From positions 1 to 38,028 of the IMG/VR virus record IMGVR_UViG_3300012668_000254: DNA of 38,028 nt. The stretch is one strand, 5' to 3'. Numbering within the stretch: position 1 is the first letter of the stretch; the number at the start of each line of letters is the position of its first letter. Of the stretch, positions 1 to 38,028 are shown one piece after another. The notes beneath the pieces are model-generated. The model was given only the letters and a program-made list of their open reading frames with translations, was not told where the DNA came from and made no database searches. The stretch is from a virus. A program made the position numbers and the translations under genes.

Positions 1-77
1 CGCTCCTAATTTCAATTTTCCCAATGCTTTATTAAATGTTCAAGTCACAAGACAAAGAACAACTTCATCTGCTGGAA
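1..77. repeat. 77-nt terminal direct repeat, identical to 37952..38028; contig is circular or circularly permuted
   Basis: Read directly: bases 1-77 (cgctcctaatttc...catctgctggaa) recur exactly at 37952-38028. An ORF reads through the junction without interruption. Confidence 0.95.
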
Positions 78-187
78 GTTCTTTTTCATATTGGGTAGAT
101 AATACAACAACTTCTCGAACAGGATTTAATATTATAAATGGTGATGCTCATACATATGGTTATTATTGGTTCGCAATAGGTAATTAA
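1..187 (+). CDS. 3' part of the tail-fibre-like gene that starts at 37536 and wraps across the contig junction
   Basis: The frame opened at ATG 37536 continues through the 77-nt overlap; codons start at position 2 here. It ends at TAA 185-187 (...HTYGYYWFAIGN*). The combined product is about 200 aa. Confidence 0.8.
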   Translation, partial: APNFNFPNALLNVQVTRQRTTSSAGSSFSYWVDNTTTSRTGFNIINGDAHTYGYYWFAIGN

Positions 188-190
188 ATT

Positions 191-2911
191 ATGACAAAAT
201 TACTTCTCGGTGCTTTAGATAAAGGTTTACGTACAGATGTTACAGCTTTTAACATCGAAAATGAATCTTTTGCTAAACTTGTCAATGCTTATCAATGGCG
301 TGCAAGAATCAAACGTAAACGAGGTACAGCTCTACTTGGAAGATTAAATCGACAAATAAGTGCTTCTATTGTTTTAACTCTTAATGGCGGAACAGAAGCA
401 ATCTTACCAAATTTTCCCCTCGTTTTGGGCTCGATAAATCTCATAGGATCAGTTGACGGCACAACATATACTGATCCTTTGATGAATGGTACTTTAACTG
501 CGATAGGTGGTACAGGAACAGGAGGAACGATAAATTATTCCACTGGATTAATTCATATAAATTTAGGTGCAGGCGAAACATTAACAGGAACAATATTTTA
601 TTATCCAAATCTTCCTGTAATGGGTTTAGAAGATTTAGAATTAATTCCTTCCCAATTTCCAGGTACATTAGCTTTTGATACAAAATATTCTTATGATATA
701 GCTACAGCTAATCCTTATCCTATTACAGATGTTACTTTCTATAAAAATCCTGCATCTGGAACTTATCCAGGTTATATAGCAAAAACAACTTTAACACCTT
801 TCACTTGGAATGGACAAAACTACCAGCAATTTTGGTCTATAAATTCCCAAGGTGCTTTATTTGTAACTAATGGTATCACAATACCATTTACTACAACAAA
901 TATAGGTATGCAATTCAAGAAGATTACAGGAATTGCTATTAATTCTGCTGGTCCTCCAGCAATTGCAATGATAACAATTGCGGCTCATGGTTTAGTTATA
1001 GGTGATTTTGTTTTCATAAACGAAGTTTTGGGAATAACAGGAATAAACTTTCAGACTGGTTATGTTATCGCAGTTCCAAACTCAAATCAAATTCAAGTTG
1101 AATTCCCAAATGCAACTCTTGCAGGAGTATATTCTGCTAATACAGGAATAGCCCAATACCTAACAAATACGGCAGATGCAACGCGTGACCCCATAAGATT
1201 CTATGATGGTAGACCACAAGATGGAGGTCTTGGATGGGTTAATTTCTCACCCCCTTTATCACAACGTATATTTTCTGTCGCTGAATTACCACCGGCACAA
1301 TATTATCTAGTAGGTGCAAGAATAATAGCAGATTTTAAAGATCGTATTTTATTTTTAGGGTGTGTGGTTGAAAATTCAGGAGGGGGAATATTTTATCTAC
1401 CTGATACAATTATTTATAGTCAAAATGGTACGCCTTACTATACCGCATCATTTACAGGTGCTGTGGATTCTTCAGCAACTGTTTTCACTCCTATTTTAGT
1501 TCCAAACAATCAAACAGCAACAGCTCCAGCATGGTTTGAAGATGATACAGGTTTTGGCGGTTTTATATCTGCTGGTGTATCCCAACCTTTAACTACAGTT
1601 TCTTCCAATGAAGATGTACTGATTGTAGGGTTCTCTACATCAAAAGCTCGTCTTGTTTATCAAGGTAATGATCTAGTTCCGTTCTTATTTTACTTTATCA
1701 ATAGTGAACTTGGTGATGCTTCTACTTTTAGCATTATCGATATGGATAAAGGTTGTATATCACGAGGTACAAGAGGATATATAGTTACAAGCCAAAATCA
1801 GACTCAAAGAATTGATCTTGCTATTCCTGATCAAGTGTTCCAAATTGATCTTACAGATAATGGAAATGAACGTTTTACAGCGACTAGAAACTTCATTCAA
1901 GAATGGATATATTTCACTTATTGTGCTAATAATGATGCTGAGGGTATTTCAAATACAGCAATATTTCCTAATCAATCATTGTTTTATAATTATAGAGATA
2001 ACTCATGGGCTATATTCAATGAATCTTATACTACCTATGGTCAGTTCAGAAAACAAACAGGATTTACATGGCAAACAGTCGGTTTAATTTATAAAACATG
2101 GGAACAATGGAATGATGCTTGGAATGCAGGTACATCGACATTATTGCAAGAATTGACAATAGCTGGTAATCAACAAGGATTTGTGATTATTAAGGATGTT
2201 GGTACAAGTGAAGCAACTTCTCTATATATCACCTCTTTTTCTAATGGCACAAATGTTGTGACATCCCCTGATCATAATCTTAACAATAATGACTATATTA
2301 TCATATCTGGAGCATTAGGAACGGTTGGAGCATTAGTAAATGGAAAAATCTTTCAAGTTTTTAATGCTACAAGAAATACATTTATGCTTAAAGATGATCC
2401 AGGAATAACTACAGAAACATATCTTGGTGATGGTTTAATTACTGTTGCTTATGTTCCTTTCATACAAACTAAGCAATTTCCTATGGCATGGGAGATGGCA
2501 AGAAAAACAAGAATTGGTGTACAACAATATTTATTTACTAGAACAGATGATGCACAAGTAACTTTACAAATATATTTGAGTCAAAATGCTAATTTTAATT
2601 ATAGTTCTCCTTCTCTTCCTGTTACTTCGGATTCTAACGATGCGTTAATATACTCTCAAGTACTCTATACATGCCCTGAAAGCACAAATTTAGGTTTAAC
2701 TCCAGCTAATATAAATTTAAATACTCCAACGGCTGGACAACAAGCACAAATATGGCATAGAATGAATACAAGTCTTATTGGTGATACAGTACAAATAGGT
2801 ATTACATTATCAGATGCTCAAATGAGAGATTTGACTATTGGAAATGCTTTTGCTGAAATCGAGTTTCATGGAGCTATATTAGATTTATCAAGTAGCCAAC
2901 TTTTGTGTTGA
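191..2911 (+). CDS. Large virion or tail protein, 906 aa (nozzle or tail-tubular-B-like candidate), with two E1-FCCH-like small beta domains
   Basis: Long uninterrupted ORF in the structural block. Repeated motif xITxIxxxxPxxxxTxxxHxLxxGDxVxI (ITIAAHGLVIGDFVFINEV; VVTSPDHNLNNNDYIIISG), typical of phage tail and decoration proteins. Confidence 0.75.
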   Translation: MTKLLLGALDKGLRTDVTAFNIENESFAKLVNAYQWRARIKRKRGTALLGRLNRQISASIVLTLNGGTEAILPNFPLVLGSINLIGSVDGTTYTDPLMNGTLTAIGGTGTGGTINYSTGLIHINLGAGETLTGTIFYYPNLPVMGLEDLELIPSQFPGTLAFDTKYSYDIATANPYPITDVTFYKNPASGTYPGYIAKTTLTPFTWNGQNYQQFWSINSQGALFVTNGITIPFTTTNIGMQFKKITGIAINSAGPPAIAMITIAAHGLVIGDFVFINEVLGITGINFQTGYVIAVPNSNQIQVEFPNATLAGVYSANTGIAQYLTNTADATRDPIRFYDGRPQDGGLGWVNFSPPLSQRIFSVAELPPAQYYLVGARIIADFKDRILFLGCVVENSGGGIFYLPDTIIYSQNGTPYYTASFTGAVDSSATVFTPILVPNNQTATAPAWFEDDTGFGGFISAGVSQPLTTVSSNEDVLIVGFSTSKARLVYQGNDLVPFLFYFINSELGDASTFSIIDMDKGCISRGTRGYIVTSQNQTQRIDLAIPDQVFQIDLTDNGNERFTATRNFIQEWIYFTYCANNDAEGISNTAIFPNQSLFYNYRDNSWAIFNESYTTYGQFRKQTGFTWQTVGLIYKTWEQWNDAWNAGTSTLLQELTIAGNQQGFVIIKDVGTSEATSLYITSFSNGTNVVTSPDHNLNNNDYIIISGALGTVGALVNGKIFQVFNATRNTFMLKDDPGITTETYLGDGLITVAYVPFIQTKQFPMAWEMARKTRIGVQQYLFTRTDDAQVTLQIYLSQNANFNYSSPSLPVTSDSNDALIYSQVLYTCPESTNLGLTPANINLNTPTAGQQAQIWHRMNTSLIGDTVQIGITLSDAQMRDLTIGNAFAEIEFHGAILDLSSSQLLC

Positions 2912-2912
2912 T

Positions 2913-2947
2913 GTTAATCCATACACACTTATACAATATGGATTAAC
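2913..2947 (+). promoter_or_regulatory. Perfect 11-bp stem-loop immediately upstream of the HNH gene RBS
   Basis: gttaatccata / 13-nt loop / tatggattaac. No T-run follows, and GAGGA plus ATG 2959 come next. A TTGATG-18nt-TACAAT promoter-like pair overlaps the 5' arm and loop. Confidence 0.5.
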
Positions 2948-2958
2948 ATTGAGGATGT

Positions 2959-3555
2959 ATGGGAAAAAAAGTAAATTTTGAAAGTAAAGAATACCTTGAA
3001 AATAGAATAAAAAGTTTTTATGAAAAAATAAAAGTTGATAAAAATGGTTGTTGGTTGTGGCTCGGCGCAAATAACCAAAAATATGGAATAATAAGAATAA
3101 GAAAAACAAATATGGGTGCTCATAGGTTTTCTTATGAATATATAAAAAAAGAATCTATTGGTGATAAATTTGTCTGTCATAAATGTGATAATCCAATTTG
3201 TGTTAATCCTGATCATTTATTTTTAGGAACTCATAAAGACAACATGAAAGACGCTGTTGCAAAAAAAAGAATGGCATTTGGTGAGAAAGTTCATGGTAAT
3301 AGATTAAAAGAAAAAGAAATTAGAGAAATTCAAAGATTGATTAAAATAGGATTAAGTCAATCTCAAATTGCTAAAATATTTGATATTGAACAAACTAATA
3401 TTTCTCATATCAATTTAAATAGAAATTGGAAAAATTCAGAAAAATTAGAATATGATAGTGACATTTTAATTAAATGTATGATTTCTTTTTTTGGAGAGAT
3501 GGAAACTTATAAATTACTTCTTTTTTATGATAAAATGGTAAAAAGTTTAAAATAA
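2959..3555 (+). CDS. Free-standing HNH homing endonuclease (HNH_3 type with C-terminal HTH)
   Basis: NGCWLWLG...GAHRFSYE...CHKCDNPICVNPDHLFLGTHKDNMKD motif, then LSQSQIAKIFDIEQTNISHI (HTH). Inserted between two structural genes. Confidence 0.9.
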   Translation: MGKKVNFESKEYLENRIKSFYEKIKVDKNGCWLWLGANNQKYGIIRIRKTNMGAHRFSYEYIKKESIGDKFVCHKCDNPICVNPDHLFLGTHKDNMKDAVAKKRMAFGEKVHGNRLKEKEIREIQRLIKIGLSQSQIAKIFDIEQTNISHINLNRNWKNSEKLEYDSDILIKCMISFFGEMETYKLLLFYDKMVKSLK

Positions 3556-3556
3556 T

Positions 3557-4057
3557 ATGTTCAATATAGTCAATACAGTTCCTTTCTTAAAGACTTCAAG
3601 GAATTTTCCAGAAGATGCCGAGAATTTATCTACTGAACTTGATAAAACATACATAGAAATTGCACAAGCAGTAAATCTTAGAATCATTGGCATATTTTCA
3701 ATCAATCGTCCAAGTATTACTGGTGAATCGTGGTTTCTAACATCTTCTAGACAACAAACATTAAGACAAGTTTATTTAGTCCCAGGTGGAATAATTACTG
3801 GATCGACAATAGATTTAGGTTTTAAGATCATCAATATTTCACAATTTAGTCCTAAATGTTATGGAACTTTTACTAATGGAACAGATTGGTATGGATTAAT
3901 TTTTGGGAGCAATGTTTTAATTCCAGGTCAAATTTCATTTTTTCTTCATGTTAACGCAGGAAATCCACTCTCTGATCAAATTGTTTTTGAGGTTGATGGT
4001 TCATCACCAGCGATTACATCAGGAACCGTGTTAATTGAATGGATTAGTGATGTTTAA
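3557..4057 (+). CDS. Virion structural protein (hypothetical)
   Basis: ORF tightly packed after the HNH stop and lying in the structural block. No recognisable catalytic motif. Confidence 0.6.
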   Translation: MFNIVNTVPFLKTSRNFPEDAENLSTELDKTYIEIAQAVNLRIIGIFSINRPSITGESWFLTSSRQQTLRQVYLVPGGIITGSTIDLGFKIINISQFSPKCYGTFTNGTDWYGLIFGSNVLIPGQISFFLHVNAGNPLSDQIVFEVDGSSPAITSGTVLIEWISDV

Positions 4058-4089
4058 TATGATACATTAATTTTTAAACGAGGTAAATT

Positions 4090-4719
4090 ATGGCATCATC
4101 ACTATATGGCGGTCAAGGCGCTTCTCCTTCTGGTCAAACTGGAATGAACACTTCTACAGGATTTTATAAAGAAAAAATTCCTAAAGGTTATGGTAAATTT
4201 AAAGTAGAACAATTCTCACCTGAGCAAATGGATCTTTATAAAAATAGTTTTGGGAATGTAGGACAAGACAGTTATTTATCAAAACTTGCTGGTGGTGATC
4301 AAGAAATGTTTGATCAAATAGAAGCACCTGCTCTTAGACAATTTAATCAACTTCAAGGTAATACAGCGTCAAGATTCTCTGGAATGGGATCAGGAGCAAG
4401 ACGCAGTAGTGGTTTTCAAAATGAAATGGGTCAACAATCATCTAATTTTGCACAGCAACTGCAAGCTCAACGTCAAGGACTCCAACAAAATGCTTTAAGA
4501 GATCTTCATACCATGTCTATGGAACTTCTAAATCAAAGACCATATGAAACCGGTTTATATGAAAAACCTCAAGGAACAGATTGGGGCCAAGTTATTGGAT
4601 CTTTTGGAGGTATGATTCCAGGAATGGCATCAGCTGCTTTTGGAAAAGGAAGTTTTGGAGGAGCTATAAATGGTGGAGCACAAGTAGCAAAAGCGATACC
4701 AGGATTTGGGAGGGTATAA
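4090..4719 (+). CDS. Gly/Gln/Ser-rich virion protein (internal or ejection protein candidate)
   Basis: GAGG RBS 6 nt upstream. Low-complexity G/Q/S-rich composition. Positioned before two large coiled-coil proteins, as in podovirus core-protein blocks. Confidence 0.65.
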   Translation: MASSLYGGQGASPSGQTGMNTSTGFYKEKIPKGYGKFKVEQFSPEQMDLYKNSFGNVGQDSYLSKLAGGDQEMFDQIEAPALRQFNQLQGNTASRFSGMGSGARRSSGFQNEMGQQSSNFAQQLQAQRQGLQQNALRDLHTMSMELLNQRPYETGLYEKPQGTDWGQVIGSFGGMIPGMASAAFGKGSFGGAINGGAQVAKAIPGFGRV

Positions 4720-5954
4720 TGGTTCAAGTATTAAAAAATAATCGTGGTCCATCATTTGGTGAACAATTTAGTTCAACTATTAATTCTATAGTTCCAACTA
4801 TTCAGCAACATATGAAGCAAGGTGATCAAAGACAAGCTATTGAAAAAATGGGGTTAGATCCATCAGTATTGCAACTTCCAGAACAAGCACAGGCAGAATA
4901 TTTCAAAAATGCTTTCAATCAATCAGGTGCAAATAAATCAAAAGAAATGGCCGATAAATTAGCATCAGATAGAAGACAACTTTATGGAGTTGGTAAATCT
5001 AGAGGTATGCAAGGAGATAAATTAGAAGAATTTGTTGATACTTATCAAGGTAATGTAAATTTAGGTGAGAAAGTTACGAAGCCTATTAAAGAAAATAAAC
5101 CTGCTCTTACAGAAAAAGAAGTTCCTACAAATATTTCTAGAAATATAAAAAAAATTCTCGCTGATAATCCAAAATCCACATCGGATGAATTAAGAATAGC
5201 AATGGATGAAGCAGGTATACCTCCAGTTTATTCGAATCCTTACACAGAAAATAGACGTCGTACCGAAGAAACATTAGGTAAACAAGAACAAGAAAAAACA
5301 AAAGAACTAAGACACGAGACATTACCTGTAAGACAAGAAATAGCAAAACGAGCATCATCAGCTGAAAAAGGAATTCAAAATAAAGAAGAACTTTTACAAA
5401 TAATAGAAAAAGGTAATATTGATGATCCTACATTTGCAGCCCTTGCAGAAGCATTACCAATGAAATTAGGTAAAAGACTGCTTTCTAATGATACAGTAGA
5501 ATATAAAGCAGGGCTAGTAGAAGAATTTGGAGATCTTAGAAATATATTTCAAGGCCAAACAAGAGTTAAAGAAATTGAATTATTAGAAGAAAAAATTGCA
5601 GATTTATATTTGACAGATGATCAAAAAAAGGCAATTCTGCGATCTAGAATAAATGCATTGAGAGCAGATATTATTAGAGCTGATGTTGCTGAAGAATTAG
5701 AAAATGAACCCTTAGGTATTCTTCAATTTGGAAATGAACTTGAAAAACGTGCAAAACCAAAATTACAGGCACTTTTTAATCAAATTTTAGATGAACAAAA
5801 ATCCATTATAGAAAATGCAGAGAATAGAAAGAAAATCCCACTAGATTTTAATGATCCTGATGATAAAAAAATTGCGGAATCAATTCTAAAAGAAGCAGGT
5901 GGAAATAGAAATGCTGCCAGAGAATTAGCTAAGAAAAAAGGGTATGTACTTTAA
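4719..5954 (+). CDS. Coiled-coil internal virion protein candidate (about 411 aa)
   Basis: The ATG overlaps the upstream stop (TAATG) at 4719, so the longer track ORF from 4581 is probably an out-of-gene extension. Lys/Glu-rich helical sequence. Confidence 0.65.
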   Translation: MVQVLKNNRGPSFGEQFSSTINSIVPTIQQHMKQGDQRQAIEKMGLDPSVLQLPEQAQAEYFKNAFNQSGANKSKEMADKLASDRRQLYGVGKSRGMQGDKLEEFVDTYQGNVNLGEKVTKPIKENKPALTEKEVPTNISRNIKKILADNPKSTSDELRIAMDEAGIPPVYSNPYTENRRRTEETLGKQEQEKTKELRHETLPVRQEIAKRASSAEKGIQNKEELLQIIEKGNIDDPTFAALAEALPMKLGKRLLSNDTVEYKAGLVEEFGDLRNIFQGQTRVKEIELLEEKIADLYLTDDQKKAILRSRINALRADIIRADVAEELENEPLGILQFGNELEKRAKPKLQALFNQILDEQKSIIENAENRKKIPLDFNDPDDKKIAESILKEAGGNRNAARELAKKKGYVL

Positions 5955-7621
5955 TGGTTGCCGATATATTTGATCAAATTGATAGCGATTTGCCCCCCCA
6001 ACAGATAAAAAAATCTGGTGGAGATGTATTTGATCAAATTAAAGAACCAGAAGAAGGTTGGGGAAAATGGGCTGCAAGAACTGCATTACAAGTTCCTCAA
6101 GGTATAGCAGAAGCTACACCAGCAGGTATTGGAGCAAGTATATTTCAATTATTGGCATTGGGTGAATCAGATTTAGATCCAGAGGAATGGAATAAACTTA
6201 GAGGAATGTATGCAGAAAAAGGAATAGATTTTGATGAAGCATATGAAAAAGGTCGTCAAGAAATGCTTCAATCTATTCCTACAATTGGGAATATAGCAAA
6301 AAAAGTTGAAGAAGAAACAGGTTTACCTTTAGAACCAAAAACAGCACTCCAAAAAGGATTAAGATTAGGTTCTTCTGCTTCTAAATTTACTTCAGGTTCT
6401 ACATCTCAAAAAGCTATCGCTGGAGTAACTGCTCCTTTAACATCTAAAGCATTACAAGAAGCAGGAGTACCAGAACCTATTTCTGATGTAATTGGTCTTG
6501 GAATCGGAACTGGAATTGGTCAAAAATCACCAGCAATTTCTATTGGAAAACAAACCAAAGAATCTGGAATATCTAAACGTGGATTTGAAAGTTTAGAAAA
6601 ACCACGCGAAGTTTCACAAAGTAAAATTAATAAAATAAATGATAAAATACAATCTGATTTTAAAGAAATTTCTAATAAAATAATTGAAGATAGTTCTATA
6701 GGTTCAACTGCTAAAGAATTAGCTAAAAATCCATCCTTTAAACAAGAATCAAGAGAACTTTTAAGTGAAGCTAAAAATATTGCTGACACTATTAAAGAAA
6801 CTACACCAGTCAAGTCGATGAAAAAAGAAATCATGGACTATTCAAAAAAAGAGACTAAAGGATTTATTGAGAGTGAATATGATAAATCTTATTCAAAATA
6901 TATGAATGATGCTTCAAAAGATTTAAAAGGCAATGATATAACTGCTTCTCAACTCGTTGATCAATACAGAAAGAACAACTCTGCTTTAAGTGAATATTTT
7001 GAACCTGGAGCTTCTAAAGCATTAAATAGAGCTAAACGTGATGCATTATTAGATCAAAACAAAGTAATAGCAAATGTCTTAGAGAAATCCTATCCTGAAT
7101 CTGAACTTTCACCTGTTTTTAAACAAGGAAATGAAAGATGGACAAAAATAATGGATGCAGAAGCAGTGGATGGATTTGTAAATGAAATGTTTAAAGATGG
7201 TGTTAATTATAAAAAGATGCACGATTTCTTTGATAAAAATGGATATGATAGAGTCTTCAAAAGAGCATTAGGAGAAAAAGGATATAAAGATTTTGAAATT
7301 CTAATGAAAGATATGCTATCTAATGAAGCTCCTTATAAAATGCTGAAGGTAGCTAAAAATAAAGGATATGAAAACTTATTTAGCACTGGAATGAGTTATA
7401 TTCTTCATCCAAAACTTGGAATTGCTAAATCTGGCTGGGATCTAAGTAAGTCTGGATTTAAAGCACTACTTAATTATACGTTAGATAAACCAAAATTAAT
7501 AATAGAATGGAAGAGTGCTATTGACACTCTTAAAAAGGGTGACTTTAAAAAAGCAGAAACAAAATTTGAAGCTTTAAAAAAATTTAATGAACACAAAGAA
7601 AAACAAATTATGAATCCGTAA
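5954..7621 (+). CDS. Large internal virion protein candidate (555 aa)
   Basis: The ATG overlaps the upstream stop (TTTAATG). Long ORF and the last gene of the rightward structural block. Confidence 0.65.
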   Translation: MVADIFDQIDSDLPPQQIKKSGGDVFDQIKEPEEGWGKWAARTALQVPQGIAEATPAGIGASIFQLLALGESDLDPEEWNKLRGMYAEKGIDFDEAYEKGRQEMLQSIPTIGNIAKKVEEETGLPLEPKTALQKGLRLGSSASKFTSGSTSQKAIAGVTAPLTSKALQEAGVPEPISDVIGLGIGTGIGQKSPAISIGKQTKESGISKRGFESLEKPREVSQSKINKINDKIQSDFKEISNKIIEDSSIGSTAKELAKNPSFKQESRELLSEAKNIADTIKETTPVKSMKKEIMDYSKKETKGFIESEYDKSYSKYMNDASKDLKGNDITASQLVDQYRKNNSALSEYFEPGASKALNRAKRDALLDQNKVIANVLEKSYPESELSPVFKQGNERWTKIMDAEAVDGFVNEMFKDGVNYKKMHDFFDKNGYDRVFKRALGEKGYKDFEILMKDMLSNEAPYKMLKVAKNKGYENLFSTGMSYILHPKLGIAKSGWDLSKSGFKALLNYTLDKPKLIIEWKSAIDTLKKGDFKKAETKFEALKKFNEHKEKQIMNP

Positions 7622-7694
7622 AAGTCCCAATAACTACAAGCACCCAAAAAGCTATTTTAACAAAAAAAAAGCATCCAATTATTACTGTCGCCAT
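7608..7694 (-). CDS. Tiny hydrophobic peptide (28 aa, MATVIIGCFFFVKIAFWVLVVIGTFTDS), speculative
   Basis: AAGGA RBS 6 nt upstream of the ATG. One TM-length hydrophobic stretch. Last ORF of the leftward membrane cassette; overlaps the 3' end of the convergent gene. Confidence 0.25.
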   Translation of the reverse strand: MATVIIGCFFFVKIAFWVLVVIGTFTDS

Positions 7695-7706
7695 TATTAT
7701 TCCTTC

Positions 7707-7772
7707 TTAATCAACATTAAAAGCTATAAATGTAAGTATCATTGAAGCAAAAAAAACTAATATTAAACGCAT
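7707..7772 (-). CDS. Tiny hydrophobic peptide (21 aa, MRLILVFFASMILTFIAFNVD), speculative
   Basis: The ATG sits 1 nt after the upstream stop (TAAGATG). Entirely hydrophobic. Confidence 0.25.
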   Translation of the reverse strand: MRLILVFFASMILTFIAFNVD

Positions 7773-7773
7773 C

Positions 7774-7950
7774 TTATTTTTTTCCTACTTTGACCAATTC
7801 GATAAACATTTCATATAATTTATCCGTTCTTAATGCTTGTGCGCGAATTTCTTCTCTTGCACTTCTTATATCTGCTAAAGATTCCCTATGAATATAATAA
7901 GCCGATCCTATAACTGTTGCCATAATTGATGATGTTTGTATCCAGTCCAT
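7774..7950 (-). CDS. Small N-terminal-TM protein; divergent member of the holin-like (BhlA/UviB-type architecture) family
   Basis: Start taken at MDWIQTSSIMATVIGSAYY, immediately after the upstream stop. TM helix followed by a charged helix. Lacks the DFHGRLC motif. Confidence 0.55.
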   Translation of the reverse strand: MDWIQTSSIMATVIGSAYYIHRESLADIRSAREEIRAQALRTDKLYEMFIELVKVGKK

Positions 7951-7951
7951 C

Positions 7952-8167
7952 TTATTTCCCTTTACTTCTTTCTTCAATTTTACAGAGACGCCCATGAAAT
8001 GCACGAGAATCTTTTAAGATCTCTCTATTCCAACCCCTTATTTCAATTTCAAAAGCCTTTATATCTGATCTAATCCAAGAAATTAACCCAACCATTAGTG
8101 CTATTTGAATACTTGCTATAGCTGCAATTGCAGAAATCAAACCCCAATCCAAATTATTCATTTTCAT
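7952..8167 (-). CDS. Small N-terminal-TM protein with C-terminal FHGRLCKIEERSKGK motif (family member 3)
   Basis: TM helix LISAIAAIASIQIALMVGLISW, then ...SRAFHGRLCKIEERSKGK. The ATG abuts the upstream TAA. Confidence 0.7.
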   Translation of the reverse strand: MKMNNLDWGLISAIAAIASIQIALMVGLISWIRSDIKAFEIEIRGWNREILKDSRAFHGRLCKIEERSKGK

Positions 8168-8401
8168 TTATTCCTTTTTTATACATTTACAATCTGGATC
8201 ATGCAAAATATTATCCCCAGCTGAATTCCAAGTATTTCTTAAAAAAATATAAGAATGATCTTCAAATTCTATTTTATATAAATATCTACAAGGTGCTATC
8301 TTTTTAAAATCTACTTTGTCATATTCTGAATCTTCACTCTTGCAAGCTACAAAAAAAACCATCACACCAAATAAAAACATACCAAATAAGAAATCATTCA
8401 T
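8168..8401 (-). CDS. Probable small lipoprotein (o-spanin-like or exclusion-like), Cys-rich
   Basis: Start taken at MNDFLFGMFLFGVMVFFVAC (signal peptide plus lipobox-like FVAC), with further Cys residues (PCRY, DPDCKC). The MEDYV... N-terminal extension in the track is an alternate-frame read of the upstream paralog motif. Confidence 0.55.
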   Translation of the reverse strand: MNDFLFGMFLFGVMVFFVACKSEDSEYDKVDFKKIAPCRYLYKIEFEDHSYIFLRNTWNSAGDNILHDPDCKCIKKE

Positions 8402-8594
8402 GTTTTCTATTTCTTTCCTCTGTTCTACATAATCTTCCATGGAAATCTTTCATTTCGGTTTGTATTTCTCTGATTAGAGTACAAATATCTCTTCTATCGG
8501 CATTTGCTTCTGTTCTTAGCCAAAAAAACATACCGATTGAAATAGCAGCATTTGCTAAAACTATTGTTACAACTTGAGTCCATGTATCTGTCAT
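8394..8594 (-). CDS. Small N-terminal-TM protein with C-terminal MKDFHGRLCRTEER motif (family member 2)
   Basis: AAGGA RBS. TM helix VVTIVLANAAISIGMFFWL, then EIQTEMKDFHGRLCRTEERNRKHE. Confidence 0.7.
   Translation of the reverse strand: MTDTWTQVVTIVLANAAISIGMFFWLRTEANADRRDICTLIREIQTEMKDFHGRLCRTEERNRKHE
8426..8456. repeat. 31-nt exact repeat shared with 28355..28385
   Basis: Same string read directly at both loci. Confidence 0.9.
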
Positions 8595-8606
8595 AATTTT
8601 TCCTTA

Positions 8607-8876
8607 TTATTTCTTTCCTTTACTTCTTTCTTCGATGTCGCAAAGTCTCATCTTAAATTCTATATCTTGTGTAGCAAGTTTAGTGTGAAAATCTTTCATT
8701 TCATCTTTTATGGAATTTAAGATATCTTGAGTGTTTTTTCTATGCTCATTTAAATTTTCTGAAGACTCTTTTCTATATTCATCAGATTTTCTATCACTAT
8801 AGCAAAATAAACCTATGACGGTTCCTAAATTAGCTACTGCAATAGCTACAACAGTTAGCGCTTGTTCTATTTGCAT
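8607..8876 (-). CDS. Small N-terminal-TM protein with a split MKDFH...RLCDIEERSKGKK motif (family member 1)
   Basis: AAGGA RBS. TM helix LTVVAIAVANLGTVIGLFCY. The motif is interrupted by a 12-aa insertion (TKLATQDIEFKM). Confidence 0.7.
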   Translation of the reverse strand: MQIEQALTVVAIAVANLGTVIGLFCYSDRKSDEYRKESSENLNEHRKNTQDILNSIKDEMKDFHTKLATQDIEFKMRLCDIEERSKGKK

Positions 8877-9034
8877 ATATTTTCCTTTTTTAAGAATTTA
8901 TCTTAACACACTTAGACTTAACATTCAACATAAAAGAATTTATTGTCAAACTTCATCTTTATCAATGTCCAATTCAATAAATATTCCTAATATAATTTCA
9001 GTAATAACACTCATCTATTGCCTATATTTAAATT

Positions 9035-9068
9035 TTGAATTATACATAAAGAGAAACTTTTAACTTTA
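9035..9068 (-). promoter_or_regulatory. Leftward promoter candidate: extended -10 TGTATAAT plus upstream TAAAGTT
   Basis: The minus strand reads TAAAGTT-14nt-ATGTATAATTCAA. The same bipartite element recurs at 14875..14907 upstream of another leftward gene. Confidence 0.5.
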
Positions 9069-9082
9069 CAGGTATAACATAC

Positions 9083-9712
9083 ATGACATCTCCGGATCAA
9101 GTACAACAAAATAATGATAAAGAGTATAACTTTCGTGCGCAGGCTGCAAAATATGAAGCACAACTGCAACAGGAAAGAGCTGAAAGAGAAAGATTACAAC
9201 ACGAATTAGAAGCAAGAAATAATAATGAACAGGATGAAGACGCATCAGAACCTTATGTTGATCATAAGAAACTCAATAGAACACTCGCTAAGCATGGTCA
9301 GAATACACAATCGGAAATCAATAAAGCGATGGAATACGCGAAACATACAGCCAAAGAAGAACTTAAACAAGAAATGTGGCTTGAAAATAATCCTGATTTT
9401 TATGACACCCTTAAACATGCAGAAAAATTCGCTGCAAAAAATCCTAAAATGGCTGAAACAATATTAAAAATGCCAGAAGGTTTTGAACGTCAAAAATTAG
9501 TCTATCAAAGTATCAAAGCTTTAGGTGTTGATGCTCCTGAAATCAAACAACCTTCTATACAAGAAAAGATTGATACTAATCGCAGAACACCTTATTATCA
9601 ACCATCCGGTGTTGGTGCTGCACCTTATGCGACACAAGGTGACTTTAGTCAATCGGGACAAAAAGATGCATATAGTAAAATGCAAGAATTGAAAAATAGA
9701 TTGAGGTTGTAA
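9083..9712 (+). CDS. Scaffold-like, highly charged helical protein
   Basis: Gln/Glu/Lys-rich coiled-coil N-terminus (AQLQQERAERERLQHELEARN). Lies adjacent to the co-chaperonin and terminase genes. Function inferred only from composition and position. Confidence 0.45.
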   Translation: MTSPDQVQQNNDKEYNFRAQAAKYEAQLQQERAERERLQHELEARNNNEQDEDASEPYVDHKKLNRTLAKHGQNTQSEINKAMEYAKHTAKEELKQEMWLENNPDFYDTLKHAEKFAAKNPKMAETILKMPEGFERQKLVYQSIKALGVDAPEIKQPSIQEKIDTNRRTPYYQPSGVGAAPYATQGDFSQSGQKDAYSKMQELKNRLRL

Positions 9713-9713
9713 T

Positions 9714-9986
9714 ATGAAATATCCTAAACCTTTCGGTGAAAAAATTCTCGTTAAAAGAGATAAAGTTGAAAATACTGGTAAACTCCTTTTTTCAACTAAT
9801 GTACCAAAAAATGAAGGTATAATCGTTGAAGTTGGTTGTGATACAAAAGAAAAACCAATGAGAGTAGAAATAGGTCAACATATAATGTTTTCGGGATACG
9901 GATTGACTAAAGTTCCAATTGATGAAGATAAAGAGAATGAATATATTTTAATGAATCAAAGTGATATTTTAGCTATTCTAAATTAA
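9714..9986 (+). CDS. groES: GroES/Cpn10-like co-chaperonin
   Basis: Aligns by eye along its whole length to E. coli GroES: PKPFGEKILVKRDKVE vs IRPLHDRVIVKRKEVE; EGIIVEVG vs RGEVLAVG; VEIGQHIMFSGYG...EYILMNQSDILAIL vs VKVGDIVIFNDGYG...EVLIMSESDILAIV. Confidence 0.9.
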   Translation: MKYPKPFGEKILVKRDKVENTGKLLFSTNVPKNEGIIVEVGCDTKEKPMRVEIGQHIMFSGYGLTKVPIDEDKENEYILMNQSDILAILN

Positions 9987-11257
9987 AAATTAGATTTAAA
10001 TCTATCATTTAAGTACTTGTTAGGGTTGTGAAGATAAGGTTGATAAACCGTAACTTTGTGCGTCGAGAGGAGGTACCTAAGTCCGTCAACCGCATGGTCG
10101 GCCTTCTTAACAGGTGCATCATCACCCTGTTTTGATTTCTTATCATCCCATACATATGTTTGAATCTCACGGATGAGATTCTTACACTCTTTACATACTA
10201 CAAAATTACCATCACTCATTTCATTTGTCATCTTAGCTATGCCATTAAATACATCATTATCCGCATCTATAACATGCATTCCTCGTCGTTGTAGTTCTAA
10301 ACGCAACGCAGCTGCACTAGGATCGATATAAACTCCTTTTGGTCCATATGGTTCAAGAAAGTCTTTTATATCGTCAGCAAGTTCAGAAACAGTCTTTTGT
10401 CTACCTTGTTTGCGACTATCCCAATAATATTCTTTCTCAGCCCACATCTTTTTCCCGCGTTGATCTCTTACTCCTGTATAAACACCAACTAACACACAGG
10501 CAGTTGCATTGCTAATTCCGTAATCTATACCCGCAATCCAATAATCAGCAGCTTCTGGCGGTTTTGAAACTACATGTAATTTAGGATCAAAAAAGTCAAA
10601 GATTGCACCTTCAGCAAGACACCATAATCCAAGATAATCTCGTTTATAGAATATACCATTTTTATTAGCTGCAAGTCTGTCTTTATAGTCTTGTGGCACA
10701 TAAGGATTATCTTCTAACGTCCAGTGCATAGCATAGTAATTTTTATCGCCTTCTGCTGCCTTATCTACCCATTGCTTGATAGTATGATCAGGATATGTAG
10801 GATTACAGGTAACAACAGCTTTTGACCAAGGACAACTCAAACGCTGATCCAATATCTCGATAATAGATAAAGGATAAAGAGTGATCTCATCACAATAAAG
10901 TAAAGACATGGTTTTACCACGAATAGAACGAACAGCTCCCTCATCTTTAGCACCTAAAATCTTAATAGTTTTGTCTCTAAAAGTAAGCACTCTATTTCCT
11001 GTTGACCAAGAACAAAAAGGTTCAAAGATAGCAAATTGAGGACTTTCAAAGATAAGTTTTATCACATTGTCATAAAGAGTTTCACTCGTATGACCTATCA
11101 TGTAGATTTGAGAATCAGGGCATATTTGCGCTTGATGTAGAAACCACCAGAAAGTTCCTACAGTTTTACCAGTTCTAACGCTCCCATGCGCTATATTCCA
11201 TTTTGCATTTGCTTCTTTGATAAAAAGTACTTGTTTTTCTGATAGTAAATCTTGCAT
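9983..11257 (-). CDS. terL: Terminase large subunit
   Basis: Walker A HGSVRTGKT, Walker B LLYCDE, and nuclease-domain motifs AGIDYG and HAVDGLRYL. The track ORF begins at a TTG (11287); the ATG-ATG at 11260/11257 preceded by AAAGGA is the more likely start. Confidence 0.9.
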   Translation of the reverse strand: MQDLLSEKQVLFIKEANAKWNIAHGSVRTGKTVGTFWWFLHQAQICPDSQIYMIGHTSETLYDNVIKLIFESPQFAIFEPFCSWSTGNRVLTFRDKTIKILGAKDEGAVRSIRGKTMSLLYCDEITLYPLSIIEILDQRLSCPWSKAVVTCNPTYPDHTIKQWVDKAAEGDKNYYAMHWTLEDNPYVPQDYKDRLAANKNGIFYKRDYLGLWCLAEGAIFDFFDPKLHVVSKPPEAADYWIAGIDYGISNATACVLVGVYTGVRDQRGKKMWAEKEYYWDSRKQGRQKTVSELADDIKDFLEPYGPKGVYIDPSAAALRLELQRRGMHVIDADNDVFNGIAKMTNEMSDGNFVVCKECKNLIREIQTYVWDDKKSKQGDDAPVKKADHAVDGLRYLLSTHKVTVYQPYLHNPNKYLNDRFKSNF

Positions 11258-11281
11258 CATATCCTTTCTAATGGGGTAAGT

Positions 11282-11674
11282 ATGCAAAATAGAGCAAAGT
11301 GCAAATTATGTGAATCAATTATTGAAAGTTTTCATTCTCAAGATTATGTAATGTGCAAATGTGGAGAGATTGCAGTGGGTGGTGATGTTGGTGATTACCC
11401 ATGTGCTGCAAAAAACTGGGATAACTTTTTGCGTGTGGATGATGAAGGTAACACAATCATACCTAAAATCAAAAATAAAGATGATGTAAAACCGCTTTAC
11501 ATTGAACCAAATGAAGTGTCAAAACCAACACGTGATGATTTAATCAAGATTCTTGATGATATGGTTAAAAGTATTGAGAAATTACCTCCAGAAGCAATGA
11601 CTACATATGTAAATCAATATGATTTGATGTCATTTTTGATGATTTTGAGTGCAATATTTAAGGCTAAAGAATAA
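11282..11674 (+). CDS. Zinc-ribbon protein (CxxC...CxC), function unknown; contains hairpin repeat copy 1
   Basis: Start taken at MQNRAKCKLCESIIESFHSQDYVMCKCGE. Divergent from terL. Confidence 0.6.
   Translation: MQNRAKCKLCESIIESFHSQDYVMCKCGEIAVGGDVGDYPCAAKNWDNFLRVDDEGNTIIPKIKNKDDVKPLYIEPNEVSKPTRDDLIKILDDMVKSIEKLPPEAMTTYVNQYDLMSFLMILSAIFKAKE
11484..11502 (+). repeat. Hairpin repeat copy 1: ATGTAAA-ACCGC-TTTACAT
   Basis: The 19-nt core is identical to 36268..36286 and to the reverse complement of 23134..23152. Here it lies inside a CDS and encodes VKPLYI. Confidence 0.9.
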
Positions 11675-11805
11675 ATAATTAAATTTTAATTAATTTCAAT
11701 AGATAATCTTGAATTATGCAGCAGTAATCATGGGCCTACTCAACATGTTGAAGATAGAATAAAGTATTATATTGAATTTCTCAACCAGTACGGGTATAAG
11801 TTAAT

Positions 11806-11821
11806 AAAAGAATAAATTTAA
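11806..11821 (+). promoter_or_regulatory. 16-nt motif AAAAGAATAAATTTAA upstream of the portal start; second copy at 14216..14231
   Basis: Exact 16-nt identity, and both copies lie 15-30 nt upstream of a start codon. A partial third copy is at about 11664-11690. Confidence 0.35.
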
Positions 11822-11836
11822 TATTCGGAGGCTAAT

Positions 11837-11962
11837 TTGAGTAGTTTTTATAATGCTCCATGGCAGAATGATCAAGAGCCGAATAGTGGTAATGTTCGTC
11901 ACTTTTTAGACCAATTATATAGTAAATTCATGCCACTTGAACAAAGTCGCTGGAATCAGAGT
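11837..11962 (+). CDS. Portal protein, exon 1 (42 codons, TTG start)
   Basis: GGAGG sits 5 nt upstream of TTG 11837. Encodes (M)SSFYNAPWQNDQEPNSGNVRHFLDQLYSKFMPLEQSRWNQS, then an in-frame TAA that begins the intron. The last six exon nt, cagagt, pair with gctctg (11971-76), with a U-G wobble at the junction. Confidence 0.7.
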
Positions 11963-12180
11963 TAAGAATTGCTCTGAATAAACCTTCTCTGATTGACTCG
12001 GAAGCCCGATGGGGTGACGAGGGGCAAGTTTAAATACAGCCTGAACGACTGAGCGAGAGGGACTCGGAAACGAGTATGCAACAGTCTGAACACTACGGAT
12101 AACACCAAGGTAGTGAGGGAGATTCGAAGAAGTTTCCCCGCTCACAATATATTGTGAGTCATAAAAGTAACAGATCTCGG
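11963..12180 (+). ncRNA. ORF-less group I intron in the portal gene (about 218 nt)
   Basis: GC-rich structured island in AT-rich DNA. Elements seen: P1 (11957-62 / 11971-76); P3 ccttctc (11983-89) / gagaggg (12055-61); R-like gaacgactga; P8 hairpin actcg-GAAA-cgagt (12062-75); S-like acagtctgaac. The 3' tail ...ctcacaatatattgtgagtcataaaagtaacag is shared with the capsid introns. The exact 3' splice site (after G12180 vs G12173) is inferred from the reading frame. Confidence 0.75.
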
Positions 12181-14208
12181 AATATCGATACGCTTTTCTA
12201 TGCCGGCAACCAGTCTTTTATTAATAGGACTTTGAACAACGGACTCGCCACGTCTTATAAAGATTATTATTTCAATTTAGTTCAACAGCCCGTCAATATG
12301 ATCACAGGTTATGAGCGGCAGCATCGTAAAAACTTCTCTTATGTAGCTACAGAAGGTGCTGATCCTTTAACAACTGATCAATATACTACACTTATAACTC
12401 ACGCAGCCAATCAAGGTTGTATTCACGAACAGAAGTCTAAGGCAAAAGAACTTGCTGCTATATCTGGAATGGTTTTAATGCAACCATATCTTGATTATAC
12501 AGGTGATGACCAAGCTCAAGGAACACTTAAAACTAAGATTTGGGAATATAACTCATTTCTAGTTGACCCTTACTTTCGTAATCCTGATATGTCAGATGCT
12601 CAGTTTGTCTGGTGTCAGGAATATATAAGCAAAAGAGAGGCAGAAGATCGATTTCCAGAAAAACTCAAAAATATTATGCCAATGTCTGGTACACCCCAGC
12701 GTTATGGAAACTTCTATTTTTTACCAGAAAACCATAATATGGCTAGAAATGATCTTATGGTCTTGTCATATGTTTGGTATAAATGGAAAAGGAAAAAGAA
12801 ACGTTTATATAGTAGGTCACGTAATCAATTCTATGATTTTGCAGGTGGTGAAGAAAATCTGGAACAAATCTTATATAATATCGAAGACATGGAAGAAGTT
12901 ACTGTTGATGTCCCATGTTGGAAATTAGCAGTTATTCTAAATGAACAACTTATGTATTCAGGTGAAAATCCACTTGGATTCGATGATTGTCCATTTATAC
13001 CATACTATTGGAACTATGATCCACATATAAATCACTTTGACTTACGTGTGAGATCGTTAATTAGAACTATGCGAGATCCGCAATTCCTTTTTAACTATAA
13101 GGTTATCCAAAATAATGATATCGCTAGCGCGACAATCAATGCTGGATGGAAACGTAAAATAGGAGCAGTTGCAAATGAAGACAACCTTAAGAAAGCCGGT
13201 CAAGGATGGGATGTTATCATTAATGAAGGCTATGAACTTACTGACTGTGAAAAAATTATCCCTAGTGCTGTTCCAGAGTCTGATCTTGCCTTGGCACAAC
13301 AAATGGCTGATCTTATATACAACGTTTCTGGGATTAATTTAGAAAATTGGTCTGGACAGCAAGATAAGCAAATATCATCATTGACTATGATGCTAAAACA
13401 AGCAGCCAATTTGATGGTATTTCAAAAGTATTTTGACCAATGGGATTTTTCAGATAAATTGCTAGGGGATAGACTAATCCAAATTGTATTAAACAATTGG
13501 AATGCAGCCAAAGTTCAACTTTATATTGGTGCTGAACCATCACCTCATTTTTTCAGTAAAGTATTTTGTAAGTTTCAGACAATTGTTGAAGAATCTGACC
13601 TTACACCTACTCAGCAGAACTTGCAAGCATCTCAAATGCTAGACATAAATGAAAAATTTCAAAGAGAAGTTTTTCCTCCATCTATGATCATACCAAAATT
13701 AAATATAACTGGAAAAGCAGAAATAATCCAGTTCTTATCAGAACAAGAGCAGCAAATGCAAGCCGCTCAAGGCGAGGAAATGAACTTGAAGCACACTGTA
13801 GAGGAAGTGCGCCTCAAGGAGATGATGGCGAAAATTCACAACCTTCTTTCACAGGCTCGTGAACGTGATTCTCGTTCAGCCTCAAATGCAGGTTTATTTG
13901 AAGAAAGAATGTCAATGGTCTCACGCAACCACTCAATGGCAACAAAAGACAAAATGGCTGCTCTTGCACAGTTGTTAGAAACTATTCAGAAATTCGGAGA
14001 GGTTGAGACATTCTTAAAATCAAACGAATTGGAAAGTGTTAAACTTGATGAAGAAGAACAAGAAAAAACAGCTCGACAAAATGTTGAGACAACAGAAGCT
14101 TCAAAAGAATTTATGGAACAATTAATGGGTACGATGGGACAATCAGGAAGACAACAAAATTCACAACAACAACAACAACCTATGCAAAATAACCAAATGA
14201 TGATATAA
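12181..14208 (+). CDS. Portal protein, exon 2
   Basis: Continues in frame as NIDTLFYAGNQSF... The 675-aa remainder has a Gln-rich acidic tail, and size and position are typical of a portal. The track ORF start at 12154 (GTG) lies inside conserved intron sequence. Confidence 0.7.
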   Translation, partial: NIDTLFYAGNQSFINRTLNNGLATSYKDYYFNLVQQPVNMITGYERQHRKNFSYVATEGADPLTTDQYTTLITHAANQGCIHEQKSKAKELAAISGMVLMQPYLDYTGDDQAQGTLKTKIWEYNSFLVDPYFRNPDMSDAQFVWCQEYISKREAEDRFPEKLKNIMPMSGTPQRYGNFYFLPENHNMARNDLMVLSYVWYKWKRKKKRLYSRSRNQFYDFAGGEENLEQILYNIEDMEEVTVDVPCWKLAVILNEQLMYSGENPLGFDDCPFIPYYWNYDPHINHFDLRVRSLIRTMRDPQFLFNYKVIQNNDIASATINAGWKRKIGAVANEDNLKKAGQGWDVIINEGYELTDCEKIIPSAVPESDLALAQQMADLIYNVSGINLENWSGQQDKQISSLTMMLKQAANLMVFQKYFDQWDFSDKLLGDRLIQIVLNNWNAAKVQLYIGAEPSPHFFSKVFCKFQTIVEESDLTPTQQNLQASQMLDINEKFQREVFPPSMIIPKLNITGKAEIIQFLSEQEQQMQAAQGEEMNLKHTVEEVRLKEMMAKIHNLLSQARERDSRSASNAGLFEERMSMVSRNHSMATKDKMAALAQLLETIQKFGEVETFLKSNELESVKLDEEEQEKTARQNVETTEASKEFMEQLMGTMGQSGRQQNSQQQQQPMQNNQMMI

Positions 14209-14215
14209 AAAGATT

Positions 14216-14231
14216 AAAAGAATAAATTTAA
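14216..14231 (+). promoter_or_regulatory. Second copy of the AAAAGAATAAATTTAA motif
   Basis: Exact copy of 11806..11821, upstream of the 14259 gene. Confidence 0.35.
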
Positions 14232-14258
14232 AGAGTCGGTAGACTCATGGAGTTAAGT

Positions 14259-14504
14259 ATGTCAGAAAAACAAAGAACTGGTACTGCTAAATCAGGCGGA
14301 ATGTCTGTAAATGATCATTCATTTTTTGCCGGAAGCGGTTCACCTACATTTCCAATTGGAAATAAAATGAAGCAATATACAGGTGCTGAAGGTGCTGGTT
14401 CTGAAATGGATTATGAAGATACAAGCCCTAAGATTAAACAGATGCAAGATGAAGGCATCGCTAAAGTAAAAGCACATCCTATGAAGCCAAATTATAGAAA
14501 TTAA
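14259..14504 (+). CDS. Small hypothetical virion-module protein
   Basis: GGAG sits 6 nt upstream of ATG 14259 (MSEKQRTGTAKSGG...), which is in frame with the track ORF start at 14247. Confidence 0.55.
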   Translation: MSEKQRTGTAKSGGMSVNDHSFFAGSGSPTFPIGNKMKQYTGAEGAGSEMDYEDTSPKIKQMQDEGIAKVKAHPMKPNYRN

Positions 14505-14530
14505 ATTTTATTCCTTATGTTAAACATGAG

Positions 14531-14558
14531 AGAAATAGGGGTTTAGGCTCCTATTTCT
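14531..14558. terminator. Stem-loop between convergent genes (bidirectional terminator candidate)
   Basis: agaaatagg / loop / cctatttct, a 9-bp stem between the + gene ending at 14504 and the - gene ending at 14676. There is no clean U-tract on either side. Confidence 0.4.
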
Positions 14559-14675
14559 TAATTAAAAATGCAAAACTTGATTGGAAAAAAGATTAGTAAA
14601 TTTATTGATTCGTTTAAGAGGTATCTTAAGCCTTGTTTTTGCAAAAAAAGTATTCATAATAATGATTATCAGACG

Positions 14676-14852
14676 TTATTTCTCTAATCTCATGAGAAAA
14701 CCGCATTCGCTATAAAACTTCTTATCTCCTCTAGTCACCACTTCCTCTAATAATCTACAGGATTCTTTAAAACTATACTTATATTTTCTCTGAATATATG
14801 CCGTAGAAACAGTACCCATTAACCTAAAATTTTTTCTTATTTCTTTTTTCAT
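14676..14852 (-). CDS. 58-aa winged-helix protein resembling the FtsK gamma domain
   Basis: Hand-translated: MKKEIRKNFRLMGTVSTAYIQRKYKYSFKESCRLLEEVVTRGDKKFYSECGFLMRLEK. The VSTAYIQRKYKYSF..RLLEE pattern resembles the FtsK-gamma S-x-LQR-x-Y..A..L consensus. Below the ORF-track size cut-off. Confidence 0.45.
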   Translation of the reverse strand: MKKEIRKNFRLMGTVSTAYIQRKYKYSFKESCRLLEEVVTRGDKKFYSECGFLMRLEK

Positions 14853-14874
14853 AATACTTGTTATTTTTTTAAGA

Positions 14875-14907
14875 TTGAATTATACATCATAACATAGTGG
14901 AACTTTA
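14875..14907 (-). promoter_or_regulatory. Leftward promoter candidate: TAAAGTT-13nt-ATGTATAATTCAA
   Basis: The 13-nt core ttgaattatacat is identical to 9035..9047. It lies 23 nt upstream of the ATG at 14852. Confidence 0.5.
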
Positions 14908-14918
14908 AAAGGTACAAC

Positions 14919-15200
14919 ATGAAAAGAAATAAAGAGCAGATAAATGCTAAATCTGAATTTGCTGATCCTGATCGCATAAAAGAACAGAGAGAAATTGATA
15001 AACCTATTGATGGTAAAAAATCTCCTTGGGATTTTCGTTGCCCTCAATACGATCAACGCTCAAGCAATTTTATCAATGCAGGTACGCATTATGGTATAGG
15101 AATTAAACAACCTGTAGGACATAAAGGTGACCCAAAACAATTTGTAGATGTATTGCCATTTGGAAGACCTACAACAATGAGAGTAGATGATGAAGGCTAA
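14919..15200 (+). CDS. Small basic hypothetical protein containing HYGIGIKQPVGH
   Basis: ORF following a strand switch. Shares a YG-x-(G/A)-IKQ-x-VG motif with the overlapping next ORF. Confidence 0.55.
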   Translation: MKRNKEQINAKSEFADPDRIKEQREIDKPIDGKKSPWDFRCPQYDQRSSNFINAGTHYGIGIKQPVGHKGDPKQFVDVLPFGRPTTMRVDDEG

Positions 15201-15357
15201 AGTTAAAAACGCCCATACTCCTAAATCATCAATTGGTATGGGCGATTATTATGGTCAGGCTATCAAGCAAAAAGTAGGCAAAATGAGGTCAAGTACTCTG
15301 GATTATAGTATGCCAACGCCTCAAAATTTAAAGAAACCGCCTAAGAGTTTGGCTTAA
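15190..15357 (+). CDS. 55-aa hypothetical protein containing GDYYGQAIKQKVGK
   Basis: Hand-translated: MKAKVKNAHTPKSSIGMGDYYGQAIKQKVGKMRSSTLDYSMPTPQNLKKPPKSLA. Overlaps the upstream gene by 11 nt. Below the ORF-track cut-off. Confidence 0.45.
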   Translation: MKAKVKNAHTPKSSIGMGDYYGQAIKQKVGKMRSSTLDYSMPTPQNLKKPPKSLA

Positions 15358-15369
15358 ATATTGATTTTT

Positions 15370-15873
15370 TCATAATATTAATTTTCCTATTTTTCCAATT
15401 CGTTTATTCATTCGTCTTGCATGATTTGCATCTCTTGATAAGTCTTTGTAAATTTGGTTGATTTTCTCATCGGAAAGATCATCATCCTCATTTCTAGCAA
15501 GTGTATCTCTATCAAACTGAAATGCTCGAATACTATCACAAATCGTCTTATTTTCGGTAACTTTACCTTCTTCATATTGATTCCATAACTCTCTTGTAGG
15601 TATCATCCAAATAATTTTAACAATGTCTTTCCCAGGATAAGCTTTAAAAAGCATACTGTTTGTCTGAGGTTTTGGTCTAGTTAATCTAGGTTGCCAAATA
15701 AGTCTTTTTGTTACTCCATCATCATCTGTTCGAGTATGTGCAAAAATATAGAAAGGATAACTTCCGAAAGGTCGTCTATTTATCAAATCTTGACAACATT
15801 CGCCAATATCAAAATCAGATTTTGTAGTAAAACTTTTGTATCTATCATGTGCTTCAAATAAATTTAATTTCAT
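15370..15873 (-). CDS. Hypothetical 167-aa protein on the opposite strand within the structural region
   Basis: Clean ORF with no motif I can name. Confidence 0.6.
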   Translation of the reverse strand: MKLNLFEAHDRYKSFTTKSDFDIGECCQDLINRRPFGSYPFYIFAHTRTDDDGVTKRLIWQPRLTRPKPQTNSMLFKAYPGKDIVKIIWMIPTRELWNQYEEGKVTENKTICDSIRAFQFDRDTLARNEDDDLSDEKINQIYKDLSRDANHARRMNKRIGKIGKLIL

Positions 15874-15949
15874 GTGATTTCCTCAACTATTTTCTATACA
15901 TTAAACTAAAACAAGGTTAAATTAAAATTTAAATTTACGGAGGTATTCT

Positions 15950-16651
15950 ATGGGCTTTCAACCCGGCGCAATGATGTATGTACAATCTTTTGGATCACGT
16001 CCTGAAAATGTTGAAGTTCCTCATATTGATGTTAGGATACCTTCTACAATGGATTGGAATTATCCAATTGGTAAAGAATGGATTTACACTGGAAATAGTA
16101 TTTGGAAACTTTTATCTATTTCGAGCTCACTTGGAGTTAATACAGCAAATTGGGTTCAAATTGCTTCTTCAACAGGCGCAATAGTATCAGTTTTAGGAAC
16201 TGCTAATCAAATTACTGCTACAACAGCTGCCGATGTAGCAACATTATCTATTCCCGCTACATTTATTGCTCCTGGATCTATAGCAGCAACTACAACTCTT
16301 ACAGCAACACTTGGAAATATTATAGCTACTAATGGAAATCTTGTTTTAGGAACAGCTGGAAATAAAATTGTTTCTACTTCTGTTGGTACTACAACTACTG
16401 CTGGAGCTAATAGTTTTGGATCCGTAACATTAGTCGGCGGCACTGCAACAATATCTACATCAGCTGTAACAGCAAATTCATTAATCTTTTTATCAAGAAC
16501 AGCAGTAAATGCATCAACAGCATTAGGTATTCTAAATGTAGGAACTATTGTAGGTGGAGTTTCTTTTGTTATCAATGCTGCAACTCAAGGAACTCCAGGA
16601 ACTCCTTTAGCTGCGGATATTTCCACAATTGCTTATATGATTGTAAACTAA
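15950..16651 (+). CDS. Fibre-like or tail-associated structural protein (Thr/Ala/Gly/Ser-rich)
   Basis: GGAGG RBS. Low-complexity beta-rich composition (TATLGNIIATNGNLVLGTAGNKIVSTSVGTTTTAGANS), typical of fibres. Confidence 0.6.
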   Translation: MGFQPGAMMYVQSFGSRPENVEVPHIDVRIPSTMDWNYPIGKEWIYTGNSIWKLLSISSSLGVNTANWVQIASSTGAIVSVLGTANQITATTAADVATLSIPATFIAPGSIAATTTLTATLGNIIATNGNLVLGTAGNKIVSTSVGTTTTAGANSFGSVTLVGGTATISTSAVTANSLIFLSRTAVNASTALGILNVGTIVGGVSFVINAATQGTPGTPLAADISTIAYMIVN

Positions 16652-16667
16652 AAATAGGAAAAAATTA

Positions 16668-16916
16668 ATGTTATCAAATTTAGTACAATTAACTCATCAA
16701 ATTGAAAATAAAACATGTCATTTCACATGTGAAAATGACACTCCTTTACATTTAATAAAAGAAGCATTATTTCAGTTTCAAAAATTTATTGGAACTGTTG
16801 AAGATACTGCAAAGGCTCAACGTACTGATAAACCTGTTGATCCTAATTTAACAGCGGTAGAAACGCCTGTTTCAGAAGCTGAACCTGTTGCATTACAAGG
16901 AAACGAAAACGTTTAA
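16668..16916 (+). CDS. Hypothetical protein
   Basis: ORF packed in series within the fibre block. Confidence 0.5.
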   Translation: MLSNLVQLTHQIENKTCHFTCENDTPLHLIKEALFQFQKFIGTVEDTAKAQRTDKPVDPNLTAVETPVSEAEPVALQGNENV

Positions 16917-16924
16917 GGAGCCAA

Positions 16925-17260
16925 ATGTCGATTAATAATAGCCAAAGAGCCATTTTCCCTGACGAATTATTGGTAGCCATGACAGGATCTGTCGTTATGA
17001 TAGGAACTCTTTTATTTAATCCTGTATTGATTATTTTTGATAATCAGGGTACTGTCGCTGTGGCTATTTCTGTAAATGATTCAACAGGTACACATATTTG
17101 GAAAACATTTTCACCAGGTGAAGCTTTAGTCTTAGATTTAAGAGATAAAGCTCATCTAGCCGCCAATTTTACAATAGATTTAGGTACTACATTTTATGGG
17201 AATGGTGCTTCTGGTAATTTTTCCATATCTTATTTAGCAGCTAAGGAGTCAACTGCATGA
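16925..17260 (+). CDS. Hypothetical structural-module protein
   Basis: AGGAG RBS. Overlaps the next gene (ATGA). Confidence 0.55.
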   Translation: MSINNSQRAIFPDELLVAMTGSVVMIGTLLFNPVLIIFDNQGTVAVAISVNDSTGTHIWKTFSPGEALVLDLRDKAHLAANFTIDLGTTFYGNGASGNFSISYLAAKESTA

Positions 17261-17745
17261 GCCAAATTTATAAGAGTGCCGCAGGTTCATCTCCAGCAAT
17301 TCCAACAAGTTTTGTCACTGATAACGGAACAGCTGTCCCAGCAGCTAATATTTTAAATGTGGTAGGAAATTCAAGCACTGTTCAAACATCAGGTGCAGGA
17401 AATACTATAACAATTAAAGTTATAAATGATGGCTTTGCATGGTCAGAAAAAGCAACAAATTTTACAGCAATTGTTCAAAATGGTTATTTTTGCAACGCTT
17501 CTTTAACCACTACTTTGCCTCCATCAGGAGGTTTAGTATTAGGTAATTCAATAATTATTTATAATGATTTTGGAGCTTCTGTAGTAATACAATGTGGTGT
17601 TGGAGAATCAATTCAATTTGGTAATAATACTCCTGTTGCAGGTGGAACTTTGACAAGTAATGTTAAAGGGGATTCAATTGAATTTGTATTTAAACCATCT
17701 GATTTAACATGGCATTCAATTGCTTCTAATGGTTCTTGGATTTAA
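17257..17745 (+). CDS. Fibre-like protein
   Basis: N-terminus IPTSFVTDNGTAVPAANILNVVGNSSTVQTSGAGNTITIKV resembles fibre N-terminal repeats. Translationally coupled to the upstream gene. Confidence 0.55.
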   Translation: MSQIYKSAAGSSPAIPTSFVTDNGTAVPAANILNVVGNSSTVQTSGAGNTITIKVINDGFAWSEKATNFTAIVQNGYFCNASLTTTLPPSGGLVLGNSIIIYNDFGASVVIQCGVGESIQFGNNTPVAGGTLTSNVKGDSIEFVFKPSDLTWHSIASNGSWI

Positions 17746-17761
17746 AAAATAGGTTTACAAT

Positions 17762-18952
17762 ATGGCTTCAAGTAATTCTTTAAACATTTCTCAAAAAGGT
17801 GTTGTATATTTTAATGGAGTGACAACATTTTCAGGACTTGATGGAAGCACATCAGGAAAAGTTCTTACTTCTAATGGAACAGGAATAGCACCAAGTTTTC
17901 AAACTATAACTACTGGAATTACACTTACAGGTGATTCAGGAACAGCTACAGGATCATCTTTAACATTATTTACAAATGCTTCTACAATTAATGCTGGATC
18001 AACAATAAAATTTGTTAATAGTGGAACTACATCTACTTTAAATACTACAGATGGCGTAGCAAACACTCTTATAGGTCATAATTGTGGTAATGCTACTCTT
18101 ACAGGAATTGCAAATACAGGATTAGGACAAGCCACATTAATTAGTTTGACAAGTGGTATTCAAAATACAGCAATCGGTAACGGTGCGCTTTTATCTGTAA
18201 GTAGTGGCGTTGCAAATACTGCTATTGGATATTTAGCAGGTCAATTAATAACTACAAGTTCTGAAAATTGTATATTCGGCTGGGGAGCAATGACAAATGC
18301 TTTTGGAGTCAATAGATGCGAAGCAATGGGTACATCAGCATTAAATTTTTGTACTGGAAATGACAATGCAGCATTTGGTTATCATGCTGGTACAACTATA
18401 TCAAGTGGTACTCAAAATACTGCATTAGGAAATTATGCTATTAATGTTTTGTCAACTGGAACAAATAATGTTGCGATAGGATATGGAGCGGGTTCAAATT
18501 ATACATCTTCTGAATCAAATAATATTGTAATTTCATCTGCTATTTCAGGTGTAATTGGGGAATCGAATGTAGTTAGAATAGGTACTAATCAAACTACATG
18601 TTTTATTCAAGGTATTAATGGGGCTACAGTCACAGGAACATCTGTCTTATGCTCTACAGCAGGACAACTTGGAACCGTAGTATCATCTGAGCGATACAAA
18701 GAAAATATTGTTGATATGCCTGACAACGTATCTATCATGAATTTAAGACCTGTAAGATTTAACTACAAAGAAGATATTTTTAAAACAATTTCTTACGGTC
18801 TCATAGCCGAAGAAGTAGAAAAAGACTTTCCTTATCTTTGTTTTTATAAAGACGGTCAACCGGAATCTGTAAAATACCATGAACTTTGCGTTTTCTTGTT
18901 AGCAGAAGTTCAACGATTAGAGAAACGGGTGAATGTCTTAGAAACAAAATAA
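17762..18952 (+). CDS. Tail fibre or spike with a C-terminal intramolecular chaperone (peptidase S74) domain
   Basis: The C-terminus SSERYKENIVDM...RPVRFNYK...YGLIAEEVEKDFPYL...YHELCVFLLAEVQRLEKRV matches the S74 auto-cleaving chaperone pattern (S-[DE]-R-x-K-E-N, GLIAxEVE). It is preceded by NTAIG / NVAIG beta-helix-like repeats. Confidence 0.85.
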   Translation: MASSNSLNISQKGVVYFNGVTTFSGLDGSTSGKVLTSNGTGIAPSFQTITTGITLTGDSGTATGSSLTLFTNASTINAGSTIKFVNSGTTSTLNTTDGVANTLIGHNCGNATLTGIANTGLGQATLISLTSGIQNTAIGNGALLSVSSGVANTAIGYLAGQLITTSSENCIFGWGAMTNAFGVNRCEAMGTSALNFCTGNDNAAFGYHAGTTISSGTQNTALGNYAINVLSTGTNNVAIGYGAGSNYTSSESNNIVISSAISGVIGESNVVRIGTNQTTCFIQGINGATVTGTSVLCSTAGQLGTVVSSERYKENIVDMPDNVSIMNLRPVRFNYKEDIFKTISYGLIAEEVEKDFPYLCFYKDGQPESVKYHELCVFLLAEVQRLEKRVNVLETK

Positions 18953-18955
18953 AGT

Positions 18956-19279
18956 TTATCTATACTTCGAGGGACAATCTTTATTCTGACAGGCTTTACC
19001 AATAGGCCAGAATTGGTAACAATAAGGACACTTCCAAGTCTTTTCATAGTTTGATCGACAATCTTTTCTATGTATTAAGTCTTCTGTAAGAGAATAAAAT
19101 CCCGTTTCATCTCTATGAATACAATTCGTTTCTATCCATTCATTTCCACCCATATGTACTCTAAAAGCACAGTCTGAGCTATCTAAATTGATTGGATCAA
19201 TATACATTTTACTTGATGCACACAAAACGAATGATGCAATCAAAAAAGGGAAGATTAATAATTTAAAATATTTATTCAT
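18956..19279 (-). CDS. Secreted Cys-rich small protein with a C-terminal zinc-ribbon-like CPYC...CxxxxC
   Basis: N-terminal signal peptide MNKYFKLLIFPFLIASFVLCASS and 8 Cys in the mature part. Confidence 0.55.
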   Translation of the reverse strand: MNKYFKLLIFPFLIASFVLCASSKMYIDPINLDSSDCAFRVHMGGNEWIETNCIHRDETGFYSLTEDLIHRKDCRSNYEKTWKCPYCYQFWPIGKACQNKDCPSKYR

Positions 19280-19908
19280 AATTCAATTCTCATGGGTTTG
19301 TTAACGGGTTCATACCTTTCATTCATAATACTGCAATTTACACAAATTGTAGTCGTTAAATCAATCATTTTGCCGCCATTTTCGTGAATATGCGAGAAGA
19401 TCACTAATTTTGGTTTTATTCGAAATATAGCATCTCTTAAAGAAGTAGATCCTACATGAAGCATAGAACCATCTTGTTTCTCGATTTCATCAAGAATACC
19501 AAATGGAGGACTATGCGAAATTAAGATATCAATATCCTCAGGAATAAGATCAGATTTTTCTTTCATATATTTTTCATTCCCACAAAATGCTGTACACTTT
19601 GGATTTATCTCGCTGAAAGATAAACTATAGGGAATTCCAAAAAACTTAAAACCTTTATATTCAATCCCTTCATTTTCTAAATAATGACCATTTTTAATTT
19701 TATAAGTTTTATTTTCAAGAAGATTGTCATGATTACCACCAATTACAATTTTAAGATCAGCTTTTTGTTTTTTCAACCACTCGTCAAACATCTCATATTC
19801 TTTATAAGAATCACGAGCAGTGAGATTTCCTGTTATTATCAAAATATCACAAACATCTATAATAGGTTTATATCCATGCAAACATCCAACAGAAATAATT
19901 TTTTTCAT
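19276..19908 (-). CDS. Calcineurin-like metallophosphoesterase with variant metal-binding motifs
   Basis: GGNHDN, LISHSPP and FSHIHENGG are present. The first two canonical motifs read GCLHG (not DxHG) and ITGNL (not GD). Confidence 0.7.
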   Translation of the reverse strand: MKKIISVGCLHGYKPIIDVCDILIITGNLTARDSYKEYEMFDEWLKKQKADLKIVIGGNHDNLLENKTYKIKNGHYLENEGIEYKGFKFFGIPYSLSFSEINPKCTAFCGNEKYMKEKSDLIPEDIDILISHSPPFGILDEIEKQDGSMLHVGSTSLRDAIFRIKPKLVIFSHIHENGGKMIDLTTTICVNCSIMNERYEPVNKPMRIEL

Positions 19909-20504
19909 AAATGAGAATATGACCTATAATTTATATAATTTGAGATTGCTTGCTTAGTAACACCATATTTTTTTCCTAATTCAGTTATAGAATTTTCTGG
20001 GTATGATTTTCTTATTTCAATAATTTGTTGATCTGATAATTTAGAGTTATAATTTTTTGATCCAAAAAGAGATCTTCCACGTTTAACCATATCTTCTGAA
20101 TTTTGTTTTGTAGTTCCTGTTTCTAAATGTGCAATATTACAACAATTTCTTATATCACATTTATGACGAATCACTAATCCATCGTAATTTGCAGGAAAGT
20201 AGTGAGAATATATCAATCGACTTATTAGATAATTTTTATCACAAATATAAAAAGTTCCATAACCATAATTATTTTTTGAATTTATCCATATTTTGCAACC
20301 ATTTTCATTTTCAGATAAATTTTCCACAATTTCTATCAAATCTTCAATCGAATTTCGGTATTTTCTTGTTGCATGTGGAGTACCAAGTCTTTTAAAATTT
20401 TGATAGTGCTTACTACAATAACCTAAACCTTTTGATGGTTCTTCGCATATTTTACATTTTTTTCTTTCAAATCTATTTTTAAATGAATATTTACGATTCG
20501 TCAT
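19905..20504 (-). CDS. HNH homing endonuclease (HNH_3 type with C-terminal HTH)
   Basis: NGCKIWINS...YGYGTF...RHKCDIRNCCNIAHLETGTTKQNSEDM, plus ITELGKKYGVTKQAISNYI. Overlaps both neighbouring genes. Confidence 0.9.
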   Translation of the reverse strand: MTNRKYSFKNRFERKKCKICEEPSKGLGYCSKHYQNFKRLGTPHATRKYRNSIEDLIEIVENLSENENGCKIWINSKNNYGYGTFYICDKNYLISRLIYSHYFPANYDGLVIRHKCDIRNCCNIAHLETGTTKQNSEDMVKRGRSLFGSKNYNSKLSDQQIIEIRKSYPENSITELGKKYGVTKQAISNYINYRSYSHL

Positions 20505-20673
20505 TTATATCCTTATAGATATCATCTTCAATATCGGTTATTGCACATCCTTCACAGATCATACTTACTTTAATCCCATTAATAAATTCATGTGATTTAT
20601 GGCTTGTCCATATCCAACTTGTATTTTGATATTCGTCTAATTCAATTAATAAAGTTAATCTTCTTTTCTTCAT
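20491..20673 (-). CDS. Hypothetical small protein
   Basis: ORF translationally coupled on both sides. Confidence 0.5.
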   Translation of the reverse strand: MKKRRLTLLIELDEYQNTSWIWTSHKSHEFINGIKVSMICEGCAITDIEDDIYKDINDES

Positions 20674-20855
20674 TTATTTTTATAATCCGTTTCATAAAAC
20701 CCTGATCCTTTAAAGTGTAAACCTATCCCACCATTAATCATCTTTCGCATGGGTTCAGAGCATGTCAAACAACATATTTCTGGATTTGCAGTCATCTTAT
20801 GCTCTACTTCCATTATGAAGCTGCAAGGATCACATTTATAGTCATATTTAGGCAT
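20670..20855 (-). CDS. FmdB-family zinc-ribbon protein
   Basis: MPKYDYKCDPCSF...EICCLTCSEPMRKM...GSGFY matches the CxxC-N-CxxC FmdB/CxxC_CxxC_SSSS pattern. Confidence 0.85.
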   Translation of the reverse strand: MPKYDYKCDPCSFIMEVEHKMTANPEICCLTCSEPMRKMINGGIGLHFKGSGFYETDYKNK

Positions 20856-20982
20856 TATTCCTCTTTCTTATCAAAATTTCATCTAACCATTTCATGGCAT
20901 CAATCGAATCTTTAATAATTTTGATATCGTATCTTAAGCAAGGATTTTCTTTTATCTTTTTTTGATTGATTACTCTTGTCAT
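20848..20982 (-). CDS. 44-aa hypothetical protein; first ORF of the leftward operon
   Basis: Hand-translated: MTRVINQKKIKENPCLRYDIKIIKDSIDAMKWLDEILIRKRNNA. Its stop overlaps the FmdB start. No clear RBS. Confidence 0.3.
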   Translation of the reverse strand: MTRVINQKKIKENPCLRYDIKIIKDSIDAMKWLDEILIRKRNNA

Positions 20983-21059
20983 AATGTTTTATTTAAAATA
21001 TATTTAGGTTAAATTTAGATGAATAATAGCTCACAATATATTTAAAAGCAAGGTAAAAT

Positions 21060-21212
21060 ATGCCATTAATCAAATCAAAAAGCAAAAAAGATATTGGAAA
21101 AAACATTAAAGAGGAAGAGAAAACTCATCCTCACAAACAAGCAATCGCCATTGCTCTAGATGTAGCTAGAAAGGCAGGAGCTAAAATACCAAAGAAAAAA
21201 AAGAAAAAATAA
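21060..21212 (+). CDS. 50-aa basic protein (MPLIKSKSKKDIGKNIKEEEKTHPHKQAIAIALDVARKAGAKIPKKKKKK)
   Basis: AAGG RBS. Its stop overlaps the next ATG (TAATG). The PxKQA(I/V)AIAL..AR..G pattern recalls a widespread small conserved bacterial/phage protein family, but that is from memory only. Confidence 0.55.
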   Translation: MPLIKSKSKKDIGKNIKEEEKTHPHKQAIAIALDVARKAGAKIPKKKKKK

Positions 21213-21523
21213 TGCGACAAAAAAAAGACATACAATGGGAACTGAATGAATTCTTACAAGAATGGGATTTCGAAGAGATGAGAGACTTTTTTAAACTCGT
21301 AGAACCTCTACTTGAGCTTTATGATGTATCAGAAAAAGAGGATTGGGTTGAAAATGAAGTGGGTGAAGAAGATTGTAGAAATATCAGGCTTATTCGGACT
21401 GTATATCTCGTTTCTAGAATTTGTGAAAGATTTGCAGGACGATTTGTTGGAATAAATGTTAAATTCAAACATTTATGGAGACGATTGGAAAATCAAAAGG
21501 CTATAGAAATAGAACAGGAATAG
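21212..21523 (+). CDS. Acidic hypothetical protein
   Basis: ORF coupled to the upstream gene. The N-terminal half is Glu/Asp/Trp-rich. Confidence 0.55.
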   Translation: MRQKKDIQWELNEFLQEWDFEEMRDFFKLVEPLLELYDVSEKEDWVENEVGEEDCRNIRLIRTVYLVSRICERFAGRFVGINVKFKHLWRRLENQKAIEIEQE

Positions 21524-21528
21524 ACTAT

Positions 21529-21780
21529 ATGATTCATGAGCTTAAATCCCCGATTCCTATGGAATGTGAAAAAGGTAAGGGATATGCACATTTTATGATA
21601 GATCGTGGAATGGAGCATGAATTTGAATGGGTTTTATTCCTCGAAAATAATGAGATATGGTCTATCTTAAATAGTAAAGTTCGCTTGGAATCAAACTATA
21701 CATATGGTAGAAGTAAATCAGAAATAAGATCAGCAATTTTTAAAGAAATAAAGAGAGAACAAAATGAAAAAAGAACATAA
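21529..21780 (+). CDS. Hypothetical protein
   Basis: Start taken at MIHELKSPIP, just after the upstream stop. The track start at 21475 overlaps the previous gene. Confidence 0.5.
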   Translation: MIHELKSPIPMECEKGKGYAHFMIDRGMEHEFEWVLFLENNEIWSILNSKVRLESNYTYGRSKSEIRSAIFKEIKREQNEKRT

Positions 21781-21871
21781 GAAAGAAGAAAAAAAAGAAA
21801 TGAAAGCTTTTATGAAAGCAGACGAAAAACAAGATAAGAAGCTAATGAAAAAAGTTATGAAAAAGAAATAA

Positions 21872-21985
21872 CTAATCCCCAAAGTCTATACTTGGCCAGT
21901 CAAGTATAGGTTTTGGACTTTCAGTCGGTTTGGGTTCTATTGGAACTGTAGGTATAGGATAATTAATTGGTGGAATTGGATTCAT
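21872..21985 (-). CDS. 37-aa proline-rich peptide (MNPIPPINYPIPTVPIEPKPTESPKPILDWPSIDFGD), speculative
   Basis: AAGGA RBS. Last ORF of the leftward recombination operon. Confidence 0.35.
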   Translation of the reverse strand: MNPIPPINYPIPTVPIEPKPTESPKPILDWPSIDFGD

Positions 21986-22018
21986 TTTTTCCTTATAAAT
22001 TATTAAATAACGATAAAA

Positions 22019-22879
22019 TCATTCATTTTCACTTATTCTATAATAAGTACAGGGTTTTTTCCTATAATCATCAAGATTAACAGTTTTTAAACATTCAATT
22101 CCAGAATAATCTACAGTTCCTCTACGGTTACATTTAGTGATTTTGAAATTACCAGCTTTTGTTGATTTTTCTTCACAATTAGCAATAATCCATTTTTGCA
22201 AACTTTCTTCTTGTTCTTCTAATTCTTTAATCTGCCTTCTAGTATTAATTAATACCTGTAAATTAGATACAAACTCAGCATCTTGTTTTATGACATAATC
22301 CCTATCAGTTGAAGCAGGAGGCGTAAATTCCATTAGACAACGATAGAATTCTTTTTCAGCTTCGATCATTCTTTCAATAAAAGTATCATCTCTCTTTACA
22401 GTCCAAATAATGTTGTCTTCATCTGATCTATATGAAAAATAAGCCACATAATTTGTATCTGAAACAAACATTTGATGTTGAAGTTGAGCTAAGTAATAAG
22501 GAGAAATTTCATGGTTTTTAGCCAATTCATGTGATGCTTTACCGCATTTTATCTCCAAAATAGAGCCATCAAAATCTATTCCATCTAAAGATGCCATAGC
22601 AAAAGGGTGTATAGTACTTTCTAAAACAGCTGGCTTGAAATTCAAGTGCATTTTTTTATTTAAGAAGTTTCTTGCTTTTTCTTCTAAGAGAGATCCTTCT
22701 CTCATTTTATCATTTAGGGCTTGGGGTTCACGAAGACCTAACTTTTCTTCCCATAATTGCAATGCTGTACAAAAGGGGGAAAGATTCATTATTTTTGCTG
22801 CATCAGTAGCTGTTATCTTTGTTTTCCTATATTGTAACCAGAGATCACTTCCTTGCAATAAATCGATTACTCTATGCAT
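22019..22879 (-). CDS. YqaJ/lambda-Exo-type recombination exonuclease (PD-(D/E)xK)
   Basis: GSDLWLQYRKTKITATDAAKIMNLSPF...LWEEK (YqaJ N-terminal signature) and SLDGID...ILEIKC (D...ExK). Several ATGs (22900-22879) overlap the recT stop; the one best spaced from GGGGTGG is used. Confidence 0.85.
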   Translation of the reverse strand: MHRVIDLLQGSDLWLQYRKTKITATDAAKIMNLSPFCTALQLWEEKLGLREPQALNDKMREGSLLEEKARNFLNKKMHLNFKPAVLESTIHPFAMASLDGIDFDGSILEIKCGKASHELAKNHEISPYYLAQLQHQMFVSDTNYVAYFSYRSDEDNIIWTVKRDDTFIERMIEAEKEFYRCLMEFTPPASTDRDYVIKQDAEFVSNLQVLINTRRQIKELEEQEESLQKWIIANCEEKSTKAGNFKITKCNRRGTVDYSGIECLKTVNLDDYRKKPCTYYRISENE

Positions 22880-23696
22880 CATCATCCACCCCAGTTTCAC
22901 TTATATTTTCCATTTCCTTTTCAACAAGTTCTTTTTGATAAGATTTATATCTCGCCAACAAAATATCCTTATGTTTTTGAAATTCCGTTTCAGGCAAGTC
23001 GTCAATCATACTAGCTTTGAATTTATCTTTTAAGTAAGTTTTGAAGTTTATCTGCACTTCTTGAGAGCAACCATTAAGTAATTGGGTTAATTCTATGGCT
23101 TGCTGTGTAGAAATTGTAGTTAAATTTTCTACTATGTAAAGCGGTTTTACATTGGATTTATCAGCTTTATCCGCTTGGTCCATCTCTTCTTCTCCATATA
23201 ATCCGCTCATTTCTGCTGGAAAGCTTTTACGTAAAGCCAAGCATTCAGCACATTTTGATAACATAGCTTTTGGCATTTTTTTCCATAACGGAGAACCTGC
23301 ATTATATTCACTATAACAAGCATTTGCTGAAACCTGATGCCAAGTACCGTCTTTAGTCTGTTTCATCACGTAAGCGGTCGCAGACTCTAAATTTCCATGC
23401 TTATCATAAGTAAACGTCGGTTCTTTACCTGGTGCATAACGACCACTTCTATCAGCAATTAAACGAAACCCGTCAACTGACGTTTGGATTGTTCTTTGAC
23501 CTCCACGAGGAACAGAGTAAATCTGTTTAGCAAAAGGATCTAATCCCGTTCTTTGACAAGCGTAAATGAAGAATTGAAGTTCTTCATTGCTTGCACCTTT
23601 ACAAATGCTATTTTTGATAAGCTCAACTTGTTTCTCATCGAAATGATGGGATTGAACTTGTGGTTGAAATCTCTCTATTTTTGCTAATGCTGTCAT
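22872..23696 (-). CDS. recT: RecT-family single-strand annealing protein; contains hairpin repeat copy 2 in its C-terminal tail
   Basis: QIYSVPRGGQRTIQTSVDGFRLIADRSGRYAPG...ATAYVMKQTKDGTW...MLSKCAECLALRKSFPAE, typical RecT core. Confidence 0.85.
   Translation of the reverse strand: MTALAKIERFQPQVQSHHFDEKQVELIKNSICKGASNEELQFFIYACQRTGLDPFAKQIYSVPRGGQRTIQTSVDGFRLIADRSGRYAPGKEPTFTYDKHGNLESATAYVMKQTKDGTWHQVSANACYSEYNAGSPLWKKMPKAMLSKCAECLALRKSFPAEMSGLYGEEEMDQADKADKSNVKPLYIVENLTTISTQQAIELTQLLNGCSQEVQINFKTYLKDKFKASMIDDLPETEFQKHKDILLARYKSYQKELVEKEMENISETGVDDDA
23134..23152 (-). repeat. Hairpin repeat copy 2 (sense on the minus strand)
   Basis: The reverse complement equals ATGTAAAACCGCTTTACAT. Lies inside recT and encodes VKPLYI. 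Confidence 0.9.
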
Positions 23697-23720
23697 ATAT
23701 ATCCTTGTTTTTTTTAATTT

Positions 23721-24038
23721 TTAATCGTAATCCGGTTCTCTTCTTTCTGTCTCTTCAAACTCTTCAGTAAATTCTTTAAGATTATCAAGAAGAGCAAATG
23801 CATGAACGAGTTTTAATCCATGTTTGTCGAATAAAGCCTCAGCTTTTCTGCAACCTTGAATGTAAGCTTCTGCAATGATTTCATGATAATGCTCGATGTA
23901 TTTACCGGCTTCGATTGCATAAAGGCACATTTCTTTATAGGAGCCGTTTTCATAATCAAATCTTTCAGCTTCATAATCGATGTGTGCATGCATTTGATAT
24001 TCCTGAAACATTTGTGTTGGTGTTAAAAAAGCTACCAT
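23721..24038 (-). CDS. Acidic hypothetical protein; first gene of the leftward early operon
   Basis: AAGGA RBS. Glu/Asp-rich C-terminus. Confidence 0.55.
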   Translation of the reverse strand: MVAFLTPTQMFQEYQMHAHIDYEAERFDYENGSYKEMCLYAIEAGKYIEHYHEIIAEAYIQGCRKAEALFDKHGLKLVHAFALLDNLKEFTEEFEETERREPDYD

Positions 24039-24087
24039 TTTATTTTCCTTGACTTTCTATTGTTTTTGTCTTATCGTCTAAGCATAA

Positions 24088-24117
24088 AATATAACATGCG
24101 TTGTCATTTATTTGCAA
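24088..24117 (-). promoter_or_regulatory. Leftward early promoter candidate (TTGCAA - 18 nt - TATATT with TG extension)
   Basis: The minus strand reads TTGCAAataaatgacaacgcaTGtTATATT, about 45 nt upstream of the 24038 start and in the divergent region facing the cro-like gene. Confidence 0.45.
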
Positions 24118-24159
24118 CAAAAGTTTTCATAATTTTGATTAAAGTAAAAAGTATATACA

Positions 24160-24378
24160 ATGAAATTAAAGCAATATTTAGACGAAAATGGAATTAGACC
24201 AAGTTTTTTTGCGGCTAAACTGGAAGCTACCAAATCACAGATGAGCCTTTGGTGTTCGGGAAAAATTATACCCCGAAGAGAAAAGTTGAGAAAGATAGAA
24301 AAATTGACTGGTGGTAAAGTCAAAATAGCCGACTGGTTTACTGAGCCAGATAGTTCACAAACAGAAGTAGCCCTATAA
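24160..24378 (+). CDS. Cro/YdaS-like HTH DNA-binding protein
   Basis: 72 aa. FFAAKLEATKSQMSLWCSGKIIPRREKLRKIEKLTGGKV resembles the YdaS/Cro HTH pattern. First gene of the rightward early operon. Confidence 0.7.
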   Translation: MKLKQYLDENGIRPSFFAAKLEATKSQMSLWCSGKIIPRREKLRKIEKLTGGKVKIADWFTEPDSSQTEVAL

Positions 24379-24448
24379 CGAAACAGCTTATGAATAGCAA
24401 GCATCTGATTGCTTTATCGTAGAAAATCTCTGTAAAAACTTCTTTCAT
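24338..24448 (-). CDS. 36-aa hydrophobic peptide antisense to the cro-like 3' end, speculative
   Basis: GGGAG sits 5 nt upstream of the ATG. Hand-translated: MKEVFTEIFYDKAIRCLLFISCFVIGLLLFVNYLAQ. Overlaps 24338-24378 of the convergent gene. Confidence 0.3.
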   Translation of the reverse strand: MKEVFTEIFYDKAIRCLLFISCFVIGLLLFVNYLAQ

Positions 24449-24566
24449 ATAGTCTCCCTTTTAAAGAATGTTTTTGACAGAGTTCCGAGATAAAGGCAAT
24501 ATTTTTCTGAATTTTGATTTAAAAGAATCGGATTTAGGAATAGGATAAGGAATTATAAAAAAAGAA

Positions 24567-24590
24567 AGGCCCATCACGAATGATGGGCCT
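24567..24590 (-). terminator. Rho-independent terminator, minus-strand orientation favoured
   Basis: aggcccatca-cgaa-tgatgggcct, a perfect 10-bp GC-rich stem. On the minus strand it is followed by TTCTTTTTTT. Confidence 0.65.
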
Positions 24591-24743
24591 ATATATGGAG
24601 AACTCTAGGGGAGTGTCTCAATACGATCAATCTAACAGGACTGATCATATACTGTAAACGAAAAGTGTTTTTAAAACAACAATTTTCTGAGATAACTTCC
24701 TAGAGTCCTCCTTATTAAAAAAATAACTAATAAGGATGACATC

Positions 24744-25580
24744 ATGAAAATATTCGCACCAACCTACACACAAACTCCAAATGATCTATTTGATTCATGG
24801 CTTCCCCACTTAAAAGAAGTTGAGTTAAAAGTTATACTTGTCATCATGAGAAAAACATTGGGATGGCATAAAATAAGAGATCGGATCAGTATTTCACAAC
24901 TTCAAAAACTAACAGGATCAACAGCCACAAACATTATAATTTCTATAGATGGTTTGATTGAAAAAGGCCTCATAACAAAAGAAGTTGTTGGAGAAATAGG
25001 AACACAAAAGACATTTTATGAACTTGTTATACACGAAAATTCAAATAATTCTTACCCCTGTCAATCTAGCAGCCCCCCCCCTGCTAATTTAAGAGGGGGT
25101 ACCCCTGCTAATTTAGCAGGCACAAAAGAAACAGCTAAAAAAACTAATCAAAAGAAACAACAACAGGAAAATGCTGCTGTTTTTTTTGATTCTTTAAAAA
25201 ATGTTGAAATCGACGAAGATGAAAAAGTTTGGCTTAGCAAAAATTACGATGAGCAAACCATTAATCATGCAATCGCTTATGCAACAAATCCAAATACAAA
25301 AATTAAAACTTCTCTGATTCAAGCCATTAAGTGGGCGTGCATAAAAAAACCACAAATACCAACTTCCAAAGAAGAAGAAGCGCAAAAAAACAAAGAATTT
25401 GCCATCCAAGTGAAGAATGATTCTATCATTCCTTTAGGATGCCAATTTGAAGTTTTAAATAAAATGATAGAAATTACTTTTGGTGGAAATTCTTCTTGTT
25501 TTGTTTTAGAATATCTAGATTCTAACTTCAAAGAAAAATTTAAAGATGCACTTAGAAAATATAGGATTGTACCAGAATAA
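24744..25580 (+). CDS. Replication initiator (phage replication protein O-like N-terminal winged helix)
   Basis: TQTPNDLFDSWLPHLKEVELKVILVIMRKTLGWHK...ISISQLQKLTGSTATNIIISIDGLIEKGLI matches the phage O-type / Phage_rep_org_N pattern. Pro/Lys-rich linker in the middle. Confidence 0.7.
   Translation: MKIFAPTYTQTPNDLFDSWLPHLKEVELKVILVIMRKTLGWHKIRDRISISQLQKLTGSTATNIIISIDGLIEKGLITKEVVGEIGTQKTFYELVIHENSNNSYPCQSSSPPPANLRGGTPANLAGTKETAKKTNQKKQQQENAAVFFDSLKNVEIDEDEKVWLSKNYDEQTINHAIAYATNPNTKIKTSLIQAIKWACIKKPQIPTSKEEEAQKNKEFAIQVKNDSIIPLGCQFEVLNKMIEITFGGNSSCFVLEYLDSNFKEKFKDALRKYRIVPE
25054..25115 (+). repeat. Three phased iteron-like repeats (A)CCCCTG(C)TAATTTA inside the initiator gene: candidate origin
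   Basis: Exact 14-mers CCCCTGCTAATTTA at 25078-25091 and 25102-25115, and a 12/15 copy at 25054-25068, spaced 23-24 nt. The second exact copy forms the palindrome cctgcta-att-tagcagg. An A-rich tract follows. Confidence 0.5.
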
Positions 25581-25593
25581 AAGGGAAATATAA

Positions 25594-25839
25594 ATGAAGA
25601 AAAACACAAAAGATATTTTTGATAAAATAGTTAAAACTAAAAGAATGCTGAAAGATTTGACAATCAGAGATAAAATTATTTTTTTAACAGAATTAACTGG
25701 AACTTTTTTAGCATCTACGAAAATTGTAATAGGAATTGATTTTTCAGAAATGATGATAGAAGATATCAGGCAGGTTATGCATAGTTGCTTAAAAAATTGC
25801 AATCAATCTCCCAATTGTACGGAAAAACCGAATAGTTGA
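25594..25839 (+). CDS. Hypothetical protein
   Basis: ORF in series with the early rightward operon. Confidence 0.5.
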   Translation: MKKNTKDIFDKIVKTKRMLKDLTIRDKIIFLTELTGTFLASTKIVIGIDFSEMMIEDIRQVMHSCLKNCNQSPNCTEKPNS

Positions 25840-25900
25840 ATTTCATACTAGAAAATATTTTAATTTTTCGGTAGTGTAAAAATAAATACAGGAGGTGTTT

Positions 25901-26221
25901 ATGAAGCACGTTTTAAACGTCGATGTATGCGAAAAGGATGGTGAGTATGTAATTATACTATACCAAGATAAAAAATCGACTACGTTTAAAGTAAACACCA
26001 TTTCTGAAGGTTTTGAGAAAATAGATGAATTGGTTTCTCATGATAACATATGTTTTATCAATAAAGAGAAACGAATGCGAGAATATTTTAAGAAGCTTGG
26101 AATAGAGGAAAAGTTTTATATACATTGCATTGCATGTGACAAATCTTGGCCCTCAGAAAATTGGCCACAAAGCTTTAAAGATTTTGTTTGTGAAGATCAT
26201 AAAAAAAAAGTTTGTAAATGA
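25901..26221 (+). CDS. Hypothetical protein with C-terminal Cys/His cluster
   Basis: GGAGG sits 5 nt upstream of ATG 25901. The track start at 25895 is a GTG inside the spacer. Confidence 0.55.
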   Translation: MKHVLNVDVCEKDGEYVIILYQDKKSTTFKVNTISEGFEKIDELVSHDNICFINKEKRMREYFKKLGIEEKFYIHCIACDKSWPSENWPQSFKDFVCEDHKKKVCK

Positions 26222-26586
26222 AATTTCTAATCCCAATAAAAACAGTAAGTGAAGCAAATAAAAGTAGCGAGCATTGGACAACAAAACACAAACGTCATAA
26301 ATTTCAGAAATATGCTATCGATTTGTATATGTCGAGCGAAGTAAATATGTCTTGTTTACCTTGTACAATCATAATGACACGAATAGCACCCAGGATGCTA
26401 GATAGTGATGATAATCTTCCTATGGCCTTTAAAAACATAAAAGATTACATCTGCAACCTTTTAATCCCAGGAAAGAAAATAGGTAGGGCAGACTCAGACC
26501 CACGAATCAAAGTTAAATATGCACAAAGAAAAGGAAAGCCAAAAGAATATGGCGTCGAAATTGAAATCGAAAGTAATCAAAATTAA
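26218..26586 (+). CDS. RusA-like Holliday-junction resolvase (tentative)
   Basis: SEANKSSEHW...K near the N-terminus and MLDSDDNLPMAFKNIKDYI resemble the RusA DxDN...K..D core. Call rests on position and memory only. Confidence 0.5.
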   Translation: MKFLIPIKTVSEANKSSEHWTTKHKRHKFQKYAIDLYMSSEVNMSCLPCTIIMTRIAPRMLDSDDNLPMAFKNIKDYICNLLIPGKKIGRADSDPRIKVKYAQRKGKPKEYGVEIEIESNQN

Positions 26587-26749
26587 TGATTTTGTCATTG
26601 ATTTGTCTCATATATGCTGTATCCAAAAGTCTGAAAAACTATTAAGATTTGTATTTTTAAAAGAATTCGACTTTCATATATATCTTGCTACAGAAAGAGA
26701 CGCAGACACAATTTTAGAAAAATGCTATCAAATGATGAAAGGGGATTAA
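26549..26749 (+). CDS. Hypothetical protein
   Basis: ORF overlapping the end of the resolvase-like gene. Start is uncertain (26519 or 26549). Confidence 0.45.
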   Translation: MASKLKSKVIKINDFVIDLSHICCIQKSEKLLRFVFLKEFDFHIYLATERDADTILEKCYQMMKGD

Positions 26750-26877
26750 TGAATTCAATACATAATGCTTTGATTAGGATACATAATTATATTTATCCTC
26801 CATCAAAACAAAAGACAAAAGAGCTAAAAATATTTGAAATACAATATGTTCAAACATGCGAAAAATGCAAAAAATAA
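26749..26877 (+). CDS. 42-aa hypothetical protein ending ...CEKCKK, followed in frame by a further open stretch
   Basis: TAATG coupling to the upstream ORF. A single TAA (26875-77) separates it from 50 more sense codons with no start codon of their own. Confidence 0.35.
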   Translation: MNSIHNALIRIHNYIYPPSKQKTKELKIFEIQYVQTCEKCKK

Positions 26878-27134
26878 CTCAAGTTTAAAGATAAAAGAGT
26901 ATCTAAAGTATCTTCCGATTCGTCATCAGTAAGTGAAGTCGCTAAAAAAATTGAGAAGCACTATAAAGATCAGATGGTTAGTGATCAATCCGAGGAATGG
27001 AAGTTTTCTGAAGAGAGTTCATTTTAGTGACAGATTTTCAAATTTTCTGTATTTCTGAATTGATTTTTTGTTTAATGAGTTTGATTTTTGGATTTCTTTT
27101 CTTATTTTGGTTCTGCAATCGCATATAGATACTT

Positions 27135-27299
27135 TCAAACTCCATTTTTTATCCCTATAGCTTTACATCCACATTTTTTGTTATGTTTTTTTGGACGCTT
27201 AGAGCAGTAAAGGCAGTCAGAATCATTACATATAGATTCTATCCATGTACCATCCTTTAAATAATAACTATCCCAGTTAGCACAATAGCTATTTGCCAT
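27135..27299 (-). CDS. Cys-rich small protein
   Basis: Start taken at MANSYCANWDSYY..., overlapping the upstream stop. 7 Cys in 54 aa. Confidence 0.45.
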   Translation of the reverse strand: MANSYCANWDSYYLKDGTWIESICNDSDCLYCSKRPKKHNKKCGCKAIGIKNGV

Positions 27300-27492
27300 A
27301 GCATAATCCTCTTTCGATATGTTGAATTCTATCTTCAAGCTCTAAGATGCGTTTCGTAAGTTCGCCATTCTTAGCAAATAAACCACGCCTGACTTTGTCA
27401 GAAGATTGCTTCACAGCAATCATTTCTAATCTCAAATGATCAATTTCACACTGTTCCAAACTTTTAAATAAATCTAATTGTATTGCGTACAT
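27289..27492 (-). CDS. Hypothetical coiled-coil protein
   Basis: First ORF downstream of the extended -10 promoter at 27531-38. Confidence 0.5.
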   Translation of the reverse strand: MYAIQLDLFKSLEQCEIDHLRLEMIAVKQSSDKVRRGLFAKNGELTKRILELEDRIQHIERGLCYGK

Positions 27493-27530
27493 ATTTACTT
27501 TTAATGTTCATTGCTTTACGAATAAGATAT

Positions 27531-27538
27531 ACTATACA
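27531..27538 (-). promoter_or_regulatory. Extended -10 element TGTATAGT (minus strand); overlaps a plus-strand TATACA -10 candidate
   Basis: The minus strand reads aaaatttGTATAGTatatc, 32 nt upstream of ATG 27492. On the plus strand, TTGCTT-16nt-TATACA precedes the 27554 gene. Confidence 0.4.
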
Positions 27539-27553
27539 AATTTTGAGGTTTTT

Positions 27554-27733
27554 ATGCGAATGATTTTTATTGAAGTAATTGTATTTTCATGGCTTTCCAT
27601 AATGCTTACGTCTTGTACGATAAGTTTTCAAAACATTAGTACTCATGGATATGCGAATGATTTAGTCGATGACGAATTTAAGAATGATCCAGATGTCAAA
27701 CCGAGTTTTACGATCCCAGCTACAGTAATGTAA
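27554..27733 (+). CDS. 59-aa lipoprotein
   Basis: GAGG RBS. MRMIFIEVIVFSWLSIMLTSC carries a canonical lipobox L-T-S-C. Below the ORF-track cut-off. Confidence 0.55.
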   Translation: MRMIFIEVIVFSWLSIMLTSCTISFQNISTHGYANDLVDDEFKNDPDVKPSFTIPATVM

Positions 27734-27746
27734 AGCTACTTTACAT
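27728..27746 (+). repeat. Hairpin repeat variant: ATGTAAA-GCTAC-TTTACAT
   Basis: Same 7-bp arms and same 3' flank (TG) as the exact copies, with a different 5-nt loop. Spans the stop codon of the lipoprotein gene. Confidence 0.75.
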
Positions 27747-27762
27747 TGAGATAAGTTAAAAC

Positions 27763-27788
27763 CGTGCAGTGAATGTTGGCACTGCACG
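27763..27788. terminator. Stem-loop cgtgcagtg / 8 nt / cactgcacg between convergent units
   Basis: Perfect 9-bp stem 30 nt after the lipoprotein stop. The flanks are A/T-rich but there is no clean U-tract. Confidence 0.45.
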
Positions 27789-27846
27789 TAAAGGAAATAT
27801 TTAGAAAATATCGTTATGATTAGCTTAGCAAAAAAAGACAATATTA

Positions 27847-28017
27847 TCAATCTTCAAAATCAATATTTTCATAGTAATCTAAAAATCTTATACAAAATCT
27901 CATTTCTTCAGAACCATGCTTTGCTTCTTTCAGTAAATCACATGTCATTTCAAACATTTTTCTAGAAACTTCTCTAAAATTTTCTTTATATGAATTTTCA
28001 CATAATTTGTTTTGCAT
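27847..28017 (-). CDS. 56-aa hypothetical protein
   Basis: Hand-translated: MQNKLCENSYKENFREVSRKMFEMTCDLLKEAKHGSEEMRFCIRFLDYYENIDFED. Confidence 0.4.
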   Translation of the reverse strand: MQNKLCENSYKENFREVSRKMFEMTCDLLKEAKHGSEEMRFCIRFLDYYENIDFED

Positions 28018-28156
28018 AAATTCCTCTTAATCGATAATATAAAATCAGAACGTGAAATCCTGCTTTTTTCTCATGAAAAGTTTAAGATAGATAGTTTGTT
28101 TATATAGAGCGATTCTTTTTTTCCCTTTGTTTGTGGGGGCTAGCGTGTAAAAAGCG

Positions 28157-28339
28157 CTAGTCTTTTTTCATATTCTTCTTAATTACAATTAAATTTTCAA
28201 TCCTATTATCTAGTGGATCACTATTTATATGATACACATGCTCACTTTGATCTAAAATACGCCCTAAATGTTCTTCCATGATATGTCTATGAATACGTTT
28301 TTTTTGACCATTTATCGTTTTATAGGGGTAACCGTTCAT
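28157..28339 (-). CDS. Small HNH endonuclease
   Basis: RIHRHIMEEHLGR...HVYHINSDPLDNRIENL (H-N-N/H pattern). Start taken at MNGYPYK. The MEDYV extension in the track is an alternate-frame read of the upstream paralog motif. Confidence 0.7.
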   Translation of the reverse strand: MNGYPYKTINGQKKRIHRHIMEEHLGRILDQSEHVYHINSDPLDNRIENLIVIKKNMKKD

Positions 28340-28550
28340 TTTTTGCCTCAATTTTACATAATCTTCCATGGAAATCTTTCATTTCATAGTGCATTGTTTT
28401 TATATCTTCCCTAATCGCATTGTATAAAGATAGATAGAAACCAAACATCGTGAATAAAATCACTAAATTAAACCCCACAATAGATACAATTTGTATGATA
28501 TCTGTTTTTTTTGAGTGATAATAGGATTTGTTTTTATTTTTATTTGACAT
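28320..28550 (-). CDS. Small N-terminal-TM protein with MKDFHGRLCKIEAK motif (family member 5, unlinked copy)
   Basis: TM helix IIQIVSIVGFNLVILFTMFGFYL, then EMKDFHGRLCKIEAKNE. Shares 31 identical nt with member 2. Confidence 0.7.
   Translation of the reverse strand: MSNKNKNKSYYHSKKTDIIQIVSIVGFNLVILFTMFGFYLSLYNAIREDIKTMHYEMKDFHGRLCKIEAKNERLPL
28355..28385. repeat. 31-nt exact repeat shared with 8426..8456
   Basis: tacataatcttccatggaaatctttcatttc occurs at both loci and encodes EMKDFHGRLC on the minus strand. Confidence 0.9.
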
Positions 28551-28551
28551 T

Positions 28552-28689
28552 TTAGACCTCTAGAATTTGTTTTTTTATAAGGTCATTCATGAATTCTTTA
28601 ATCGTAATTCCACGTTCTATACACATAACTTTTATCTTTTTATGTATTACCGCTTCAACTTGGATGTGTATTGATGGATTTTTTTTCAT
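28552..28689 (-). CDS. 45-aa ribbon-helix-helix (Arc/CopG-like) protein
   Basis: Hand-translated: MKKNPSIHIQVEAVIHKKIKVMCIERGITIKEFMNDLIKKQILEV, a beta-strand then two helices as in RHH repressors. AAGGA RBS. Its stop is 1 nt before the next ATG. Confidence 0.55.
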   Translation of the reverse strand: MKKNPSIHIQVEAVIHKKIKVMCIERGITIKEFMNDLIKKQILEV

Positions 28690-28720
28690 TTTCTTATCCT
28701 TTTTTATGTGTTAATTTATA

Positions 28721-28728
28721 ATTATACA
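28721..28728 (-). promoter_or_regulatory. Extended -10 promoter TGTATAAT (minus strand) for the RHH operon
   Basis: The minus strand reads ttgttgttaaataatgtattttTGTATAATtat, about 30 nt upstream of ATG 28689. Confidence 0.5.
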
Positions 28729-28818
28729 AAAATACATTATTTAACAACAAGCTTTTTTTACATAAAACTTGTTTTTTTAGAGTAAAAGAATTAGTTTACA
28801 AGTAAAAAAGGACTTATA

Positions 28819-29271
28819 ATGACAGCTGGAAGACCTCGTACCGTATCTCTTGAACCAAAGGAAATGATTAAACTTGGCGAAGAAATGTTGCAATGGTTAG
28901 TGGATAATAAGGCTATACATGTAAAACAATGGTATAGCTTAGAAAAAGGGATATCAAAGAAACAATGGAAAATGATGATTGATTTACCTGAATTTACCCC
29001 CTATTATGAGTTAGCTCTCAATTTAGTATCCATTAAATACATTGATGGAACAATAAATAACTCAATCGCTCAACGTTTTATACGTCATTATTTCGAAGAA
29101 GTTAGAACAGATGATACAATACAAAAACAAGAAGATCAGCAATTCCAAAAAGACTTAGCAGCATTTGTTCATACTATGCGTAAAGAGATGACTGAAACGG
29201 TTTCAGAAGATGTAAAAGCTCAATTCGACTCTCTTATGAATCAAATTACTAGAATGCAGAGTAAGAAATGA
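28819..29271 (+). CDS. Terminase small subunit-like protein
   Basis: The N-terminus MTAGRPRTVSLEPKEMIKLGEEMLQWL is typical of TerS HTH N-termini. 150 aa, helical C-terminal half. AAGGA RBS. Confidence 0.5.
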   Translation: MTAGRPRTVSLEPKEMIKLGEEMLQWLVDNKAIHVKQWYSLEKGISKKQWKMMIDLPEFTPYYELALNLVSIKYIDGTINNSIAQRFIRHYFEEVRTDDTIQKQEDQQFQKDLAAFVHTMRKEMTETVSEDVKAQFDSLMNQITRMQSKK

Positions 29272-29292
29272 CAAATTACAGTATAGAGAAAG

Positions 29293-29463
29293 ATGCAATA
29301 TAAAACATGTGGAAAATGTAAAGTTGAAAAAGAACAACATTCTATCGATATGAGATTTAGCAATATCGTAAGTAGATGGTTATGTAAAGATTGTTTTCAA
29401 TTGTGTATCAATAAGTTTCATGAATTCAAAGAAGAATTTTTAAATGAAAACATTGACATATAA
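29293..29463 (+). CDS. 56-aa zinc-ribbon protein (CGKC...CKDC)
   Basis: Hand-translated: MQYKTCGKCKVEKEQHSIDMRFSNIVSRWLCKDCFQLCINKFHEFKEEFLNENIDI. Confidence 0.45.
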   Translation: MQYKTCGKCKVEKEQHSIDMRFSNIVSRWLCKDCFQLCINKFHEFKEEFLNENIDI

Positions 29464-29626
29464 TTAAAAGTTTAATTATATACTATAAATTCGTAGGCAT
29501 ACGTTAAATGCATCGCGTAAGAGTGTTTCGCATCACTCGACAAAAGATAATAAAGAAACGACTGTAAGTTAGGCTCGGTCACCGTCTTTATATCACTCCT
29601 TGAACCTCATCTATGAGGTAATAATT

Positions 29627-29917
29627 ATGATTACGACAACAGGGAATTTGGGCCCTATGATCTTGCAGTCGCTTGCGCCTGCCATGTTATACGTTCCTAC
29701 TCCTACAATGAACTATATCACTATAGCAGACAAGGTTTCTATGCCTGCAAATGGTGGTACAACTTGCAGGTTTATGCGTCCACGTGCGCTTACTCCTCCA
29801 ACTATTCAACTTGGTAATGCGGGTATTGATCCCCCAGCCCAAGTGCCTCAAAGAGATATCATAGACGCACAAATGGCGTTTTTTGGAACAGGTGAAGAAG
29901 TTTACTCGTATGAAGTT
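29627..29917 (+). CDS. Major capsid protein, exon 1 (3' boundary approximate, 29911-29923)
   Basis: GAGG RBS. MITTTGNLGPMILQSLAPAML...MPANGGTTCRFMRPRALTPPTIQLGNAGIDPPAQVPQRDIIDAQMAFFGTGEEVYSYEV resembles HK97-fold (N4-gp56/T7-gp10-like) capsid N-terminal halves. The frame stops at 29924-26 with the C-terminal half missing. Confidence 0.7.
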
Positions 29918-29952
29918 TCTGCATAATTGATTTGATCATAATATGTAAACCA

Positions 29953-29961
29953 TGTTATAGT
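29953..29961 (+). promoter_or_regulatory. Extended -10-like TGTTATAGT upstream of the intron-1 endonuclease gene
   Basis: Lies 33 nt upstream of ATG 29994, followed by a GGAAGGA RBS. Weak evidence. Confidence 0.3.
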
Positions 29962-29993
29962 ATGACCAGTAAATTTAAAACTGGAAGGATTTC

Positions 29994-30914
29994 ATGGAAA
30001 GAAGTAAGGAAGATTTAATGTATTCATATGCTGCTGGAGCCATAGATGTCGATGGGTCAATTTACTTAGTAAAAGAAAGTAATTTGCATATCCCATTCAT
30101 TCAGTTGGTGAAAAAATTTGGCTCGCTTATCTCTTCATTTAAAAATGATTTTGGTGGTATGACAGGATCTTTAAAAGCAAGACAGCCTCATCATGCACCA
30201 CTTCATTATTGGAGATTAAAAGGTTCTGAAAATTGCAGAGACTTTCTTTTGAAAGTTGTTCAATTTTTAGTCTATAAGAAGGAAAGGGCTGAAGTTTTGT
30301 CTGAATATATTGAAAAGAATCCATTTGTGAGAGGAAAAACACTTAGCGTTGAACAGTTAATTGAGCGTGAAAAGTACCATGTTAAATTAGGCACATTAAA
30401 TGATGAAGCTTATTTAAAAAACATCTCCATGACAGCAAAAACTCATCAGAATACTTATGATGAGGCTTTTTGGTCATATGTAGCGGGTGTTATGGATACT
30501 GACGGTTCATTTTCTGTAAAAAGACAAAAAGGGCATTCTGAAACAAAAAACCTTCGATATATACCCTGCATTCAAATGTCTATGGCATCCTTAAATGTCA
30601 TAAACCACATAAGAAAAAACTGTATATTTGGTACCGTCTGTGTAGTCAAAAATAAAAGTTGCTCACGTGGGTTTCATTATTCCTGGAGTATTGGTAAGAA
30701 GCAGGATTCTGCTGAATTTATCGAAAAGATTCTTCCTTATTTAAAAGAAAAAAAAGATCAAGCAATGATTCTTTTAGACTTTTGCAAAAATGCAGAAAAC
30801 ACAAAATTTTGCAAAGCAGGGATTTCTGAAAAGGAATTAGAGTTTAGAGAATCATGTTATCAAAAAATTGTAGCATTAAATAAGAGAGGCAGCCTGTTGT
30901 GTGAAACTCAATAA
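29994..30914 (+). CDS. Double-motif LAGLIDADG homing endonuclease
   Basis: Two dodecapeptide motifs: YAAGAIDVDGSIYL and YVAGVMDTDGSFSV. 306 aa. Out of frame with the capsid exon. Confidence 0.9.
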   Translation: MERSKEDLMYSYAAGAIDVDGSIYLVKESNLHIPFIQLVKKFGSLISSFKNDFGGMTGSLKARQPHHAPLHYWRLKGSENCRDFLLKVVQFLVYKKERAEVLSEYIEKNPFVRGKTLSVEQLIEREKYHVKLGTLNDEAYLKNISMTAKTHQNTYDEAFWSYVAGVMDTDGSFSVKRQKGHSETKNLRYIPCIQMSMASLNVINHIRKNCIFGTVCVVKNKSCSRGFHYSWSIGKKQDSAEFIEKILPYLKEKKDQAMILLDFCKNAENTKFCKAGISEKELEFRESCYQKIVALNKRGSLLCETQ

Positions 30915-31241
30915 GGTTAGAGATCACATAAAACTTGGCTATATGCTGGAAACCCCTAAAACCTTCGGTACCTAAATGGTGACAATCTGAAGGATATTAC
31001 AATGGGCAATCAGCAGGGAAGACTCGAAAGAGAACCCTCAACGACTACACGCCAGGCACTCTGTAACCGCAGAAGTGAAGATATAGTCTGAACAGTGGTG
31101 AGAGCCATTGAGAGAGGAATAACAAGACTCTCCGCCTAGAAATAGGTCACAAAAGTAACAGTTAGTGCATTATAAATGAGCAAGTTATTTTGCAAGATCA
31201 AGAGGGTGAAGGACTTACGTTCGAAATGTACGCCCTCTTAG

Positions 31242-31310
31242 CTGTGGCGTAAATTGGTACTAGCTTGGGTATCCGAAAGGTTAGCCGTAGCTATGCGTCA
31301 AGCCGAGGAT
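31242..31310 (+). CDS. Major capsid protein, exon 2 (69-nt mini-exon)
   Basis: The only open frame ending at the P1 junction gives LWRKLVLAWVSERLAVAMRQAED, which continues seamlessly into exon 3 (LLILRDYIV...). This fits the conserved capsid pattern L-G-x-x-x-A-x-x-x-D-x-x-x-x-R-D. The 5' boundary could be 31242, 31245 or 31248. Confidence 0.6.
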
Positions 31311-32134
31311 TAACTTTAAGTCCTCGATAAATCTAACCTGATTGACTTGGAAACCCTTATCACCCGTGTGAAAGGGCAACAAGGGGCAAGTGTTTAATTA
31401 GTATTGTAAGGAATCAAAGTGTTCAATATCTGCTTTAAGAAAACCTTTTGCGTTGAGTCTAGACATCTCAACTCTCATGTCTTCTCGAAGGGCGATGATT
31501 TCGGGATCAAGAGGAGCGTGTGCGCCACATCCTTTTTGATTTTCATAGGACTTTCTAAACTCGATCATAATCTCACATTGTCTTTTCTTAAGAACAAGAT
31601 AAGGCAAAACTTGAGTACAAATGTCGAGAAGACGATGACCTTGAACAACCCATTCATAAATCCATCGCTCATGAGTGGAATTTTTCTTAAAAATAGATCG
31701 CTTATGTTTCTTAGATTTATTGAGATTGCCAAAATGCAACTCAATCCAATCAAAAAGTTCCTTTTTTGTATTAGAAATGTTGAGTACAGCTCTAAAGTTT
31801 GGGTTTTGGTATCGGTTATACTTCGCGGGATTAACACGATAAATACACAAAGAGCCTTCACCATCAATAATACCTGCAAGGTAAGCAAGTATGAGAGGTT
31901 TATAAATCTTTTTTTTGTATTCAATTATAGGCATTCACATTCTCCTTTGTTATGTGTGTAGGTGCGTGTATATTGTTGCATAAAACTAATTAAATGTACA
32001 GCCTGATCGACTTAGCGGTTGGAATGTAGAAATACATATGCGAAAGTCAGAACTCGAACTATAAATAAAATTCGAGAGGGAGATCCGAAGAGGTCACCCC
32101 GCTCACAGTATATTGTGAGTCATAAAGTAACAGG
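31311..32134 (+). mobile_element. Group I intron 2 in the capsid gene, with an antisense LAGLIDADG gene in the P6 loop
   Basis: P1: exon gaggat (31305-10) / gtcctc with a U-G at the junction. P3 ctaacc / ggttgg. P6 extended stem tttaattag (31393-401) / ctaattaaa (31986-94). P8 atgta-GAAA-tacat. The 3' tail ccccgctcacagtatattgtgagtcataaagtaacagg is nearly identical to the portal intron. Confidence 0.75.
31398..31934 (-). CDS. Single-motif LAGLIDADG homing endonuclease, encoded antisense to its host intron
   Basis: YLAGIIDGEGSLCI motif, 178 aa. Own AAGGAG RBS on the minus strand. Its stop codon lies inside the P6 stem. Confidence 0.85.
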   Translation of the reverse strand: MPIIEYKKKIYKPLILAYLAGIIDGEGSLCIYRVNPAKYNRYQNPNFRAVLNISNTKKELFDWIELHFGNLNKSKKHKRSIFKKNSTHERWIYEWVVQGHRLLDICTQVLPYLVLKKRQCEIMIEFRKSYENQKGCGAHAPLDPEIIALREDMRVEMSRLNAKGFLKADIEHFDSLQY

Positions 32135-32740
32135 TTGTTAATTTTACGCGATTACATCGTTTCAGCCGCTTCCGAAATTATGGCCGGTGGTGGTTCAAAT
32201 AATGATAATCCAACTAACCTTGGTATCAGTGATTTTAGCTTAGTTGCTACTACTCTTGATACAAATAACGCTTATAAGTTTATGAGTGGTATTGAAGGTA
32301 TGGATAGATTCGGTACAGGTCCTGTTAGATCAGCATATTTTATGCTATCGTCTACAGAATTGCAAACCGATTTTGATGGATTAGTAGGCCAAGGGTTTAA
32401 AAACCAATGGGACTATCCAACAAATGCTAGTGCTTTGCCATCTGAGTATGGTTCTGTATTTAACGTACGTATTTTGACATCGTCAGAGGCTCCTGTAGCT
32501 CGTGGTGCATCTGCTAATGGTCAGGATGTTTACTATAATACCGTTGCTGGTAAGCAAGCATTGACACACGTAAATCAAGATGGATACTCAATGAATCTGA
32601 TTTATCGTGACCCATATTATTCAGGAATGTTGGCTCAAAATGCGACTTTAGCAGTTAAATTTGCTCAAGCTCAAGCTTTGACTCAAGATACAGCGATCAG
32701 AAACCTATTATCAACACGTTTAGCAGTATTAAATTACTAA
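32135..32740 (+). CDS. Major capsid protein, exon 3
   Basis: Has no start codon or RBS of its own; the track's TTG is fortuitous. LLILRDYIVSAASEIMAGGG...VFNVRILTSSEAP...ATLAVKFAQAQALTQDTAIRNLLST resembles C-terminal halves of HK97-fold capsid proteins. Confidence 0.75.
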   Translation: MLILRDYIVSAASEIMAGGGSNNDNPTNLGISDFSLVATTLDTNNAYKFMSGIEGMDRFGTGPVRSAYFMLSSTELQTDFDGLVGQGFKNQWDYPTNASALPSEYGSVFNVRILTSSEAPVARGASANGQDVYYNTVAGKQALTHVNQDGYSMNLIYRDPYYSGMLAQNATLAVKFAQAQALTQDTAIRNLLSTRLAVLNY

Positions 32741-32749
32741 GGAGATAAT

Positions 32750-34324
32750 ATGGCTGAATATTCAAGATTAGCGAGTGGACAAGTTACGTCGACCGGTGGA
32801 GATACTACTATTGTACTCCCGTTTATTCCTGATTTCGTAGAGATTTCAAACAAAAACTCTGCGGTTAATGGAAGAGGTGTTTATAGAGCATGGTGGAATA
32901 CCGACCAAGGTCTAGGGTCTGCATTTTTAGAAAGTGTAACTACTGGATCAGGTGGTAATTATGGTTATGTTTACACATTAACACAAGCCGGAACCGTTGC
33001 TATTGGCGGTGATGTTATATGGAATAATGCAATCGGTCAGGCTTCAGGCGTTTCCGTTGCAGTAGGTACAGGTAATATTACTGTAGCTAATGCTGGAGTG
33101 TATAAAATACAGTTTCAGTTAGCAGGTTCAGAGCCAAATCAATTTGCTATTACTGTTAATGGCGTTGTTCAAACAAACGCTATTTATGCATCAGGTGCAG
33201 GAACACAACAGACAACTGGAGAGGCTATTTTATCATTGCCTGCTGGTGCTGTTGTTACAATACGTAACAACCTATCAACAGGTGCTATTACTTTAGCTCC
33301 AACTGTTGGTGGTACTGCAAACCAAGCAATGGCTTCAGTAGCAATTAACCAAGTTGGTGCAACTGGTGGCGATACTGTTGGTTATATTGACGTTATCGGT
33401 GGAACAAGTTCTGCTGGTTTAGTCAATGGAACTGGATTTAATGTAGTTAAAGCAGGTTTATCTTTACAATATGGTCCAACTGTATTGCTAGGTGCATCCG
33501 GTGGTATTACTAATAATGCTACAGCTCCTGTTATTACAACATCTGCTGCTCATAATTTAGTGGTTGGTAATGTAGTTGTGTTCTCTAACTTGTATCAGAC
33601 AGCGTCAACTGGTATGCAGCAAATTGCTGGTATTCCATTTGAAGTTCAAACTGTGCCAAGTGCGACAACATTTACTATTAACTGGAATACAAACCAAGCC
33701 AATTATACTGCCATTGCAACGGGTGGTTTAAATACCTTGGCATCGTTTAAAAAAGTTCTTTATCCTGCGCTTTATGCACCGGGTCAAGCATTTATTTCTG
33801 CGATTACATTGGGTGCAACTACAACAATTCAGACAACAGCACCATCAAACGTGGTTGTTGGTCAAGAAGTTGGATTCCACATCCCTACAGTTTGGGGACC
33901 AACAGGATTGAATGAGTTACCTAATGTGTTGATTCCGGGATCACCTAAGTATGGGTATGTGGTATCTGTCACTAACAGCACAACATTTGTTGTCAATATT
34001 GATAGTACGCTTTTCAGTGCTTATAATAGCAACAAACCATTCGCTTCATTCTCCGGTCAACAATTCCCTGTTGTTGTTCCTGTTGGTGATGTTAACACTG
34101 GTGGACTACAAATAAGTGTTGGAAGCCAACTATATCCGTCACCAAATGTTTATAATGGATTCCAAGGAAGCATTACTGCCCCGGTAGGTACTATCAACGG
34201 GCCAGCTATAAATGGAAGTTACATCAACGCTACCTTTATGGGAGTGATAGTAGGATCAGGGGTTTCTGGTGCATTAGGAGATAAGTTATTCTACAGGGCC
34301 TATATGTCAGATATTAACAGGTAG
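32750..34324 (+). CDS. Capsid-associated fibre or decoration protein with a BclA/C1q-like jelly-roll insert and FCCH-like domains
   Basis: AGGAG RBS directly after the capsid gene. NAGVYKIQFQLAGSEPNQFAITVNGVVQTNAIY...GEAILSLPAGAVVTIRNNLSTGAITL matches the BclA C-terminal (C1q/TNF-like) pattern. VITTSAAHNLVVGNVVVFSN and ISAITLGATTTIQTTAPSNVVVGQEVGFHI are FCCH-like. Confidence 0.65.
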   Translation: MAEYSRLASGQVTSTGGDTTIVLPFIPDFVEISNKNSAVNGRGVYRAWWNTDQGLGSAFLESVTTGSGGNYGYVYTLTQAGTVAIGGDVIWNNAIGQASGVSVAVGTGNITVANAGVYKIQFQLAGSEPNQFAITVNGVVQTNAIYASGAGTQQTTGEAILSLPAGAVVTIRNNLSTGAITLAPTVGGTANQAMASVAINQVGATGGDTVGYIDVIGGTSSAGLVNGTGFNVVKAGLSLQYGPTVLLGASGGITNNATAPVITTSAAHNLVVGNVVVFSNLYQTASTGMQQIAGIPFEVQTVPSATTFTINWNTNQANYTAIATGGLNTLASFKKVLYPALYAPGQAFISAITLGATTTIQTTAPSNVVVGQEVGFHIPTVWGPTGLNELPNVLIPGSPKYGYVVSVTNSTTFVVNIDSTLFSAYNSNKPFASFSGQQFPVVVPVGDVNTGGLQISVGSQLYPSPNVYNGFQGSITAPVGTINGPAINGSYINATFMGVIVGSGVSGALGDKLFYRAYMSDINR

Positions 34325-34327
34325 GCT

Positions 34328-34355
34328 TGTTATAATCATTCATATATGTTATAAT
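34328..34355 (+). promoter_or_regulatory. Two tandem perfect extended -10 elements TGTTATAAT (34328-36 and 34347-55)
   Basis: Read directly, 19 nt apart, immediately upstream of the terminator hairpin and the HNH gene. Confidence 0.45.
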
Positions 34356-34357
34356 TA

Positions 34358-34383
34358 CCCCCATAGAAATATGGGGGTTTTTT
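34358..34383 (+). terminator. Rho-independent terminator after the capsid-fibre gene
   Basis: cccccata-gaaa-tatggggg followed by TTTTTT. The HNH ATG (34384) directly abuts the T-run. Confidence 0.8.
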
Positions 34384-34992
34384 ATGAAAATATGTAAAAA
34401 TTGTAAATTAGAGAAATCGATGAAAGAATTTTGGAAATCATCGAGGACACCGGATGGTTATTTAAGTAGATGTATTGCATGTGAAAAAGAAAAAAGTAAA
34501 ATTTGGCGTGATGAAAATAAAGGTAGATTAAAGGAATCATGGAAAAAATCTAGGATAAATAAAAAATTACCTGATGATGAAAGGATACGAAGAAAAAAAG
34601 GTGAATCTAGAAAAGAACATAATGAATTAAATAGAATTCGATATAAACTTAACTTCGAAAATATAAGTAAACGAAGAAAAGAAAAGGTATTAACACCCGA
34701 ACTTAGAAAAAAGTTATGTGAATATGTTAAAAAAAGCCGAAAGTTACACAGAGAAAAGCATATTAAATATCAAATAGAATATCATAAAAAAGTAAAAAAA
34801 TTCCAAGTCCATCAAAAAGTTTATTATGCTGTAAAAACAGGGAAACTTATCAAACCTCTTTATTGTGAAAAGTGTGGTGAAAACAAACCTTTACAAGGTC
34901 ATCATCATGATTACTCAAAACCTTTAGATGTTTTATGGGTATGTCTGACGTGTCACTGTCAAATTCACAAAAAATTGTTATACTTAATTTGA
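34384..34992 (+). CDS. Free-standing HNH endonuclease with an N-terminal zinc finger and a Lys/Arg-rich middle
   Basis: C-terminus CEKCGENKPLQGHHHDYSKPLDVLWVCLTCHCQIH (HNH with flanking CxxC pairs). N-terminus CKNCK...CIACEKEK. Confidence 0.8.
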   Translation: MKICKNCKLEKSMKEFWKSSRTPDGYLSRCIACEKEKSKIWRDENKGRLKESWKKSRINKKLPDDERIRRKKGESRKEHNELNRIRYKLNFENISKRRKEKVLTPELRKKLCEYVKKSRKLHREKHIKYQIEYHKKVKKFQVHQKVYYAVKTGKLIKPLYCEKCGENKPLQGHHHDYSKPLDVLWVCLTCHCQIHKKLLYLI

Positions 34993-35031
34993 CATTGTAA
35001 TTAAATATTTAAGTTGGCATTTTGGAGGGTA

Positions 35032-35496
35032 ATGAAAGTTACTCTCCAATTGGTTTTATACATGGCAATTTCAGGACCTATCGCTCTTTACTCTAATGTT
35101 CCGATTCATCCCGAGTATTTTAAACCTTCACGTTTTCAAATATCAGCCATTGCTTTGGGAGCAACTACTATCATAACAGTTATTCCAGATGTTTATCCTA
35201 GCGCAACGATAAACTTGAATTATGTGATAGGTCAACAAGTAAGAGTATTGATTCCAAAAGGATATGGATGTCAGCAAATTAATGGATTATCTGCATATGT
35301 TTTATCTTTACCTTCTTCAAATCAAGTAGAGATAAGCATTAATTCGAATCAGTTTGATGCTTTTATGCCTGTATCTTTAACTCAATTGCCTCAAATTGTT
35401 GCAATTGGAAATGTAAATACAGGACAAATAAATTTGTCAAACAAAACGATGCTGCCGTTTATTCCCGGCAGTTTTATTAACATATCACCAGTATAG
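35032..35496 (+). CDS. Small structural protein with an FCCH-like domain
   Basis: FQISAIALGATTIITVIPDVY...VIGQQVRVLIP resembles the repeat domain in 191..2911 and 32750..34324. Start is uncertain (TTG 35014, ATG 35032 after GGAGGG, or ATG 35062). Confidence 0.55.
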   Translation: MKVTLQLVLYMAISGPIALYSNVPIHPEYFKPSRFQISAIALGATTIITVIPDVYPSATINLNYVIGQQVRVLIPKGYGCQQINGLSAYVLSLPSSNQVEISINSNQFDAFMPVSLTQLPQIVAIGNVNTGQINLSNKTMLPFIPGSFINISPV

Positions 35497-35503
35497 GTAA
35501 AAA

Positions 35504-36106
35504 ATGGCACAGAAACCAAACGTAAATTCAGCTGGAGAAATGGAACTTGAAAAAGTTAAAGCTCAAGGCGATCATTTTGAAGAACAAGTAAAAGGCATGA
35601 CGCTTGATCGTATGAATCAAGCGCCATTACTTGAAAGAGAACAACAAACTAAAATATCTCAAGAAGATATTGCAAAATCTAAAGAACTTTATTTAAAGCC
35701 AAGAAAGCAATTAGGTCCTGGTAAAAATGAGAAGTTCAATGAGAAGTTCAGAGAAGATTATAATTTCAAGAAAGAATATGTGAATTTCATAGCCGAAAAC
35801 AATGAACTTATTGGCGAGACAATAGAAATGTGGTGCAAACCATTTCCTGGATTAAATGCAGAAGAATGGGCAATTCCTACTAATAAACCAGTTTGGGCTC
35901 CTAGATATGTTGCTGAACAGATTAAACGTAAATCATATCATAGACTGAGTATGTCACAAAATACACATCAAAATAATTTTGCTGGTAGCGATCATACAGG
36001 TACTCAATATTATGGTACGATGGCAGTAGATAATACTATTCAGCGTCTTGACGCAAGACCCGTATCGAGTCGTAAATCTCTATTTATGGGAGCAACGCCA
36101 TTTTAA
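35504..36106 (+). CDS. Hypothetical morphogenesis-module protein (200 aa)
   Basis: Clean ORF with a charged N-terminal half. No motif I can name. Confidence 0.55.
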   Translation: MAQKPNVNSAGEMELEKVKAQGDHFEEQVKGMTLDRMNQAPLLEREQQTKISQEDIAKSKELYLKPRKQLGPGKNEKFNEKFREDYNFKKEYVNFIAENNELIGETIEMWCKPFPGLNAEEWAIPTNKPVWAPRYVAEQIKRKSYHRLSMSQNTHQNNFAGSDHTGTQYYGTMAVDNTIQRLDARPVSSRKSLFMGATPF

Positions 36107-36261
36107 TGAATAAAGAACTAGAAAAATTAAAAGAATGTGCCGAAACCTTAGAATTAATGACTAAAGTAGTTTCAAATTCTTTAAAAATAATGCACGAAAC
36201 TTCGAAAGATTTGATTGATAATGTCAATGATCTCTTACGTATTGATACGAAAAATGTTTAA
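36106..36261 (+). CDS. 51-aa helical hypothetical protein
   Basis: TAATG coupling. Hand-translated: MNKELEKLKECAETLELMTKVVSNSLKIMHETSKDLIDNVNDLLRIDTKNV. Confidence 0.4.
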   Translation: MNKELEKLKECAETLELMTKVVSNSLKIMHETSKDLIDNVNDLLRIDTKNV

Positions 36262-36267
36262 ATTTGA

Positions 36268-36286
36268 ATGTAAAACCGCTTTACAT
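36268..36286 (+). repeat. Hairpin repeat copy 3: ATGTAAAACCGCTTTACAT (intergenic, abutting an RBS)
   Basis: Exact 19-nt copy. It is followed by tGGAGtaataaTTG, the RBS and start of the 36298 gene. Confidence 0.9.
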
Positions 36287-36297
36287 TGGAGTAATAA

Positions 36298-37536
36298 TTG
36301 TACTTGCTAGCTGACATCATAACTTATGTAAGAAGAATTATAAAATCTCCTTCTAACGCATCCATAAGCGATAATTTAATTATAGATTACATAAATAGAT
36401 TCTACATTACAGATGTTGATGCTCGTATGCAACTTTTTGATTTGAAGACAACTTATGTGTTTCAGACACAACCAGGTGTTGATCAATATAATATGCCGAT
36501 GTATACGGTTCAGTCAGAACCTGGAATGCCTGTGATAGGAATGTATCCTGTTTATCAAGGTTTTTTAGGTCCTGCAAGGATCAATGGTATAGATGTACAA
36601 TTTAGTACACAAAGAGATAGTTTTTGGACAAATTGGTGGAATATAGCACAGCAATTCAATATTGTGGCAACAGGTGATGGAACGGCAGGACCTTACCGAC
36701 TAACTTTTCCTGTATCTCCAGACAATCAAAGTCCACCAAATCCACCTATAAACTCATTATTGCGTGGTCATATTGATCTGCTTGGCATTATGTCCTACTT
36801 CAATCAAGAAAATACTTATCAAGATCCTCCACTTATTTCTACAACACAAATAGCAGCTGTAAATCCTCAATTTGTTCAATGTGTTCCTGTCACTTCATCC
36901 ATACCTCAAATATATATCACATCATTAGATGCTACAGGACAAAATATAGTTGTTCAGGATTCAGGATTGTTTTTAGAAGACAACATAAATTATGGACTTT
37001 TAATCCAACCAGGCAAGGCACCAAATGGCAACTTACCACTTGCAGGACCTGTCGGAGCAAATTATAGTACTACTTTAAATACAGTAAATTATTTAGAAGG
37101 AACAGCAAATGTCACGTTTCCAGTTGCTATTCCTTCTGGTAACAATATCAACGTTAAATGCGTTTTCTATCAGACTGGACTGCCTAGAGCAATTTTGTAT
37201 TATAATAACATTATTACTTTACGCAATCCTCCTGATAATCAATATACGGTCGAATTAACAGCATATTTAAGTCCAGCAGCCTTCTTAAACACATCTCAAT
37301 CAATTCAATTTGGTTATATGTGTGAATATTTAGCAAGAGGAGCTGCAAGAAAGATTTTAAGTGATACTGGTGATATCGAACAATTTCAATTCTATGAATC
37401 ACTTTTTAAAGAGCAAGAATTACTTGTTTGGAAACGATCTCAAAGACAATTTACAAGTACTAGAACAGAGACGATTTATTCCCAAGGTAATCAAAATGGT
37501 CAGGGAAATTACAATAATTATGGAGGATCAATGTAA
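36298..37536 (+). CDS. Virion structural protein, 412 aa (adaptor or tail-tubular-A-like candidate)
   Basis: GGAG sits 6 nt upstream of TTG 36298. Long ORF between the head and fibre genes. Functional class inferred from position only. Confidence 0.6.
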   Translation: MYLLADIITYVRRIIKSPSNASISDNLIIDYINRFYITDVDARMQLFDLKTTYVFQTQPGVDQYNMPMYTVQSEPGMPVIGMYPVYQGFLGPARINGIDVQFSTQRDSFWTNWWNIAQQFNIVATGDGTAGPYRLTFPVSPDNQSPPNPPINSLLRGHIDLLGIMSYFNQENTYQDPPLISTTQIAAVNPQFVQCVPVTSSIPQIYITSLDATGQNIVVQDSGLFLEDNINYGLLIQPGKAPNGNLPLAGPVGANYSTTLNTVNYLEGTANVTFPVAIPSGNNINVKCVFYQTGLPRAILYYNNIITLRNPPDNQYTVELTAYLSPAAFLNTSQSIQFGYMCEYLARGAARKILSDTGDIEQFQFYESLFKEQELLVWKRSQRQFTSTRTETIYSQGNQNGQGNYNNYGGSM

Positions 37537-38028
37537 TGGGTTTAATAAGTTATATTCGAGATATACCAGATGGTCCTAATAACCCATCTAATGATCAGCC
37601 AAACATGAAATTGAATAATAATGCAATCGAAGATTATGTTGCAGTAGATCATGTTCCTTTTAATGTAAATAATAGCGGTTATCACACCATTATTCATCAA
37701 ACTTTACAAGTTGCAAATCCAGCTCCTATTTCAAATATTGCACAACTTTTTGTTAAAAACGTATCTATCACGAATAGCGCGGGTACTGGAACAGATAACC
37801 AATTATTTTATGAAACTGGTTTAGGAGGAGTATCACAAATTACTGGCAGTCATTCTGCTACAAATGGGTTTTCTTTTATTGCGGGAGTGATTTTACAATG
37901 GGGTATAATTGCTCCTACAAGTGCTGGAACAGTAACTGTATTATTCAATACCGCTCCTAATTTCAATTTTCCCAATGCTTTATTAAATGTTCAAGTCACA
38001 AGACAAAGAACAACTTCATCTGCTGGAA
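37536..38028 (+). CDS. Tail-fibre-like protein, 5' part (continues at position 1 through 187)
   Basis: The ATG overlaps the upstream TAA (ATGTAATGG). MGLISYIRDIPDGPNNPSNDQPNMKLNNNAIEDYVAVDHVPFN...GYHTIIHQ resembles fibre and baseplate N-termini. The ORF runs off the window end. Confidence 0.75.
   Translation, partial: MGLISYIRDIPDGPNNPSNDQPNMKLNNNAIEDYVAVDHVPFNVNNSGYHTIIHQTLQVANPAPISNIAQLFVKNVSITNSAGTGTDNQLFYETGLGGVSQITGSHSATNGFSFIAGVILQWGIIAPTSAGTVTVLFNTAPNFNFPNALLNVQVTRQRTTSSAG
37952..38028. repeat. Second copy of the 77-nt terminal overlap
   Basis: Exact identity to 1-77. A length equal to a common assembler k-mer suggests an assembly overlap rather than a physical terminal repeat. Confidence 0.95.

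Follow-up and report, generated by a model that had tools for sequence, protein, structure and literature searches.

The leftward cassette at positions 7608–8876 of the window (the whole 38,028-nt stretch of DNA analysed) encodes small membrane proteins which define a real, previously undescribed family, and it is best explained, tentatively and with a probability of about 40%, as a holin/antiholin-like membrane module. The source genome is that of a complete 38-kb uncultured phage whose probable hosts are Parachlamydia-like bacteria.

Organization of the cassette

The seven leftward ORFs that the initial annotation had described are all present at the coordinates given (Table 1), and five of them (89, 66, 77, 71, and 58 aa) were called independently by JGI in the same genome. 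They are tightly packed on the minus strand, with intergenic spacings of -8 to +12 nt, and form a single compact operon of translationally coupled genes for small envelope proteins. Shine-Dalgarno-like elements (AAGGA, AGGGA, or GAAGGA) lie 4–7 nt 5′ of A, B, C, D, and F (five of the seven genes), whereas those of the lipoprotein gene and of E are weak and far from the start. Upstream of the cassette, the hexamers include a perfect TTGACA, and promoter-like sites are found at 8971–8942 and 8965–8937; as the count of sigma-70-like sites is no higher than expected from shuffled sequence, a promoter at this place is only suggestive.

Table 1. Coordinates of the cassette features and of the family member lying outside the cassette
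Feature	Position	Strand	Description and evidence
Paralog A	8607..8876	-	89 aa; ORF call, hydropathy, hmmsearch
Paralog B	8394..8594	-	66 aa, canonical subtype; ORF call, hmmsearch, AlphaFold2
Lipoprotein-like exported protein	8168..8401	-	77 aa; true start MNDFLF
Paralog C	7952..8167	-	71 aa, starts MKMNNLDW; hmmsearch
Paralog D	7774..7950	-	58 aa, true start MDWIQ; divergent superfamily member
Micro-ORF E	7707..7772	-	21 aa; single hydrophobic segment MRLILVFFASMILTFIAFNVD
Micro-ORF F	7608..7694	-	28 aa; MATVIIGCFFFVKIAFWVLVVIGTFTDS
Divergent intergenic region 5′ of cassette	8877..9082		sigma-70-like hexamers, minus strand
Fifth family member G	28320..28550	-	76 aa, outside cassette; hmmsearch

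Flanked by two late-gene blocks on the other strand, the cassette has a promoter-like region of its own and is located near the terminase/portal block of a genome that has a P22-type portal. In P22-like phages the lysis genes are located near this block. When relatives were sought with the 555-aa virion gene as an independent marker, all five that were found carry a superfamily member or a micro-peptide at the equivalent site, convergent to that gene. The make-up of the cassette differs among close relatives.

Paralogs A–D and the distant copy G

Four paralogs with a membrane helix followed by a charged helix had been proposed, three of them ending in the DFHGRLC motif. This description holds for A, B, and C, each of which has one N-terminal hydrophobic segment (Kyte-Doolittle 2.2–2.4), a charged region, and KDFHGRLCxIEER at its C-terminal end; in D the hydrophobic segment is weaker (1.02), the homologs of D having clear membrane segments. 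Protein A comprises a membrane segment at residues 7–25, a long helical linker, a duplicated C-terminal motif, and SKGKK. What had been taken for a 12-aa insert splitting the motif is in fact an 11-residue duplication of it (FHTKLATQDIE-FKMRLCDIEER), a variant which occurs family-wide (e.g., P0018 and P0111). Protein B, to which the JGI call P0001 is identical, reads MxDTWxQ, membrane segment, WLRTEANADRRD, and then ...EMKDFHGRLCRTEERNRKHE; it matches the family profile with E = 9.9e-35 in hmmsearch, and AlphaFold2, run with a 53-sequence alignment, predicts one unbroken helix at residues 2–65 (pLDDT 95). Protein C is of the WIRSDIKAFEIEIRGWNREILKDSRAFHGRLCKIEERSKGK subtype (E = 6.9e-22 against the family profile, hmmsearch; a start at the second Met would possibly give 69 aa), with orthologs at 75–82% identity in other contigs (P0007–P0011 and P0016). 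Protein D ends in RTDKLYEMFIELVKVGKK in place of FHGRLC (RTDKLYEMF type). Among the 37 ORFs retrieved by an iterated D-type profile are canonical members with FHGRLC (E = 3e-6 to 1e-4), and one protein of the relative L001 has both motifs; these profile results support the assignment of A, B, C, and D to one superfamily.

A fifth relative, G, had been overlooked in the initial annotation, and so had the membership of D in the superfamily. G carries an N-terminal extension rich in Lys, which is followed by a membrane segment and ...EMKDFHGRLCKIEAKNERLPL, and it shares with B a 48-nt stretch at 90% identity. The operon that contains G is leftward and looks early, and G is flanked there by a 45-aa ribbon-helix-helix-like ORF and the gene of a small HNH endonuclease; G is missing from the JGI calls because of its overlap with the HNH gene call. 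Since A and G, both kept outside profile construction, score E = 8.9e-19 and 6.5e-15, respectively, against this profile (A2) in hmmsearch, the paralogy within the cassette is, judged from profile scores, not a product of chance.

A phage-centred family of ancient paralogs

The family is represented by 228 matches, by 213 IMG/VR contigs, and by 901 clusters at 50% identity, all of 54–147 aa. As had been suspected, the motif belongs to no described family: no match was found in Pfam, NCBIfam, PDB, or the literature, and comparison with PHROGs gave sub-threshold matches only. Across 111 distinct instances of the motif, its selected positions make use of all synonymous codons, which argues for selection at the protein level.

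Related phages repeatedly carry tandem arrays, the largest of nine genes; two to five FHGRLC copies per array are found in 36 of 99 loci, and locus L049 holds nine superfamily genes. In multi-copy loci, 95 of 100 copies are closer to a copy of another phage than to any of their own array. The copies are therefore ancient, distinct paralog subtypes with orthologs in other phages and not recent amplifications, so that of the "one amplified module" proposed earlier the common origin of A–D stands and the term amplified is misleading.

The family is far commoner in phage contigs than in cellular genomes. The exact motif occurs in only 10 of 185,579 species genomes, and six of those contigs are phage-like, which points to a phage-centred rather than a cellular family. 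Chromosomal copies, single or paired, are found in Parachlamydiales in non-prophage contexts (following cydAB or an efflux operon, close to queE/queC, and in a contig of 998 kb). Serine recombinases or integrases adjoin family genes in at least 10 loci, and the Pfam families listed (25 of 39) for 74 representative neighbours are those of recombination, integration, RNA-repair, and regulatory proteins.

Predicted structure and topology

In the predicted layout of the family, a short, acidic N-terminal stretch (MDWxQ) precedes the membrane segment; a repeat linker of variable length then leads to the C-terminal motif (E-M-K-D-F-H-G-R-L-C-A-I-E-E-R), which is nearly invariant, and to a tail rich in Lys/Arg (44% K/R in a 261-sequence logo). 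It is this soluble motif, not the membrane segment, that is invariant. Every member is predicted to be one continuous helix, which runs uninterrupted for about 35–65 aa past the membrane segment. The N-flank contains 0.15 K+R on average and the C-flank 3.05, and 115 of 120 members are biased to C-in; by the positive-inside rule, the C-terminal part would face the cytoplasm (N-out/C-in). The opposite orientation is predicted for G and some A-type copies, which have Lys-rich N-termini.

In the same logo the motif is heptad-registered, with I, M, F, L, and I at a/d positions and conserved g-to-e′ pairs E...H and R...E, a pattern suggestive of a parallel coiled coil. The conserved Cys occupies a b position. 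The KDFHGRLCAIEER face probably presents its conserved residues as an exposed stripe (K, D, G, C, A, and E, including G-x-x-x-A), a candidate surface to which a second helix or another protein could bind.

Micro-peptides E and F

The two hydrophobic micro-ORFs were confirmed, and peptides of this type (18–45 aa with a single hydrophobic segment) show a statistical coupling with the arrays. They follow 21 of 110 array ends, compared with 10 of 1034 control ORFs (odds ratio 24, p = 1.4e-15; a frequency about 20 times that of the control), a coupling that concerns tiny hydrophobic ORFs as a class and not specific homologs of E. Among the micro-ORFs there is a conserved peptide family of 21–22 aa. 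ORF F has a strong GAAGGA ribosome binding site 6 nt upstream, and it shares its 3′-terminal 14 nt with the convergent 555-aa gene. Among 6378 tiny ORFs, a leave-out profile built from L097 and L052 gave the top rank to a 36-aa ORF of L001 (E = 0.01) and the next to F (E = 0.14), and an F-like peptide is present at the matching genomic position in L102 and L001.

The interleaved lipoprotein-like protein

The lipoprotein gene starts within B and shares 8 nt with the end of that gene (ATGAATGA). The signal/anchor helix of its product ends in a lipobox-like FVAC and is followed by a small beta domain, whose invariant residues are RYLYKI...FLRNT.NS.GD..HDP.C.C. Only five homologs were found among 5.8e9 proteins. 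The call as a probable lipoprotein is only partly secure: the lipobox Cys is present in four of the five homologs (FVAC, FVSC, FVAC, and AVSC) and absent from the fifth, and the n-region has neither K nor R. AlphaFold2 predicts a helix at residues 2–21 and four strands (pLDDT 74); the mature part, of about 57 aa with two Pro, is a predicted four-stranded beta sheet (pLDDT about 82) for which Foldseek found no match in PDB at E ≤ 1e-3. In loci L110/L111 an ortholog adjoins a tail-fibre-like gene with no family member there, and neither L001 nor any other relative examined has the protein. We infer that it is an independent, mobile exported protein. A role as cognate partner of the family is not supported, given the small number of homologs, the beta-structured prediction, and the ortholog that sits without a family member.

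Search for lysis genes and comparison with known systems

No endolysin, holin, or spanin was detected in the whole genome by Pfam, PHROGs, or precomputed Pfam annotation; as far as HMM searches go, the earlier statement that the genome has no endolysin holds for every ORF of 100 aa or more. No endolysin was found beside family genes in about 99 loci either, and there is no lysin domain among the Pfam families listed (25 of 39) for the 74 neighbours. A whole-genome hydropathy scan gave no multi-pass holin candidate, the membrane proteins of the genome being those of the cassette and family and two other small exported proteins only.

A resemblance to BhlA/UviB had been suggested. With BhlA/UviB (SPbeta BhlA/BhlB) the family shares a size of about 70 aa, a single N-terminal membrane segment, a charged helical tail, and phage- or prophage-borne adjacent paralogs, but the signature motif differs, the host is a diderm, and no endolysin is linked. 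BhlA genes lie next to an amidase endolysin in Firmicutes prophages. The seven cassette proteins do not match PF10960 at E ≤ 1, and this family is absent among the Pfam families listed for 53 FHGRLC members (25 of 30) and 33 D/K-type members (25 of 46), each of the remaining families having matched at most one member; on these grounds membership is not supported. Nor is membership in XhlA (PF10779), whose anchor is C-terminal and not N-terminal: it gave one sub-threshold match (E = 0.02), in one of the 33 D/K-type members, and does not appear in the family listing for the 53 FHGRLC members. In the scan of the 33, one stray KID-repeat match (E = 0.037) was also obtained. Borrelia Bdr proteins (cp32 prophage) are comparable as prophage paralog families of small membrane-anchored helical proteins with short repeats in variable number and a conserved terminal domain; their anchor is C-terminal, unlike that of the family, and there is no homology. 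Neither was homology detected to class III/single-TMD holins or phiX174 E, which share with the family small size, one membrane segment, and a basic charged cytoplasmic C-terminus. The N-out/C-in orientation of phiX174 E is also that predicted for the family, which would have in common with E lysis without a dedicated muralytic enzyme. In those proteins specificity resides in the membrane segment, whereas in the family the soluble motif is invariant and chromosomal copies exist.

Possible functions of the cassette

In a holin/antiholin-like module, different paralog subtypes and the micro-peptides would co-assemble as hetero-oligomers in the host inner membrane and would control its integrity, setting both timing and permeabilisation. 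Genome position and the absence of alternative lysis genes speak for lysis, and the predicted helix and topology, the ancient paralog sets, and the coupled micro-peptides are counted on the same side. As the genome has no other membrane proteins than the two small exported ones, the family and the micro-peptides are the sole candidates for permeabilisation. The family proteins share with holins small size, at least one membrane segment, and a charged, basic C-terminus; the operational definition of a holin further includes a lethal, timed permeabilisation of the cytoplasmic membrane by which a muralytic enzyme is released or activated. Against it stand the copy G behind a ribbon-helix-helix-like ORF, the neighbours and missing endolysin linkage in the related loci, and the conservation of a soluble motif when holin function is usually located in the membrane segment; non-prophage chromosomal copies in Parachlamydiales are also unusual for a lethal holin, and the Lys-rich N-termini of G and some A-type copies do not fit the predicted orientation. 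Between lysis and superinfection exclusion the computational evidence points both ways. The main rival, which we regard as possible but rather doubtful, is a superinfection-exclusion or lysogenic-conversion "moron" cluster, whose bitopic proteins, micro-peptides, and lipoprotein would be accessory envelope proteins, dispensable for lysis, that block the entry of competing phages or mask their receptor. The opposite-strand insertion of the cassette with its own promoter-like region, its variable composition among close relatives, the early/immunity-like context of G, the adjoining recombinases and integrases, the orphan chromosomal copies, and old, diversified subtypes consistent with an arms race would all fit this rival. 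Several points weigh against it: the phage would then lack any candidate for a lysis gene, no integrase was detected in the window phage, no similarity to known exclusion proteins was found, and a cytoplasm-facing conserved motif is unexpected for a periplasmic block of DNA entry.

A host-type small membrane adaptor, captured by phages from Parachlamydiales, is unlikely in our view. Its cytoplasmic coiled-coil face would bind a conserved host membrane partner (e.g., a protease, a division protein, or an envelope-stress component) in host takeover or membrane-stress management. PspB and YhcB have an N-terminal membrane segment and a cytoplasmic coiled coil within 60–130 aa, an architecture that the family shares together with chromosomal members; the ordinary gene neighbourhoods of these, the invariant exposed residues on the soluble helix, which imply a conserved partner, and an abundance in phage contigs that fits capture followed by expansion also favour an adaptor. 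The family is, however, overwhelmingly phage-borne, with the exact motif very rare in species genomes, and an adaptor leaves the tandem sets and coupled micro-peptides unexplained. PspB (PF06667), YhcB (DUF1043), and FtsB are absent among the Pfam families listed for the 53 members, and the sole match in NCBIfam is one to FtsB (E = 0.047, one chromosomal copy). The i-spanin/o-spanin likeness proposed initially fares worst. In such a pair B (or A/C) would be the i-spanin and the overlapping lipoprotein the o-spanin, linked through C-terminal Cys; the lambda Rz/Rz1 pair indeed also comprises a membrane-anchored coiled coil, an overlapping lipoprotein gene, and conserved cysteines (one near the C-terminus of the family, two invariant ones in that of the lipoprotein). 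Spanins typically form intermolecular disulfides, and deviant lipoboxes, FVGC among them, have been reported (PMC6139136). Protein A has sub-threshold matches to Rz-like PHROGs (phrog_6197, E = 0.004; phrog_214, E = 0.048), and B, C, and D have none. Class II i-spanins are N-in/C-out (PMC6139136), opposite to the orientation predicted here; the single short helix contrasts with about 130 aa in two linker-joined coiled-coil domains of Rz; the Cys at heptad b is unsuitable for an intra-dimer disulfide; and no holin-endolysin genes are linked. The lipoprotein, in turn, is predicted to be a beta sheet and not Pro-rich or unstructured as an o-spanin would be, and it is not co-conserved with the family, its five homologs, some without a family member nearby, contrasting with more than 900 clusters. 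Neither assignment is supported, and we consider a two-component spanin highly improbable.

For the lipoprotein itself, a receptor-masking or exclusion factor is more likely than an o-spanin. It resembles T5 Llp and T1-phi80 Cor as a small, exported, lipoprotein-like product whose mature domain contains Cys and is predicted to be rich in beta structure, with no sequence or fold match to either. In T5, llp adjoins the receptor-binding protein gene, an arrangement comparable to that of the L110/L111 ortholog beside its tail-fibre gene, which also counts in favour of exclusion.

Organization of the cassette

The cassette consists of seven minus-strand ORFs lying head to tail and flanked by two plus-strand blocks; it encodes the paralogs A to D, a lipoprotein-like protein between B and C, and the micro-ORFs E and F (see table). 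Spacing between genes ranges from an 8-nt overlap to 12 nt, and Shine-Dalgarno-like elements (AAGGA, AGGGA or GAAGGA) are found close upstream of five of the seven genes (A, B, C, D and F), those of the lipoprotein gene and of E being distant and weak. The JGI gene calls, an independent annotation of the same genome, match the five larger genes. A, B and C each contain a single N-terminal hydrophobic segment and end in the motif KDFHGRLCxIEER, which confirms the leftward seven-ORF cassette with this motif in three proteins described in the initial annotation. The variant motif of A, which had been read as split by an insert, is real, but corresponds to an 11-residue duplication of the motif unit; this duplicated form recurs across the family. 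The dual start (MKM) of C, considered as a holin/antiholin signature, is not kept in orthologs.

A fifth member, G, had been overlooked and is absent from the JGI calls. A 48-nt stretch of its gene is 90% identical to copy B. The gene belongs to a leftward operon of small genes, in which it lies directly behind a ribbon-helix-helix-like ORF and ahead of a small HNH gene.

Features of the window and of loci from other contigs (prefix L)
Feature	Location	Strand	Size	Remarks
Terminal direct repeat	1-77 and 37952-38028		77 nt	Exact
HNH-type endonuclease genes (at least five)	2959-3555, 19905-20504, 28157-28369, 29994-30914, 34384-34992			28157-28369 on minus strand
F	7608-7694	-	28 aa
E	7707-7772	-	21 aa
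D	7774-7950	-	58 aa
C	7952-8167	-	71 aa
Exported lipoprotein-like protein	8168-8401	-	77 aa
B	8394-8594	-	66 aa
A	8607-8876	-	89 aa
GroES/Cpn10 homolog	9714-9986	+	90 aa	Precomputed Pfam PF00166
Element, two copies	12115-12165 and 32076-32126		51 nt	90% identical; palindrome CTCACAnTATATTGTGAG
Secreted Cys-rich protein	18956-19279	-	107 aa	C-terminal motif WKCPYC...WP.G..C.N..CPSKY
Metallophosphoesterase gene	19276-19908	-
Lone lipoprotein	27554-27733	+	59 aa	Canonical lipobox LTSC, short Pro-containing mature part
G	28320-28550	-	76 aa	Lys-rich N-terminus
Ribbon-helix-helix-like ORF	28552-28689	-	45 aa
Group I intron	30848-31110	+		Rfam RF00028, 79 bits
LAGLIDADG-type ORF	31398-31934	-		Strand opposite to intron and head-protein ORF
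Head-protein ORF	32135-32740	+		Matches only C-terminal half of major head protein profile
Record array	L049 348-2267
Two tandem family copies	L011 7962-8392			998-kb Parachlamydiaceae contig, non-prophage
One family copy	L007 7995-8195			Parachlamydiales MAG, non-prophage; directly after cydAB
One family copy	L010 7995-8246			Parachlamydiales MAG, non-prophage; near queE/queC
One family copy	L015 10001-10222			73-kb metagenome contig, taxonomy unassigned, non-prophage; directly after MFP-ABC-OEP efflux operon
Relatives of the 107-aa protein	L032 3127-3480; L043 6193-6495; L107-L109 10001-10390			Directly downstream of FHGRLC genes
RNA ligase, PNKP phosphatase, RtcB	L001 2573-3966; L002 386-1576 and 5048-5596; L016 8223-8888

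The FHGRLC family

An alignment of the paralogs matched 228 small proteins in a collection of 5.8 billion proteins. Scanned exhaustively with HMMER, 1.84 billion cluster representatives yielded 901 matches at E<=1e-3, including 397 at E<=1e-10, all of 54-147 aa, and 213 IMG/VR contigs, mostly of 35-42 kb, carry the family. Pfam found no family domain in 53 members, only scattered coiled-coil noise; Pfam, PHROGs and NCBIfam likewise gave only noise with the cassette proteins and 86 superfamily members (YdaT_toxin, COX4, YtxH at 0.002, HSBP1, one XhlA, one KID). The best hit of a PDB sequence-profile search had E=0.13, tblastn of the family consensus against 50,697 GenBank phages gave no match at E<=1, and a literature search with the motif string retrieved nothing relevant. 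Judged by sequence comparison, the motif defines a large family not previously described. Among 111 distinct motif instances, chosen by a regular expression fixing the residues, every synonymous codon occurs for Leu and Arg (six each), Gly (four) and Cys, His, Asp and Phe (two each). As synonymous sites are thus saturated, the motif is conserved at the protein level, and conservation as a DNA/RNA element or by recent gene conversion is ruled out.

The C-terminal end of paralog D reads RTDKLYEMFIELVK. When such D-type proteins are built into a profile and this is iterated over the loci retrieved, canonical FHGRLC members are detected at E=3e-6 to 1e-4, and one protein of locus L001 carries both motifs. 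Two to five FHGRLC genes lie within about 12 kb in 36 of 99 loci. In 95 of 100 cases a copy is closer to a gene in another phage than to its own array (median 96 vs 50 bits), so that the arrays are not recent amplifications; rather than products of the amplification proposed initially, the copies represent ancient co-occurring subtypes. In the record array, that of L049, five FHGRLC-type and four D-type (RTDRLYEMF) genes directly adjoin one another, and a conserved 22-aa micro-peptide comes after them.

Of 110 array ends, 21 are followed by a tiny hydrophobic ORF (18-45 aa, its ATG lying -8 to +20 nt from the final stop codon), compared with 10 of 1034 control ORFs (odds ratio 24, p=1.4e-15), a coupling that flags real micro-proteins overlooked by gene callers. 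Conservation is robust for one peptide family of 21-22 aa (MIILEILGGALLLLWLERNVF). With a leave-out profile, F was cross-detected at top rank (E=0.14) beside the 36-aa peptide of L001 (E=0.01), a close relative of which occupies the same genomic position in L102. Five relatives were found independently through a 555-aa virion gene convergent to the cassette (the alignment-based IMG/VR scan yielded these five loci only; a single-protein scan with this marker gave no match), and each of the five has a superfamily member or this micro-peptide convergent to the marker gene, matching the arrangement in the window. Two further groups recur downstream of arrays, a small membrane-protein family (KHADT..LGG..SS..WMNGKF...EKD.A.IKTVL.MK..MP.ELA) and a '...DERIFYLATGKTL.EAM' group; they occur in L028, L042, L073, L079, L083, L084, L087 (e.g., 6357-6560) and L094, and are both absent from the window.

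Predicted structure and topology

AlphaFold2, run with the family alignment, predicts B as one unbroken helix (residues 2-65, pLDDT 95). In a motif-anchored logo of 261 sequences, the a/d heptad positions are hydrophobic over at least three heptads (I, I/L, I, M, F, L, I) and two g-to-e' pairs are conserved, E(-4)/H(+1) and R(+3)/E(+8), a pattern suggesting that the C-terminal region forms a parallel coiled coil. The same logo displays a conserved exposed stripe (K, D, G(+2), C(+5, 85%), A(+6), E), which includes a small-xxx-small G-x-x-x-A and would provide a second interface, and a C-terminal tail that is 44% Lys/Arg. The linker between membrane segment and motif varies from about 10 to about 90 residues and is often built of 7- or 11-residue repeats (ADRRE; NRKETQELVAT, three times; EARREERQYFE, twice). 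The N-terminus is short and acidic (MDWxQ). Mean K+R is 0.15 before the membrane segment vs 3.05 after it, and the charge bias favors a cytoplasmic C-terminus in 115 of 120 members; exceptions include G and some A-type copies, which have Lys-rich N-termini. An N-out/C-in orientation is therefore predicted.

Lysis genes and exported proteins

Bases 1-77 recur exactly at the end of the window, which hence represents a circularly closed, complete phage genome of 37,951 bp. It encodes a large terminase, a P22-type portal, RecE/RecT-like recombinases, an O-like replication protein and many homing endonucleases; a GroES/Cpn10 homolog is encoded in the interval from the cassette to the terminase gene. 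Pfam/PHROG scans covering every ORF of 100 aa or more detected no lysozyme, amidase, transglycosylase, peptidase, holin or spanin, nor does the precomputed Pfam annotation of the JGI calls list any for the whole genome, in agreement with the earlier remark that lysozyme, amidase and transglycosylase motifs are missing. A novel lysin may be encoded among the approximately 25 unassigned ORFs of the window. A whole-genome hydropathy scan located membrane or signal segments only in the cassette, G, the 107-aa secreted protein and the 59-aa lipoprotein, and revealed no multi-pass holin candidate.

In the viral loci, 74 representative neighbors of at least 95 aa included RecT, YqaJ, ERF, integrases, resolvases, RNA ligase, PNKP, methylases, ParA, Band_7 and HTH proteins, with no lysin among the matches listed. 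No conserved large neighbor emerged as a functional hint, the 123 neighbors falling into 88 clusters.

The cassette lipoprotein has five homologs only, four of which retain the lipobox Cys; it lacks a basic n-region, and its mature part is predicted as a four-stranded sheet without a fold match in the PDB. In L110/L111 its ortholog lies beside a tail-fiber-like gene with no family member nearby, and in L099 it follows a variant superfamily member. Since gene contexts differ between contigs, this gene behaves as an independent mobile gene and not as a fixed partner of the family. It bears no similarity to the 107-aa protein, relatives of which occur directly downstream of FHGRLC genes in other phages. 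Judged by sequence, the 59-aa lipoprotein is a better o-spanin-like candidate than that of the cassette; no type II membrane-protein gene adjoins its gene.

Chromosomal copies and the host

Four non-prophage chromosomal loci carry family copies (L011, L007, L010 and L015; see table); no neighbor common to them was found. The large convergent genes beside the L007 and L015 copies, considered as homologs, show no homology. All three taxonomically labeled chromosomal contexts are Parachlamydiales. The other six of the ten 'genome' matches are window-related phage contigs binned into unrelated phyla (L005, L006, L008, L012, L013 and L014, in MAGs labeled Chlamydiae, Bacteroidaceae, Scalindua, Legionellales and Kosmotogaceae); MAG taxonomy was hence rejected as host evidence, and among MAG matches only chromosomal contexts were used. 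The 107-aa protein has a homolog (45% identity, E=2.6e-21; NCBI 'MULTISPECIES: hypothetical protein [Parachlamydia]') on 240-288 kb chromosomal contigs of cultured genomes, in a non-phage neighborhood. As a second gene shared with Parachlamydia, it supports a chlamydial host, and we infer with moderate confidence that the host belongs to the Parachlamydiaceae. G+C content is 33% in the window vs 39-44% in the Parachlamydia/Parachlamydiales chromosomal loci. Phage-derived genes are known on chlamydial plasmids (PMC7846284).

DNA and portal queries had no match among 50,697 GenBank phages, and TerL is at most 35% identical to any cultured counterpart. Whatever its function, the family serves as a clean marker of a sizeable phage clade known from uncultured members (about 36-42 kb, no cultured relative), apparently podovirus-like given the P22-type portal. 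To our knowledge, no tailed phage has been described for the phylum Chlamydiae, from which only Microviridae have been isolated, and our literature search found none. That phages and Parachlamydia/Parachlamydiales chromosomes have two small envelope-protein families in common suggests that environmental Chlamydiae are infected by tailed phages, and tools derived from phages would be valuable for this phylum.

Possible function of the cassette

The cassette is an operon whose translationally coupled genes encode single-pass helical proteins; selection on their C-terminal motif is strong, their subtypes are ancient and occur together, and micro-peptides are coupled to them. Among small phage membrane-protein modules, the cassette represents a new protein superfamily with an unusual organization. 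Its architecture resembles that of BhlA/UviB, single-TMD holins, phiX174 E and PspB/YhcB and, mirror-wise, that of XhlA and Borrelia Bdr, but the family lies outside all of them, since none of the HMM-based tests assigned it there; the BhlA/UviB likeness noted initially is thus architectural. A spanin pair, the other likeness then noted, fails on topology, helix length and partner conservation when compared with spanins as described in PMC6139136, and is very improbable.

Our preferred reading, to which we give a probability of about 0.4, is that the paralogs would assemble into hetero-oligomers in the inner membrane and control membrane integrity in a holin/antiholin-like manner. It is favored because, for that essential task, no membrane proteins other than those of the cassette are available, because size, single membrane segment and basic tail are those of single-TMD holins, and because the cassette lies close to the terminase/portal block. 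Against it stand the lack of any linked lysin, the copy in an early-looking operon, the chromosomal orphan copies and an invariant part that is soluble and not membrane-embedded. A superinfection-exclusion or moron cluster, the former already suggested in the initial annotation, is somewhat unlikely, and a captured host adaptor acting on a conserved partner we consider unlikely. Quite doubtful is an endolysin-independent lysis/egress machinery of a tailed-phage clade infecting environmental Chlamydiae (Parachlamydiaceae): FHGRLC-type bitopic coiled-coil proteins and micro-peptides would form hetero-oligomers that breach, with no endolysin, the envelope of a host whose wall would depend little on a conventional peptidoglycan sacculus, in a phage lineage swapping small envelope genes with the host chromosome. 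Should the cassette prove to be the membrane-lesion system of the phage, holin/antiholin-like proteins would gain a large single-pass class (at least 900 clusters at 50% identity) whose functional signature would be a soluble coiled-coil motif, in a genome free of detectable endolysin, and the exit of such phages from the cell would become directly testable.

Intervening elements and RNA-repair genes

With at least five HNH-type genes plus a LAGLIDADG ORF, the homing-element load is unusually heavy for a 38-kb genome. The group I intron and the LAGLIDADG-type ORF lie just upstream of the head-protein ORF, and one or more self-splicing introns appear to interrupt the capsid gene. The two 51-nt elements, absent elsewhere in the window, directly precede the portal ORF and the head-protein ORF, and could correspond to an intron 3' end or to a late regulatory site. 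The window also encodes a metallophosphoesterase, and relatives carry RNA ligase, PNKP phosphatase and RtcB genes; the recurrence of RNA-repair genes across the clade suggests counter-defense against host tRNA-cleaving nucleases.

Follow-up and report, generated by a model that had tools for sequence, protein, structure and literature searches.

A 19-bp DNA palindrome, ATGTAAA-N5-TTTACAT, is present in four copies in the viral genome studied here, recurs in a large family of uncultured phages and is also found in Chlamydiota chromosomes. It is conserved by sequence rather than by pairing, and selection acts on the DNA. Our preferred interpretation, which we hold with no more than moderate confidence and for which no binding protein has been identified, is that it is a double-stranded DNA site for a dimeric, probably host-supplied protein, and the shared site hints that these phages infect Chlamydiae.

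The element and its copies in the window

The window, that is the whole 38,028-nucleotide stretch of DNA analysed, is a circular or terminally redundant complete genome, since positions 1-77 are identical to 37952-38028. We found that the pattern ATGTAAANNNNNTTTACAT matches at four positions, against a mean of 0.00 in 100 dinucleotide-preserving shuffles. The exact 19-mer ATGTAAAACCGCTTTACAT occurs three times, the fourth copy has the centre GCTAC, and no further copies were seen at up to 3 mismatches apart from one chance-level hit at 4542. The original prediction was correct as to the repeat and its gene contexts. We additionally noted that each of the four copies is followed by TG on the + strand, and that TTTACATTG occurs only in these four places. 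The copies and their surroundings are as follows.

11484-11502, copy 1, ATGTAAAACCGCTTTACAT on the + strand, in frame (DVKPLYI) in the variable linker of the DUF7695 zinc-ribbon ORF, about 200 bp upstream of the divergent TerL start
11282-11674, + strand, DUF7695 zinc-ribbon ORF (Pfam PF24749, E 5e-12) that hosts copy 1, divergent from TerL (9983-11287, minus strand)
23134-23152, copy 2, the same 19-mer read on the minus strand, in frame (NVKPLYI) in the linker after the RecT core domain
22872-23696, minus strand, gene for a RecT-like single-strand annealing protein (PHROG 2780, E 7e-44) that hosts copy 2
27692-27715, possible decayed copy, GATGTCAAACCGAGTTTTACGATC, encoding DVKPSFT, 12 nt upstream of copy 3
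27728-27746, copy 3, ATGTAAAGCTACTTTACAT, the only copy lacking G at position 11; its ATG TAA supplies the last codon and the stop of ORF 27554-27733
27554-27733, + strand, small ORF (59 aa, signal peptide and Cys, lipoprotein-like) whose stop codon lies inside copy 3
27763-27788, minus strand, canonical G+C-rich hairpin plus T-run terminator of the convergent minus-strand genes, 16 nt from copy 3
36268-36286, copy 4, the exact 19-mer on the + strand, in the 36-nt gap between ORF 36106-36261 and ORF 36298-37536
36288-36300, + strand, GGAG ribosome-binding site and TTG start of ORF 36298-37536, 1 nt after copy 4; the orthologous N-terminus (M/L)NLLxDIxTYVRR aligns in relatives

Symmetry and selection at the DNA level

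To determine whether the motif is specific to this phage family, we collected 119 IMG/VR loci matching ATGTAAA-N5-TTTACATTG (L numbers below denote relatives and other loci). Of the 59 that share proteins with the window, 56 have an nCnGn centre, whereas only 6 of the 60 unrelated loci have it. Across more than 250 related uncultured phages of ~40 kb the element is ATGTAAA-nCnGn-TTTACAT, with the consensus ATGTAAAGC-S-GCTTTACAT, a core of TGTAAA-nCnGn-TTTACA and a weak CA/TG extension. The 'loop' is thus not free. Position 9 is C and position 11 is G in 27 of 28 exact-arm copies, and these bases are mutually complementary. In the symmetrised matrix position 8 is G in 60% and the centre is C/G in 72%, and an unbiased set of 56 sites gave the same picture (G 58% at position 8) along with weak C(-1) A(0) flanks. 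The element is therefore a full DNA palindrome of 19 bp with a single central base. The remaining 'free' positions are homogeneous within a genome (ACCGC three times in the window, GCTGT three times in L127, GCSGC four times in L177, GCGGA three times in L185 and L194, and GCAGC twice in L388), as expected if the sites of each genome match one cognate protein. Isolated half-sites numbered 0 in the window against 1.4 expected, and 124 against 84 in 2.3 Mb of family loci; we take the unit to be the dimer site and not an abundant single signal of the uptake or Chi type.

The original prediction favoured a hairpin with an asymmetric loop that is always sense to transcription, and this framing is not supported. 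At the orthologous junction before the 36298 gene, relatives carry both ACCGC and its reverse complement GCGGT in the same gene orientation, and in the two coding copies the 'sense' orientation is forced by the reading frame (K-P-L on one strand and K-R-F on the other). Among perfect 6-bp inverted repeats with an nCnGn spacer, only TGTAAA arms are enriched (44 against 2 or fewer), and there are 17 single-arm mismatches and no compensated ones. Of 47 one-mismatch sites, 34 are changed at the outermost base and the remainder at half-site positions 2, 3 and 5; positions 4, 6, 7 and 9 are never hit. Variants such as TTGACAT break the middle of any RNA stem, yet they persist in 4 diverged relatives.

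An RNA hairpin at cistron boundaries, which might protect 3' or 5' ends after processing, slow terminating ribosomes or bind an RNA-binding protein, nevertheless remains possible, although we consider it unlikely. In its favour, 18 of 29 non-coding copies in the phage family (62%) overlap or abut a stop codon and host loci behave in the same way, which a DNA-binding model does not predict and which we cannot explain. Copies are also followed at once by GGAG, AGGA or GAGG and a start codon in phage and host alike, a palindrome gives the same hairpin from either strand, and a hairpin is predicted to form, with z-scores of -2.6 to -4.1 for copies 1, 2 and 4 with flanks. However, the 7-8-bp, A/T-rich stem is weak, at -2.8 to -4.9 kcal/mol, internal A.G and C.U mismatches persist, and the symmetric C and G of the loop cannot be paired by a 1-nt loop. 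Copies also lie in divergent promoter regions and inside ORFs on either strand, and a scan of the window at the Rfam gathering threshold found only the group I intron. The element is not an intrinsic terminator, as the copies are followed by TGAACC, TGGATT, TGAGAT and TGGAGT rather than by a T run and none was detected by a terminator scan, whereas genuine terminators in the window have 5-6 G-C pairs and T runs. Likewise, a promoter reading with TTTACA as a -35 was rejected, since no -10 lies at 16-18 nt beside any window copy and no conserved flank lies at fixed spacing in 56 sites; only L128 and L179 have a sigma-70-like promoter, 25 nt downstream.

We next assessed whether the coding copies could be explained by the encoded peptide. 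Both window copies of this type use the same frame and encode (D/N)VKPLYI, the TerL peptide VKx(I/L)YI is conserved for protein reasons, and some high-G+C metagenome hits (L287, L342 and L360; DVKPIYI) may be coincidences. However, in the DUF7695 linker, which is otherwise unalignable, 9 relatives have orthologous copies with the fixed rare codons GAT GTA AAR CCG CTT KAC AT, and rare synonymous codons are fixed wherever the element is present. Relatives L126 and L127 also carry a copy inside RecT. In TerL the site arises inside the conserved peptide PYxVKx(I/L)YIDPS by codon and residue choice without any indel, in at least two TerL clades (QDY... and EPY...); six of the 8 distinct VKQ(I/L)Y sequences have the full motif, while L154 and L182 encode the peptide without it. 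In chlamydial orthologues NVKPLYITDFDL and HVKRLYMTEFDL differ by a flip of the central base, which exchanges Pro and Arg while the DNA motif is kept. Given also that two of the four window copies and about half of the family copies are non-coding, we conclude that chance or convergence on a peptide motif is effectively refuted. The test that the original prediction had named as grounds for refutation, the same peptide without nucleotide conservation, came out mostly against refutation, apart from the two TerL exceptions.

A further possibility raised by the original prediction is a miniature mobile palindrome, considered here as a REP-, RPE- or MITE-like selfish repeat spread in trans by a host enzyme or by short-homology recombination (the phage encodes RecT and a RecE-like exonuclease), landing in permissive places and carried between chlamydial chromosomes and their phages. 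We regard this as a live though less likely alternative. The g35504|g36298 junction is filled in about 10 relatives, which carry the element plus a few nt, and empty in about 45, where the two genes abut. L194 equals L185 minus a ~370-bp segment bounded by two copies, small ORFs are bracketed by copies in L185, and clusters occur (4 copies in 600 bp in L305, and 2 each in L275, L292 and L297). Distribution on the portal tree is patchy, and identical copies within a genome, in-frame copies in variable linkers and adjacency to stop codons are also compatible with this view. Five near-complete relatives have no copy at all, so that the site is not essential to the family, which counts against our preferred interpretation. 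On the other hand, the indel-free origin in TerL needs selection or templated conversion rather than insertion, and copies sit at orthologous positions in diverged chlamydial genes and in divergent promoter regions. There is no GTAG-type head, no target-site duplication and no transposase in the phage, and the sequence is conserved across contigs of 30-55% G+C, unlike species-specific REPs. Density is also low, at roughly one extra copy per 35-60 kb of host DNA, although this is only an estimate, complete host genomes could not be scanned, and whether the element has the high copy number and associated transposase of such repeats remains undecided.

There was no support for an endonuclease target, also put forward originally, and a recombinase crossover site that shuffles modules seems very unlikely. 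The window has four HNH genes (at 2959, 19905, 28157 and 34384) and an intron LAGLIDADG gene (at 29994), but the sites are not adjacent to them and are maintained by selection rather than avoided. Gene order differs between the window and its relatives, the TerL/DUF7695 pair, which is conserved in relatives, is inverted in some, and in L305 a small serine recombinase gene ends in the motif, with more copies upstream. However, the rearrangement breakpoints of the window do not coincide with its copies, no recombinase gene was found in the window or in the high-copy relatives, and an odd central base does not fit the 2-bp stagger of serine recombinases or the 6-8-bp spacer of tyrosine recombinases.

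Occurrence in Chlamydiota chromosomes

The same element was found in Chlamydiota chromosomes. In L386, L388, L389, L339 and L382 it lies exactly at the stop of a ParA-like gene, 5-23 nt before the RBS/start of the CT583-family (UPF0137) gene, and in L334 it lies at the ParA stop but about 210 nt before the CT583 start. It lies 47-85 nt upstream of thrS in L309, L322, L341 and L372, in divergent promoter regions in the case of L322 and L341. Other copies flank or lie inside assorted housekeeping genes, including those for Rsm22 and DHDPS. The arrangement in which a gene ends in the TAA of the motif, as at copy 3, recurs in phage relatives and in chlamydial loci. The sequence itself gave no hits in the searchable literature, and it does not match the published motifs of the chlamydial transcription factors Euo, HrcA, PhoB and NrdR (PMC4989314).

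No close isolated relatives were found by megablast or by portal tblastn in INPHARED, and metagenome-assembled genome bins carrying the portal are scattered over unrelated phyla and are uninformative. TerL is a PBSX-type terminase with about 34% identity to Firmicutes and Actinobacteria records when compared against plasmids, without a chlamydial signal, and a search for GroES homologues gave only 3 phage hits without host information. A blastn search of PLSDB with a double-site query gave no match, possibly for lack of sensitivity. The chlamydial plasmids pSn, pPNK and pCHL1, which encode ParA plus CT583 proteins, have no copy at 1 mismatch or fewer, although pSn has a 2-mismatch palindrome 118 bp upstream of parA.

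We also looked for a protein that might bind the site. Pfam and PHROG scans of about 40 window ORFs found only HNH-associated HTHs, a lambda-O-like initiator and a weak TerS-like HTH, none of which correlates with the motif. The best correlate in gene presence, g27289 (67 aa, QLDLF N-terminus), appeared associated at 6/13 against 1/36 but is also present in motif-free relatives, and the RecE-like exonuclease correlates only weakly. In motif-free relatives a search for alternative repeat motifs yielded only coding repeats and ori-like iterons. A structure model of a CT583-family protein (pLDDT 81) is predicted to be all-alpha, with no PDB fold match at E<=0.001 and no recognisable DNA-binding fold; the model is uninformative.

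Possible roles and related systems

Taken together, the observations are consistent with a dyad-symmetric recognition site read by a sequence-specific protein dimer, and of the three roles suggested originally a protein-binding site is the best supported. We infer that the binder is supplied by the chlamydial host, or is a factor shared between host and phage, and that motif-bearing phages acquired or evolved sites to recruit it. The phage sites are inferred to sit mainly at operon boundaries, namely after the scaffold gene and before the capsid gene, after g35504 and before g36298, and upstream of TerL/portal. A bound dimer could act there as a roadblock or insulator, or as a promoter-distal regulator that ties late-gene expression to host state; alternatively, it could tether the phage DNA to a host maintenance system of the ParA/CT583 type. 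If this is correct, the palindrome points to an unknown DNA-binding activity in a phylum with very few regulators, for which the orphan ParA/CT583 (Pgp5/Pgp6-like) pair, whose partner function is unknown (PMC7846284), is one candidate, and it provides an example of a phage acquiring host-type protein sites by codon choice inside essential genes. If the element is instead a selfish palindrome, it would be a repeat shared between an obligate intracellular bacterium and its phages.

More speculatively, and we consider this improbable on present evidence, the palindrome could be an undescribed, phylum-wide cis element of Chlamydiota chromosomes, read by a chlamydia-specific protein such as CT583/Pgp6 acting as a non-ParB centromere or operator protein. 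The phage family (at least 255 IMG/VR contigs) would then copy the site to plug into that host system, either for maintenance during reticulate-body division or for timing of late genes. The shared site would give what may be the first host assignment of tailed dsDNA phages to environmental Chlamydiota, as the recognised chlamydial phages appear to be small ssDNA microviruses.

The element can be compared with several known systems. Like the 17-bp OR/OL sites of lambda and the 19-bp tetO, it has two 8-9-bp half-sites around a single central base pair, is conserved by sequence with symmetric tolerance to mismatch, and is present in a few copies per genome; however, its copies are dispersed inside ORFs and at gene ends rather than clustered at one promoter, no cognate repressor gene was found, and the site also occurs in the presumed host chromosome. 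The stoperators of mycobacteriophage L5 and cluster A are probably, like the present sites, short and scattered through the genome, often in tiny intergenic gaps that overlap stop and start codons, where a bound protein would block elongation, but those sites appear to be asymmetric, oriented with transcription, 20-30 or more in number and bound by the repressor of a temperate phage. Here the site is palindromic, there are 0-4 copies, and no integrase or repressor was found among the scanned ORFs, although not every small ORF could be classified.

Partition centromeres such as the sopC-like repeats of N15 and chromosomal parS are probably also dispersed palindromes of 16-19 bp, a handful to tens per replicon, that often lie inside coding sequence, and a single host parS may stabilise a foreign replicon. 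Two of the four window copies lie in ORFs and one host copy lies at the parA/CT583 locus, but no ParA or ParB domain was found in the window ORFs scanned, CT583/Pgp6 is not known to bind DNA, and the plasmids with this protein pair lack the site. REP/BIME elements and Rickettsia palindromic elements share the location at 3' ends of genes close to stop codons, occasional clusters, in-frame copies in an obligate intracellular bacterium and presence/absence polymorphism. The element differs from them in its apparently much lower copy number, its perfect 19-bp conservation across a phylum, its copies in divergent promoter regions, its indel-free origin in TerL and the absence of any RAYT-type gene in the window. 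Finally, the PeSL cassettes of T4-type phages are probably repeated stem-loop units that flank small accessory ORFs and mark indel boundaries, and are comparable in this respect; these seem to include an early promoter and to be structure-conserved and phage-specific, whereas the element described here has no promoter at fixed spacing and is shared with a cellular genome.

The repeated element and the genome that carries it

The pattern ATGTAAA-N5-TTTACAT was found at four positions in the window, whereas none of 100 dinucleotide-preserving shuffles gave a single match. Three of the copies are the identical 19-mer ATGTAAAACCGCTTTACAT, two on the + strand and one on the - strand, and the remaining copy has the centre GCTAC. 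No further degenerate copies exist at up to 3 mismatches, beyond one chance-level hit. The contexts given for the copies in the original prediction are right, and are as follows:

11484, inside a DUF7695 zinc-ribbon ORF
23134, inside RecT
27728, supplying the ATG-TAA end of a small lipoprotein-like ORF
36268, filling the gap before the GGAG/TTG start of ORF 36298

All four copies are followed by TG on the + strand. The contig (source record JGI 3300011246, Ga0137490_1000025) has an exact 77-nt terminal overlap and is therefore a circular or terminally redundant complete genome of about 37.95 kb, with about 33% G+C. We noted a number of features of this genome:

1-77 and 37952-38028, the exact terminal overlap
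29600-32740, a capsid gene that appears split (29600-29926 and 32135-32740) by a group I intron (Rfam RF00028 at 30848-31110, 79 bits) carrying a LAGLIDADG ORF (29994-30914); relatives have intact or differently interrupted capsid genes
11978-12165 versus 31327-32126, a 51-nt repeat (12115-12165 against 32076-32126, 90%) and a 30-nt repeat (11978-12007 against 31327-31356, 80%), which suggest a second, related intron-like element ending at the start of the portal ORF; relatives match the portal only from residue 10
2959-3555, 19905-20504, 28157-28369 and 34384-34992, four HNH endonuclease genes, two of them with C-terminal HTH domains
7774-8876 and 28320-28550, minus strand, five paralogous small transmembrane proteins of unknown function with a shared C-terminal motif (K)DFHGRLCxIEE(R)xKG
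9714-9986, a phage-encoded GroES/Cpn10 homologue directly downstream of the scaffold-like gene, for which only three homologues were found, all on ~38-39-kb contigs
27289-27492, minus strand, a 67-aa protein starting MYAIQLDLF, which resembles the beta-clamp-binding pentapeptide QL(S/D)LF and belongs to a conserved family that sits next to the RecE-like exonuclease in several relatives

Together with the intron LAGLIDADG gene, the four HNH genes represent an unusually high load of homing-type nucleases for a 38-kb genome; nevertheless, it is very unlikely that the repeated element is an endonuclease or recombinase target.

Conservation of the element in related phages

The phage has no relatives among isolated phages, but it belongs to a large uncultured family, as at least 255 IMG/VR contigs of 37-42 kb encode a portal 68-87% identical to that of the window. 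The element recurs among 80 portal-centred loci, and among loci fetched with two other structural proteins, and alignment of the copies changes its description. It can be seen that 27 of 28 exact-arm copies have C at position 9 and G at position 11, a signature that fades as the arms degrade (20 of 26, then 6 of 33, then 7 of 184 at 1, 2 and 3 mismatches). The symmetrised matrix gives c-a-ATGTAAA-(G 0.60)-C-(C/G 0.72)-G-..., and an unbiased set of 56 sites gave the same result, with weak C and A flanks. The 'loop' is therefore part of a 19-bp dyad, ATGTAAAGC-S-GCTTTACAT, with one central base. The signature is also family-specific: of 119 IMG/VR loci holding ATGTAAA-N5-TTTACATTG, 56 of the 59 with protein homology to the window have the nCnGn centre, compared with only 6 of the 60 without homology.

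We next assessed whether structure or sequence is conserved; one rival explanation for the element is an RNA hairpin acting at cistron ends. Among all perfect 6-bp inverted repeats with an nCnGn spacer in 1.76 Mb of family DNA, only TGTAAA arms were enriched (44 against 2 or fewer), and there were 17 single-arm mismatches and no compensated pair. Over 269 distinct sites, one-mismatch variants hit the outermost base (34 of 47) or half-site positions 2, 3 and 5, but never positions 4, 6 or 7, and the tolerance is thus base-specific and symmetric. A TTGACAT variant that would break the middle of an RNA stem persists in four diverged relatives. The RNA hairpin is worth only -2.8 to -4.9 kcal/mol and has no U tract, while the real terminators of the genome are G+C-rich with T runs. 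The original prediction had also described the hairpin as always sense to local transcription. However, at the orthologous junction before g36298, relatives carry ACCGC and also GCGGT on the sense strand, so the orientation seen in the window is not a family property, and in the two coding copies it is imposed by the reading frame.

Two genes indicate that selection acts on the DNA. In the DUF7695 gene the element lies in a linker that cannot be aligned between relatives; even so, nine relatives keep GAT GTA AAR CCG CTT KAC AT there, using codons that are rare for an A+T-rich genome. In TerL the element appears inside the conserved nuclease-domain peptide PYxVKx(I/L)YIDPS with no length change. 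Six of the eight distinct VKQ(I/L)Y sequences have the full motif, whereas L154 and L182 (two TerL relatives) encode the same peptide with synonymous codons that destroy it, and motif-bearing sequences occur in two TerL clades, QDY... and EPY.... By our rough estimate the chance of such a match from codon usage alone is about 3-4 in 10,000 per lineage. Chance and pure peptide convergence are therefore most unlikely, and simple insertion cannot explain these copies.

Distribution of the sites in the phage family

In relatives, the element recurs immediately after the stop of the scaffold-like gene and 200-650 nt before the capsid gene, with one to three copies; between g35504 and g36298; in the DUF7695 gene, about 200-500 bp upstream of the divergent TerL start; in TerL; in RecT; and just upstream of the portal. 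The capsid-to-g35504 operon is thus often bracketed by copies. Gene order in the window (9083-15873) differs from that of relatives L122-L127, in which the scaffold-like gene lies between g15370 and the capsid gene, whereas in the window it precedes GroES/TerL, and the divergent TerL/DUF7695 pair is inverted relative to the portal in L124-type genomes. In two further relatives (L128 5721 and L179 15074) the element ends exactly 25 nt before a near-consensus sigma-70-type promoter (TTGACA/TTGACT, then a 17-19-nt spacer, then TATATT) upstream of the capsid gene, although the intervening sequence is dissimilar between the two. Within a genome the three 'free' positions tend to be identical: ACCGC x3 in the window and, among relatives, GCTGT x3 in L127, GCSGC x4 in L177, and GCGGA x3 in L185 and L194.

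The distribution is patchy and is interleaved on a portal tree. Five near-complete relatives have no copy and two have four. In one motif-free relative, L134 (about positions 218-350; contig IMGVR_UViG_3300037827_000472, 23469-23600), tandem iterons GGGGACAGAAAA (at least 4 copies, in two groups) look like a replication origin. At the g35504|g36298 junction most relatives have abutting genes with no element, and L194 differs from L185 by a ~370-bp segment bounded by two copies. Of 52 distinct family sites, 23 lie in ORFs; of the 29 others, 18 overlap or abut a stop codon, and four of these use the motif's own TAA. The strong tendency to overlap stop codons, the junctional presence/absence polymorphism and the copy-bounded indel are not predicted by a plain operator model. 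They keep alive two rival explanations: a REP- or RPE-like selfish palindrome, which we consider possible though unlikely, and the RNA hairpin, which is more doubtful still. The indel-free TerL copies, the copies in divergent promoters (see below) and the lack of covariation argue against each rival in turn.

The element in Chlamydiota

Of the loci considered here, 47 belong to the phage family and 73 do not. The 73 non-family loci span 25-58% G+C, are enriched for the perfect palindrome GCSGC (about 60% against 11% expected from the pattern), contain 10 additional copies in 367 kb, including clusters, and are flanked by ordinary housekeeping genes with no single theme. An example of clustering is L305 (300-1634), a 2-kb metagenome contig carrying a small serine recombinase gene whose stop lies in the palindrome, with three more copies and several CCGCTTTACAA half-repeats within 600 bp upstream.

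One group of these loci has the synteny thrS, ParA-like ATPase, UPF0137, and homologues of the UPF0137 protein are named 'CT583 family protein' from Chlamydiota, Chlamydiia and Simkaniaceae. In large or named chlamydial contigs, parA ends ...ATG TAA inside the element and the CT583-family gene starts 11-14 nt after it; this holds for L386, L388 and L389 (one mismatch). Metagenome loci L339 and L382 have the same close arrangement, while in L334 and L313 the element lies further from the CT583 start, about 210 and 40 nt, and two other genomes, L387 and L390, lack the element. In four other lineages the element lies 47-85 nt upstream of thrS, twice in a divergent promoter region. Copies inside host genes recur at orthologous positions, and in one pair, NVKPLYITDFDL and HVKRLYMTEFDL, the central base flip turns Pro into Arg while the DNA motif is kept. 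No paper in the literature searched contains the sequence, and it does not resemble the Euo, HrcA, PhoB or NrdR motifs (PMC4989314).

We conclude that the repeat is real and is a dyad-symmetric 19-bp DNA word that is conserved by sequence, is under DNA-level selection in both coding and non-coding settings, and is present both in a phage family and in chlamydial chromosomes. We infer that it is the site of a sequence-specific dimer; the architecture matches classical 17-19-bp operators. We further infer that the protein is host-supplied or shared, because the site is ancient and positionally conserved in the host but patchy in the phages, and that the phages therefore replicate in Chlamydiota. 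The element is best regarded as a palindromic protein-recognition site, a known kind of element, with an unknown binder, and it is shared between an obligate intracellular bacterial phylum and a previously host-less phage family.

Placement at operon boundaries suggests that the bound protein might act in the phage as a roadblock, insulator or distal regulator of the late operons, which is stoperator-like logic. On the other hand, the copy at the host parA/CT583 junction and the dispersed, partly intragenic distribution suggest a parS-like or organising site that a plasmid-like phage could exploit. In this regard, Köstlbacher et al. note that ParA/Pgp5 homologues are on all chlamydial chromosomes and plasmids, that the plasmids lack ParB, and that Pgp6 is essential for plasmid maintenance but of unknown function (PMC7846284). 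The evidence for the partition variant is weak, however, since the CT583 model (pLDDT 81, all-alpha) matches no solved fold and chlamydial plasmids with ParA plus CT583 lack the site. A related palindrome, ATGTACAACTGTTATACAT (2 mismatches, nCnGn centre kept), lies at 18943-18961 of the Simkania plasmid pSn (L391), 118 bp upstream of the plasmid parA-CT583 operon.

Follow-up and report, generated by a model that had tools for sequence, protein, structure and literature searches.

A compact ORF-less group I intron predicted in the portal gene of an uncultivated phage, beside the remnant of an HNH endonuclease gene

Introduction

How can a phage produce a complete portal protein from a gene that stops after 42 codons? 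This question is raised by the virus genome IMGVR_UViG_3300012668_000254, of which we analyzed positions 1-38,028 as one DNA strand, 5' to 3' (hereafter, the window). The contig closes on itself, and the complete genome is 37,951 bp. In 50,697 phage records, neither blastn nor tblastn matched a cultured relative. A genome scan for the host led to five metagenome-assembled bins. Since these are spread over unrelated phyla and include an archaeon, binning is uninformative in this respect and no host is given. The phage lineage is an uncultivated, widespread group.

Group I introns possess a core of the helices P3-P9, arranged in the P4-P6 and P3-P8 domains with a P3/P7 pseudoknot. An exon-guide helix P1 with a U.G wobble and a terminal guanosine (omega-G) at the 3' splice site are hallmarks of the class. 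Guanosine is bound in P7, by a site made up of a conserved G-C pair, the A-U pair adjoining it and a bulged base. An earlier sequence-only reading of the window had proposed that such an intron interrupts the portal gene, and we followed up this proposal by computational analysis.

Results

The portal gene contains an insert of exactly 218 nt

The features of the interrupted gene are as follows.

11827-11831 and 11837-11839, plus strand: Shine-Dalgarno GGAGG and TTG start of the portal gene, read from the sequence
11837..11962, plus strand: portal exon 1, 42 codons (LSSFYNAPWQ...EQSRWNQS), last base U11962; its protein is identical to the N-terminus of the uninterrupted portal P0001
11963..12180, plus strand: predicted ORF-less group I intron, 218 nt, terminal G (omega-G) 12180, bounds taken from intronless alleles
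12181..14208, plus strand: portal exon 2, 675 codons and stop, conserved protein, Pfam P22_portal

The GGAGG/TTG start, the 42-codon exon, the in-frame TAA directly after it (11963-11965), the length of the insert and its 3' boundary at G12180 are all as the sequence-only reading had placed them. The start residue is identical in portal homologues, and several of these also use a TTG or GTG start. The downstream frame is open from 12154 to 14208 and, as had also been claimed, has no plausible start of its own. The GTG at 12154 lies inside the P9.2 hairpin without a Shine-Dalgarno sequence, and the first in-frame ATG of exon 2 (12298) is 39 codons into conserved portal sequence. The automatic gene call (P0003, 636 aa) begins at this ATG, that is, 81 residues late.

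Excision of the insert restores the frame exactly. The spliced product has 717 aa with one stop, which is terminal, and is collinear with uninterrupted portals. The Pfam P22_portal alignment (E = 4e-47) spans the exon junction. More than 100 uninterrupted homologues read ...RWNQS-NIDTLF... across this point, so that both comparisons bear out the proposed junction of ...RWNQS with NIDTLFYAGNQ. The closest uninterrupted portal is P0001 (94% identical, 715 aa). Since the intronless allele L001 reads AGT followed by AAC at the DNA level, the intron boundaries cannot slide. The expected junction in spliced RNA is ...AATCAGAGT joined to AATATCGAT..., in a molecule 218 nt shorter than the unspliced one, and the predicted junction-spanning portal peptide is SRWNQSNIDTLF.

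Compared with L001, exon 1 shows 35 nt differences, with 23 synonymous codon changes and no non-synonymous change. The first 39 codons of exon 2, which lie 5' of any ATG, show 12 synonymous and no non-synonymous changes. Judged by these substitutions, both portal exons are under purifying selection.

The insert possesses the structural elements of a group I intron

The following elements were assigned, all on the plus strand.

11956..11977: P1, exon UCAGAGU (11956-11962) with guide GCUCUGA (11971-11977), U11962.G11971 at the splice site
11963-11970: P1 loop, with a 3-bp P10 guide, AUU (11968-11970) with AAU (12181-12183)
11983-11989 / 12055-12061: P3, enclosing P4, P5 and P6 (span 11983..12061)
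11997-12000 / 12018-12021: P4
12005-12007 / 12012-12014: P5
12022-12025 / 12039-12042: P6
12047..12086: P7 pseudoknot, GACUG (12047-12051) with CAGUC (12082-12086), enclosing P8
12062-12066 / 12071-12075: P8, with a GAAA loop
12092-12096 / 12110-12114: P9, in the peripheral 3' domain (12092..12173)
about 12117-12124 / 12131-12138: P9.1, loop CGAAGA, predicted by folding
12141-12148 / 12151-12158: P9.2, predicted by folding
12167-12173: conserved motif GUAACAG

Unconstrained minimum free energy (MFE) folding of the insert gave P1, P3-P6, P8, P9.1 and P9.2 (z = -3.2). It thereby reproduced P1 (cagagt/gctctg with U.G), P3 and the GAAA-capped P8, which the sequence-only reading had picked out. All core helices P3-P9 are present, P2 is absent and P10 has only 3 bp. 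The intronless allele pins the terminal G to position 12180. From GUAACAG to the 3' splice site there are 7 nt; in relatives this distance is mostly 4-5 nt. As a role for GUAACAG, a P9.0-like contact in the MFE fold between GUCUG (12084-12088) and CAGAU (12171-12175) was considered and is unsupported; some of its bases belong to P7, and visual inspection of the family variants (AGUCCG with GUAACAA) revealed no compensation in this register.

The insert has a GC content of 46% against 33% for the genome, and contains no plus-strand ORF of at least 30 aa wholly inside it. A minus-strand ORF (11915-12145, 76 aa) was considered as a hidden endonuclease and rejected, with no Pfam match.

The fold is conserved by compensatory changes in a large family

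One pattern scan of viral contigs yielded more than 100 family copies, which occupy many sites in capsid and portal genes. We aligned 106 relatives from viral metagenomes and built a model, R1, from the portal intron and its relatives, leaving P7 out of the model structure. R1 scores the portal intron at 166 bits. In the 106 sequences, 98.1% of the cells pair, against 72.9% in shuffled alignments and 40-47% with slid partners. Compensatory changes occur in 27 of 33 pairs, and the covariation score is 0.66 versus 0.19. By helix, they were found in P3 (7/7 pairs), P5 (3/3), P6 (3/4), and in all five pairs of both P8 and P9, while P4 is 100% paired. For P7, 99% of the cells pair, and the fifth pair is AU in 72, GC in 22 and UA in 3 sequences. 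The complementarity of P9.1 and P9.2 is kept family-wide with differing sequences. Among 99 distinct sequences, G12047-C12086 is near-invariant (96/99), as is A12048-U12085 (97/99), and C12046 could be the bulged base. These two pairs may correspond to the G264-C311 guanosine-binding site of Tetrahymena.

The splice-site elements also follow the family. A P1 of at least 7 bp with U.G, abutting J1/3, was found in 57 of 99 copies against 39 of 495 shuffles. The guide tracks the insertion site. The window and L003 have gctctg as the guide to the exon end ..cagagt; L006 and L009, with an insertion site 9 nt further downstream, have gtcgat following ..atcgat. The terminal G is common to L003, L006, L009, L008 and both capsid introns, and GUAACAG or GUAACAA with a short tail ending in G occurs in 83 of 101 copies.

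The suggested group I scan did not give the expected hit. At the gathering threshold over the whole window, Rfam recognised only capsid intron 1 (79.2 bits with RF00028, at 30848-31110). In a permissive search of 11700-12400, RF00028 gave no match to the portal intron even at E <= 10, and at the gathering threshold 16 related loci, with about 35 relatives, likewise gave no hit. The portal intron is nevertheless tied to Rfam group I indirectly, since capsid intron 1, which Rfam does recognise, is matched by R1 from end to end (34.7 bits, E = 2e-5), although this intron lies outside the seed. We regard the silence of RF00028 as a limit of model sensitivity and not as evidence against a group I fold. 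The group I reading is upheld by the homologue junctions, selection on the exons, covariation including P7, covariation of guide and site, and the cross-match of capsid intron 1. The element is of an ordinary kind, within a large intron family overlooked by Rfam.

The capsid gene contains related introns

Using exon junctions taken from L091, we assigned the following features in the capsid gene.

29894..31165, plus strand: capsid intron 1, a more distant paralogue, with a LAGLIDADG ORF at 29994-30914 (Pfam LAGLIDADG_1)
31208-31256: mini-insert of 49 nt
31257-31310: capsid exon of 18 codons
31311..32137, plus strand: true paralogous capsid intron, P1 gaggat/gtcctc, ending in ...aaagtaacagGTTG
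31398-31934, opposite strand: single-motif LAGLIDADG ORF, inside L6 of intron 31311-32137

A single "capsid intron 2" had been proposed here. This element proved to be composite: a paralogous intron exists, but it begins only at 31311 and stands beside the mini-insert and the short exon. The 3' splice site of the capsid introns had been put at ...aaagtaacag, and the true site is 4 nt further on. Intron 31311-32137 has the same core architecture as the portal intron, and R1 matches both of its halves (67.7 and 32 bits). Its L6 carries the LAGLIDADG ORF, homologous to that of capsid intron 1 (E = 3e-10), at the position where the portal intron has a short 13-nt loop.

The 3'-end likeness between portal and capsid introns, noted before, amounts to 90% identity over 51 nt (12115-12165 against 32076-32126). 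The shared 3' tail was also confirmed, with AAAGTAACAG present three times in the window, at 12164, 31152 and 32124 (chance expectation 0.06). The claim that the introns spread within this genome stands only in part. For the 3' domain of the portal intron, the nearest non-orthologous sequence is the capsid intron of the window itself. For the core, the nearest are capsid introns in other genomes (92-97%), and blastn-short does not align it with the more diverged core of the window's capsid copy. Since the 3' domain and the core have different nearest kin, the family is a mosaic whose parts have been exchanged between genomes.

An HNH gene accompanies the portal inserts

Upstream of the portal gene, the window contains the following feature.

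11699..11815, plus strand: 3' stub (last 38 codons and stop) of a free-standing HNH_3 homing-endonuclease gene, with its catalytic part deleted

The stub shows 72% identity (tblastn, E = 6e-12) to the C-termini of intact HNH proteins in L003 and L009. These have 229-231 aa and are encoded at the same place; that of L003 was recognised by Pfam HNH_3. Upstream HNH_3 genes are intact in L003, L008 and L009, and the relatives with an intact HNH gene adjoining the portal gene comprise L003, L009/L129, L173, L195 and L205. In the window there is no intact HNH gene beside the portal gene but the stub alone, a decayed pair and not a working one.

Among 79 portal loci, the upstream HNH gene was present in 11 of 11 insert-bearing loci and in 6 of 68 insert-free loci (Fisher p = 1.4e-9, for loci that are not phylogenetically independent). 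Six related loci thus possess HNH and no insert. Two other genomes, L003 and L004, originate from different samples and have almost this intron at this portal site. Compared with L003, the window has an intron identity of 90-100% and a flanking-exon identity of about 62-83%; this profile shows no extended co-conversion tract in the exons. The HNH association points, at the level of gene content, to trans ("collaborative") homing rather than to a lost intron-encoded endonuclease. The ORF-less state of the portal copy, previously ascribed with reserve to endonuclease loss or reverse splicing, is better explained by the upstream HNH gene that is now a stub. HNH most likely cuts intron-less portal alleles near the insertion site.

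Some relatives carry the HNH gene beside a 47-53-nt hairpin insert in the portal gene, between EQSR and WNQS, 12 nt upstream of the intron site. Within 21 nt of one portal segment, four states were found: no insert, the ORF-less intron at one of two sites, the hairpin of about 50 nt, and several of these together.

Small inserts without a core share the splice-site features

The 49-nt mini-insert of the window, which sits between the two full capsid introns, has ten counterparts of 32-67 nt in relatives, where they interrupt capsid and portal genes. Each of the 11 is preceded by U and ends in G, and the length is never a multiple of three. Each contains a contiguous two-part guide. The first part pairs with the upstream exon end (7-8 bp including U.G, P1-like) and the second with the downstream exon start (3-6 bp, P10-like), and both pairings show compensatory changes between loci. 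None of the 11 contains a catalytic core. They lie 12-35 codons from a full-size insert, and those full-size inserts examined are introns of the portal-intron family. On these sequence features, we tentatively suggest that mini-inserts may be core-less introns spliced by nearby family ribozyme cores, a reading that we hold to be possible rather than probable.

Translational bypassing was considered for the U...G mini-inserts and rejected, as the last insert codon never matches the take-off codon; this rejection covers the U...G class and not the hairpin class between EQSR and WNQS. We also tried to pair the 3' part of the mini-insert with the downstream exon as a third helix. At the capsid FFG/TGC site this helix is consistent, with pairing-preserving changes, but no single locus reaches significance and the copy in the window lacks it.

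Discussion

The insert is very probably a compact ORF-less group I intron that splices the portal mRNA and was mobilized in trans by the HNH endonuclease, whose gene is now a stub. Comparative evidence shows the exon junction, the selection on both exons, the conserved covarying structure and the HNH association. That the RNA is catalytic, which site HNH cuts and which way the intron moved are inferred, as is the splicing route, which we read from the structure. In the folded portal pre-mRNA, the end of exon 1 would form P1 with the internal guide, U11962 facing G11971. A free guanosine, bound by the P3-P9 core and its P3/P7 pseudoknot, would attack after U11962. The freed exon 1 would then attack after the terminal G12180, joining ...RWNQS to NIDTLF... 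and restoring the 717-aa P22-type portal. The TAA right after the 5' splice site probably keeps ribosomes out of the ribozyme. In the proposed homing route, the upstream HNH would cut an intron-less portal gene, and its gene and the intron would be copied together into the broken genome, where the intron would render the carrier immune to the cut. Since the HNH gene in the window has been reduced to 38 codons by deletion, the intron would now be a stranded passenger, still competent for splicing.

Alternatively, the intron may have arrived by reverse splicing, or by transposition from the capsid gene within the genome, with loss of its endonuclease and no relation to HNH. The window's own capsid intron is indeed the best non-orthologous match of the portal 3' domain and carries LAGLIDADG where the portal copy has its 13-nt loop, and the family is found at many capsid and portal sites. 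We consider this origin unlikely. In its core, the portal intron resembles the capsid introns that other genomes carry far more than that of the window, and HNH presence is tightly tied to inserts in the portal region. Furthermore, the two portal sites lie 9 nt apart and have unrelated guides, a move that simple reverse splicing with an existing guide fails to explain.

It is very improbable that the intron has decayed and lost splicing in a genome that is itself defective, with a phage that persists as a passenger or by co-infection alone. The genome is a metagenome assembly without a culture, the adjoining HNH gene is degraded and Rfam does not match the intron. However, the core helices are all intact with the near-invariant family positions retained, nearly the same intron recurs at the same site in different samples, the exons on both sides show synonymous change only, and the contig is a complete self-closing genome. 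That no splicing occurs, and the portal is made as two polypeptides (42 aa and one from an internal start) or by recoding or bypassing over 218 nt, is scarcely credible in spite of the 636-aa gene call from ATG 12298 and the bypass-like short hairpins at the neighbouring site in relatives, because the 39 codons before any ATG are perfectly conserved as protein, GTG 12154 is buried in P9.2 without a Shine-Dalgarno sequence, the distance is far above the known bypass gap of 50 nt (10.1101/2022.08.31.505936), and the insert folds into a complete ribozyme whose helices covary.

The predicted group I intron with trans homing can be compared with known systems. Trans homing combines an ORF-less intron with a free-standing endonuclease (reviewed in PMC3984707), as in the psbA intron of cyanophage S-PM2 with F-CphI and the system of Bonocora and Shub (PMC3984707). 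Our locus resembles these pairs in its ORF-less intron in a highly conserved gene, the adjoining free-standing endonuclease gene and their linked occurrence. Unlike S-PM2/F-CphI, the endonuclease here is of the HNH_3 type and lies upstream of the interrupted gene, a P22-type portal gene, and only its stub is left. In phage Twort, orf142 contains three related group I introns (Landthaler and Shub 1999, as cited in PMC6669764). As in Twort orf142 and Lactobacillus phage JCL1032, several related introns here interrupt single late genes with very short exons. In contrast to Twort, the lineage is uncultivated, the intron is compact and without P2, and the capsid gene contains core-less mini-inserts. 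The core topology is the same as that of RF00028 (Intron_gpI): an R-like (..GAACGACUGAGCG..) and an S-like (..CAACAGUCUGAAC) element correspond, by way of the capsid intron 1 alignment, to the P7/P3' and P7' segments of RF00028. Unlike RF00028 members, the portal copy and its close relatives are undetected by that model. In T4, MobA accompanies the 50-nt bypass cassette of gene 60, and known cassettes are all in myovirus topoisomerase genes (10.1101/2022.08.31.505936). The HNH gene beside the portal hairpin resembles this arrangement, in relatives and not in the window; unlike the T4 cassettes, the site is in a portal gene and bypass there is putative.

Since RF00028 is blind to the whole portal-intron family, the capsid and portal genes of these phages, a group both widespread and uncultivated, are being annotated wrongly, as if they were truncated or split. 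[quoted passage not shown] The insert states of the portal segment, almost always with the same upstream HNH gene, are a natural comparative series, which could test whether an endonuclease that is still free-standing first comes together with an "immunising" insert at a common target, with fusion following later. If a neighbouring or excised intron supplies the core, the mini-inserts would be natural non-autonomous group I introns and a natural counterpart of the engineered trans-excision-splicing reaction. If spliced, they could show group I ribozymes acting on neighbouring substrates in nature.

Split Portal Gene and Exon Junction

Bases 1-77 are repeated at 37952-38028, giving a genome length of 37,951 bp; the window is a complete, circularly permuted phage genome with a G+C content of 33%. 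No relative of the window was detected by blastn and tblastn in 50,697 deposited phage genomes, and its portal protein has 2,433 metagenomic homologues (E <= 1e-10), mostly from 37-42-kb contigs. Four copies of a 21-nt palindrome, ATGTAAA-NNNNNN-TTTACATTG, two of them identical, occur at 11484-11504, 23134-23154, 27728-27748 and 36268-36288, and may be a regulatory hairpin or operator.

Features of the portal region
11699-11815: HNH_3 endonuclease remnant, last 38 residues (72% identity to the genes of related loci L003 and L009, E = 6e-12)
11827-11831: Shine-Dalgarno sequence GGAGG
11837: TTG start
11837-11962: portal exon 1, a 42-codon ORF ending in ...EQSRWNQS
11963-11965: in-frame TAA
11963-12180: portal intron
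11956-11962 / 11971-11977: P1, with U11962.G11971
11983-11989 / 12055-12061: P3
12047-12051 / 12082-12086: P7, crossing P3
12181-14208: portal exon 2

The GGAGG, TTG start, 42-codon exon and in-frame TAA described in the sequence-only reading are all present. From 12154 onwards, the downstream portal frame is open. Its GTG at 12154 lies within a hairpin and lacks a ribosome-binding site, and no in-frame ATG occurs before 12298, in agreement with the claim that this frame lacks a plausible start. When 11962 was joined to 12181, a 717-aa protein with a single terminal stop was obtained. It matched PHROG 156 and, from residue 37, Pfam P22_portal (E = 4e-47); the latter match spans the proposed exon junction. 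More than 100 uninterrupted portal homologues read ...RWNQSNIDTLFYAG... across the junction, and P0001, the uninterrupted homologue of locus L001, is 94% identical to the spliced portal protein over 100% of its length. Since L001 reads AGT|AAC where the window reads AGT|taag...tcgg|AAT, the 218-nt insert can be placed exactly at 11963-12180. It is preceded by U and ends in G, and its boundaries cannot slide.

Exon 1 of the window and of intronless L001 (41 codons) differ at 35 nucleotides, with 23 synonymous and no non-synonymous codon changes. In codons 1-39 of exon 2, all upstream of the first ATG, 12 changes are synonymous and none is non-synonymous. Therefore, translation yields a single protein from both exons, which requires removal of the 218 nt.

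Structure of the Portal Intron and Its Family

By inspection, the portal intron possesses P1, J1/3 (AAUAAA), P3, P4, P5, P6, P7, P8 with a GAAA loop, P9, P9.1, P9.2 and a tail ...AAAAGUAACAGAUCUCGG; P2 is absent, and there is no helix between P3' and P8. Unconstrained folding recovered P1, P3, P4, P5, P6, P8, P9.1 and P9.2 (-71.8 kcal/mol, z = -3.2), including the P1 with its U-G junction, P3/P3' and GAAA-capped P8 already recognized from the sequence alone.

Relatives were collected in two ways: from portal proteins with an apparent N-terminal truncation, and by scanning IMG/VR for a 15-nt core pattern. R1, a covariance model of the core, was built from a seed of seven sequences with P7 left out, and its search returned over 100 copies with E < 1e-9, in many cases two to four on the same contig. 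In a 106-sequence alignment, 98.1% of the cells pair under the structure including the P7 pseudoknot, vs 72.9% in shuffled sequences and 40-47% with slid partners; 27 of the 33 pairs changed on both sides (covariation score 0.66 vs 0.19). P7 shows 99% pairing, and its fifth pair alternates between AU, GC and UA. Because P7 is absent from R1, this is independent support.

A P1 of at least 7 bp with a U.G pair abutting J1/3 was found in 57 of 99 copies (shuffles, 39 of 495), and its guide changes with each insertion site across the family. The portal gene offers the clearest example: its guide is gctctg after ...cagagt in the window and L003, and L006 and L009 carry a near-identical core 9 nt further downstream, where gtcgat(at) serves as the guide after ...atcgat.

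In 83 of 101 copies, the 3' end consists of GUAACAG or GUAACAA and a short tail whose last base is G. The distance to the 3' splice site is mostly 4-5 nt in the family and 7 nt in the portal copy. GUAACAG occurs in the window at 12167-12173, 31155-31161 and 32127-32133, and one or the other form in about 80% of family members. No pairing partner or role was found for the motif, and a P9.0-like pairing of GUAACAG with the bases after P7 was unsupported by family variants.

Capsid Gene Introns

Features of the capsid gene
29893: end of exon 1
29894-31165: intron 1, with a LAGLIDADG ORF
31166-31207: exon 2
31208-31256: 49-nt insert
31257-31310: exon 3
31311-32137: intron, the true paralogue of the portal intron
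31398-31934, minus strand (opposite to the capsid gene): LAGLIDADG-like single-motif ORF (LAYLAGIIDGEGS) inside L6 of the preceding intron
32138: start of exon 4

The uninterrupted capsid homologue of locus L091 reads ...FFGTG|CIINEQVILQDQEG|VLAWVSERLAVAMRQAEDL|ILRDY... across the insert positions. Thus, the capsid gene has four exons, which were verified by translation. The sequence-only reading had regarded the portal intron as paralogous to a "capsid intron 2". This element is a composite of the 49-nt insert, exon 3 and the intron at 31311-32137, and the paralogy holds for the last of these: 12115-12165 and 32076-32126 are 90% identical over 51 nt, and the P1-J1/3-P3 layout (gaggat/gtcctc, gataaa, tctaacc) is that of the portal intron. 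AAAGTAACAG occurs at three positions, 12164, 31152 and 32124. The ORF at 31398-31934 is homologous to the C-terminal half of the intron 1 ORF (E = 3e-10) and has no Pfam match at E <= 0.01; in the portal copy, a 13-nt loop occupies the corresponding position.

The proposed kinship among the window's own introns was borne out for the 3' domain of the portal intron, whose closest match is the window's capsid intron, but not for the core, which is closest (92-97%) to capsid-gene introns from other genomes. By these similarities, the intron family is mosaic. Inserts of at least 190 nt were present in 26 of 80 related capsid loci, at several different sites.

Relation to Known Group I Introns

The Rfam Intron_gpI model RF00028 gave a sole match in the window, to the capsid intron at 30848-31110 (79 bits). 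It found nothing in the portal insert even at E <= 10, nor in about 35 relatives in 16 loci. R1 aligned over its full length to the Rfam-positive capsid intron 1, which is outside the seed (34.7 bits, E = 2e-5), with P3, P4, P5, P6, the GACUA/UAGUC P7 strands and P9 all in register. [quoted passage not shown] The suggested Infernal group I scan was negative with RF00028; the link to that model is indirect, through R1 and capsid intron 1. The main interpretation, a group I intron in the portal gene, holds on the junction, exon selection, covariation and the link to capsid intron 1. The searched literature contained no report of a group I intron in a P22-type portal gene; the portal intron is of a known type, here in such a gene.

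Mini-Inserts without a Ribozyme Core

The 49-nt capsid insert breaks the frame, is preceded by U, ends in G and has no ribozyme core. Its guide GUAC|GCCCUCUU pairs with the downstream exon start (GUAC) and the upstream exon end (AAGAGGGU, with U.G). The flanking micro-exons differ from L091 by 17 synonymous and no non-synonymous changes, which indicates purifying selection. Ten further mini-inserts (32-67 nt) were found in relatives, with identical pairs counted once (capsid L214, L215, L220, L226, L227, L228, L238, L251, L253 and L279; portal L008, two). All follow U, end in G and lack a core, and none has a length divisible by 3. They carry a P10|P1-like guide in one uninterrupted stretch, in which compensatory changes are seen, such as CCAGU/ACUGG vs CCUGU/ACAGG and GCCGAAG/CUUCGGU vs GCCAAAA/UUUUGGU. 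In the capsid loci, every one has a full-size insert in the same gene, 12-35 codons off. From these features, the mini-inserts resemble substrates of group I chemistry that lack their own ribozyme, and may be non-autonomous group I mini-introns. Engineered ribozymes can excise internal segments in trans (PMC2532722), and non-self-splicing 'degenerate' group I introns occur in lichen rDNA (PMC8527467).

In L008 (2400-3060; NCBI GCA_040383985.1, JAWVHF010001071.1), portal codons 1 to about 50 hold two full family introns, after ..LDNL and after ..NID, and mini-inserts of 32 nt after cctccgt and 47 nt after cagcct: four interruptions across about 150 coding bases.

HNH Linkage and Mobility

L003 and L009 possess intact HNH genes (229-231 aa) at the place of the window remnant. 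The 5' region of the portal gene holds a full intron in six of 79 related loci and a 47-53-nt insert in five others. An HNH gene or fragment lies upstream in 11 of the 11 loci with an insert vs 6 of the 68 uninterrupted loci (Fisher p = 1.4e-9, for loci related to each other). The introns of the window and L003 share 90-100% identity, vs about 62-83% for the flanking exons; this contrast is consistent with recent lateral transfer, with strong constraint, or with the two combined. Trans or 'collaborative' homing has been described in two phage systems (PMC3984707). The combination of an HNH gene and an ORF-less portal intron matches this pattern, and we lean slightly towards it, with a putative endonuclease target in the portal gene. 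The endonuclease has decayed in the window, so the portal intron would be able to move only with enzyme from a co-infecting relative.

Uninterrupted portal genes with an upstream HNH gene occur in L184 (IMGVR_UViG_3300027722_000036), L139, L162, L180, L183 and L207. L184 reads RWNNSNID (..AACAATTCC..) instead of RWNQSNID, which may be a cleavage-resistant variant of the putative target site. A further HNH-like coding segment lies at 28190-28300 on the minus strand (tblastn to portal-associated HNH proteins, E about 1e-4 to 3e-6). Direct repeats of 45-48 nt at 8409-8456 and 28338-28385 (90% identical), 7956-8000 and 8614-8658 occur near small minus-strand ORFs (8168-8440, 8607-8876). This segment and the repeat-adjacent ORFs may be paralogous small endonuclease genes.

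Portal inserts of 47-53 nt at EQSR|WNQS, 12 nt upstream of the window's intron site, occur in relatives only (L005 2869-2921, L130, L149, L159, L163 and L199), with an HNH gene or remnant upstream in all. A long covarying hairpin directly after a CGG codon is followed by an A/U-rich tail; a stop comes two codons later in three of five inserts, and three of five end in CGG or CGA. These inserts resemble the translational-bypass cassette of T4 MobA/gene 60. However, they sit in the portal gene, whereas that cassette is known so far only in topoisomerase genes (10.1101/2022.08.31.505936).

The wider interest of the portal intron lies in a family invisible to RF00028, its linkage to HNH genes, and the mini-inserts that adjoin its paralogues.

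Follow-up and report, generated by a model that had tools for sequence, protein, structure and literature searches.

A core-less 49-nt insert between two group I introns of a phage capsid gene and its possible removal by the downstream ribozyme

Comparison with intron-less homologues divides the capsid gene of IMG/VR record IMGVR_UViG_3300012668_000254 (38,028 nt, referred to here as the window) into four exons, separated by two group I introns and by a 49-nt insert in which no catalytic core was found. The reading we favour, with a probability of roughly 0.6, is that the capsid precursor has four exons and that the short insert, or mini-intron, is removed in cis by the core of the intron downstream of it, one core thus serving two intervening sequences.

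The capsid gene consists of four exons

The intron-less homologue P0002 was aligned to the window with tblastn and falls into four exactly abutting pieces, which correspond to the four capsid exons in the following map.

29627-29893, plus strand: capsid exon 1, aa 1-89, last base U29893
29894-31165, plus strand: group I intron 1 of 1272 nt, terminal base G31165
29994-30914, plus strand: gene in the intron 1 P1 loop for a LAGLIDADG homing endonuclease of 306 aa with two motifs
31166-31207, plus strand: capsid mini-exon 2a, 42 nt, CIINEQVILQDQEG
31208-31256, plus strand: core-less mini-intron, 49 nt, between mini-exons 2a and 2b
31241-31251, plus strand: 5' strand of helix Px, in the mini-intron tail, with G31244 bulged
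31257-31310, plus strand: capsid mini-exon 2b, 54 nt, VLAWVSERLAVAMRQAED
31311-32137, plus strand: group I intron 2 of 827 nt, terminal base G32137
31398-31934, minus strand: putative single-motif LAGLIDADG endonuclease gene, 178 aa, motif LAYLAGIIDGEGS
32138-32740, plus strand: capsid exon 3, aa 123-321 plus stop

Identity to P0002 is 91% in exon 1 (aa 3-90 at 29630-29893), 100% in both mini-exon 2a (aa 91-104) and mini-exon 2b (aa 105-122), and 94% in exon 3 (aa 123-320 at 32138-32731). The conceptually spliced product of 321 aa is 92% identical to P0006 over 319 aa without a gap, and the gap-free match over every junction that the first-pass annotation had proposed as a check is found with intron-less homologues once the exon map is corrected. 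The exon 3 region matches the major head protein phrog_1357, and among the more than 1000 capsid homologues found some are named N4-gp56 family or carry PF25209; the spliced protein itself scores 16.6 against this Pfam model, below the cut-off of 27. Judging by these matches, the split gene is that of the major capsid protein, of the N4-gp56 family.

The first-pass annotation had divided the gene into three exons and two introns. It was right that a capsid-like ORF runs from ATG 29627 (with GAGG upstream) to a stop at 29924-29926, capsid N-termini matching only as far as 29893, and that a C-terminal capsid ORF lacking a start ends at 32740. The exon count has to be revised to four exons with three interruptions, the exon at 31166-31207 and the 49-nt insert having been missed. 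Exon 1 ends at 29893 rather than 29926, exon 3 starts at 32138 rather than 32135, and the proposed junction ...MRQAED/LLILRDYIV in a 322-aa protein becomes ...QAED/LILRDY in a protein of 321 aa. The 69-nt mini-exon placed at 31242-31310 contains a true exon, VLAWVSERLAVAMRQAED, and in addition 15 non-coding bases; the real mini-exons measure 42 and 54 nt. The intervening 2.2 kb had also been described as GC-richer, which applies to the ribozyme cores (0.43) and not to the intron ORFs (0.34), with the capsid exons and the next gene also at about 0.40. That an essential late gene is interrupted by closely spaced, endonuclease-bearing group I introns holds, and capsid synthesis would therefore depend on RNA splicing. 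In relatives, the capsid gene has up to six interruptions.

Both full introns belong to a single group I family

Intron 1 is a group I intron. Its match to RF00028 (79.2 bits, cut-off 50, E 1e-18) lies at 30848-31110 and covers the full model (1-253), and its core contains AACGACTA and AAGATATAGTC. P1 is formed over 7 bp by 29887-29893 (AACAGGT) and the guide at 30892-30898 (GCCTGTT), with a U.G pair at the 5' splice site, and P10 by 30889-30891 and 31166-31168. The junction, GTG/CII, is the same as in intron-less homologues and the reading frame is exactly restored. The 3' end of the endonuclease gene in the P1 loop overlaps the guide sequence; its translation carries two motifs (YAAGAIDVDGS and YVAGVMDTDGS) and matches both PF00961 (28.4 bits, cut-off 23.1) and phrog_5046 (E 4e-26).

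The first-pass annotation had described two sets of group I core elements and proposed an Rfam group I search as a check. The R/S-like motifs and the RF00028 match were found once, in intron 1. Intron 2 has CGACTT/AAGTCAG in place of these motifs and gave no Rfam match, RF00028 included, even at E<=10 (search over 29500-32900), and its ORF-less relatives did not match RF00028 either. Because the Rfam test failed, the group I nature of intron 2 had to come from covariation within its family and from homology to intron 1, and on both it is a group I intron. P1b pairs 31304-31310 with 31320-31326 (CGAGGAT with GTCCTCG, U.G at the 5' splice site) and P10b pairs 31316-31319 with 32138-32141 (TTAA with TTAA), followed by P3 (31332-31338 with 32017-32023), P4 (31346-31349 with 31387-31390), P7 (32009-32013 with 32044-32048), P8 (32024-32028 with 32033-32037, GAAA loop) and P9 (32053-32058 with 32071-32076). 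The fold of the family, whose members measure 201-891 nt, comprises P1, P3-P9 and the P7 pseudoknot; over seven ORF-less members its 52 pairs are 93% paired, as against 34-48% in slid controls, and none of 500 shuffles was as good. Compensatory changes occur in 22 of the pairs, P7 pseudoknot included, and in relatives the P10 guide, read by eye, changes along with the first bases of exon 3. The family profile matches intron 2 at 31302-31392 (E 3.5e-15) and 31998-32142 (E 1.3e-18), as well as the 3' half of intron 1. We infer that both introns are autonomous, self-splicing members of one phage-specific family, of which the window carries at least three full introns, including one in the portal gene.

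An insertion of about 600 nt in the P6 loop of intron 2 holds the second, putative endonuclease gene. Two LAGLIDADG-type ORFs are indeed present between the capsid halves, as first annotated, with the correction that this one lies on the minus strand, antisense to intron 2 and to the capsid gene. Its product matches the same family as that of intron 1 (phrog_5046, E 1e-22) and scores 15.6 bits against PF00961, below the cut-off of 23.1. The sense ORF that overlaps it (31419-31961) is probably a shadow ORF. In relatives with the same intron, antisense LAGLIDADG ORFs are shown by sequence in three loci (L089, L092, L104), and antisense ORFs match in size and position in four others (L097, L100, L108, L110).

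The mini-intron keeps splice-site pairings and has no core

The 49-nt insert cannot be translated, since its length is not a multiple of 3 and an in-frame TAA lies at 31250. Mini-introns in relatives measure 30-67 nt, many of them not multiples of 3, and all those read out contain in-frame stops. In the window, the guide GCCCTCTT (31232-31239) pairs with the last 8 nt of mini-exon 2a (31200-31207, AAGAGGGT) to form P1a, 8 bp with a U.G end, and the adjoining guide GTAC (31228-31231) pairs with 31257-31260 to form the 4-bp P10a. Only 17 nt follow the guide, a tail (31240-31256) that ends in G31256. The 5' strand of Px within this tail pairs with 31294-31303 in mini-exon 2b, directly abutting P1 of intron 2, so that the 54 nt of this exon hold a strand of P10a, the 3' strand of Px and the 5' strand of P1b (31304-31310). 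The three helices of the mini-intron, P1a, P10a and Px, are conserved and covarying: 95.9% of positions are paired over 19 variants, with compensatory changes, and P10 is seen as AACAC with GTGTT, AATAC with GTATT and GTAC with GTAC. The U before the 5' splice site (codon GGT) is present in 32/32 genes that bear the element, compared with 25 of 84 uninterrupted genes, and the terminal base is G in every variant printed.

The window being an uncultured sequence, the insert could in principle be a dead remnant or an assembly artefact, and the capsid gene a pseudogene in a defective genome. The chance of this is close to negligible: 57 distinct variants of the mini-intron at amino-acid site 104/105 come from independent metagenomes, many on 36-42-kb contigs, the exons are 100% conserved at the protein level with synonymous changes, and compensatory changes maintain the three helices.

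It is highly improbable that the 49 nt are retained in the mRNA and hopped over by the ribosome, as in T4 gene 60 or the yeast mitochondrial bypass elements, in spite of the similar size (30-67 nt), a possible take-off hairpin (P1a) and the preceding Gly codon. No landing codon matches the take-off codon GGU, since the gap ends in UUG in the window and in AUG, UAG, AAG or ACG in relatives. Directly after take-off comes GAA instead of a stop. Moreover, the P10a and Px covariation, the fixed U and the fixed terminal G are signatures of splicing that have no role in hopping. Removal by proteins, an endonuclease and an RNA ligase, is no more credible. Archaeal bulge-helix-bulge introns can be this short and are linked to LAGLIDADG genes in rRNA; however, a bulge-helix-bulge is absent from the predicted fold, in which an 8-bp helix ends with its U.G pair at the 5' splice site, and the neighbouring elements are group I introns.

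No catalytic core (P3-P8, with a G-binding P7) was found in the 49-nt insert. Space for one is lacking in the element as such, because the shortest mini-introns (30 nt) consist of a 6-nt loop, an 8-nt guide and a 16-nt tail, and in the 950-990-nt forms the extra length is essentially all a homing endonuclease gene in the P1 loop. Inserts are bimodal in size, at 20-100 nt and at 180 nt or more. Having no core of its own, the insert is not filed here as an autonomous group I intron, and the earlier conclusion that capsid production depends on two self-splicing events, is insufficient as a description since it overlooked this third, core-less intervening sequence between the mini-exons. An autonomous minimal ribozyme that borrows parts of the 3' exon, comparable to the degenerate introns of fungal rDNA, is very unlikely. 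The fungal elements share P1, P10 and an intron-3' exon pairing, and for one of them splicing in vitro was reported (PMC3160393), but neither a P7 nor another G-binding helix can be drawn here, functional-looking variants go down to 30 nt, and the strict association with a full intron and the pairing that adjoins it would be left unexplained.

The mini-intron is tied to the next downstream intron

The minimum-energy fold of the window contains P1a, Px and P1b as three abutting helices (z = -3.7). The tails of mini-introns track a synonymous Arg codon of the exon (CGC/CGT/AGA/CGG), and tail-exon duplexes have a mean of -13.7 kcal/mol with their own exon compared with -9.0 with other exons. In the sub-lineage of the window, L089 and L092, Px is less clear-cut, because the tail can also form a slightly more stable duplex at another place in exon 2b, some 17 nt away from the splice site (in the window with 31283-31291, at -12.9 vs -11.0 kcal/mol in isolation). 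Across relatives, the position of Px moves to adjoin the downstream intron, whether this is at 117, 118/119, 120/121 or 122/123. The same rule applies to smaller, independent mini-intron families at aa 88/89, 92/93 and 114/115, and in some cases among these the partner is a different intron, at 97/98.

A full intron is found 38-54 nt downstream in all 80 loci (57 distinct) that carry the 104/105 element and have enough sequence, in scans that did not demand a downstream intron, although the loci are related and, with mini-intron and neighbour only 54 nt apart, linkage or co-conversion could be part of the reason why they occur together. There is overlap between the contigs of IMG/VR and those of JGI, and the co-occurrence at sites 88 and 92 is biased, since those loci were retrieved for carrying the 122/123 intron. 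Over all mini-introns the full intron lies 21-102 nt downstream. An intron upstream is often missing.

These observations bear on whether the ribozyme might act in trans. Group I cores recognise P1 chiefly by its shape and U.G pair, and the three or more full introns of one family in the window would supply free excised ribozymes, with intron 1, intron 2 or the portal-gene intron as candidates and Px merely presenting the substrate or ordering the folding. Engineered spliceozymes do excise introns in trans (PMC4094466). We nevertheless regard excision in trans as unlikely, because the constant presence of a full intron 21-102 nt downstream, with upstream introns dispensable, and a Px that always abuts the P1 of this intron and moves with it would be unexpected if any diffusible ribozyme sufficed.

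Proposed mechanism

We therefore return to removal in cis, in which the group I chemistry for the mini-intron would be supplied by the core of intron 2 and three RNA splicing events would convert the four-exon precursor into the mRNA for the 321-aa protein. The 49-nt insert would be a group I substrate module without a ribozyme, keeping the P1 guide with its U.G at the 5' splice site, the P10 guide, the terminal G and the Px tail. As the tail pairs directly beside P1 of intron 2, the elements would follow one another as P1a - Px - P1b - J - P3...P9, resembling the P1 - P2 - P2.1 - core order of an ordinary group I intron, with the 3' splice site of the mini-intron placed in what would be the L2 loop. 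P1a would first be docked by the intron 2 core, and a guanosine would attack after U31207. G31256 would then enter the G-site, with exon 2b aligned by P10a, and exons 2a and 2b would be joined, after which P1b would dock for normal splicing of intron 2. Px could also set the order of splicing, upstream first. In the literature searched, no description of one group I core excising two intervening sequences was found, and no natural precedent was found either for a core that docks another P1 besides its own or for a terminal G that comes from upstream of the core.

Extended to the relatives, the pattern leads us to lean slightly towards a class of core-less satellite introns, some with their own homing endonuclease gene, that parasitise the core of the next downstream intron and keep only P1, P10, the terminal G and a Px tether to the P1 of that neighbour. 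If so, group I introns can lose their core and yet persist, even with a homing endonuclease, by depending on a neighbour, which would open a new path by which introns degenerate and add a new level of genetic parasitism. The arrangement would be a group I counterpart of the degenerate group II/III introns that need outside help and a natural analogue of the spliceozyme. As a precedent from nature for a group I ribozyme that works on a P1/P10 substrate not its own, it would bear on RNA engineering (spliceozymes, trans-splicing, circular RNA). It would also account for the fact that an essential capsid gene can bear as many as six interruptions. Because this whole intron family escapes the Rfam group I model, and because gene-calling programs break up the capsid and portal genes, such phages are systematically mis-annotated in metagenomes.

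Comparison with known systems

Phage genes with several introns and homing endonucleases are known from Staphylococcus phage Twort (orf142, three introns) and from T4 (td, nrdB, nrdD). As in these, endonuclease-bearing group I introns crowd the conserved parts of an essential gene, with a U before the 5' splice site, a terminal G, P1/P10 guides and a risk of exon skipping. Unlike in these, one of the three interruptions here has no ribozyme core, the intron family is missed by RF00028, one endonuclease gene is antisense, and relatives reach six interruptions per capsid gene.

The degenerate group I introns of fungal rDNA (56-81 nt) were proposed to act alone (PMC3160393). They resemble the phage mini-introns in being tiny, in keeping P1 and P10 with most core helices gone, and in the pairing between intron and 3' exon. 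They are located in rRNA and drawn with a P7, whereas the phage elements lie in a protein-coding gene, lack P7, pair their tail exactly beside P1 of the complete intron that follows after 21-102 nt, and in some cases hold an endonuclease gene in the P1 loop.

Spliceozymes are Tetrahymena group I ribozymes redesigned to cut an intron from a separate pre-mRNA (PMC4094466, PMC4509937). In both cases a group I core would remove an intervening sequence other than itself, at two splice sites, through P1/P10-type pairings. Spliceozymes are artificial, trans-acting and carry the guides themselves, while here the mini-intron holds the guides and an adjacent natural intron would act as the ribozyme in cis.

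In T4 gene 60, programmed translational bypassing crosses a 50-nt gap. In the capsid gene, too, a phage ORF is interrupted by about 50 non-coding nt, after a Gly codon and in a hairpin; the capsid gene differs in having no matched landing codon or adjacent stop, and its pairing covariation points to splicing. Composite group I arrangements are also known, as twin-ribozyme introns, twintrons and side-by-side introns (Didymium, fungal mitochondria). The capsid arrangement is composite as well and includes an endonuclease gene, but in the known cases every module brings a catalytic core of its own and the modules are not separated by an exon.

Organisation of the capsid gene

The ORF starting at ATG 29627 is capsid-like for its first 89 codons only, after which it runs through unrelated sequence to a stop at 29926. 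A query made of exons 1 and 3 retrieved over 1000 homologues. The 120 best ones are mostly 321-325 aa long, with identities of up to 84%, and several of these 120 have PF25209 or go by the name 'N4-gp56 family major capsid protein'. Over the gap region, the homologues read ...FFGTG-CIINEQVILQDQEG-VLAWVSERLAVAMRQAED-LILRDY.... No capsid relative came out of BLAST searches of GenBank phages (INPHARED) with the region, exon 1 and exon 3; the only matches were to a group I core of ~100 nt, in Acinetobacter, Bacillus and Thomasclavelia phages. In a tblastn search of the window with the intron-less homologue P0002, four pieces were matched, which abut exactly in the protein:

29630-29893: exon 1, P0002 aa 3-90, 91% identity
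31166-31207: exon 2a, P0002 aa 91-104, 100% identity
31257-31310: exon 2b, P0002 aa 105-122, 100% identity
32138-32731: exon 3, P0002 aa 123-320, 94% identity

Joining 29627-29893, 31166-31207, 31257-31310 and 32138-32740 yields a reading frame of 966 nt, whose 321-aa product aligns gap-free with a second homologue, P0006 (92% identity over 319 residues). Given the four abutting pieces and the continuous frame, the capsid gene therefore has three interruptions, of 1272 nt (intron 1), 49 nt (the mini-intron) and 827 nt (intron 2), each preceded by U and ending in G. The first-pass annotation had placed a single 69-nt mini-exon (31242-31310) between two introns, thereby missing exon 2a (42 nt) as well as the 49-nt insert; its mini-exon included 15 non-coding bases, and two of its boundaries were misplaced by 3-33 nt.

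Intron 1, intron 2 and a family unseen by Rfam

That both large interruptions would match Rfam group I models was borne out for intron 1, where RF00028 matches 30848-31110 with 79.2 bits. Its P1 is formed by the exon end AACAGGT and GCCTGTT at 30892-30898, which places the intron's 306-aa double-motif LAGLIDADG gene (PF00961, 28.4 bits) within the P1 loop. For intron 2 the expectation failed: there was no match even at E<=10, at which threshold Rfam reported nothing in the region besides intron 1. Likewise, RF00028 found 0 family introns at the gathering threshold in 11 related loci (127 kb, L082-L106, ORF-less copies included), and no match at E<=10 in a 204-nt family example. Since Rfam is silent on this family, it was characterised from its own alignment, using an nhmmer profile and pair counts.

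A pattern scan of IMG/VR for the 5' end of intron 2 picked up introns of 201 to 891 nt at aa 122/123 in 33 capsid loci, with a conserved 3' end, GGTCAYAAAAGTAACAGNNTG. Seven members of 201-223 nt were aligned and folded, and RNAalifold recovered P1, P3, P4, P5, P6, P8 and three P9 helices. Together with the P7 pseudoknot this fold comprises 52 pairs, with 93% paired compared to 34-48% when the partners are slid, and compensatory changes in 22 pairs; none of 500 shuffles was as good. The profile matched the window as follows:

31302-31392: intron 2, E 3.5e-15
31998-32142: intron 2, E 1.3e-18
31028-31166: intron 1 (Rfam-positive), 3' half, E 6e-9
11971-12175: a further copy, in the portal gene

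Every helix of the family fold can be located in the window's intron 2. The covariation fold, the profile matches and the located helices together identify intron 2 as a group I intron whose P6 loop holds an insert of about 600 nt. Because RF00028 misses the family, standard annotation will overlook these introns and call fragmented capsid genes. The portal copy corresponds to:

11963-12180, plus strand: fourth intron, of the intron 2 family, 218 nt, no ORF (family profile, E 4e-36)

It interrupts a P22-like portal gene, with exon 1 running from TTG at 11837 to 11962 (42 codons) and exon 2 starting at 12181. Its P1 pairs TCAGAGT with GCTCTGA, including the U.G, its last base is G12180, and Rfam does not report it at gathering.

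The insert of intron 2 carries a gene on the opposite strand:

31398-31934, minus strand: single-motif LAGLIDADG gene, 178 aa (phrog_5046, E 1e-22)

Its Pfam score is under the cut-off, and it is antisense to both the intron and the late capsid transcript. An antisense LAGLIDADG protein was directly seen in the same intron of L089, L092 and L104, and antisense ORFs matching in size and position are present in that of L097, L100, L108 and L110. The sense ORF at 31419-31961, an almost full-length mirror of the antisense gene, looks like a shadow ORF.

A mini-intron with no space for a core

The 49-nt insert (31208-31256, at aa 104/105) is untranslatable, given the frameshift it causes and the in-frame TAA at 31250. 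Nor is it an artefact, since the same element occurs at the same site in 57 distinct sequence variants from IMG/VR and JGI/ENA contigs, being either 30-67 nt long or 950-990 nt with a double-motif LAGLIDADG gene in its loop. The layout does not vary: P1a is formed between AAGAGGGU, where the exon ends, and GCCCUCUU, the splice site lying at a U.G pair, and P10a between the start of exon 2b and the 4-5 bases immediately 5' of the P1a guide. Only a tail of 15-18 nt, ending in G, follows the guide, and a catalytic core would not fit in.

Among 19 distinct variants, P1a, P10a, P1b (the P1 of intron 2) and Px (a helix between the tail and exon 2b) are 95.9% paired, compared to 37-52% in slid controls, and P10a switches between AACAC/GUGUU, AAUAC/GUAUU and GUAC/GUAC. 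The Gly codon preceding the site is GGT in all 32 element-bearing genes (32/32), against GGC 39, GGT 25, GGA 17 and GGG 3 in 84 uninterrupted ones. We take the covariation of P1a and P10a and the fixed GGT as signatures of group I splice-site selection, not of ribosomal hopping. A gene 60-type hop would also need a matching landing codon, which is absent. Read-through by a +1 shift at GCG-TAA offers no slippery re-pairing, stops are also found in the in-frame inserts of relatives, and a 16-aa insertion into a segment that is 100% conserved is implausible; a bulge-helix-bulge intron does not agree with the predicted fold. As to a P9.0-type signal shared between the mini-intron and its partner intron, the last four bases are equal in 7 of 17 loci, which is uninformative because AAUG is the commonest ending in both elements.

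The long forms (among L096, L098, L102, L112, L113, L117 and L118-L129) have their P1 loop filled by an intact or decayed double-motif LAGLIDADG gene ending just before the guide. L103 (325 nt) and L124 (93 nt) resemble intermediates in a process of deletion that leads to the 30-67-nt forms, several of which keep a ...GCATAA stop-codon remnant. Across exon 2b of the window and its relatives, the Ser, Arg and Leu codons switch together between GGTCAGCGAAAGACTGGCC or GTGAGTGAAAGACTCGC types and GGTATCCGAAAGGTTAGCC, which suggests that some lineages, though not the window, have an additional hairpin there whose loop contains GAAA. A hairpin within exon 2b (GGTCAG...CTGGCC) covaries in some lineages, and the window has the TATCC...GGTTA form without it.

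Pairing of the mini-intron tail beside the next intron

The sequence of the tail complements that of the exon directly 5' of the P1 strand of the next intron, and the two form Px. In the window, 31241-31251 pairs with 31294-31303, with one bulge, and adjoins P1b at 31304; when 31193-31331 is folded, the minimum-energy structure is made up of P1a, Px and P1b, end to end (-48 kcal/mol, z = -3.7). The tail tracks a synonymous Arg codon (GGCGC with CGC, GACGU with CGU, GUCUY with AGA and CUGCA with CGG), and tail duplexes average -13.7 kcal/mol with their own exon versus -9.0 with other exon types. When the downstream intron lies at aa 117, 118/119 or 120/121 rather than 122/123, the tail is altered and Px again adjoins its P1, as in GGCGAGA/UCUCGCC versus GGCUAGA/UCUAGCC and AUAGCUA/UAGCUAU versus AUAGAUA/UAUCUAU. 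Of 42 distinct mini-introns, 36 have a best tail-exon duplex whose end is 4-7 nt away from the 5' splice site that follows. In the sub-lineage of the window, L089 and L092, the tail has a rival partner ~17 nt away from the splice site, with a duplex that is slightly more stable in isolation, so Px is less certain for the window itself than across the family.

The same rule holds for three further mini-intron families of 33-79 nt, each with its own P1 and P10, whose tails pair beside the P1 of whichever full intron comes next downstream:

aa 88/89: L086, L090, L106, L109
aa 92/93: L097, L099, L100, L104, L108, L111
aa 114/115: L105, L109, L114, L115

For three mini-introns with a different partner intron (at 97/98), the pairing was predicted from the model before the loci were inspected, and was found (GUUGAUAAC/GUUAUCAAC, AUUGAUGAU/AUCAUCAAU and GUUGAUGAU/AUCAUCAAC).

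Co-occurrence with full introns

Although a downstream intron was no requirement of the scans for the aa 104/105 element, a full intron lies 38-54 nt downstream in all 80 loci (80/80) with the element and enough sequence; these loci are related, with the two introns tightly linked, and IMG/VR and JGI overlap. Wherever sequence was available, a mini-insert is followed within 7-34 codons by an insert of at least 180 nt, the site-88 and site-92 mini-inserts having been seen in loci chosen for the 122/123 intron. An intron upstream is often lacking. The size distribution of the inserts is bimodal (20-100 nt and at least 180 nt), with none between.

More widely, full-size inserts map to some 30 or more sites in the capsid gene, whose positions are approximate (L082-L129, L130-L222), with up to six interruptions per gene (L082), and 70 of the 132 full-length capsid genes fetched are uninterrupted. 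Among the 80 closest IMG/VR relatives, 8 (L066, L070, L075-L080) are interrupted once, near aa 22-31, by an insert of ~210-245 nt; these inserts are presumably ORF-less introns at other sites.

Proposed mechanism and relation to known systems

The order P1a - Px - P1b - AUAAA - P3...P9 is the P1 - P2 - P2.1 - core connectivity of ordinary group I introns, and the 3' splice site of the mini-intron lies inside the loop closed by Px. From this sequence arrangement we infer a splicing order in which the core of intron 2 would also serve the mini-intron. P1a would be docked by that core and guanosine would attack after U31207; G31256 would then take the place of guanosine in the G-site, exon 2b would be aligned by P10a, and exons 2a and 2b would be ligated, after which P1b would dock and intron 2 would splice. 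The P10 guides differ (GUAC for exon 2b versus UUAA for exon 3), and skipping of exon 2b should therefore be disfavoured. More speculatively, Px stacked on P1b could hold back the docking of P1b until the mini-intron has been removed.

Multi-intron phage genes and endonuclease-bearing group I introns are already known. In the literature searched, we found no description of core-less mini-introns in phages, of core-less introns that are tethered to an adjacent intron and apparently served by it, or of an intron-riddled capsid family. The novel part would be the proposed shared-core mechanism. Degenerate group I introns of 56-81 nt are found in fungal rDNA, with P1, P7, P10 and a pairing between intron and 3' exon, and have been proposed to act alone (PMC3160393). 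Engineered spliceozymes demonstrate that a group I core is able to excise a foreign intron (PMC4094466).

Follow-up and report, generated by a model that had tools for sequence, protein, structure and literature searches.

The locus described here lies within a stretch of viral DNA of 38,028 nucleotides (IMG/VR record IMGVR_UViG_3300012668_000254), the whole of which is referred to below as the window. Positions 31311–32137 of the window are a group I intron that interrupts the major capsid gene (N4-gp56-type). The phage is known from metagenomes only, and neither megablast of the locus nor tblastn of the capsid protein gave a match among 50,697 phage records. The exons that flank this intron (intron 2 of the capsid gene), its guide sequence and a related intron used for comparison are as follows.

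31257–31310, plus strand: capsid exon 3, codons V106–D123 (VLAWVSERLAVAMRQAED), from its translation against P0107, P0113 and P0118 and from tblastn coordinates
31311–32137, plus strand: group I intron 2 of the capsid gene, 827 nt, from exon junctions in homologs and core-helix covariation
31320–31326, plus strand: internal guide (P1 3′ arm, GUCCUCG), pairing with exon CGAGGAU at 31304–31310, with U31310·G31320 at the splice site
32138–32740, plus strand: capsid exon 4 (LILRDY... to the stop codon), from phrog_1357 (major head protein) and uninterrupted homologs
11963–12180, plus strand: comparator, the portal-gene intron, a family member with no ORF and a short P6a loop (GGGGCAAGUUUAAAUACAGCC)

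The 5′ splice site of intron 2 follows U31310, which forms the U·G pair of a P1 helix made by CCGAGGAU (31303–31310) and GUCCUCG (31320–31326), the exon arm of P1 being the last 8 nt of capsid exon 3. The uninterrupted capsid homologs P0107, P0113 and P0118 read ..RQAED|LILRDY at this site, and joining 31310 to 32138 restores the frame and gives the same sequence, ..RQAED-LILRDY... In the close relative L016, in-frame joining is possible only after GTAACAGTTTG. Given these homolog junctions and the L016 join, the 3′ end was assigned to G32137, giving an intron of 827 nt. The preliminary description, made from the DNA letters alone, had placed the intron at 31311–32134; its 5′ end was retained and its 3′ end moved to 32137. 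The first codon of the intron is TAA, in frame with the exon, and its final nucleotide is G. In relatives that carry the intron 6 nt upstream, P1 is re-matched as CAGGCU/GGCCUG.

Searches with Rfam RF00028 left intron 2 unmatched at the gathering threshold and at E ≤ 10, and the portal intron and other ORF-less relatives were likewise unmatched even at E ≤ 10; the model falls short of this subfamily. Given that Rfam gave no relevant match, the assignment to group I was made from structure and covariation. RNAalifold analysis of 42 family members predicted helices P3, P4, P5, P6, P6a, P8, P9 and P9.1, with changes on both sides in 31 of 42 pairs, and the P3-P8 and P4-P6 domains of intron 2 stand in canonical order with the backing of this covariation. 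The helices were assigned as follows.

31332–31338, plus strand: P3 5′ arm (UCUAACC), pairing with 32017–32023 (GGUUGGA), from RNAalifold
31346–31383, plus strand: P4 (31346–31349 with 31380–31383) around P5 (31354–31357 with 31373–31376), from RNAalifold
31384–31392, plus strand: P6 5′ arm GGGC (31384–31387) and P6a 5′ arm GUG (31390–31392), from covariation
31393–31401, plus strand: 5′ arm of a 9-bp closing stem (UUUAAUUAG), with compensatory changes in L015 and L024
31986–31994, plus strand: 3′ arm of the 9-bp closing stem (CUAAUUAAA), followed by a UG bulge and the P6a 3′ arm
31997–31999 and 32001–32004, plus strand: P6a 3′ arm (UAC) and P6 3′ arm (GCCU), the UG bulge separating the closing stem from P6a
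Within 32009–32048, plus strand: P7 (GACU 32009–32012 with AGUC 32045–32048), from position and likeness to intron 1
Enclosed by P7, plus strand: P3 3′ arm (32017–32023) and P8 (32024–32027 with 32034–32037); P8 and P3 covary
Within 32053–32137, plus strand: P9 (32053–32058 with 32071–32076) and P9.1 (32078–32085 with 32092–32099), from RNAalifold
Within 32053–32137, plus strand: a terminal hairpin, then GUAACAGGUUG ending in G32137, from RNAalifold

Six of the seven P3 pairs were changed on both sides among the 42 family members, and in relatives P6 changes from GGGC/GCCU to GGCC/GGCU and P6a from GUG/UAC to GGG/UCU. The arms of P7 are correctly placed and resemble those of intron 1, yet they are invariant in the family, so P7 lacks covariation support and was assigned from its position and this likeness. 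The J8/7-P7 region as a whole is similar to that of intron 1, which is Rfam-positive with a score of 79 bits. In the window and in L015, an A at 32049 replaces the nearly invariant U of AGUCUG.

The family relationship proposed in the preliminary description was borne out: without its insert, intron 2 is ∼79% identical both to the portal intron and to the ORF-less relative L352. The portal string compared, GGGGCAAGTTTAAATACAGCC, occurs once, at 12021–12041, and the likely 3′ end of the portal intron was placed by reading frame. The corresponding string of intron 2 likewise reads as had been claimed, GGGGCAAGTG-TTTAATTAG (31393–31401), the insert, and then CTAATTAAA (31986–31994)-TGTACAGCC. The insert is indeed bracketed by the two arms of a 9-bp stem, and its length is 584 nt (31402–31985) rather than the 585 nt first given. 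It had been located in the loop of P6; a peripheral loop was found, the precise place being the terminal loop of P6a, and the ORF-less relatives have a GAAA-type loop exactly at this position.

The closing stem together with P6 and P6a is maintained and covaries in relatives. Compensatory changes in the closing stem were found in L015 (TTTAACTAA/TTAGTTAAA) and L024 (TTTAAATAG/CTATTTAAA). In eight distinct relatives, 96.9% of the positions in the closing stem, P6 and P6a were paired and five pairs were changed on both sides, and none of 500 shuffles matched the pairing of these elements in the eight relatives. The stem and the ORF features are not due to chance. A search for relatives with an empty loop returned L352 and L303, which occupy the same capsid site. 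Alleles at this site are intron-less, ORF-less (L352 and L303) or ORF-containing, and intron-less capsid alleles are common.

The insert carries, on the minus strand, an endonuclease gene with its own expression signals.

31398–31934, minus strand: 178-aa single-motif LAGLIDADG gene of I-CreI/I-MsoI type, from the ORF, phrog_5046, a PDB profile match and dN/dS
31942–31947, minus strand: ribosome-binding site AAGGAG, 7 nt before the endonuclease ATG
31972–31980, minus strand: extended −10 element TGcAACAAT, in a conserved block
31995–32000, minus strand: −35 element TGTACA, with a 17-nt spacer, overlapping the P6a 3′ arm (31997–31999)

The 178-aa single-motif ORF noted in the preliminary description is present, with the motif YLAGIIDGEGS, an ATG at 31934–31932 and a stop codon at 31400–31398 that lies, as described, within the 5′ arm of the closing stem. 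The protein matched phrog_5046 at 1e-22, and the family profile matched I-MsoI in the PDB at 1e-10 (positions 8–159 of 169) and I-CreI at about 1e-8 to 1e-9 over nearly the full length. The equivalents of I-CreI D20 and K98, which are E26 and K116, are both kept; among the homologs, D24, G27 and K116 are invariant and E26 nearly so. Database searching gave 106 homologs of the ORF, and tblastn confirmed more than 350 relatives in IMG/VR. Its dN/dS is 0.09 at dS of 0.26–1.8, and the gene is under strong purifying selection. In tblastn searches against phages, the endonuclease found distant genes only, in Streptomyces, Xylella and Caulobacter phages; these appear to be free-standing and co-oriented with their neighbors (three loci inspected) and are uninformative on orientation.

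Decay of the ORF was considered, in which case its intact state in the window would be luck and the intron would no longer be mobile. Pfam gave no family at E ≤ 0.01 for the window protein, PF00961 (LAGLIDADG_1) included, which together with the variant base in AGUCUG could speak for a relic. Some endonuclease homologs carry a precomputed PF00961 match. Against decay stand more than 100 full-length homologs of 157–190 aa, the low dN/dS, the retained catalytic equivalents, the absence of widespread frameshifts or stops among close relatives, the conserved promoter and ribosome-binding site, a site polymorphic for the intron, and the move of the intron by 6 nt with a re-matched guide. A relic is accordingly very improbable.

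The AAGGAG ribosome-binding site that had been claimed is present (31947–31942), and most homologs have a purine-rich motif (AGGAG, AAGGA or a weaker variant) at the same position. The promoter is of σ70 type with 17-nt spacing and is conserved in nearly all homologs. In nearly all homologs the −10 element (TATAAT, TACAAT or TGnAACAAT) ends 36–37 nt before the ATG, the first two forms being those of distant homologs, and the −35 elements of homologs are TGGACA, TAGACA, TTGTCA or TTGACA, directly adjoining the complement of GGCTGAACGAC. From this promoter, a minus-strand transcript of the kind anticipated in the preliminary description is predicted to start near 31965. The −10 element of the window is weak (AACAAT); the conserved promoter scores 8 of 12 and was not reported by a consensus promoter scan, whose best minus-strand hit was rejected because it ends inside the ORF. 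The string ATGCAACAATATACA was considered as a repeated phage promoter and was rejected, since this did not hold within the window. The phage has RecT, YqaJ and Rep-O genes, and its large ORFs yielded no phage RNA polymerase gene. The endonuclease ORF lies wholly inside the intron on the opposite strand and, with its own ribosome-binding site and promoter, is predicted to be a self-sufficient unit.

The preliminary description proposed that the antisense gene could act as an antisense regulator of splicing or capsid expression. If that were the main role of the minus-strand transcript, coding would be secondary. A conserved promoter does imply convergent transcription, and the transcript would be perfectly complementary to the capsid pre-mRNA over about 540 nt. 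Since no terminator for it was found past the ORF, it may reach the upstream exons. A regulatory RNA would, however, need neither selection at the protein level, as seen in the dN/dS of 0.09, nor the retention of catalytic residues, and the existence of empty or differently loaded loops and of intron-less alleles shows that the capsid gene needs no such regulator. Antisense control as the main role is therefore improbable, and the preferred reading remains a mobile intron with a coding cassette.

The preliminary description also held that intron-borne endonuclease genes are normally co-oriented with the host gene. This does not apply to the present phage group, in which 24 of 31 distinct endonuclease genes in capsid introns are antisense and 7 are sense. 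In each of the 10 close loci the endonuclease ORF runs opposite to the capsid gene, and in 69 of 80 wider loci the intron core motifs were confined to the opposite strand. The antisense layout is the usual one in this group and is not unique to the window.

A second feature of the insert is found on the capsid-sense strand.

31419–31961, plus strand: stop-free sense frame, codon-aligned with the endonuclease gene, with a GTG start, 180 codons and a TAG stop

The sequence AAGGA (31408–31412) lies 6 nt upstream of the GTG. The endonuclease gene contains one TTA, CTA or TCA codon against 12.2 expected (P about 1e-6), and the same avoidance was observed in 23 of 24 distinct antisense genes; the capsid-sense frame is open because the antisense genes have been purged of these codons. 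Across the group, antisense genes gave 0.33 sense-frame stops per 100 codons against about 7 (7.6), and sense-oriented genes gave 6.5. The homolog in intron 1, which is sense-oriented, has 21 such codons against 22.5 expected, and other genes have 2.9–9.6 per 100 codons. In relatives, the sense frame usually has a ribosome-binding site and an ATG at its 5′ edge, in place of the GTG of the window, and covers 0.8–1.0 of the non-core part of the intron. Several lineages have a weak ribosome-binding site or none, and the open frame is missing in seven more distant homologs. In some relatives the frame continues into the core of the ribozyme or the following exon, where heavy translation would clash with folding.

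The 180-codon plus-strand ORF is unlikely in the extreme to be a real gene in dual-coding overlap with the endonuclease. It is open in nearly all relatives, usually with a ribosome-binding site and ATG, as a gene would be, but its dN/dS of 1.27 means that the amino acid sequence is unconstrained, its composition is that expected from the antisense strand of a normal gene, and there was no sign of a conserved protein (the homolog searches covered the minus-strand endonuclease). The same unconserved peptide, the weak or missing ribosome-binding sites and the seven distant homologs without an open frame would suit another explanation, that the frame is an untranslated by-product of codon choice in the endonuclease gene, reflecting, for example, tRNA supply at the time of expression. 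Codon usage argues against this. TTA is the commonest leucine codon of the phage (46%) and TCA makes up 30% of its serine codons, and TTA, CTA and TCA are used normally both by the recombination genes on the minus strand and by the homologous gene in sense orientation. The avoidance is frame-specific, in that the same triplets out of frame give 7–24 stops in the other two frames; it spans single- and double-motif genes at at least 10 intron sites despite near-saturated synonymous change; and it is absent from all seven sense-oriented genes. A by-product is therefore unlikely, though less so than antisense control. With regard to the latter, the purge looks like damage limitation rather than regulation.

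What emerges is a strand-specific rule, apparently new, by which antisense endonuclease genes shed TTA, CTA and TCA. Judged from the codon pattern, the purge suggests that two strands have been made compatible. We lean slightly towards the view that a backwards cassette is paired with a translated, sequence-irrelevant “spacer” frame on the capsid pre-mRNA, and that antisense cargo in phage introns follows this design generally. In base composition the insert is neither C-rich nor G-poor and shows no Rho-site signature, so nothing points specifically to Rho; a literature search returned nothing relevant on Rho or on translation effects on phage introns.

Taken as a whole, the locus is probably best explained as a mobile group I intron with an autonomous antisense cassette in its P6a loop and a translated sense frame. 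Host RNA polymerase would start at the σ70-type promoter, whose −35 element would double as the P6a 3′ arm, and leftward transcription, presumably early, would give a short-leader mRNA for the 178-aa homodimeric endonuclease. The enzyme would most likely cleave, around ..GCCGAGGAT|TTAATTTTA.., the capsid alleles of co-infecting relatives that lack the intron, and repair, for which the phage may draw on its own RecT and YqaJ, would copy the intron into the cut allele. In the capsid transcript, P6, P6a and the 9-bp stem would loop out the 584-nt insert, so that the ribozyme core could fold and splice. With the gene in reverse orientation, capsid-sense RNA over the insert would otherwise be a long untranslated stretch. 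Selection has purged the TTA, CTA and TCA codons that would make sense stops and kept a ribosome-binding site and start at the 5′ edge of the sense frame, and for these reasons ribosomes probably cross the insert. They would halt about 25 nt before the 3′ stem arm, and the sense peptide itself would be meaningless.

A parallel in architecture to the looped-out gene is the T4 td intron, whose I-TevI gene occupies a looped-out peripheral extension of P6 and is expressed from a promoter of its own, and in which the conflict between translation and ribozyme folding is handled by sequence design (see also PMC2988022 and PMC3073962). I-TevI is a GIY-YIG enzyme, is co-oriented with td and is controlled by late promoters, sequestration of its ribosome-binding site and autorepression. 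The window gene differs from it in being reversed and of LAGLIDADG type, and in carrying a sequence-irrelevant open frame on the capsid-sense strand. The homodimeric endonucleases I-CreI, I-MsoI and I-CvuI resemble the window protein in having one LAGLIDADG motif and about 160–180 aa; they are sense-oriented in chloroplast 23S rRNA introns and have low identity to it. The putative target in the window lies at a junction between capsid codons and shows no obvious palindrome.

Antisense intron endonucleases have precedents in gp14 of mycobacteriophage LittleE (PMC3706429) and in I-DirII and I-DsqI (PMC3073962 and PMC9548176). The major capsid gene of LittleE (JF937101) contains a group I intron of about 820 bp. 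The opposite strand of that intron encodes gp14, a 177-aa I-CreI-like LAGLIDADG protein, and RT-PCR and N-terminal sequencing established that the intron is spliced (Pope et al. 2013, PMC3706429). Like the window, LittleE has a related ORF-less intron in another structural gene. Its gp14 has only the motif region in common with the window protein and is not a close homolog. The ORF of LittleE (3065–3598) is 3′ of the Rfam-detected core (2859–3062) and so lies in the P9 region rather than in P6a. Neither a promoter nor a sense-frame analysis was reported for LittleE (PMC3706429), which is a single case, whereas antisense genes are the majority across a large family in the phage group of the window. 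I-DirII (Dir.S956-2) and I-DsqI (Dsq.L2066) are antisense His-Cys box genes of nuclear rDNA introns (PMC3073962 and PMC9548176). As in the window, the gene is opposite to both host gene and ribozyme and has an internal promoter. These systems differ in being eukaryotic, with Pol II and Pol I compartments, polyadenylation, spliceosomal introns and a His-Cys box enzyme, and translation of the sense strand is no issue for them because the host gene is an rRNA gene.

In textbook accounts, intron-borne endonuclease genes are cargo co-oriented with the host gene; a large group of uncultured phages has the opposite layout as its norm. The molecular signature of that layout is a promoter fused to a ribozyme helix and a sense frame kept stop-free by codon choice in the antisense gene, and it points to a requirement that, in a late gene expressed at a high level, long inserts within an intron remain open to translation. 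Annotators gain a rule from this, in that an apparently coding “hypothetical protein” within a capsid gene may only mirror an endonuclease gene on the opposite strand. Because the intron family is invisible to Rfam, split capsid genes of this kind are miscalled in metagenomic phage catalogues.

A further insertion of 49 nt (31208–31256) lies 54 nt upstream of intron 2. This core-less mini-intron keeps only a P1 hairpin with the junction U·G pair, the arm that pairs with the downstream exon, and the terminal G. Two translational explanations were tried and rejected. A gene-60-type hop between matched codons would resume in the wrong frame, and a +1 frameshift at GCR-UAA-R, which fits the window, L294, L005 and L007, fails in relatives with other mini-inserts, namely the 32- and 33-nt inserts at site 93 (L001 and L002) and the 41-nt type at site 89 (L008/L024). 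As a tentative suggestion, which we hold to be possible rather than likely, the mini-intron might be spliced by the core of intron 2 or of another full-length intron in the same pre-mRNA and would then be a helper-dependent, non-autonomous group I element. Through such a helper role, and through the pairing of its cassette with a spacer frame, intron 2 may amount to more than a selfish element. The ligated-exon junction that such splicing would give is CAAGAGGGT|GTACTAGCT.

The window represents a roughly 38-kb podovirus-like phage genome that encodes a P22-type portal, a large terminase, an N4-gp56-family major capsid protein, Rep-O, RecT, and YqaJ; no phage RNA polymerase was found among its large ORFs. 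Relatives were absent from 50,697 deposited phage genomes, and metagenomes contained hundreds. Capsid homologs that lack interruptions are 321-325 aa long and contain the sequence ..AQMAFFGTG CIINEQVILQDQEG VLAWVSERLAVAMRQAED LILRDY.., against which the split of the window capsid gene was read as follows.

Organization of the capsid gene, and the predicted promoter within its second intron
to 29893: capsid exon 1
29894-31165, + strand: capsid intron 1 (1272 nt; Rfam group I, 79 bits; sense-oriented LAGLIDADG ORF)
31166-31207: capsid exon 2
31208-31256, + strand: capsid insert of 49 nt
31257-31310: capsid exon 3
31311-32137: capsid intron 2, carrying the antisense endonuclease gene
32000-31995, - strand: promoter -35 element
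31980-31972, - strand: promoter -10 element (extended)
32138-32740: capsid exon 4

The capsid gene (29627-32740; relative loci L313-L416 in metagenomic viral contigs) is extremely intron-rich across this phage group. In an unbiased sample, 47 of 91 capsid genes contained one to five large inserts each, at ∼25 or more different codon positions.

The ORF-less intron of the portal gene (11963-12180, + strand) is a member of a group I subfamily that is common in viral contigs and escapes detection by Rfam RF00028 even at E ≤ 10; intron 2 likewise gave no Rfam match at that threshold. ORF-less relatives were retrieved from viral contigs with a DNA pattern from the 5′ core, which gave at least 120 exact matches (L175-L294). 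Alignment of 40 diverse relatives with the portal intron and intron 2, its insert swapped for GAAA, revealed the canonical helix order P3, P4, P5, P6, P6a, P8, P9, P9.1, with changes on both sides in 31 of 42 base pairs. P7 (GACU/AGUC) was in the expected place, yet invariant in the family, and P1 of intron 2 presents a U.G pair at the splice site. The preliminary description had ended the intron at 32134; the features it listed stand, but the terminal G lies at 32137 according to homologs and to the frame of L016, a close relative. At 32049 (+ strand), the window (AGUCAG) and L015 have A in place of the U that 41 of 42 family members show within a conserved AGUCUG after J8/7.

In ORF-less members, P6a closes with a short loop, e.g. 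GCGAAAGC or GUUUAAAUAC, and the window insert occupies exactly this terminal loop. The quoted strings and the 9-bp stem reported to bracket the insert were present (31393-31401 with 31986-31994). Pairing across P6, P6a, and this stem reached 96.9% within the window's clade, and both sides had changed in five of the pairs; no slid register came close to this, nor did any of 500 shuffles. At the identical capsid codon junction, some relatives are intron-less, others (L352 and L303) carry a 204-205-nt intron with an empty loop, and others an intron with different small sense ORFs in the P6a loop. Without its insert, intron 2 is ∼79% identical to both the L352 and portal introns. The helix alignment at P6a, the covariation of the stem, and the empty-loop relatives at the same site thus place the insert in a peripheral loop, as originally proposed.

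P6a seems to serve generally as a site for cargo. In L354, L401, and L407, small sense-strand ORFs replace the endonuclease cassette in the same loop at the same capsid site; those of L354 and L401 have paired CxxC motifs resembling a mini zinc ribbon, and those traced in L354 and L407 extend into P6′/P7. In L001/L015, L004/L018, and L008/L024, the same intron and endonuclease gene lie 6 nt upstream, after ..RQA rather than ..RQAED, with a re-matched guide sequence (CAGGCU/GGCCUG). This displacement looks like a short-range site shift.

The 178-aa minus-strand ORF was located at 31398-31934, with its AAGGAG ribosome-binding site at 31947-31942 and its stop codon inside the stem arm, as described. 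It matched phrog_5046, as did the homologous ORF of intron 1 (29994-30914), a sense-oriented, double-motif LAGLIDADG protein of 306 aa. A profile of 37 homologs aligned over almost the full length with I-MsoI (1e-10) and I-CreI (about 1e-8 to 1e-9), both of which are homodimeric endonucleases. The equivalent of I-CreI Asp-20 is Glu-26, nearly invariant among homologs, and that of Lys-98 is the invariant Lys-116. Among nine close relatives, the median dN/dS was 0.09 (dS 0.26-1.8). By these sequence criteria, the gene encodes a maintained enzyme rather than a relic.

All 10 close loci have the ORF in antisense orientation relative to the capsid gene. Of 80 wider loci, 69 had intron core motifs within 900 nt, every time on the strand opposite the ORF. 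When all large inserts in capsid genes were searched with a profile, 24 distinct antisense versus 7 distinct sense LAGLIDADG genes were found, both single- and double-motif, at ten or more intron sites. Nearly every antisense gene was preceded by a σ70-type promoter, consisting of TGGACA, TAGACA, TGTACA, or TTGACA, a 17-nt spacer, and TATAAT, TACAAT, or TGnAACAAT, ending 36-37 nt from the ATG. The P6a 3′ arm is complementary to the -35 box, which immediately adjoins the complement of GGCUGAACGAC. The elements in the window predict a transcript start near 31965, within the range of 31940-31990 suggested earlier. The window promoter is weak (8/12 plus a TG); a promoter scan tool missed it despite its conservation, and no terminator was found for the minus-strand transcript.

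On the capsid-sense strand, the frame in codon register with the endonuclease gene stays open from GTG 31419, which has AAGGA 6 nt upstream, to TAG 31961. Of 18 Leu and 8 Ser codons in the endonuclease gene, only one is TTA, CTA, or TCA, versus 12.2 expected (P about 1e-6) given the codon usage of the phage itself, where TTA accounts for 46% of Leu codons and TCA for 30% of Ser codons. As an internal control, the homologous sense-oriented gene of intron 1 has 21 such codons versus 22.5 expected, and all other genes of the window have 2.9-9.6 per 100 codons. Among the 24 antisense genes, the median number of stops per 100 codons was 0.33 in the aligned sense frame and 7.6 in the other two frames; in the aligned frame of the 7 sense-oriented genes, it was 6.5. 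At the 5′ edge of the insert, a ribosome-binding site and an ATG usually mark the start of the open frame, which spans 80-100% of the non-core part. The open frame was absent in seven distant homologs. The sense peptide itself is unconstrained (dN/dS 1.27). The simplest reading of these patterns is that ribosomes must be able to cross the insert on the capsid pre-mRNA. Such passage might shield the RNA from Rho or RNases, prevent misfolding of the insert with the core, or separate the sense from the antisense RNA; the insert composition carries no Rho signature. A literature search on Rho or translation effects in phage introns found no published account of this.

In L020 (L006/L020), both in-frame TAA codons at the intron start are mutated, so that the exon frame continues across the 5′ core and the entire insert. 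In L029, L043, L057, and L059, the open sense frame extends past the 3′ core and enters the next exon (430-460 codons).

In the T4 td intron, I-TevI also resides in the P6a loop but is sense-oriented, whereas the endonuclease gene of intron 2 is antisense. Antisense intron endonuclease genes are already known. The 820-bp capsid intron of mycobacteriophage LittleE, for which splicing was shown experimentally, encodes a 177-aa I-CreI-like protein on its bottom strand (PMC3706429); the gene is 3′ of the core rather than in P6a, and its product has only the motif in common with the window endonuclease. Nuclear rDNA introns carry antisense His-Cys genes with internal promoters (PMC3073962, PMC9548176). 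The present analysis adds scale, antisense being the norm, together with the fusion of the promoter to P6a and a sense frame free of stops. The suggestion that the minus-strand transcript acts as an antisense regulator is unsupported and seems improbable. Selection on the endonuclease gene is at the protein level and the cargo is dispensable at the same capsid site, both of which point to homing as the main role of the cassette.

The 49-nt insert at 31208-31256 (+ strand) breaks the frame between capsid codons Gly-105 and Val-106. A P1-like hairpin forms between AAGAGGGU (31200-31207) and GCCCUCUU (31232-31239) and has a U.G pair at the junction; a further arm pairs with the exon downstream, and the last nucleotide is G. 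Many relatives carry homologous or analogous inserts, 32-65 nt long, at three capsid sites, after Gly-89, inside the Ile-93 codon, and after Gly-105 (relatives L294, L036, L015-L024, and L295-L312). The exon U that precedes each insert forms a U.G pair closing a hairpin, in which an internal segment of the insert is complementary to the exon of that particular site; G is the last nucleotide in every case, and the second arm of each pairs with the downstream exon and covaries with exon variants. None contains a ribozyme core. Precise removal restores the canonical protein, and recoding (hop or frameshift) fails as an explanation in several carriers. Mini-inserts were present in 9 of the 91 sampled capsid genes, all 9 of which also had a large intron, as did each of the 18 informative carriers that were found by pattern. 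The mini-inserts are described here as candidate core-less, non-autonomous group I mini-introns, for which a helper-ribozyme model is attractive but unproven. Elsewhere in the window, two long plus-strand ORFs in different frames (4090-4719 and 4581-5954) overlap by ∼140 nt and might represent another gene broken by a small insert or frameshift.
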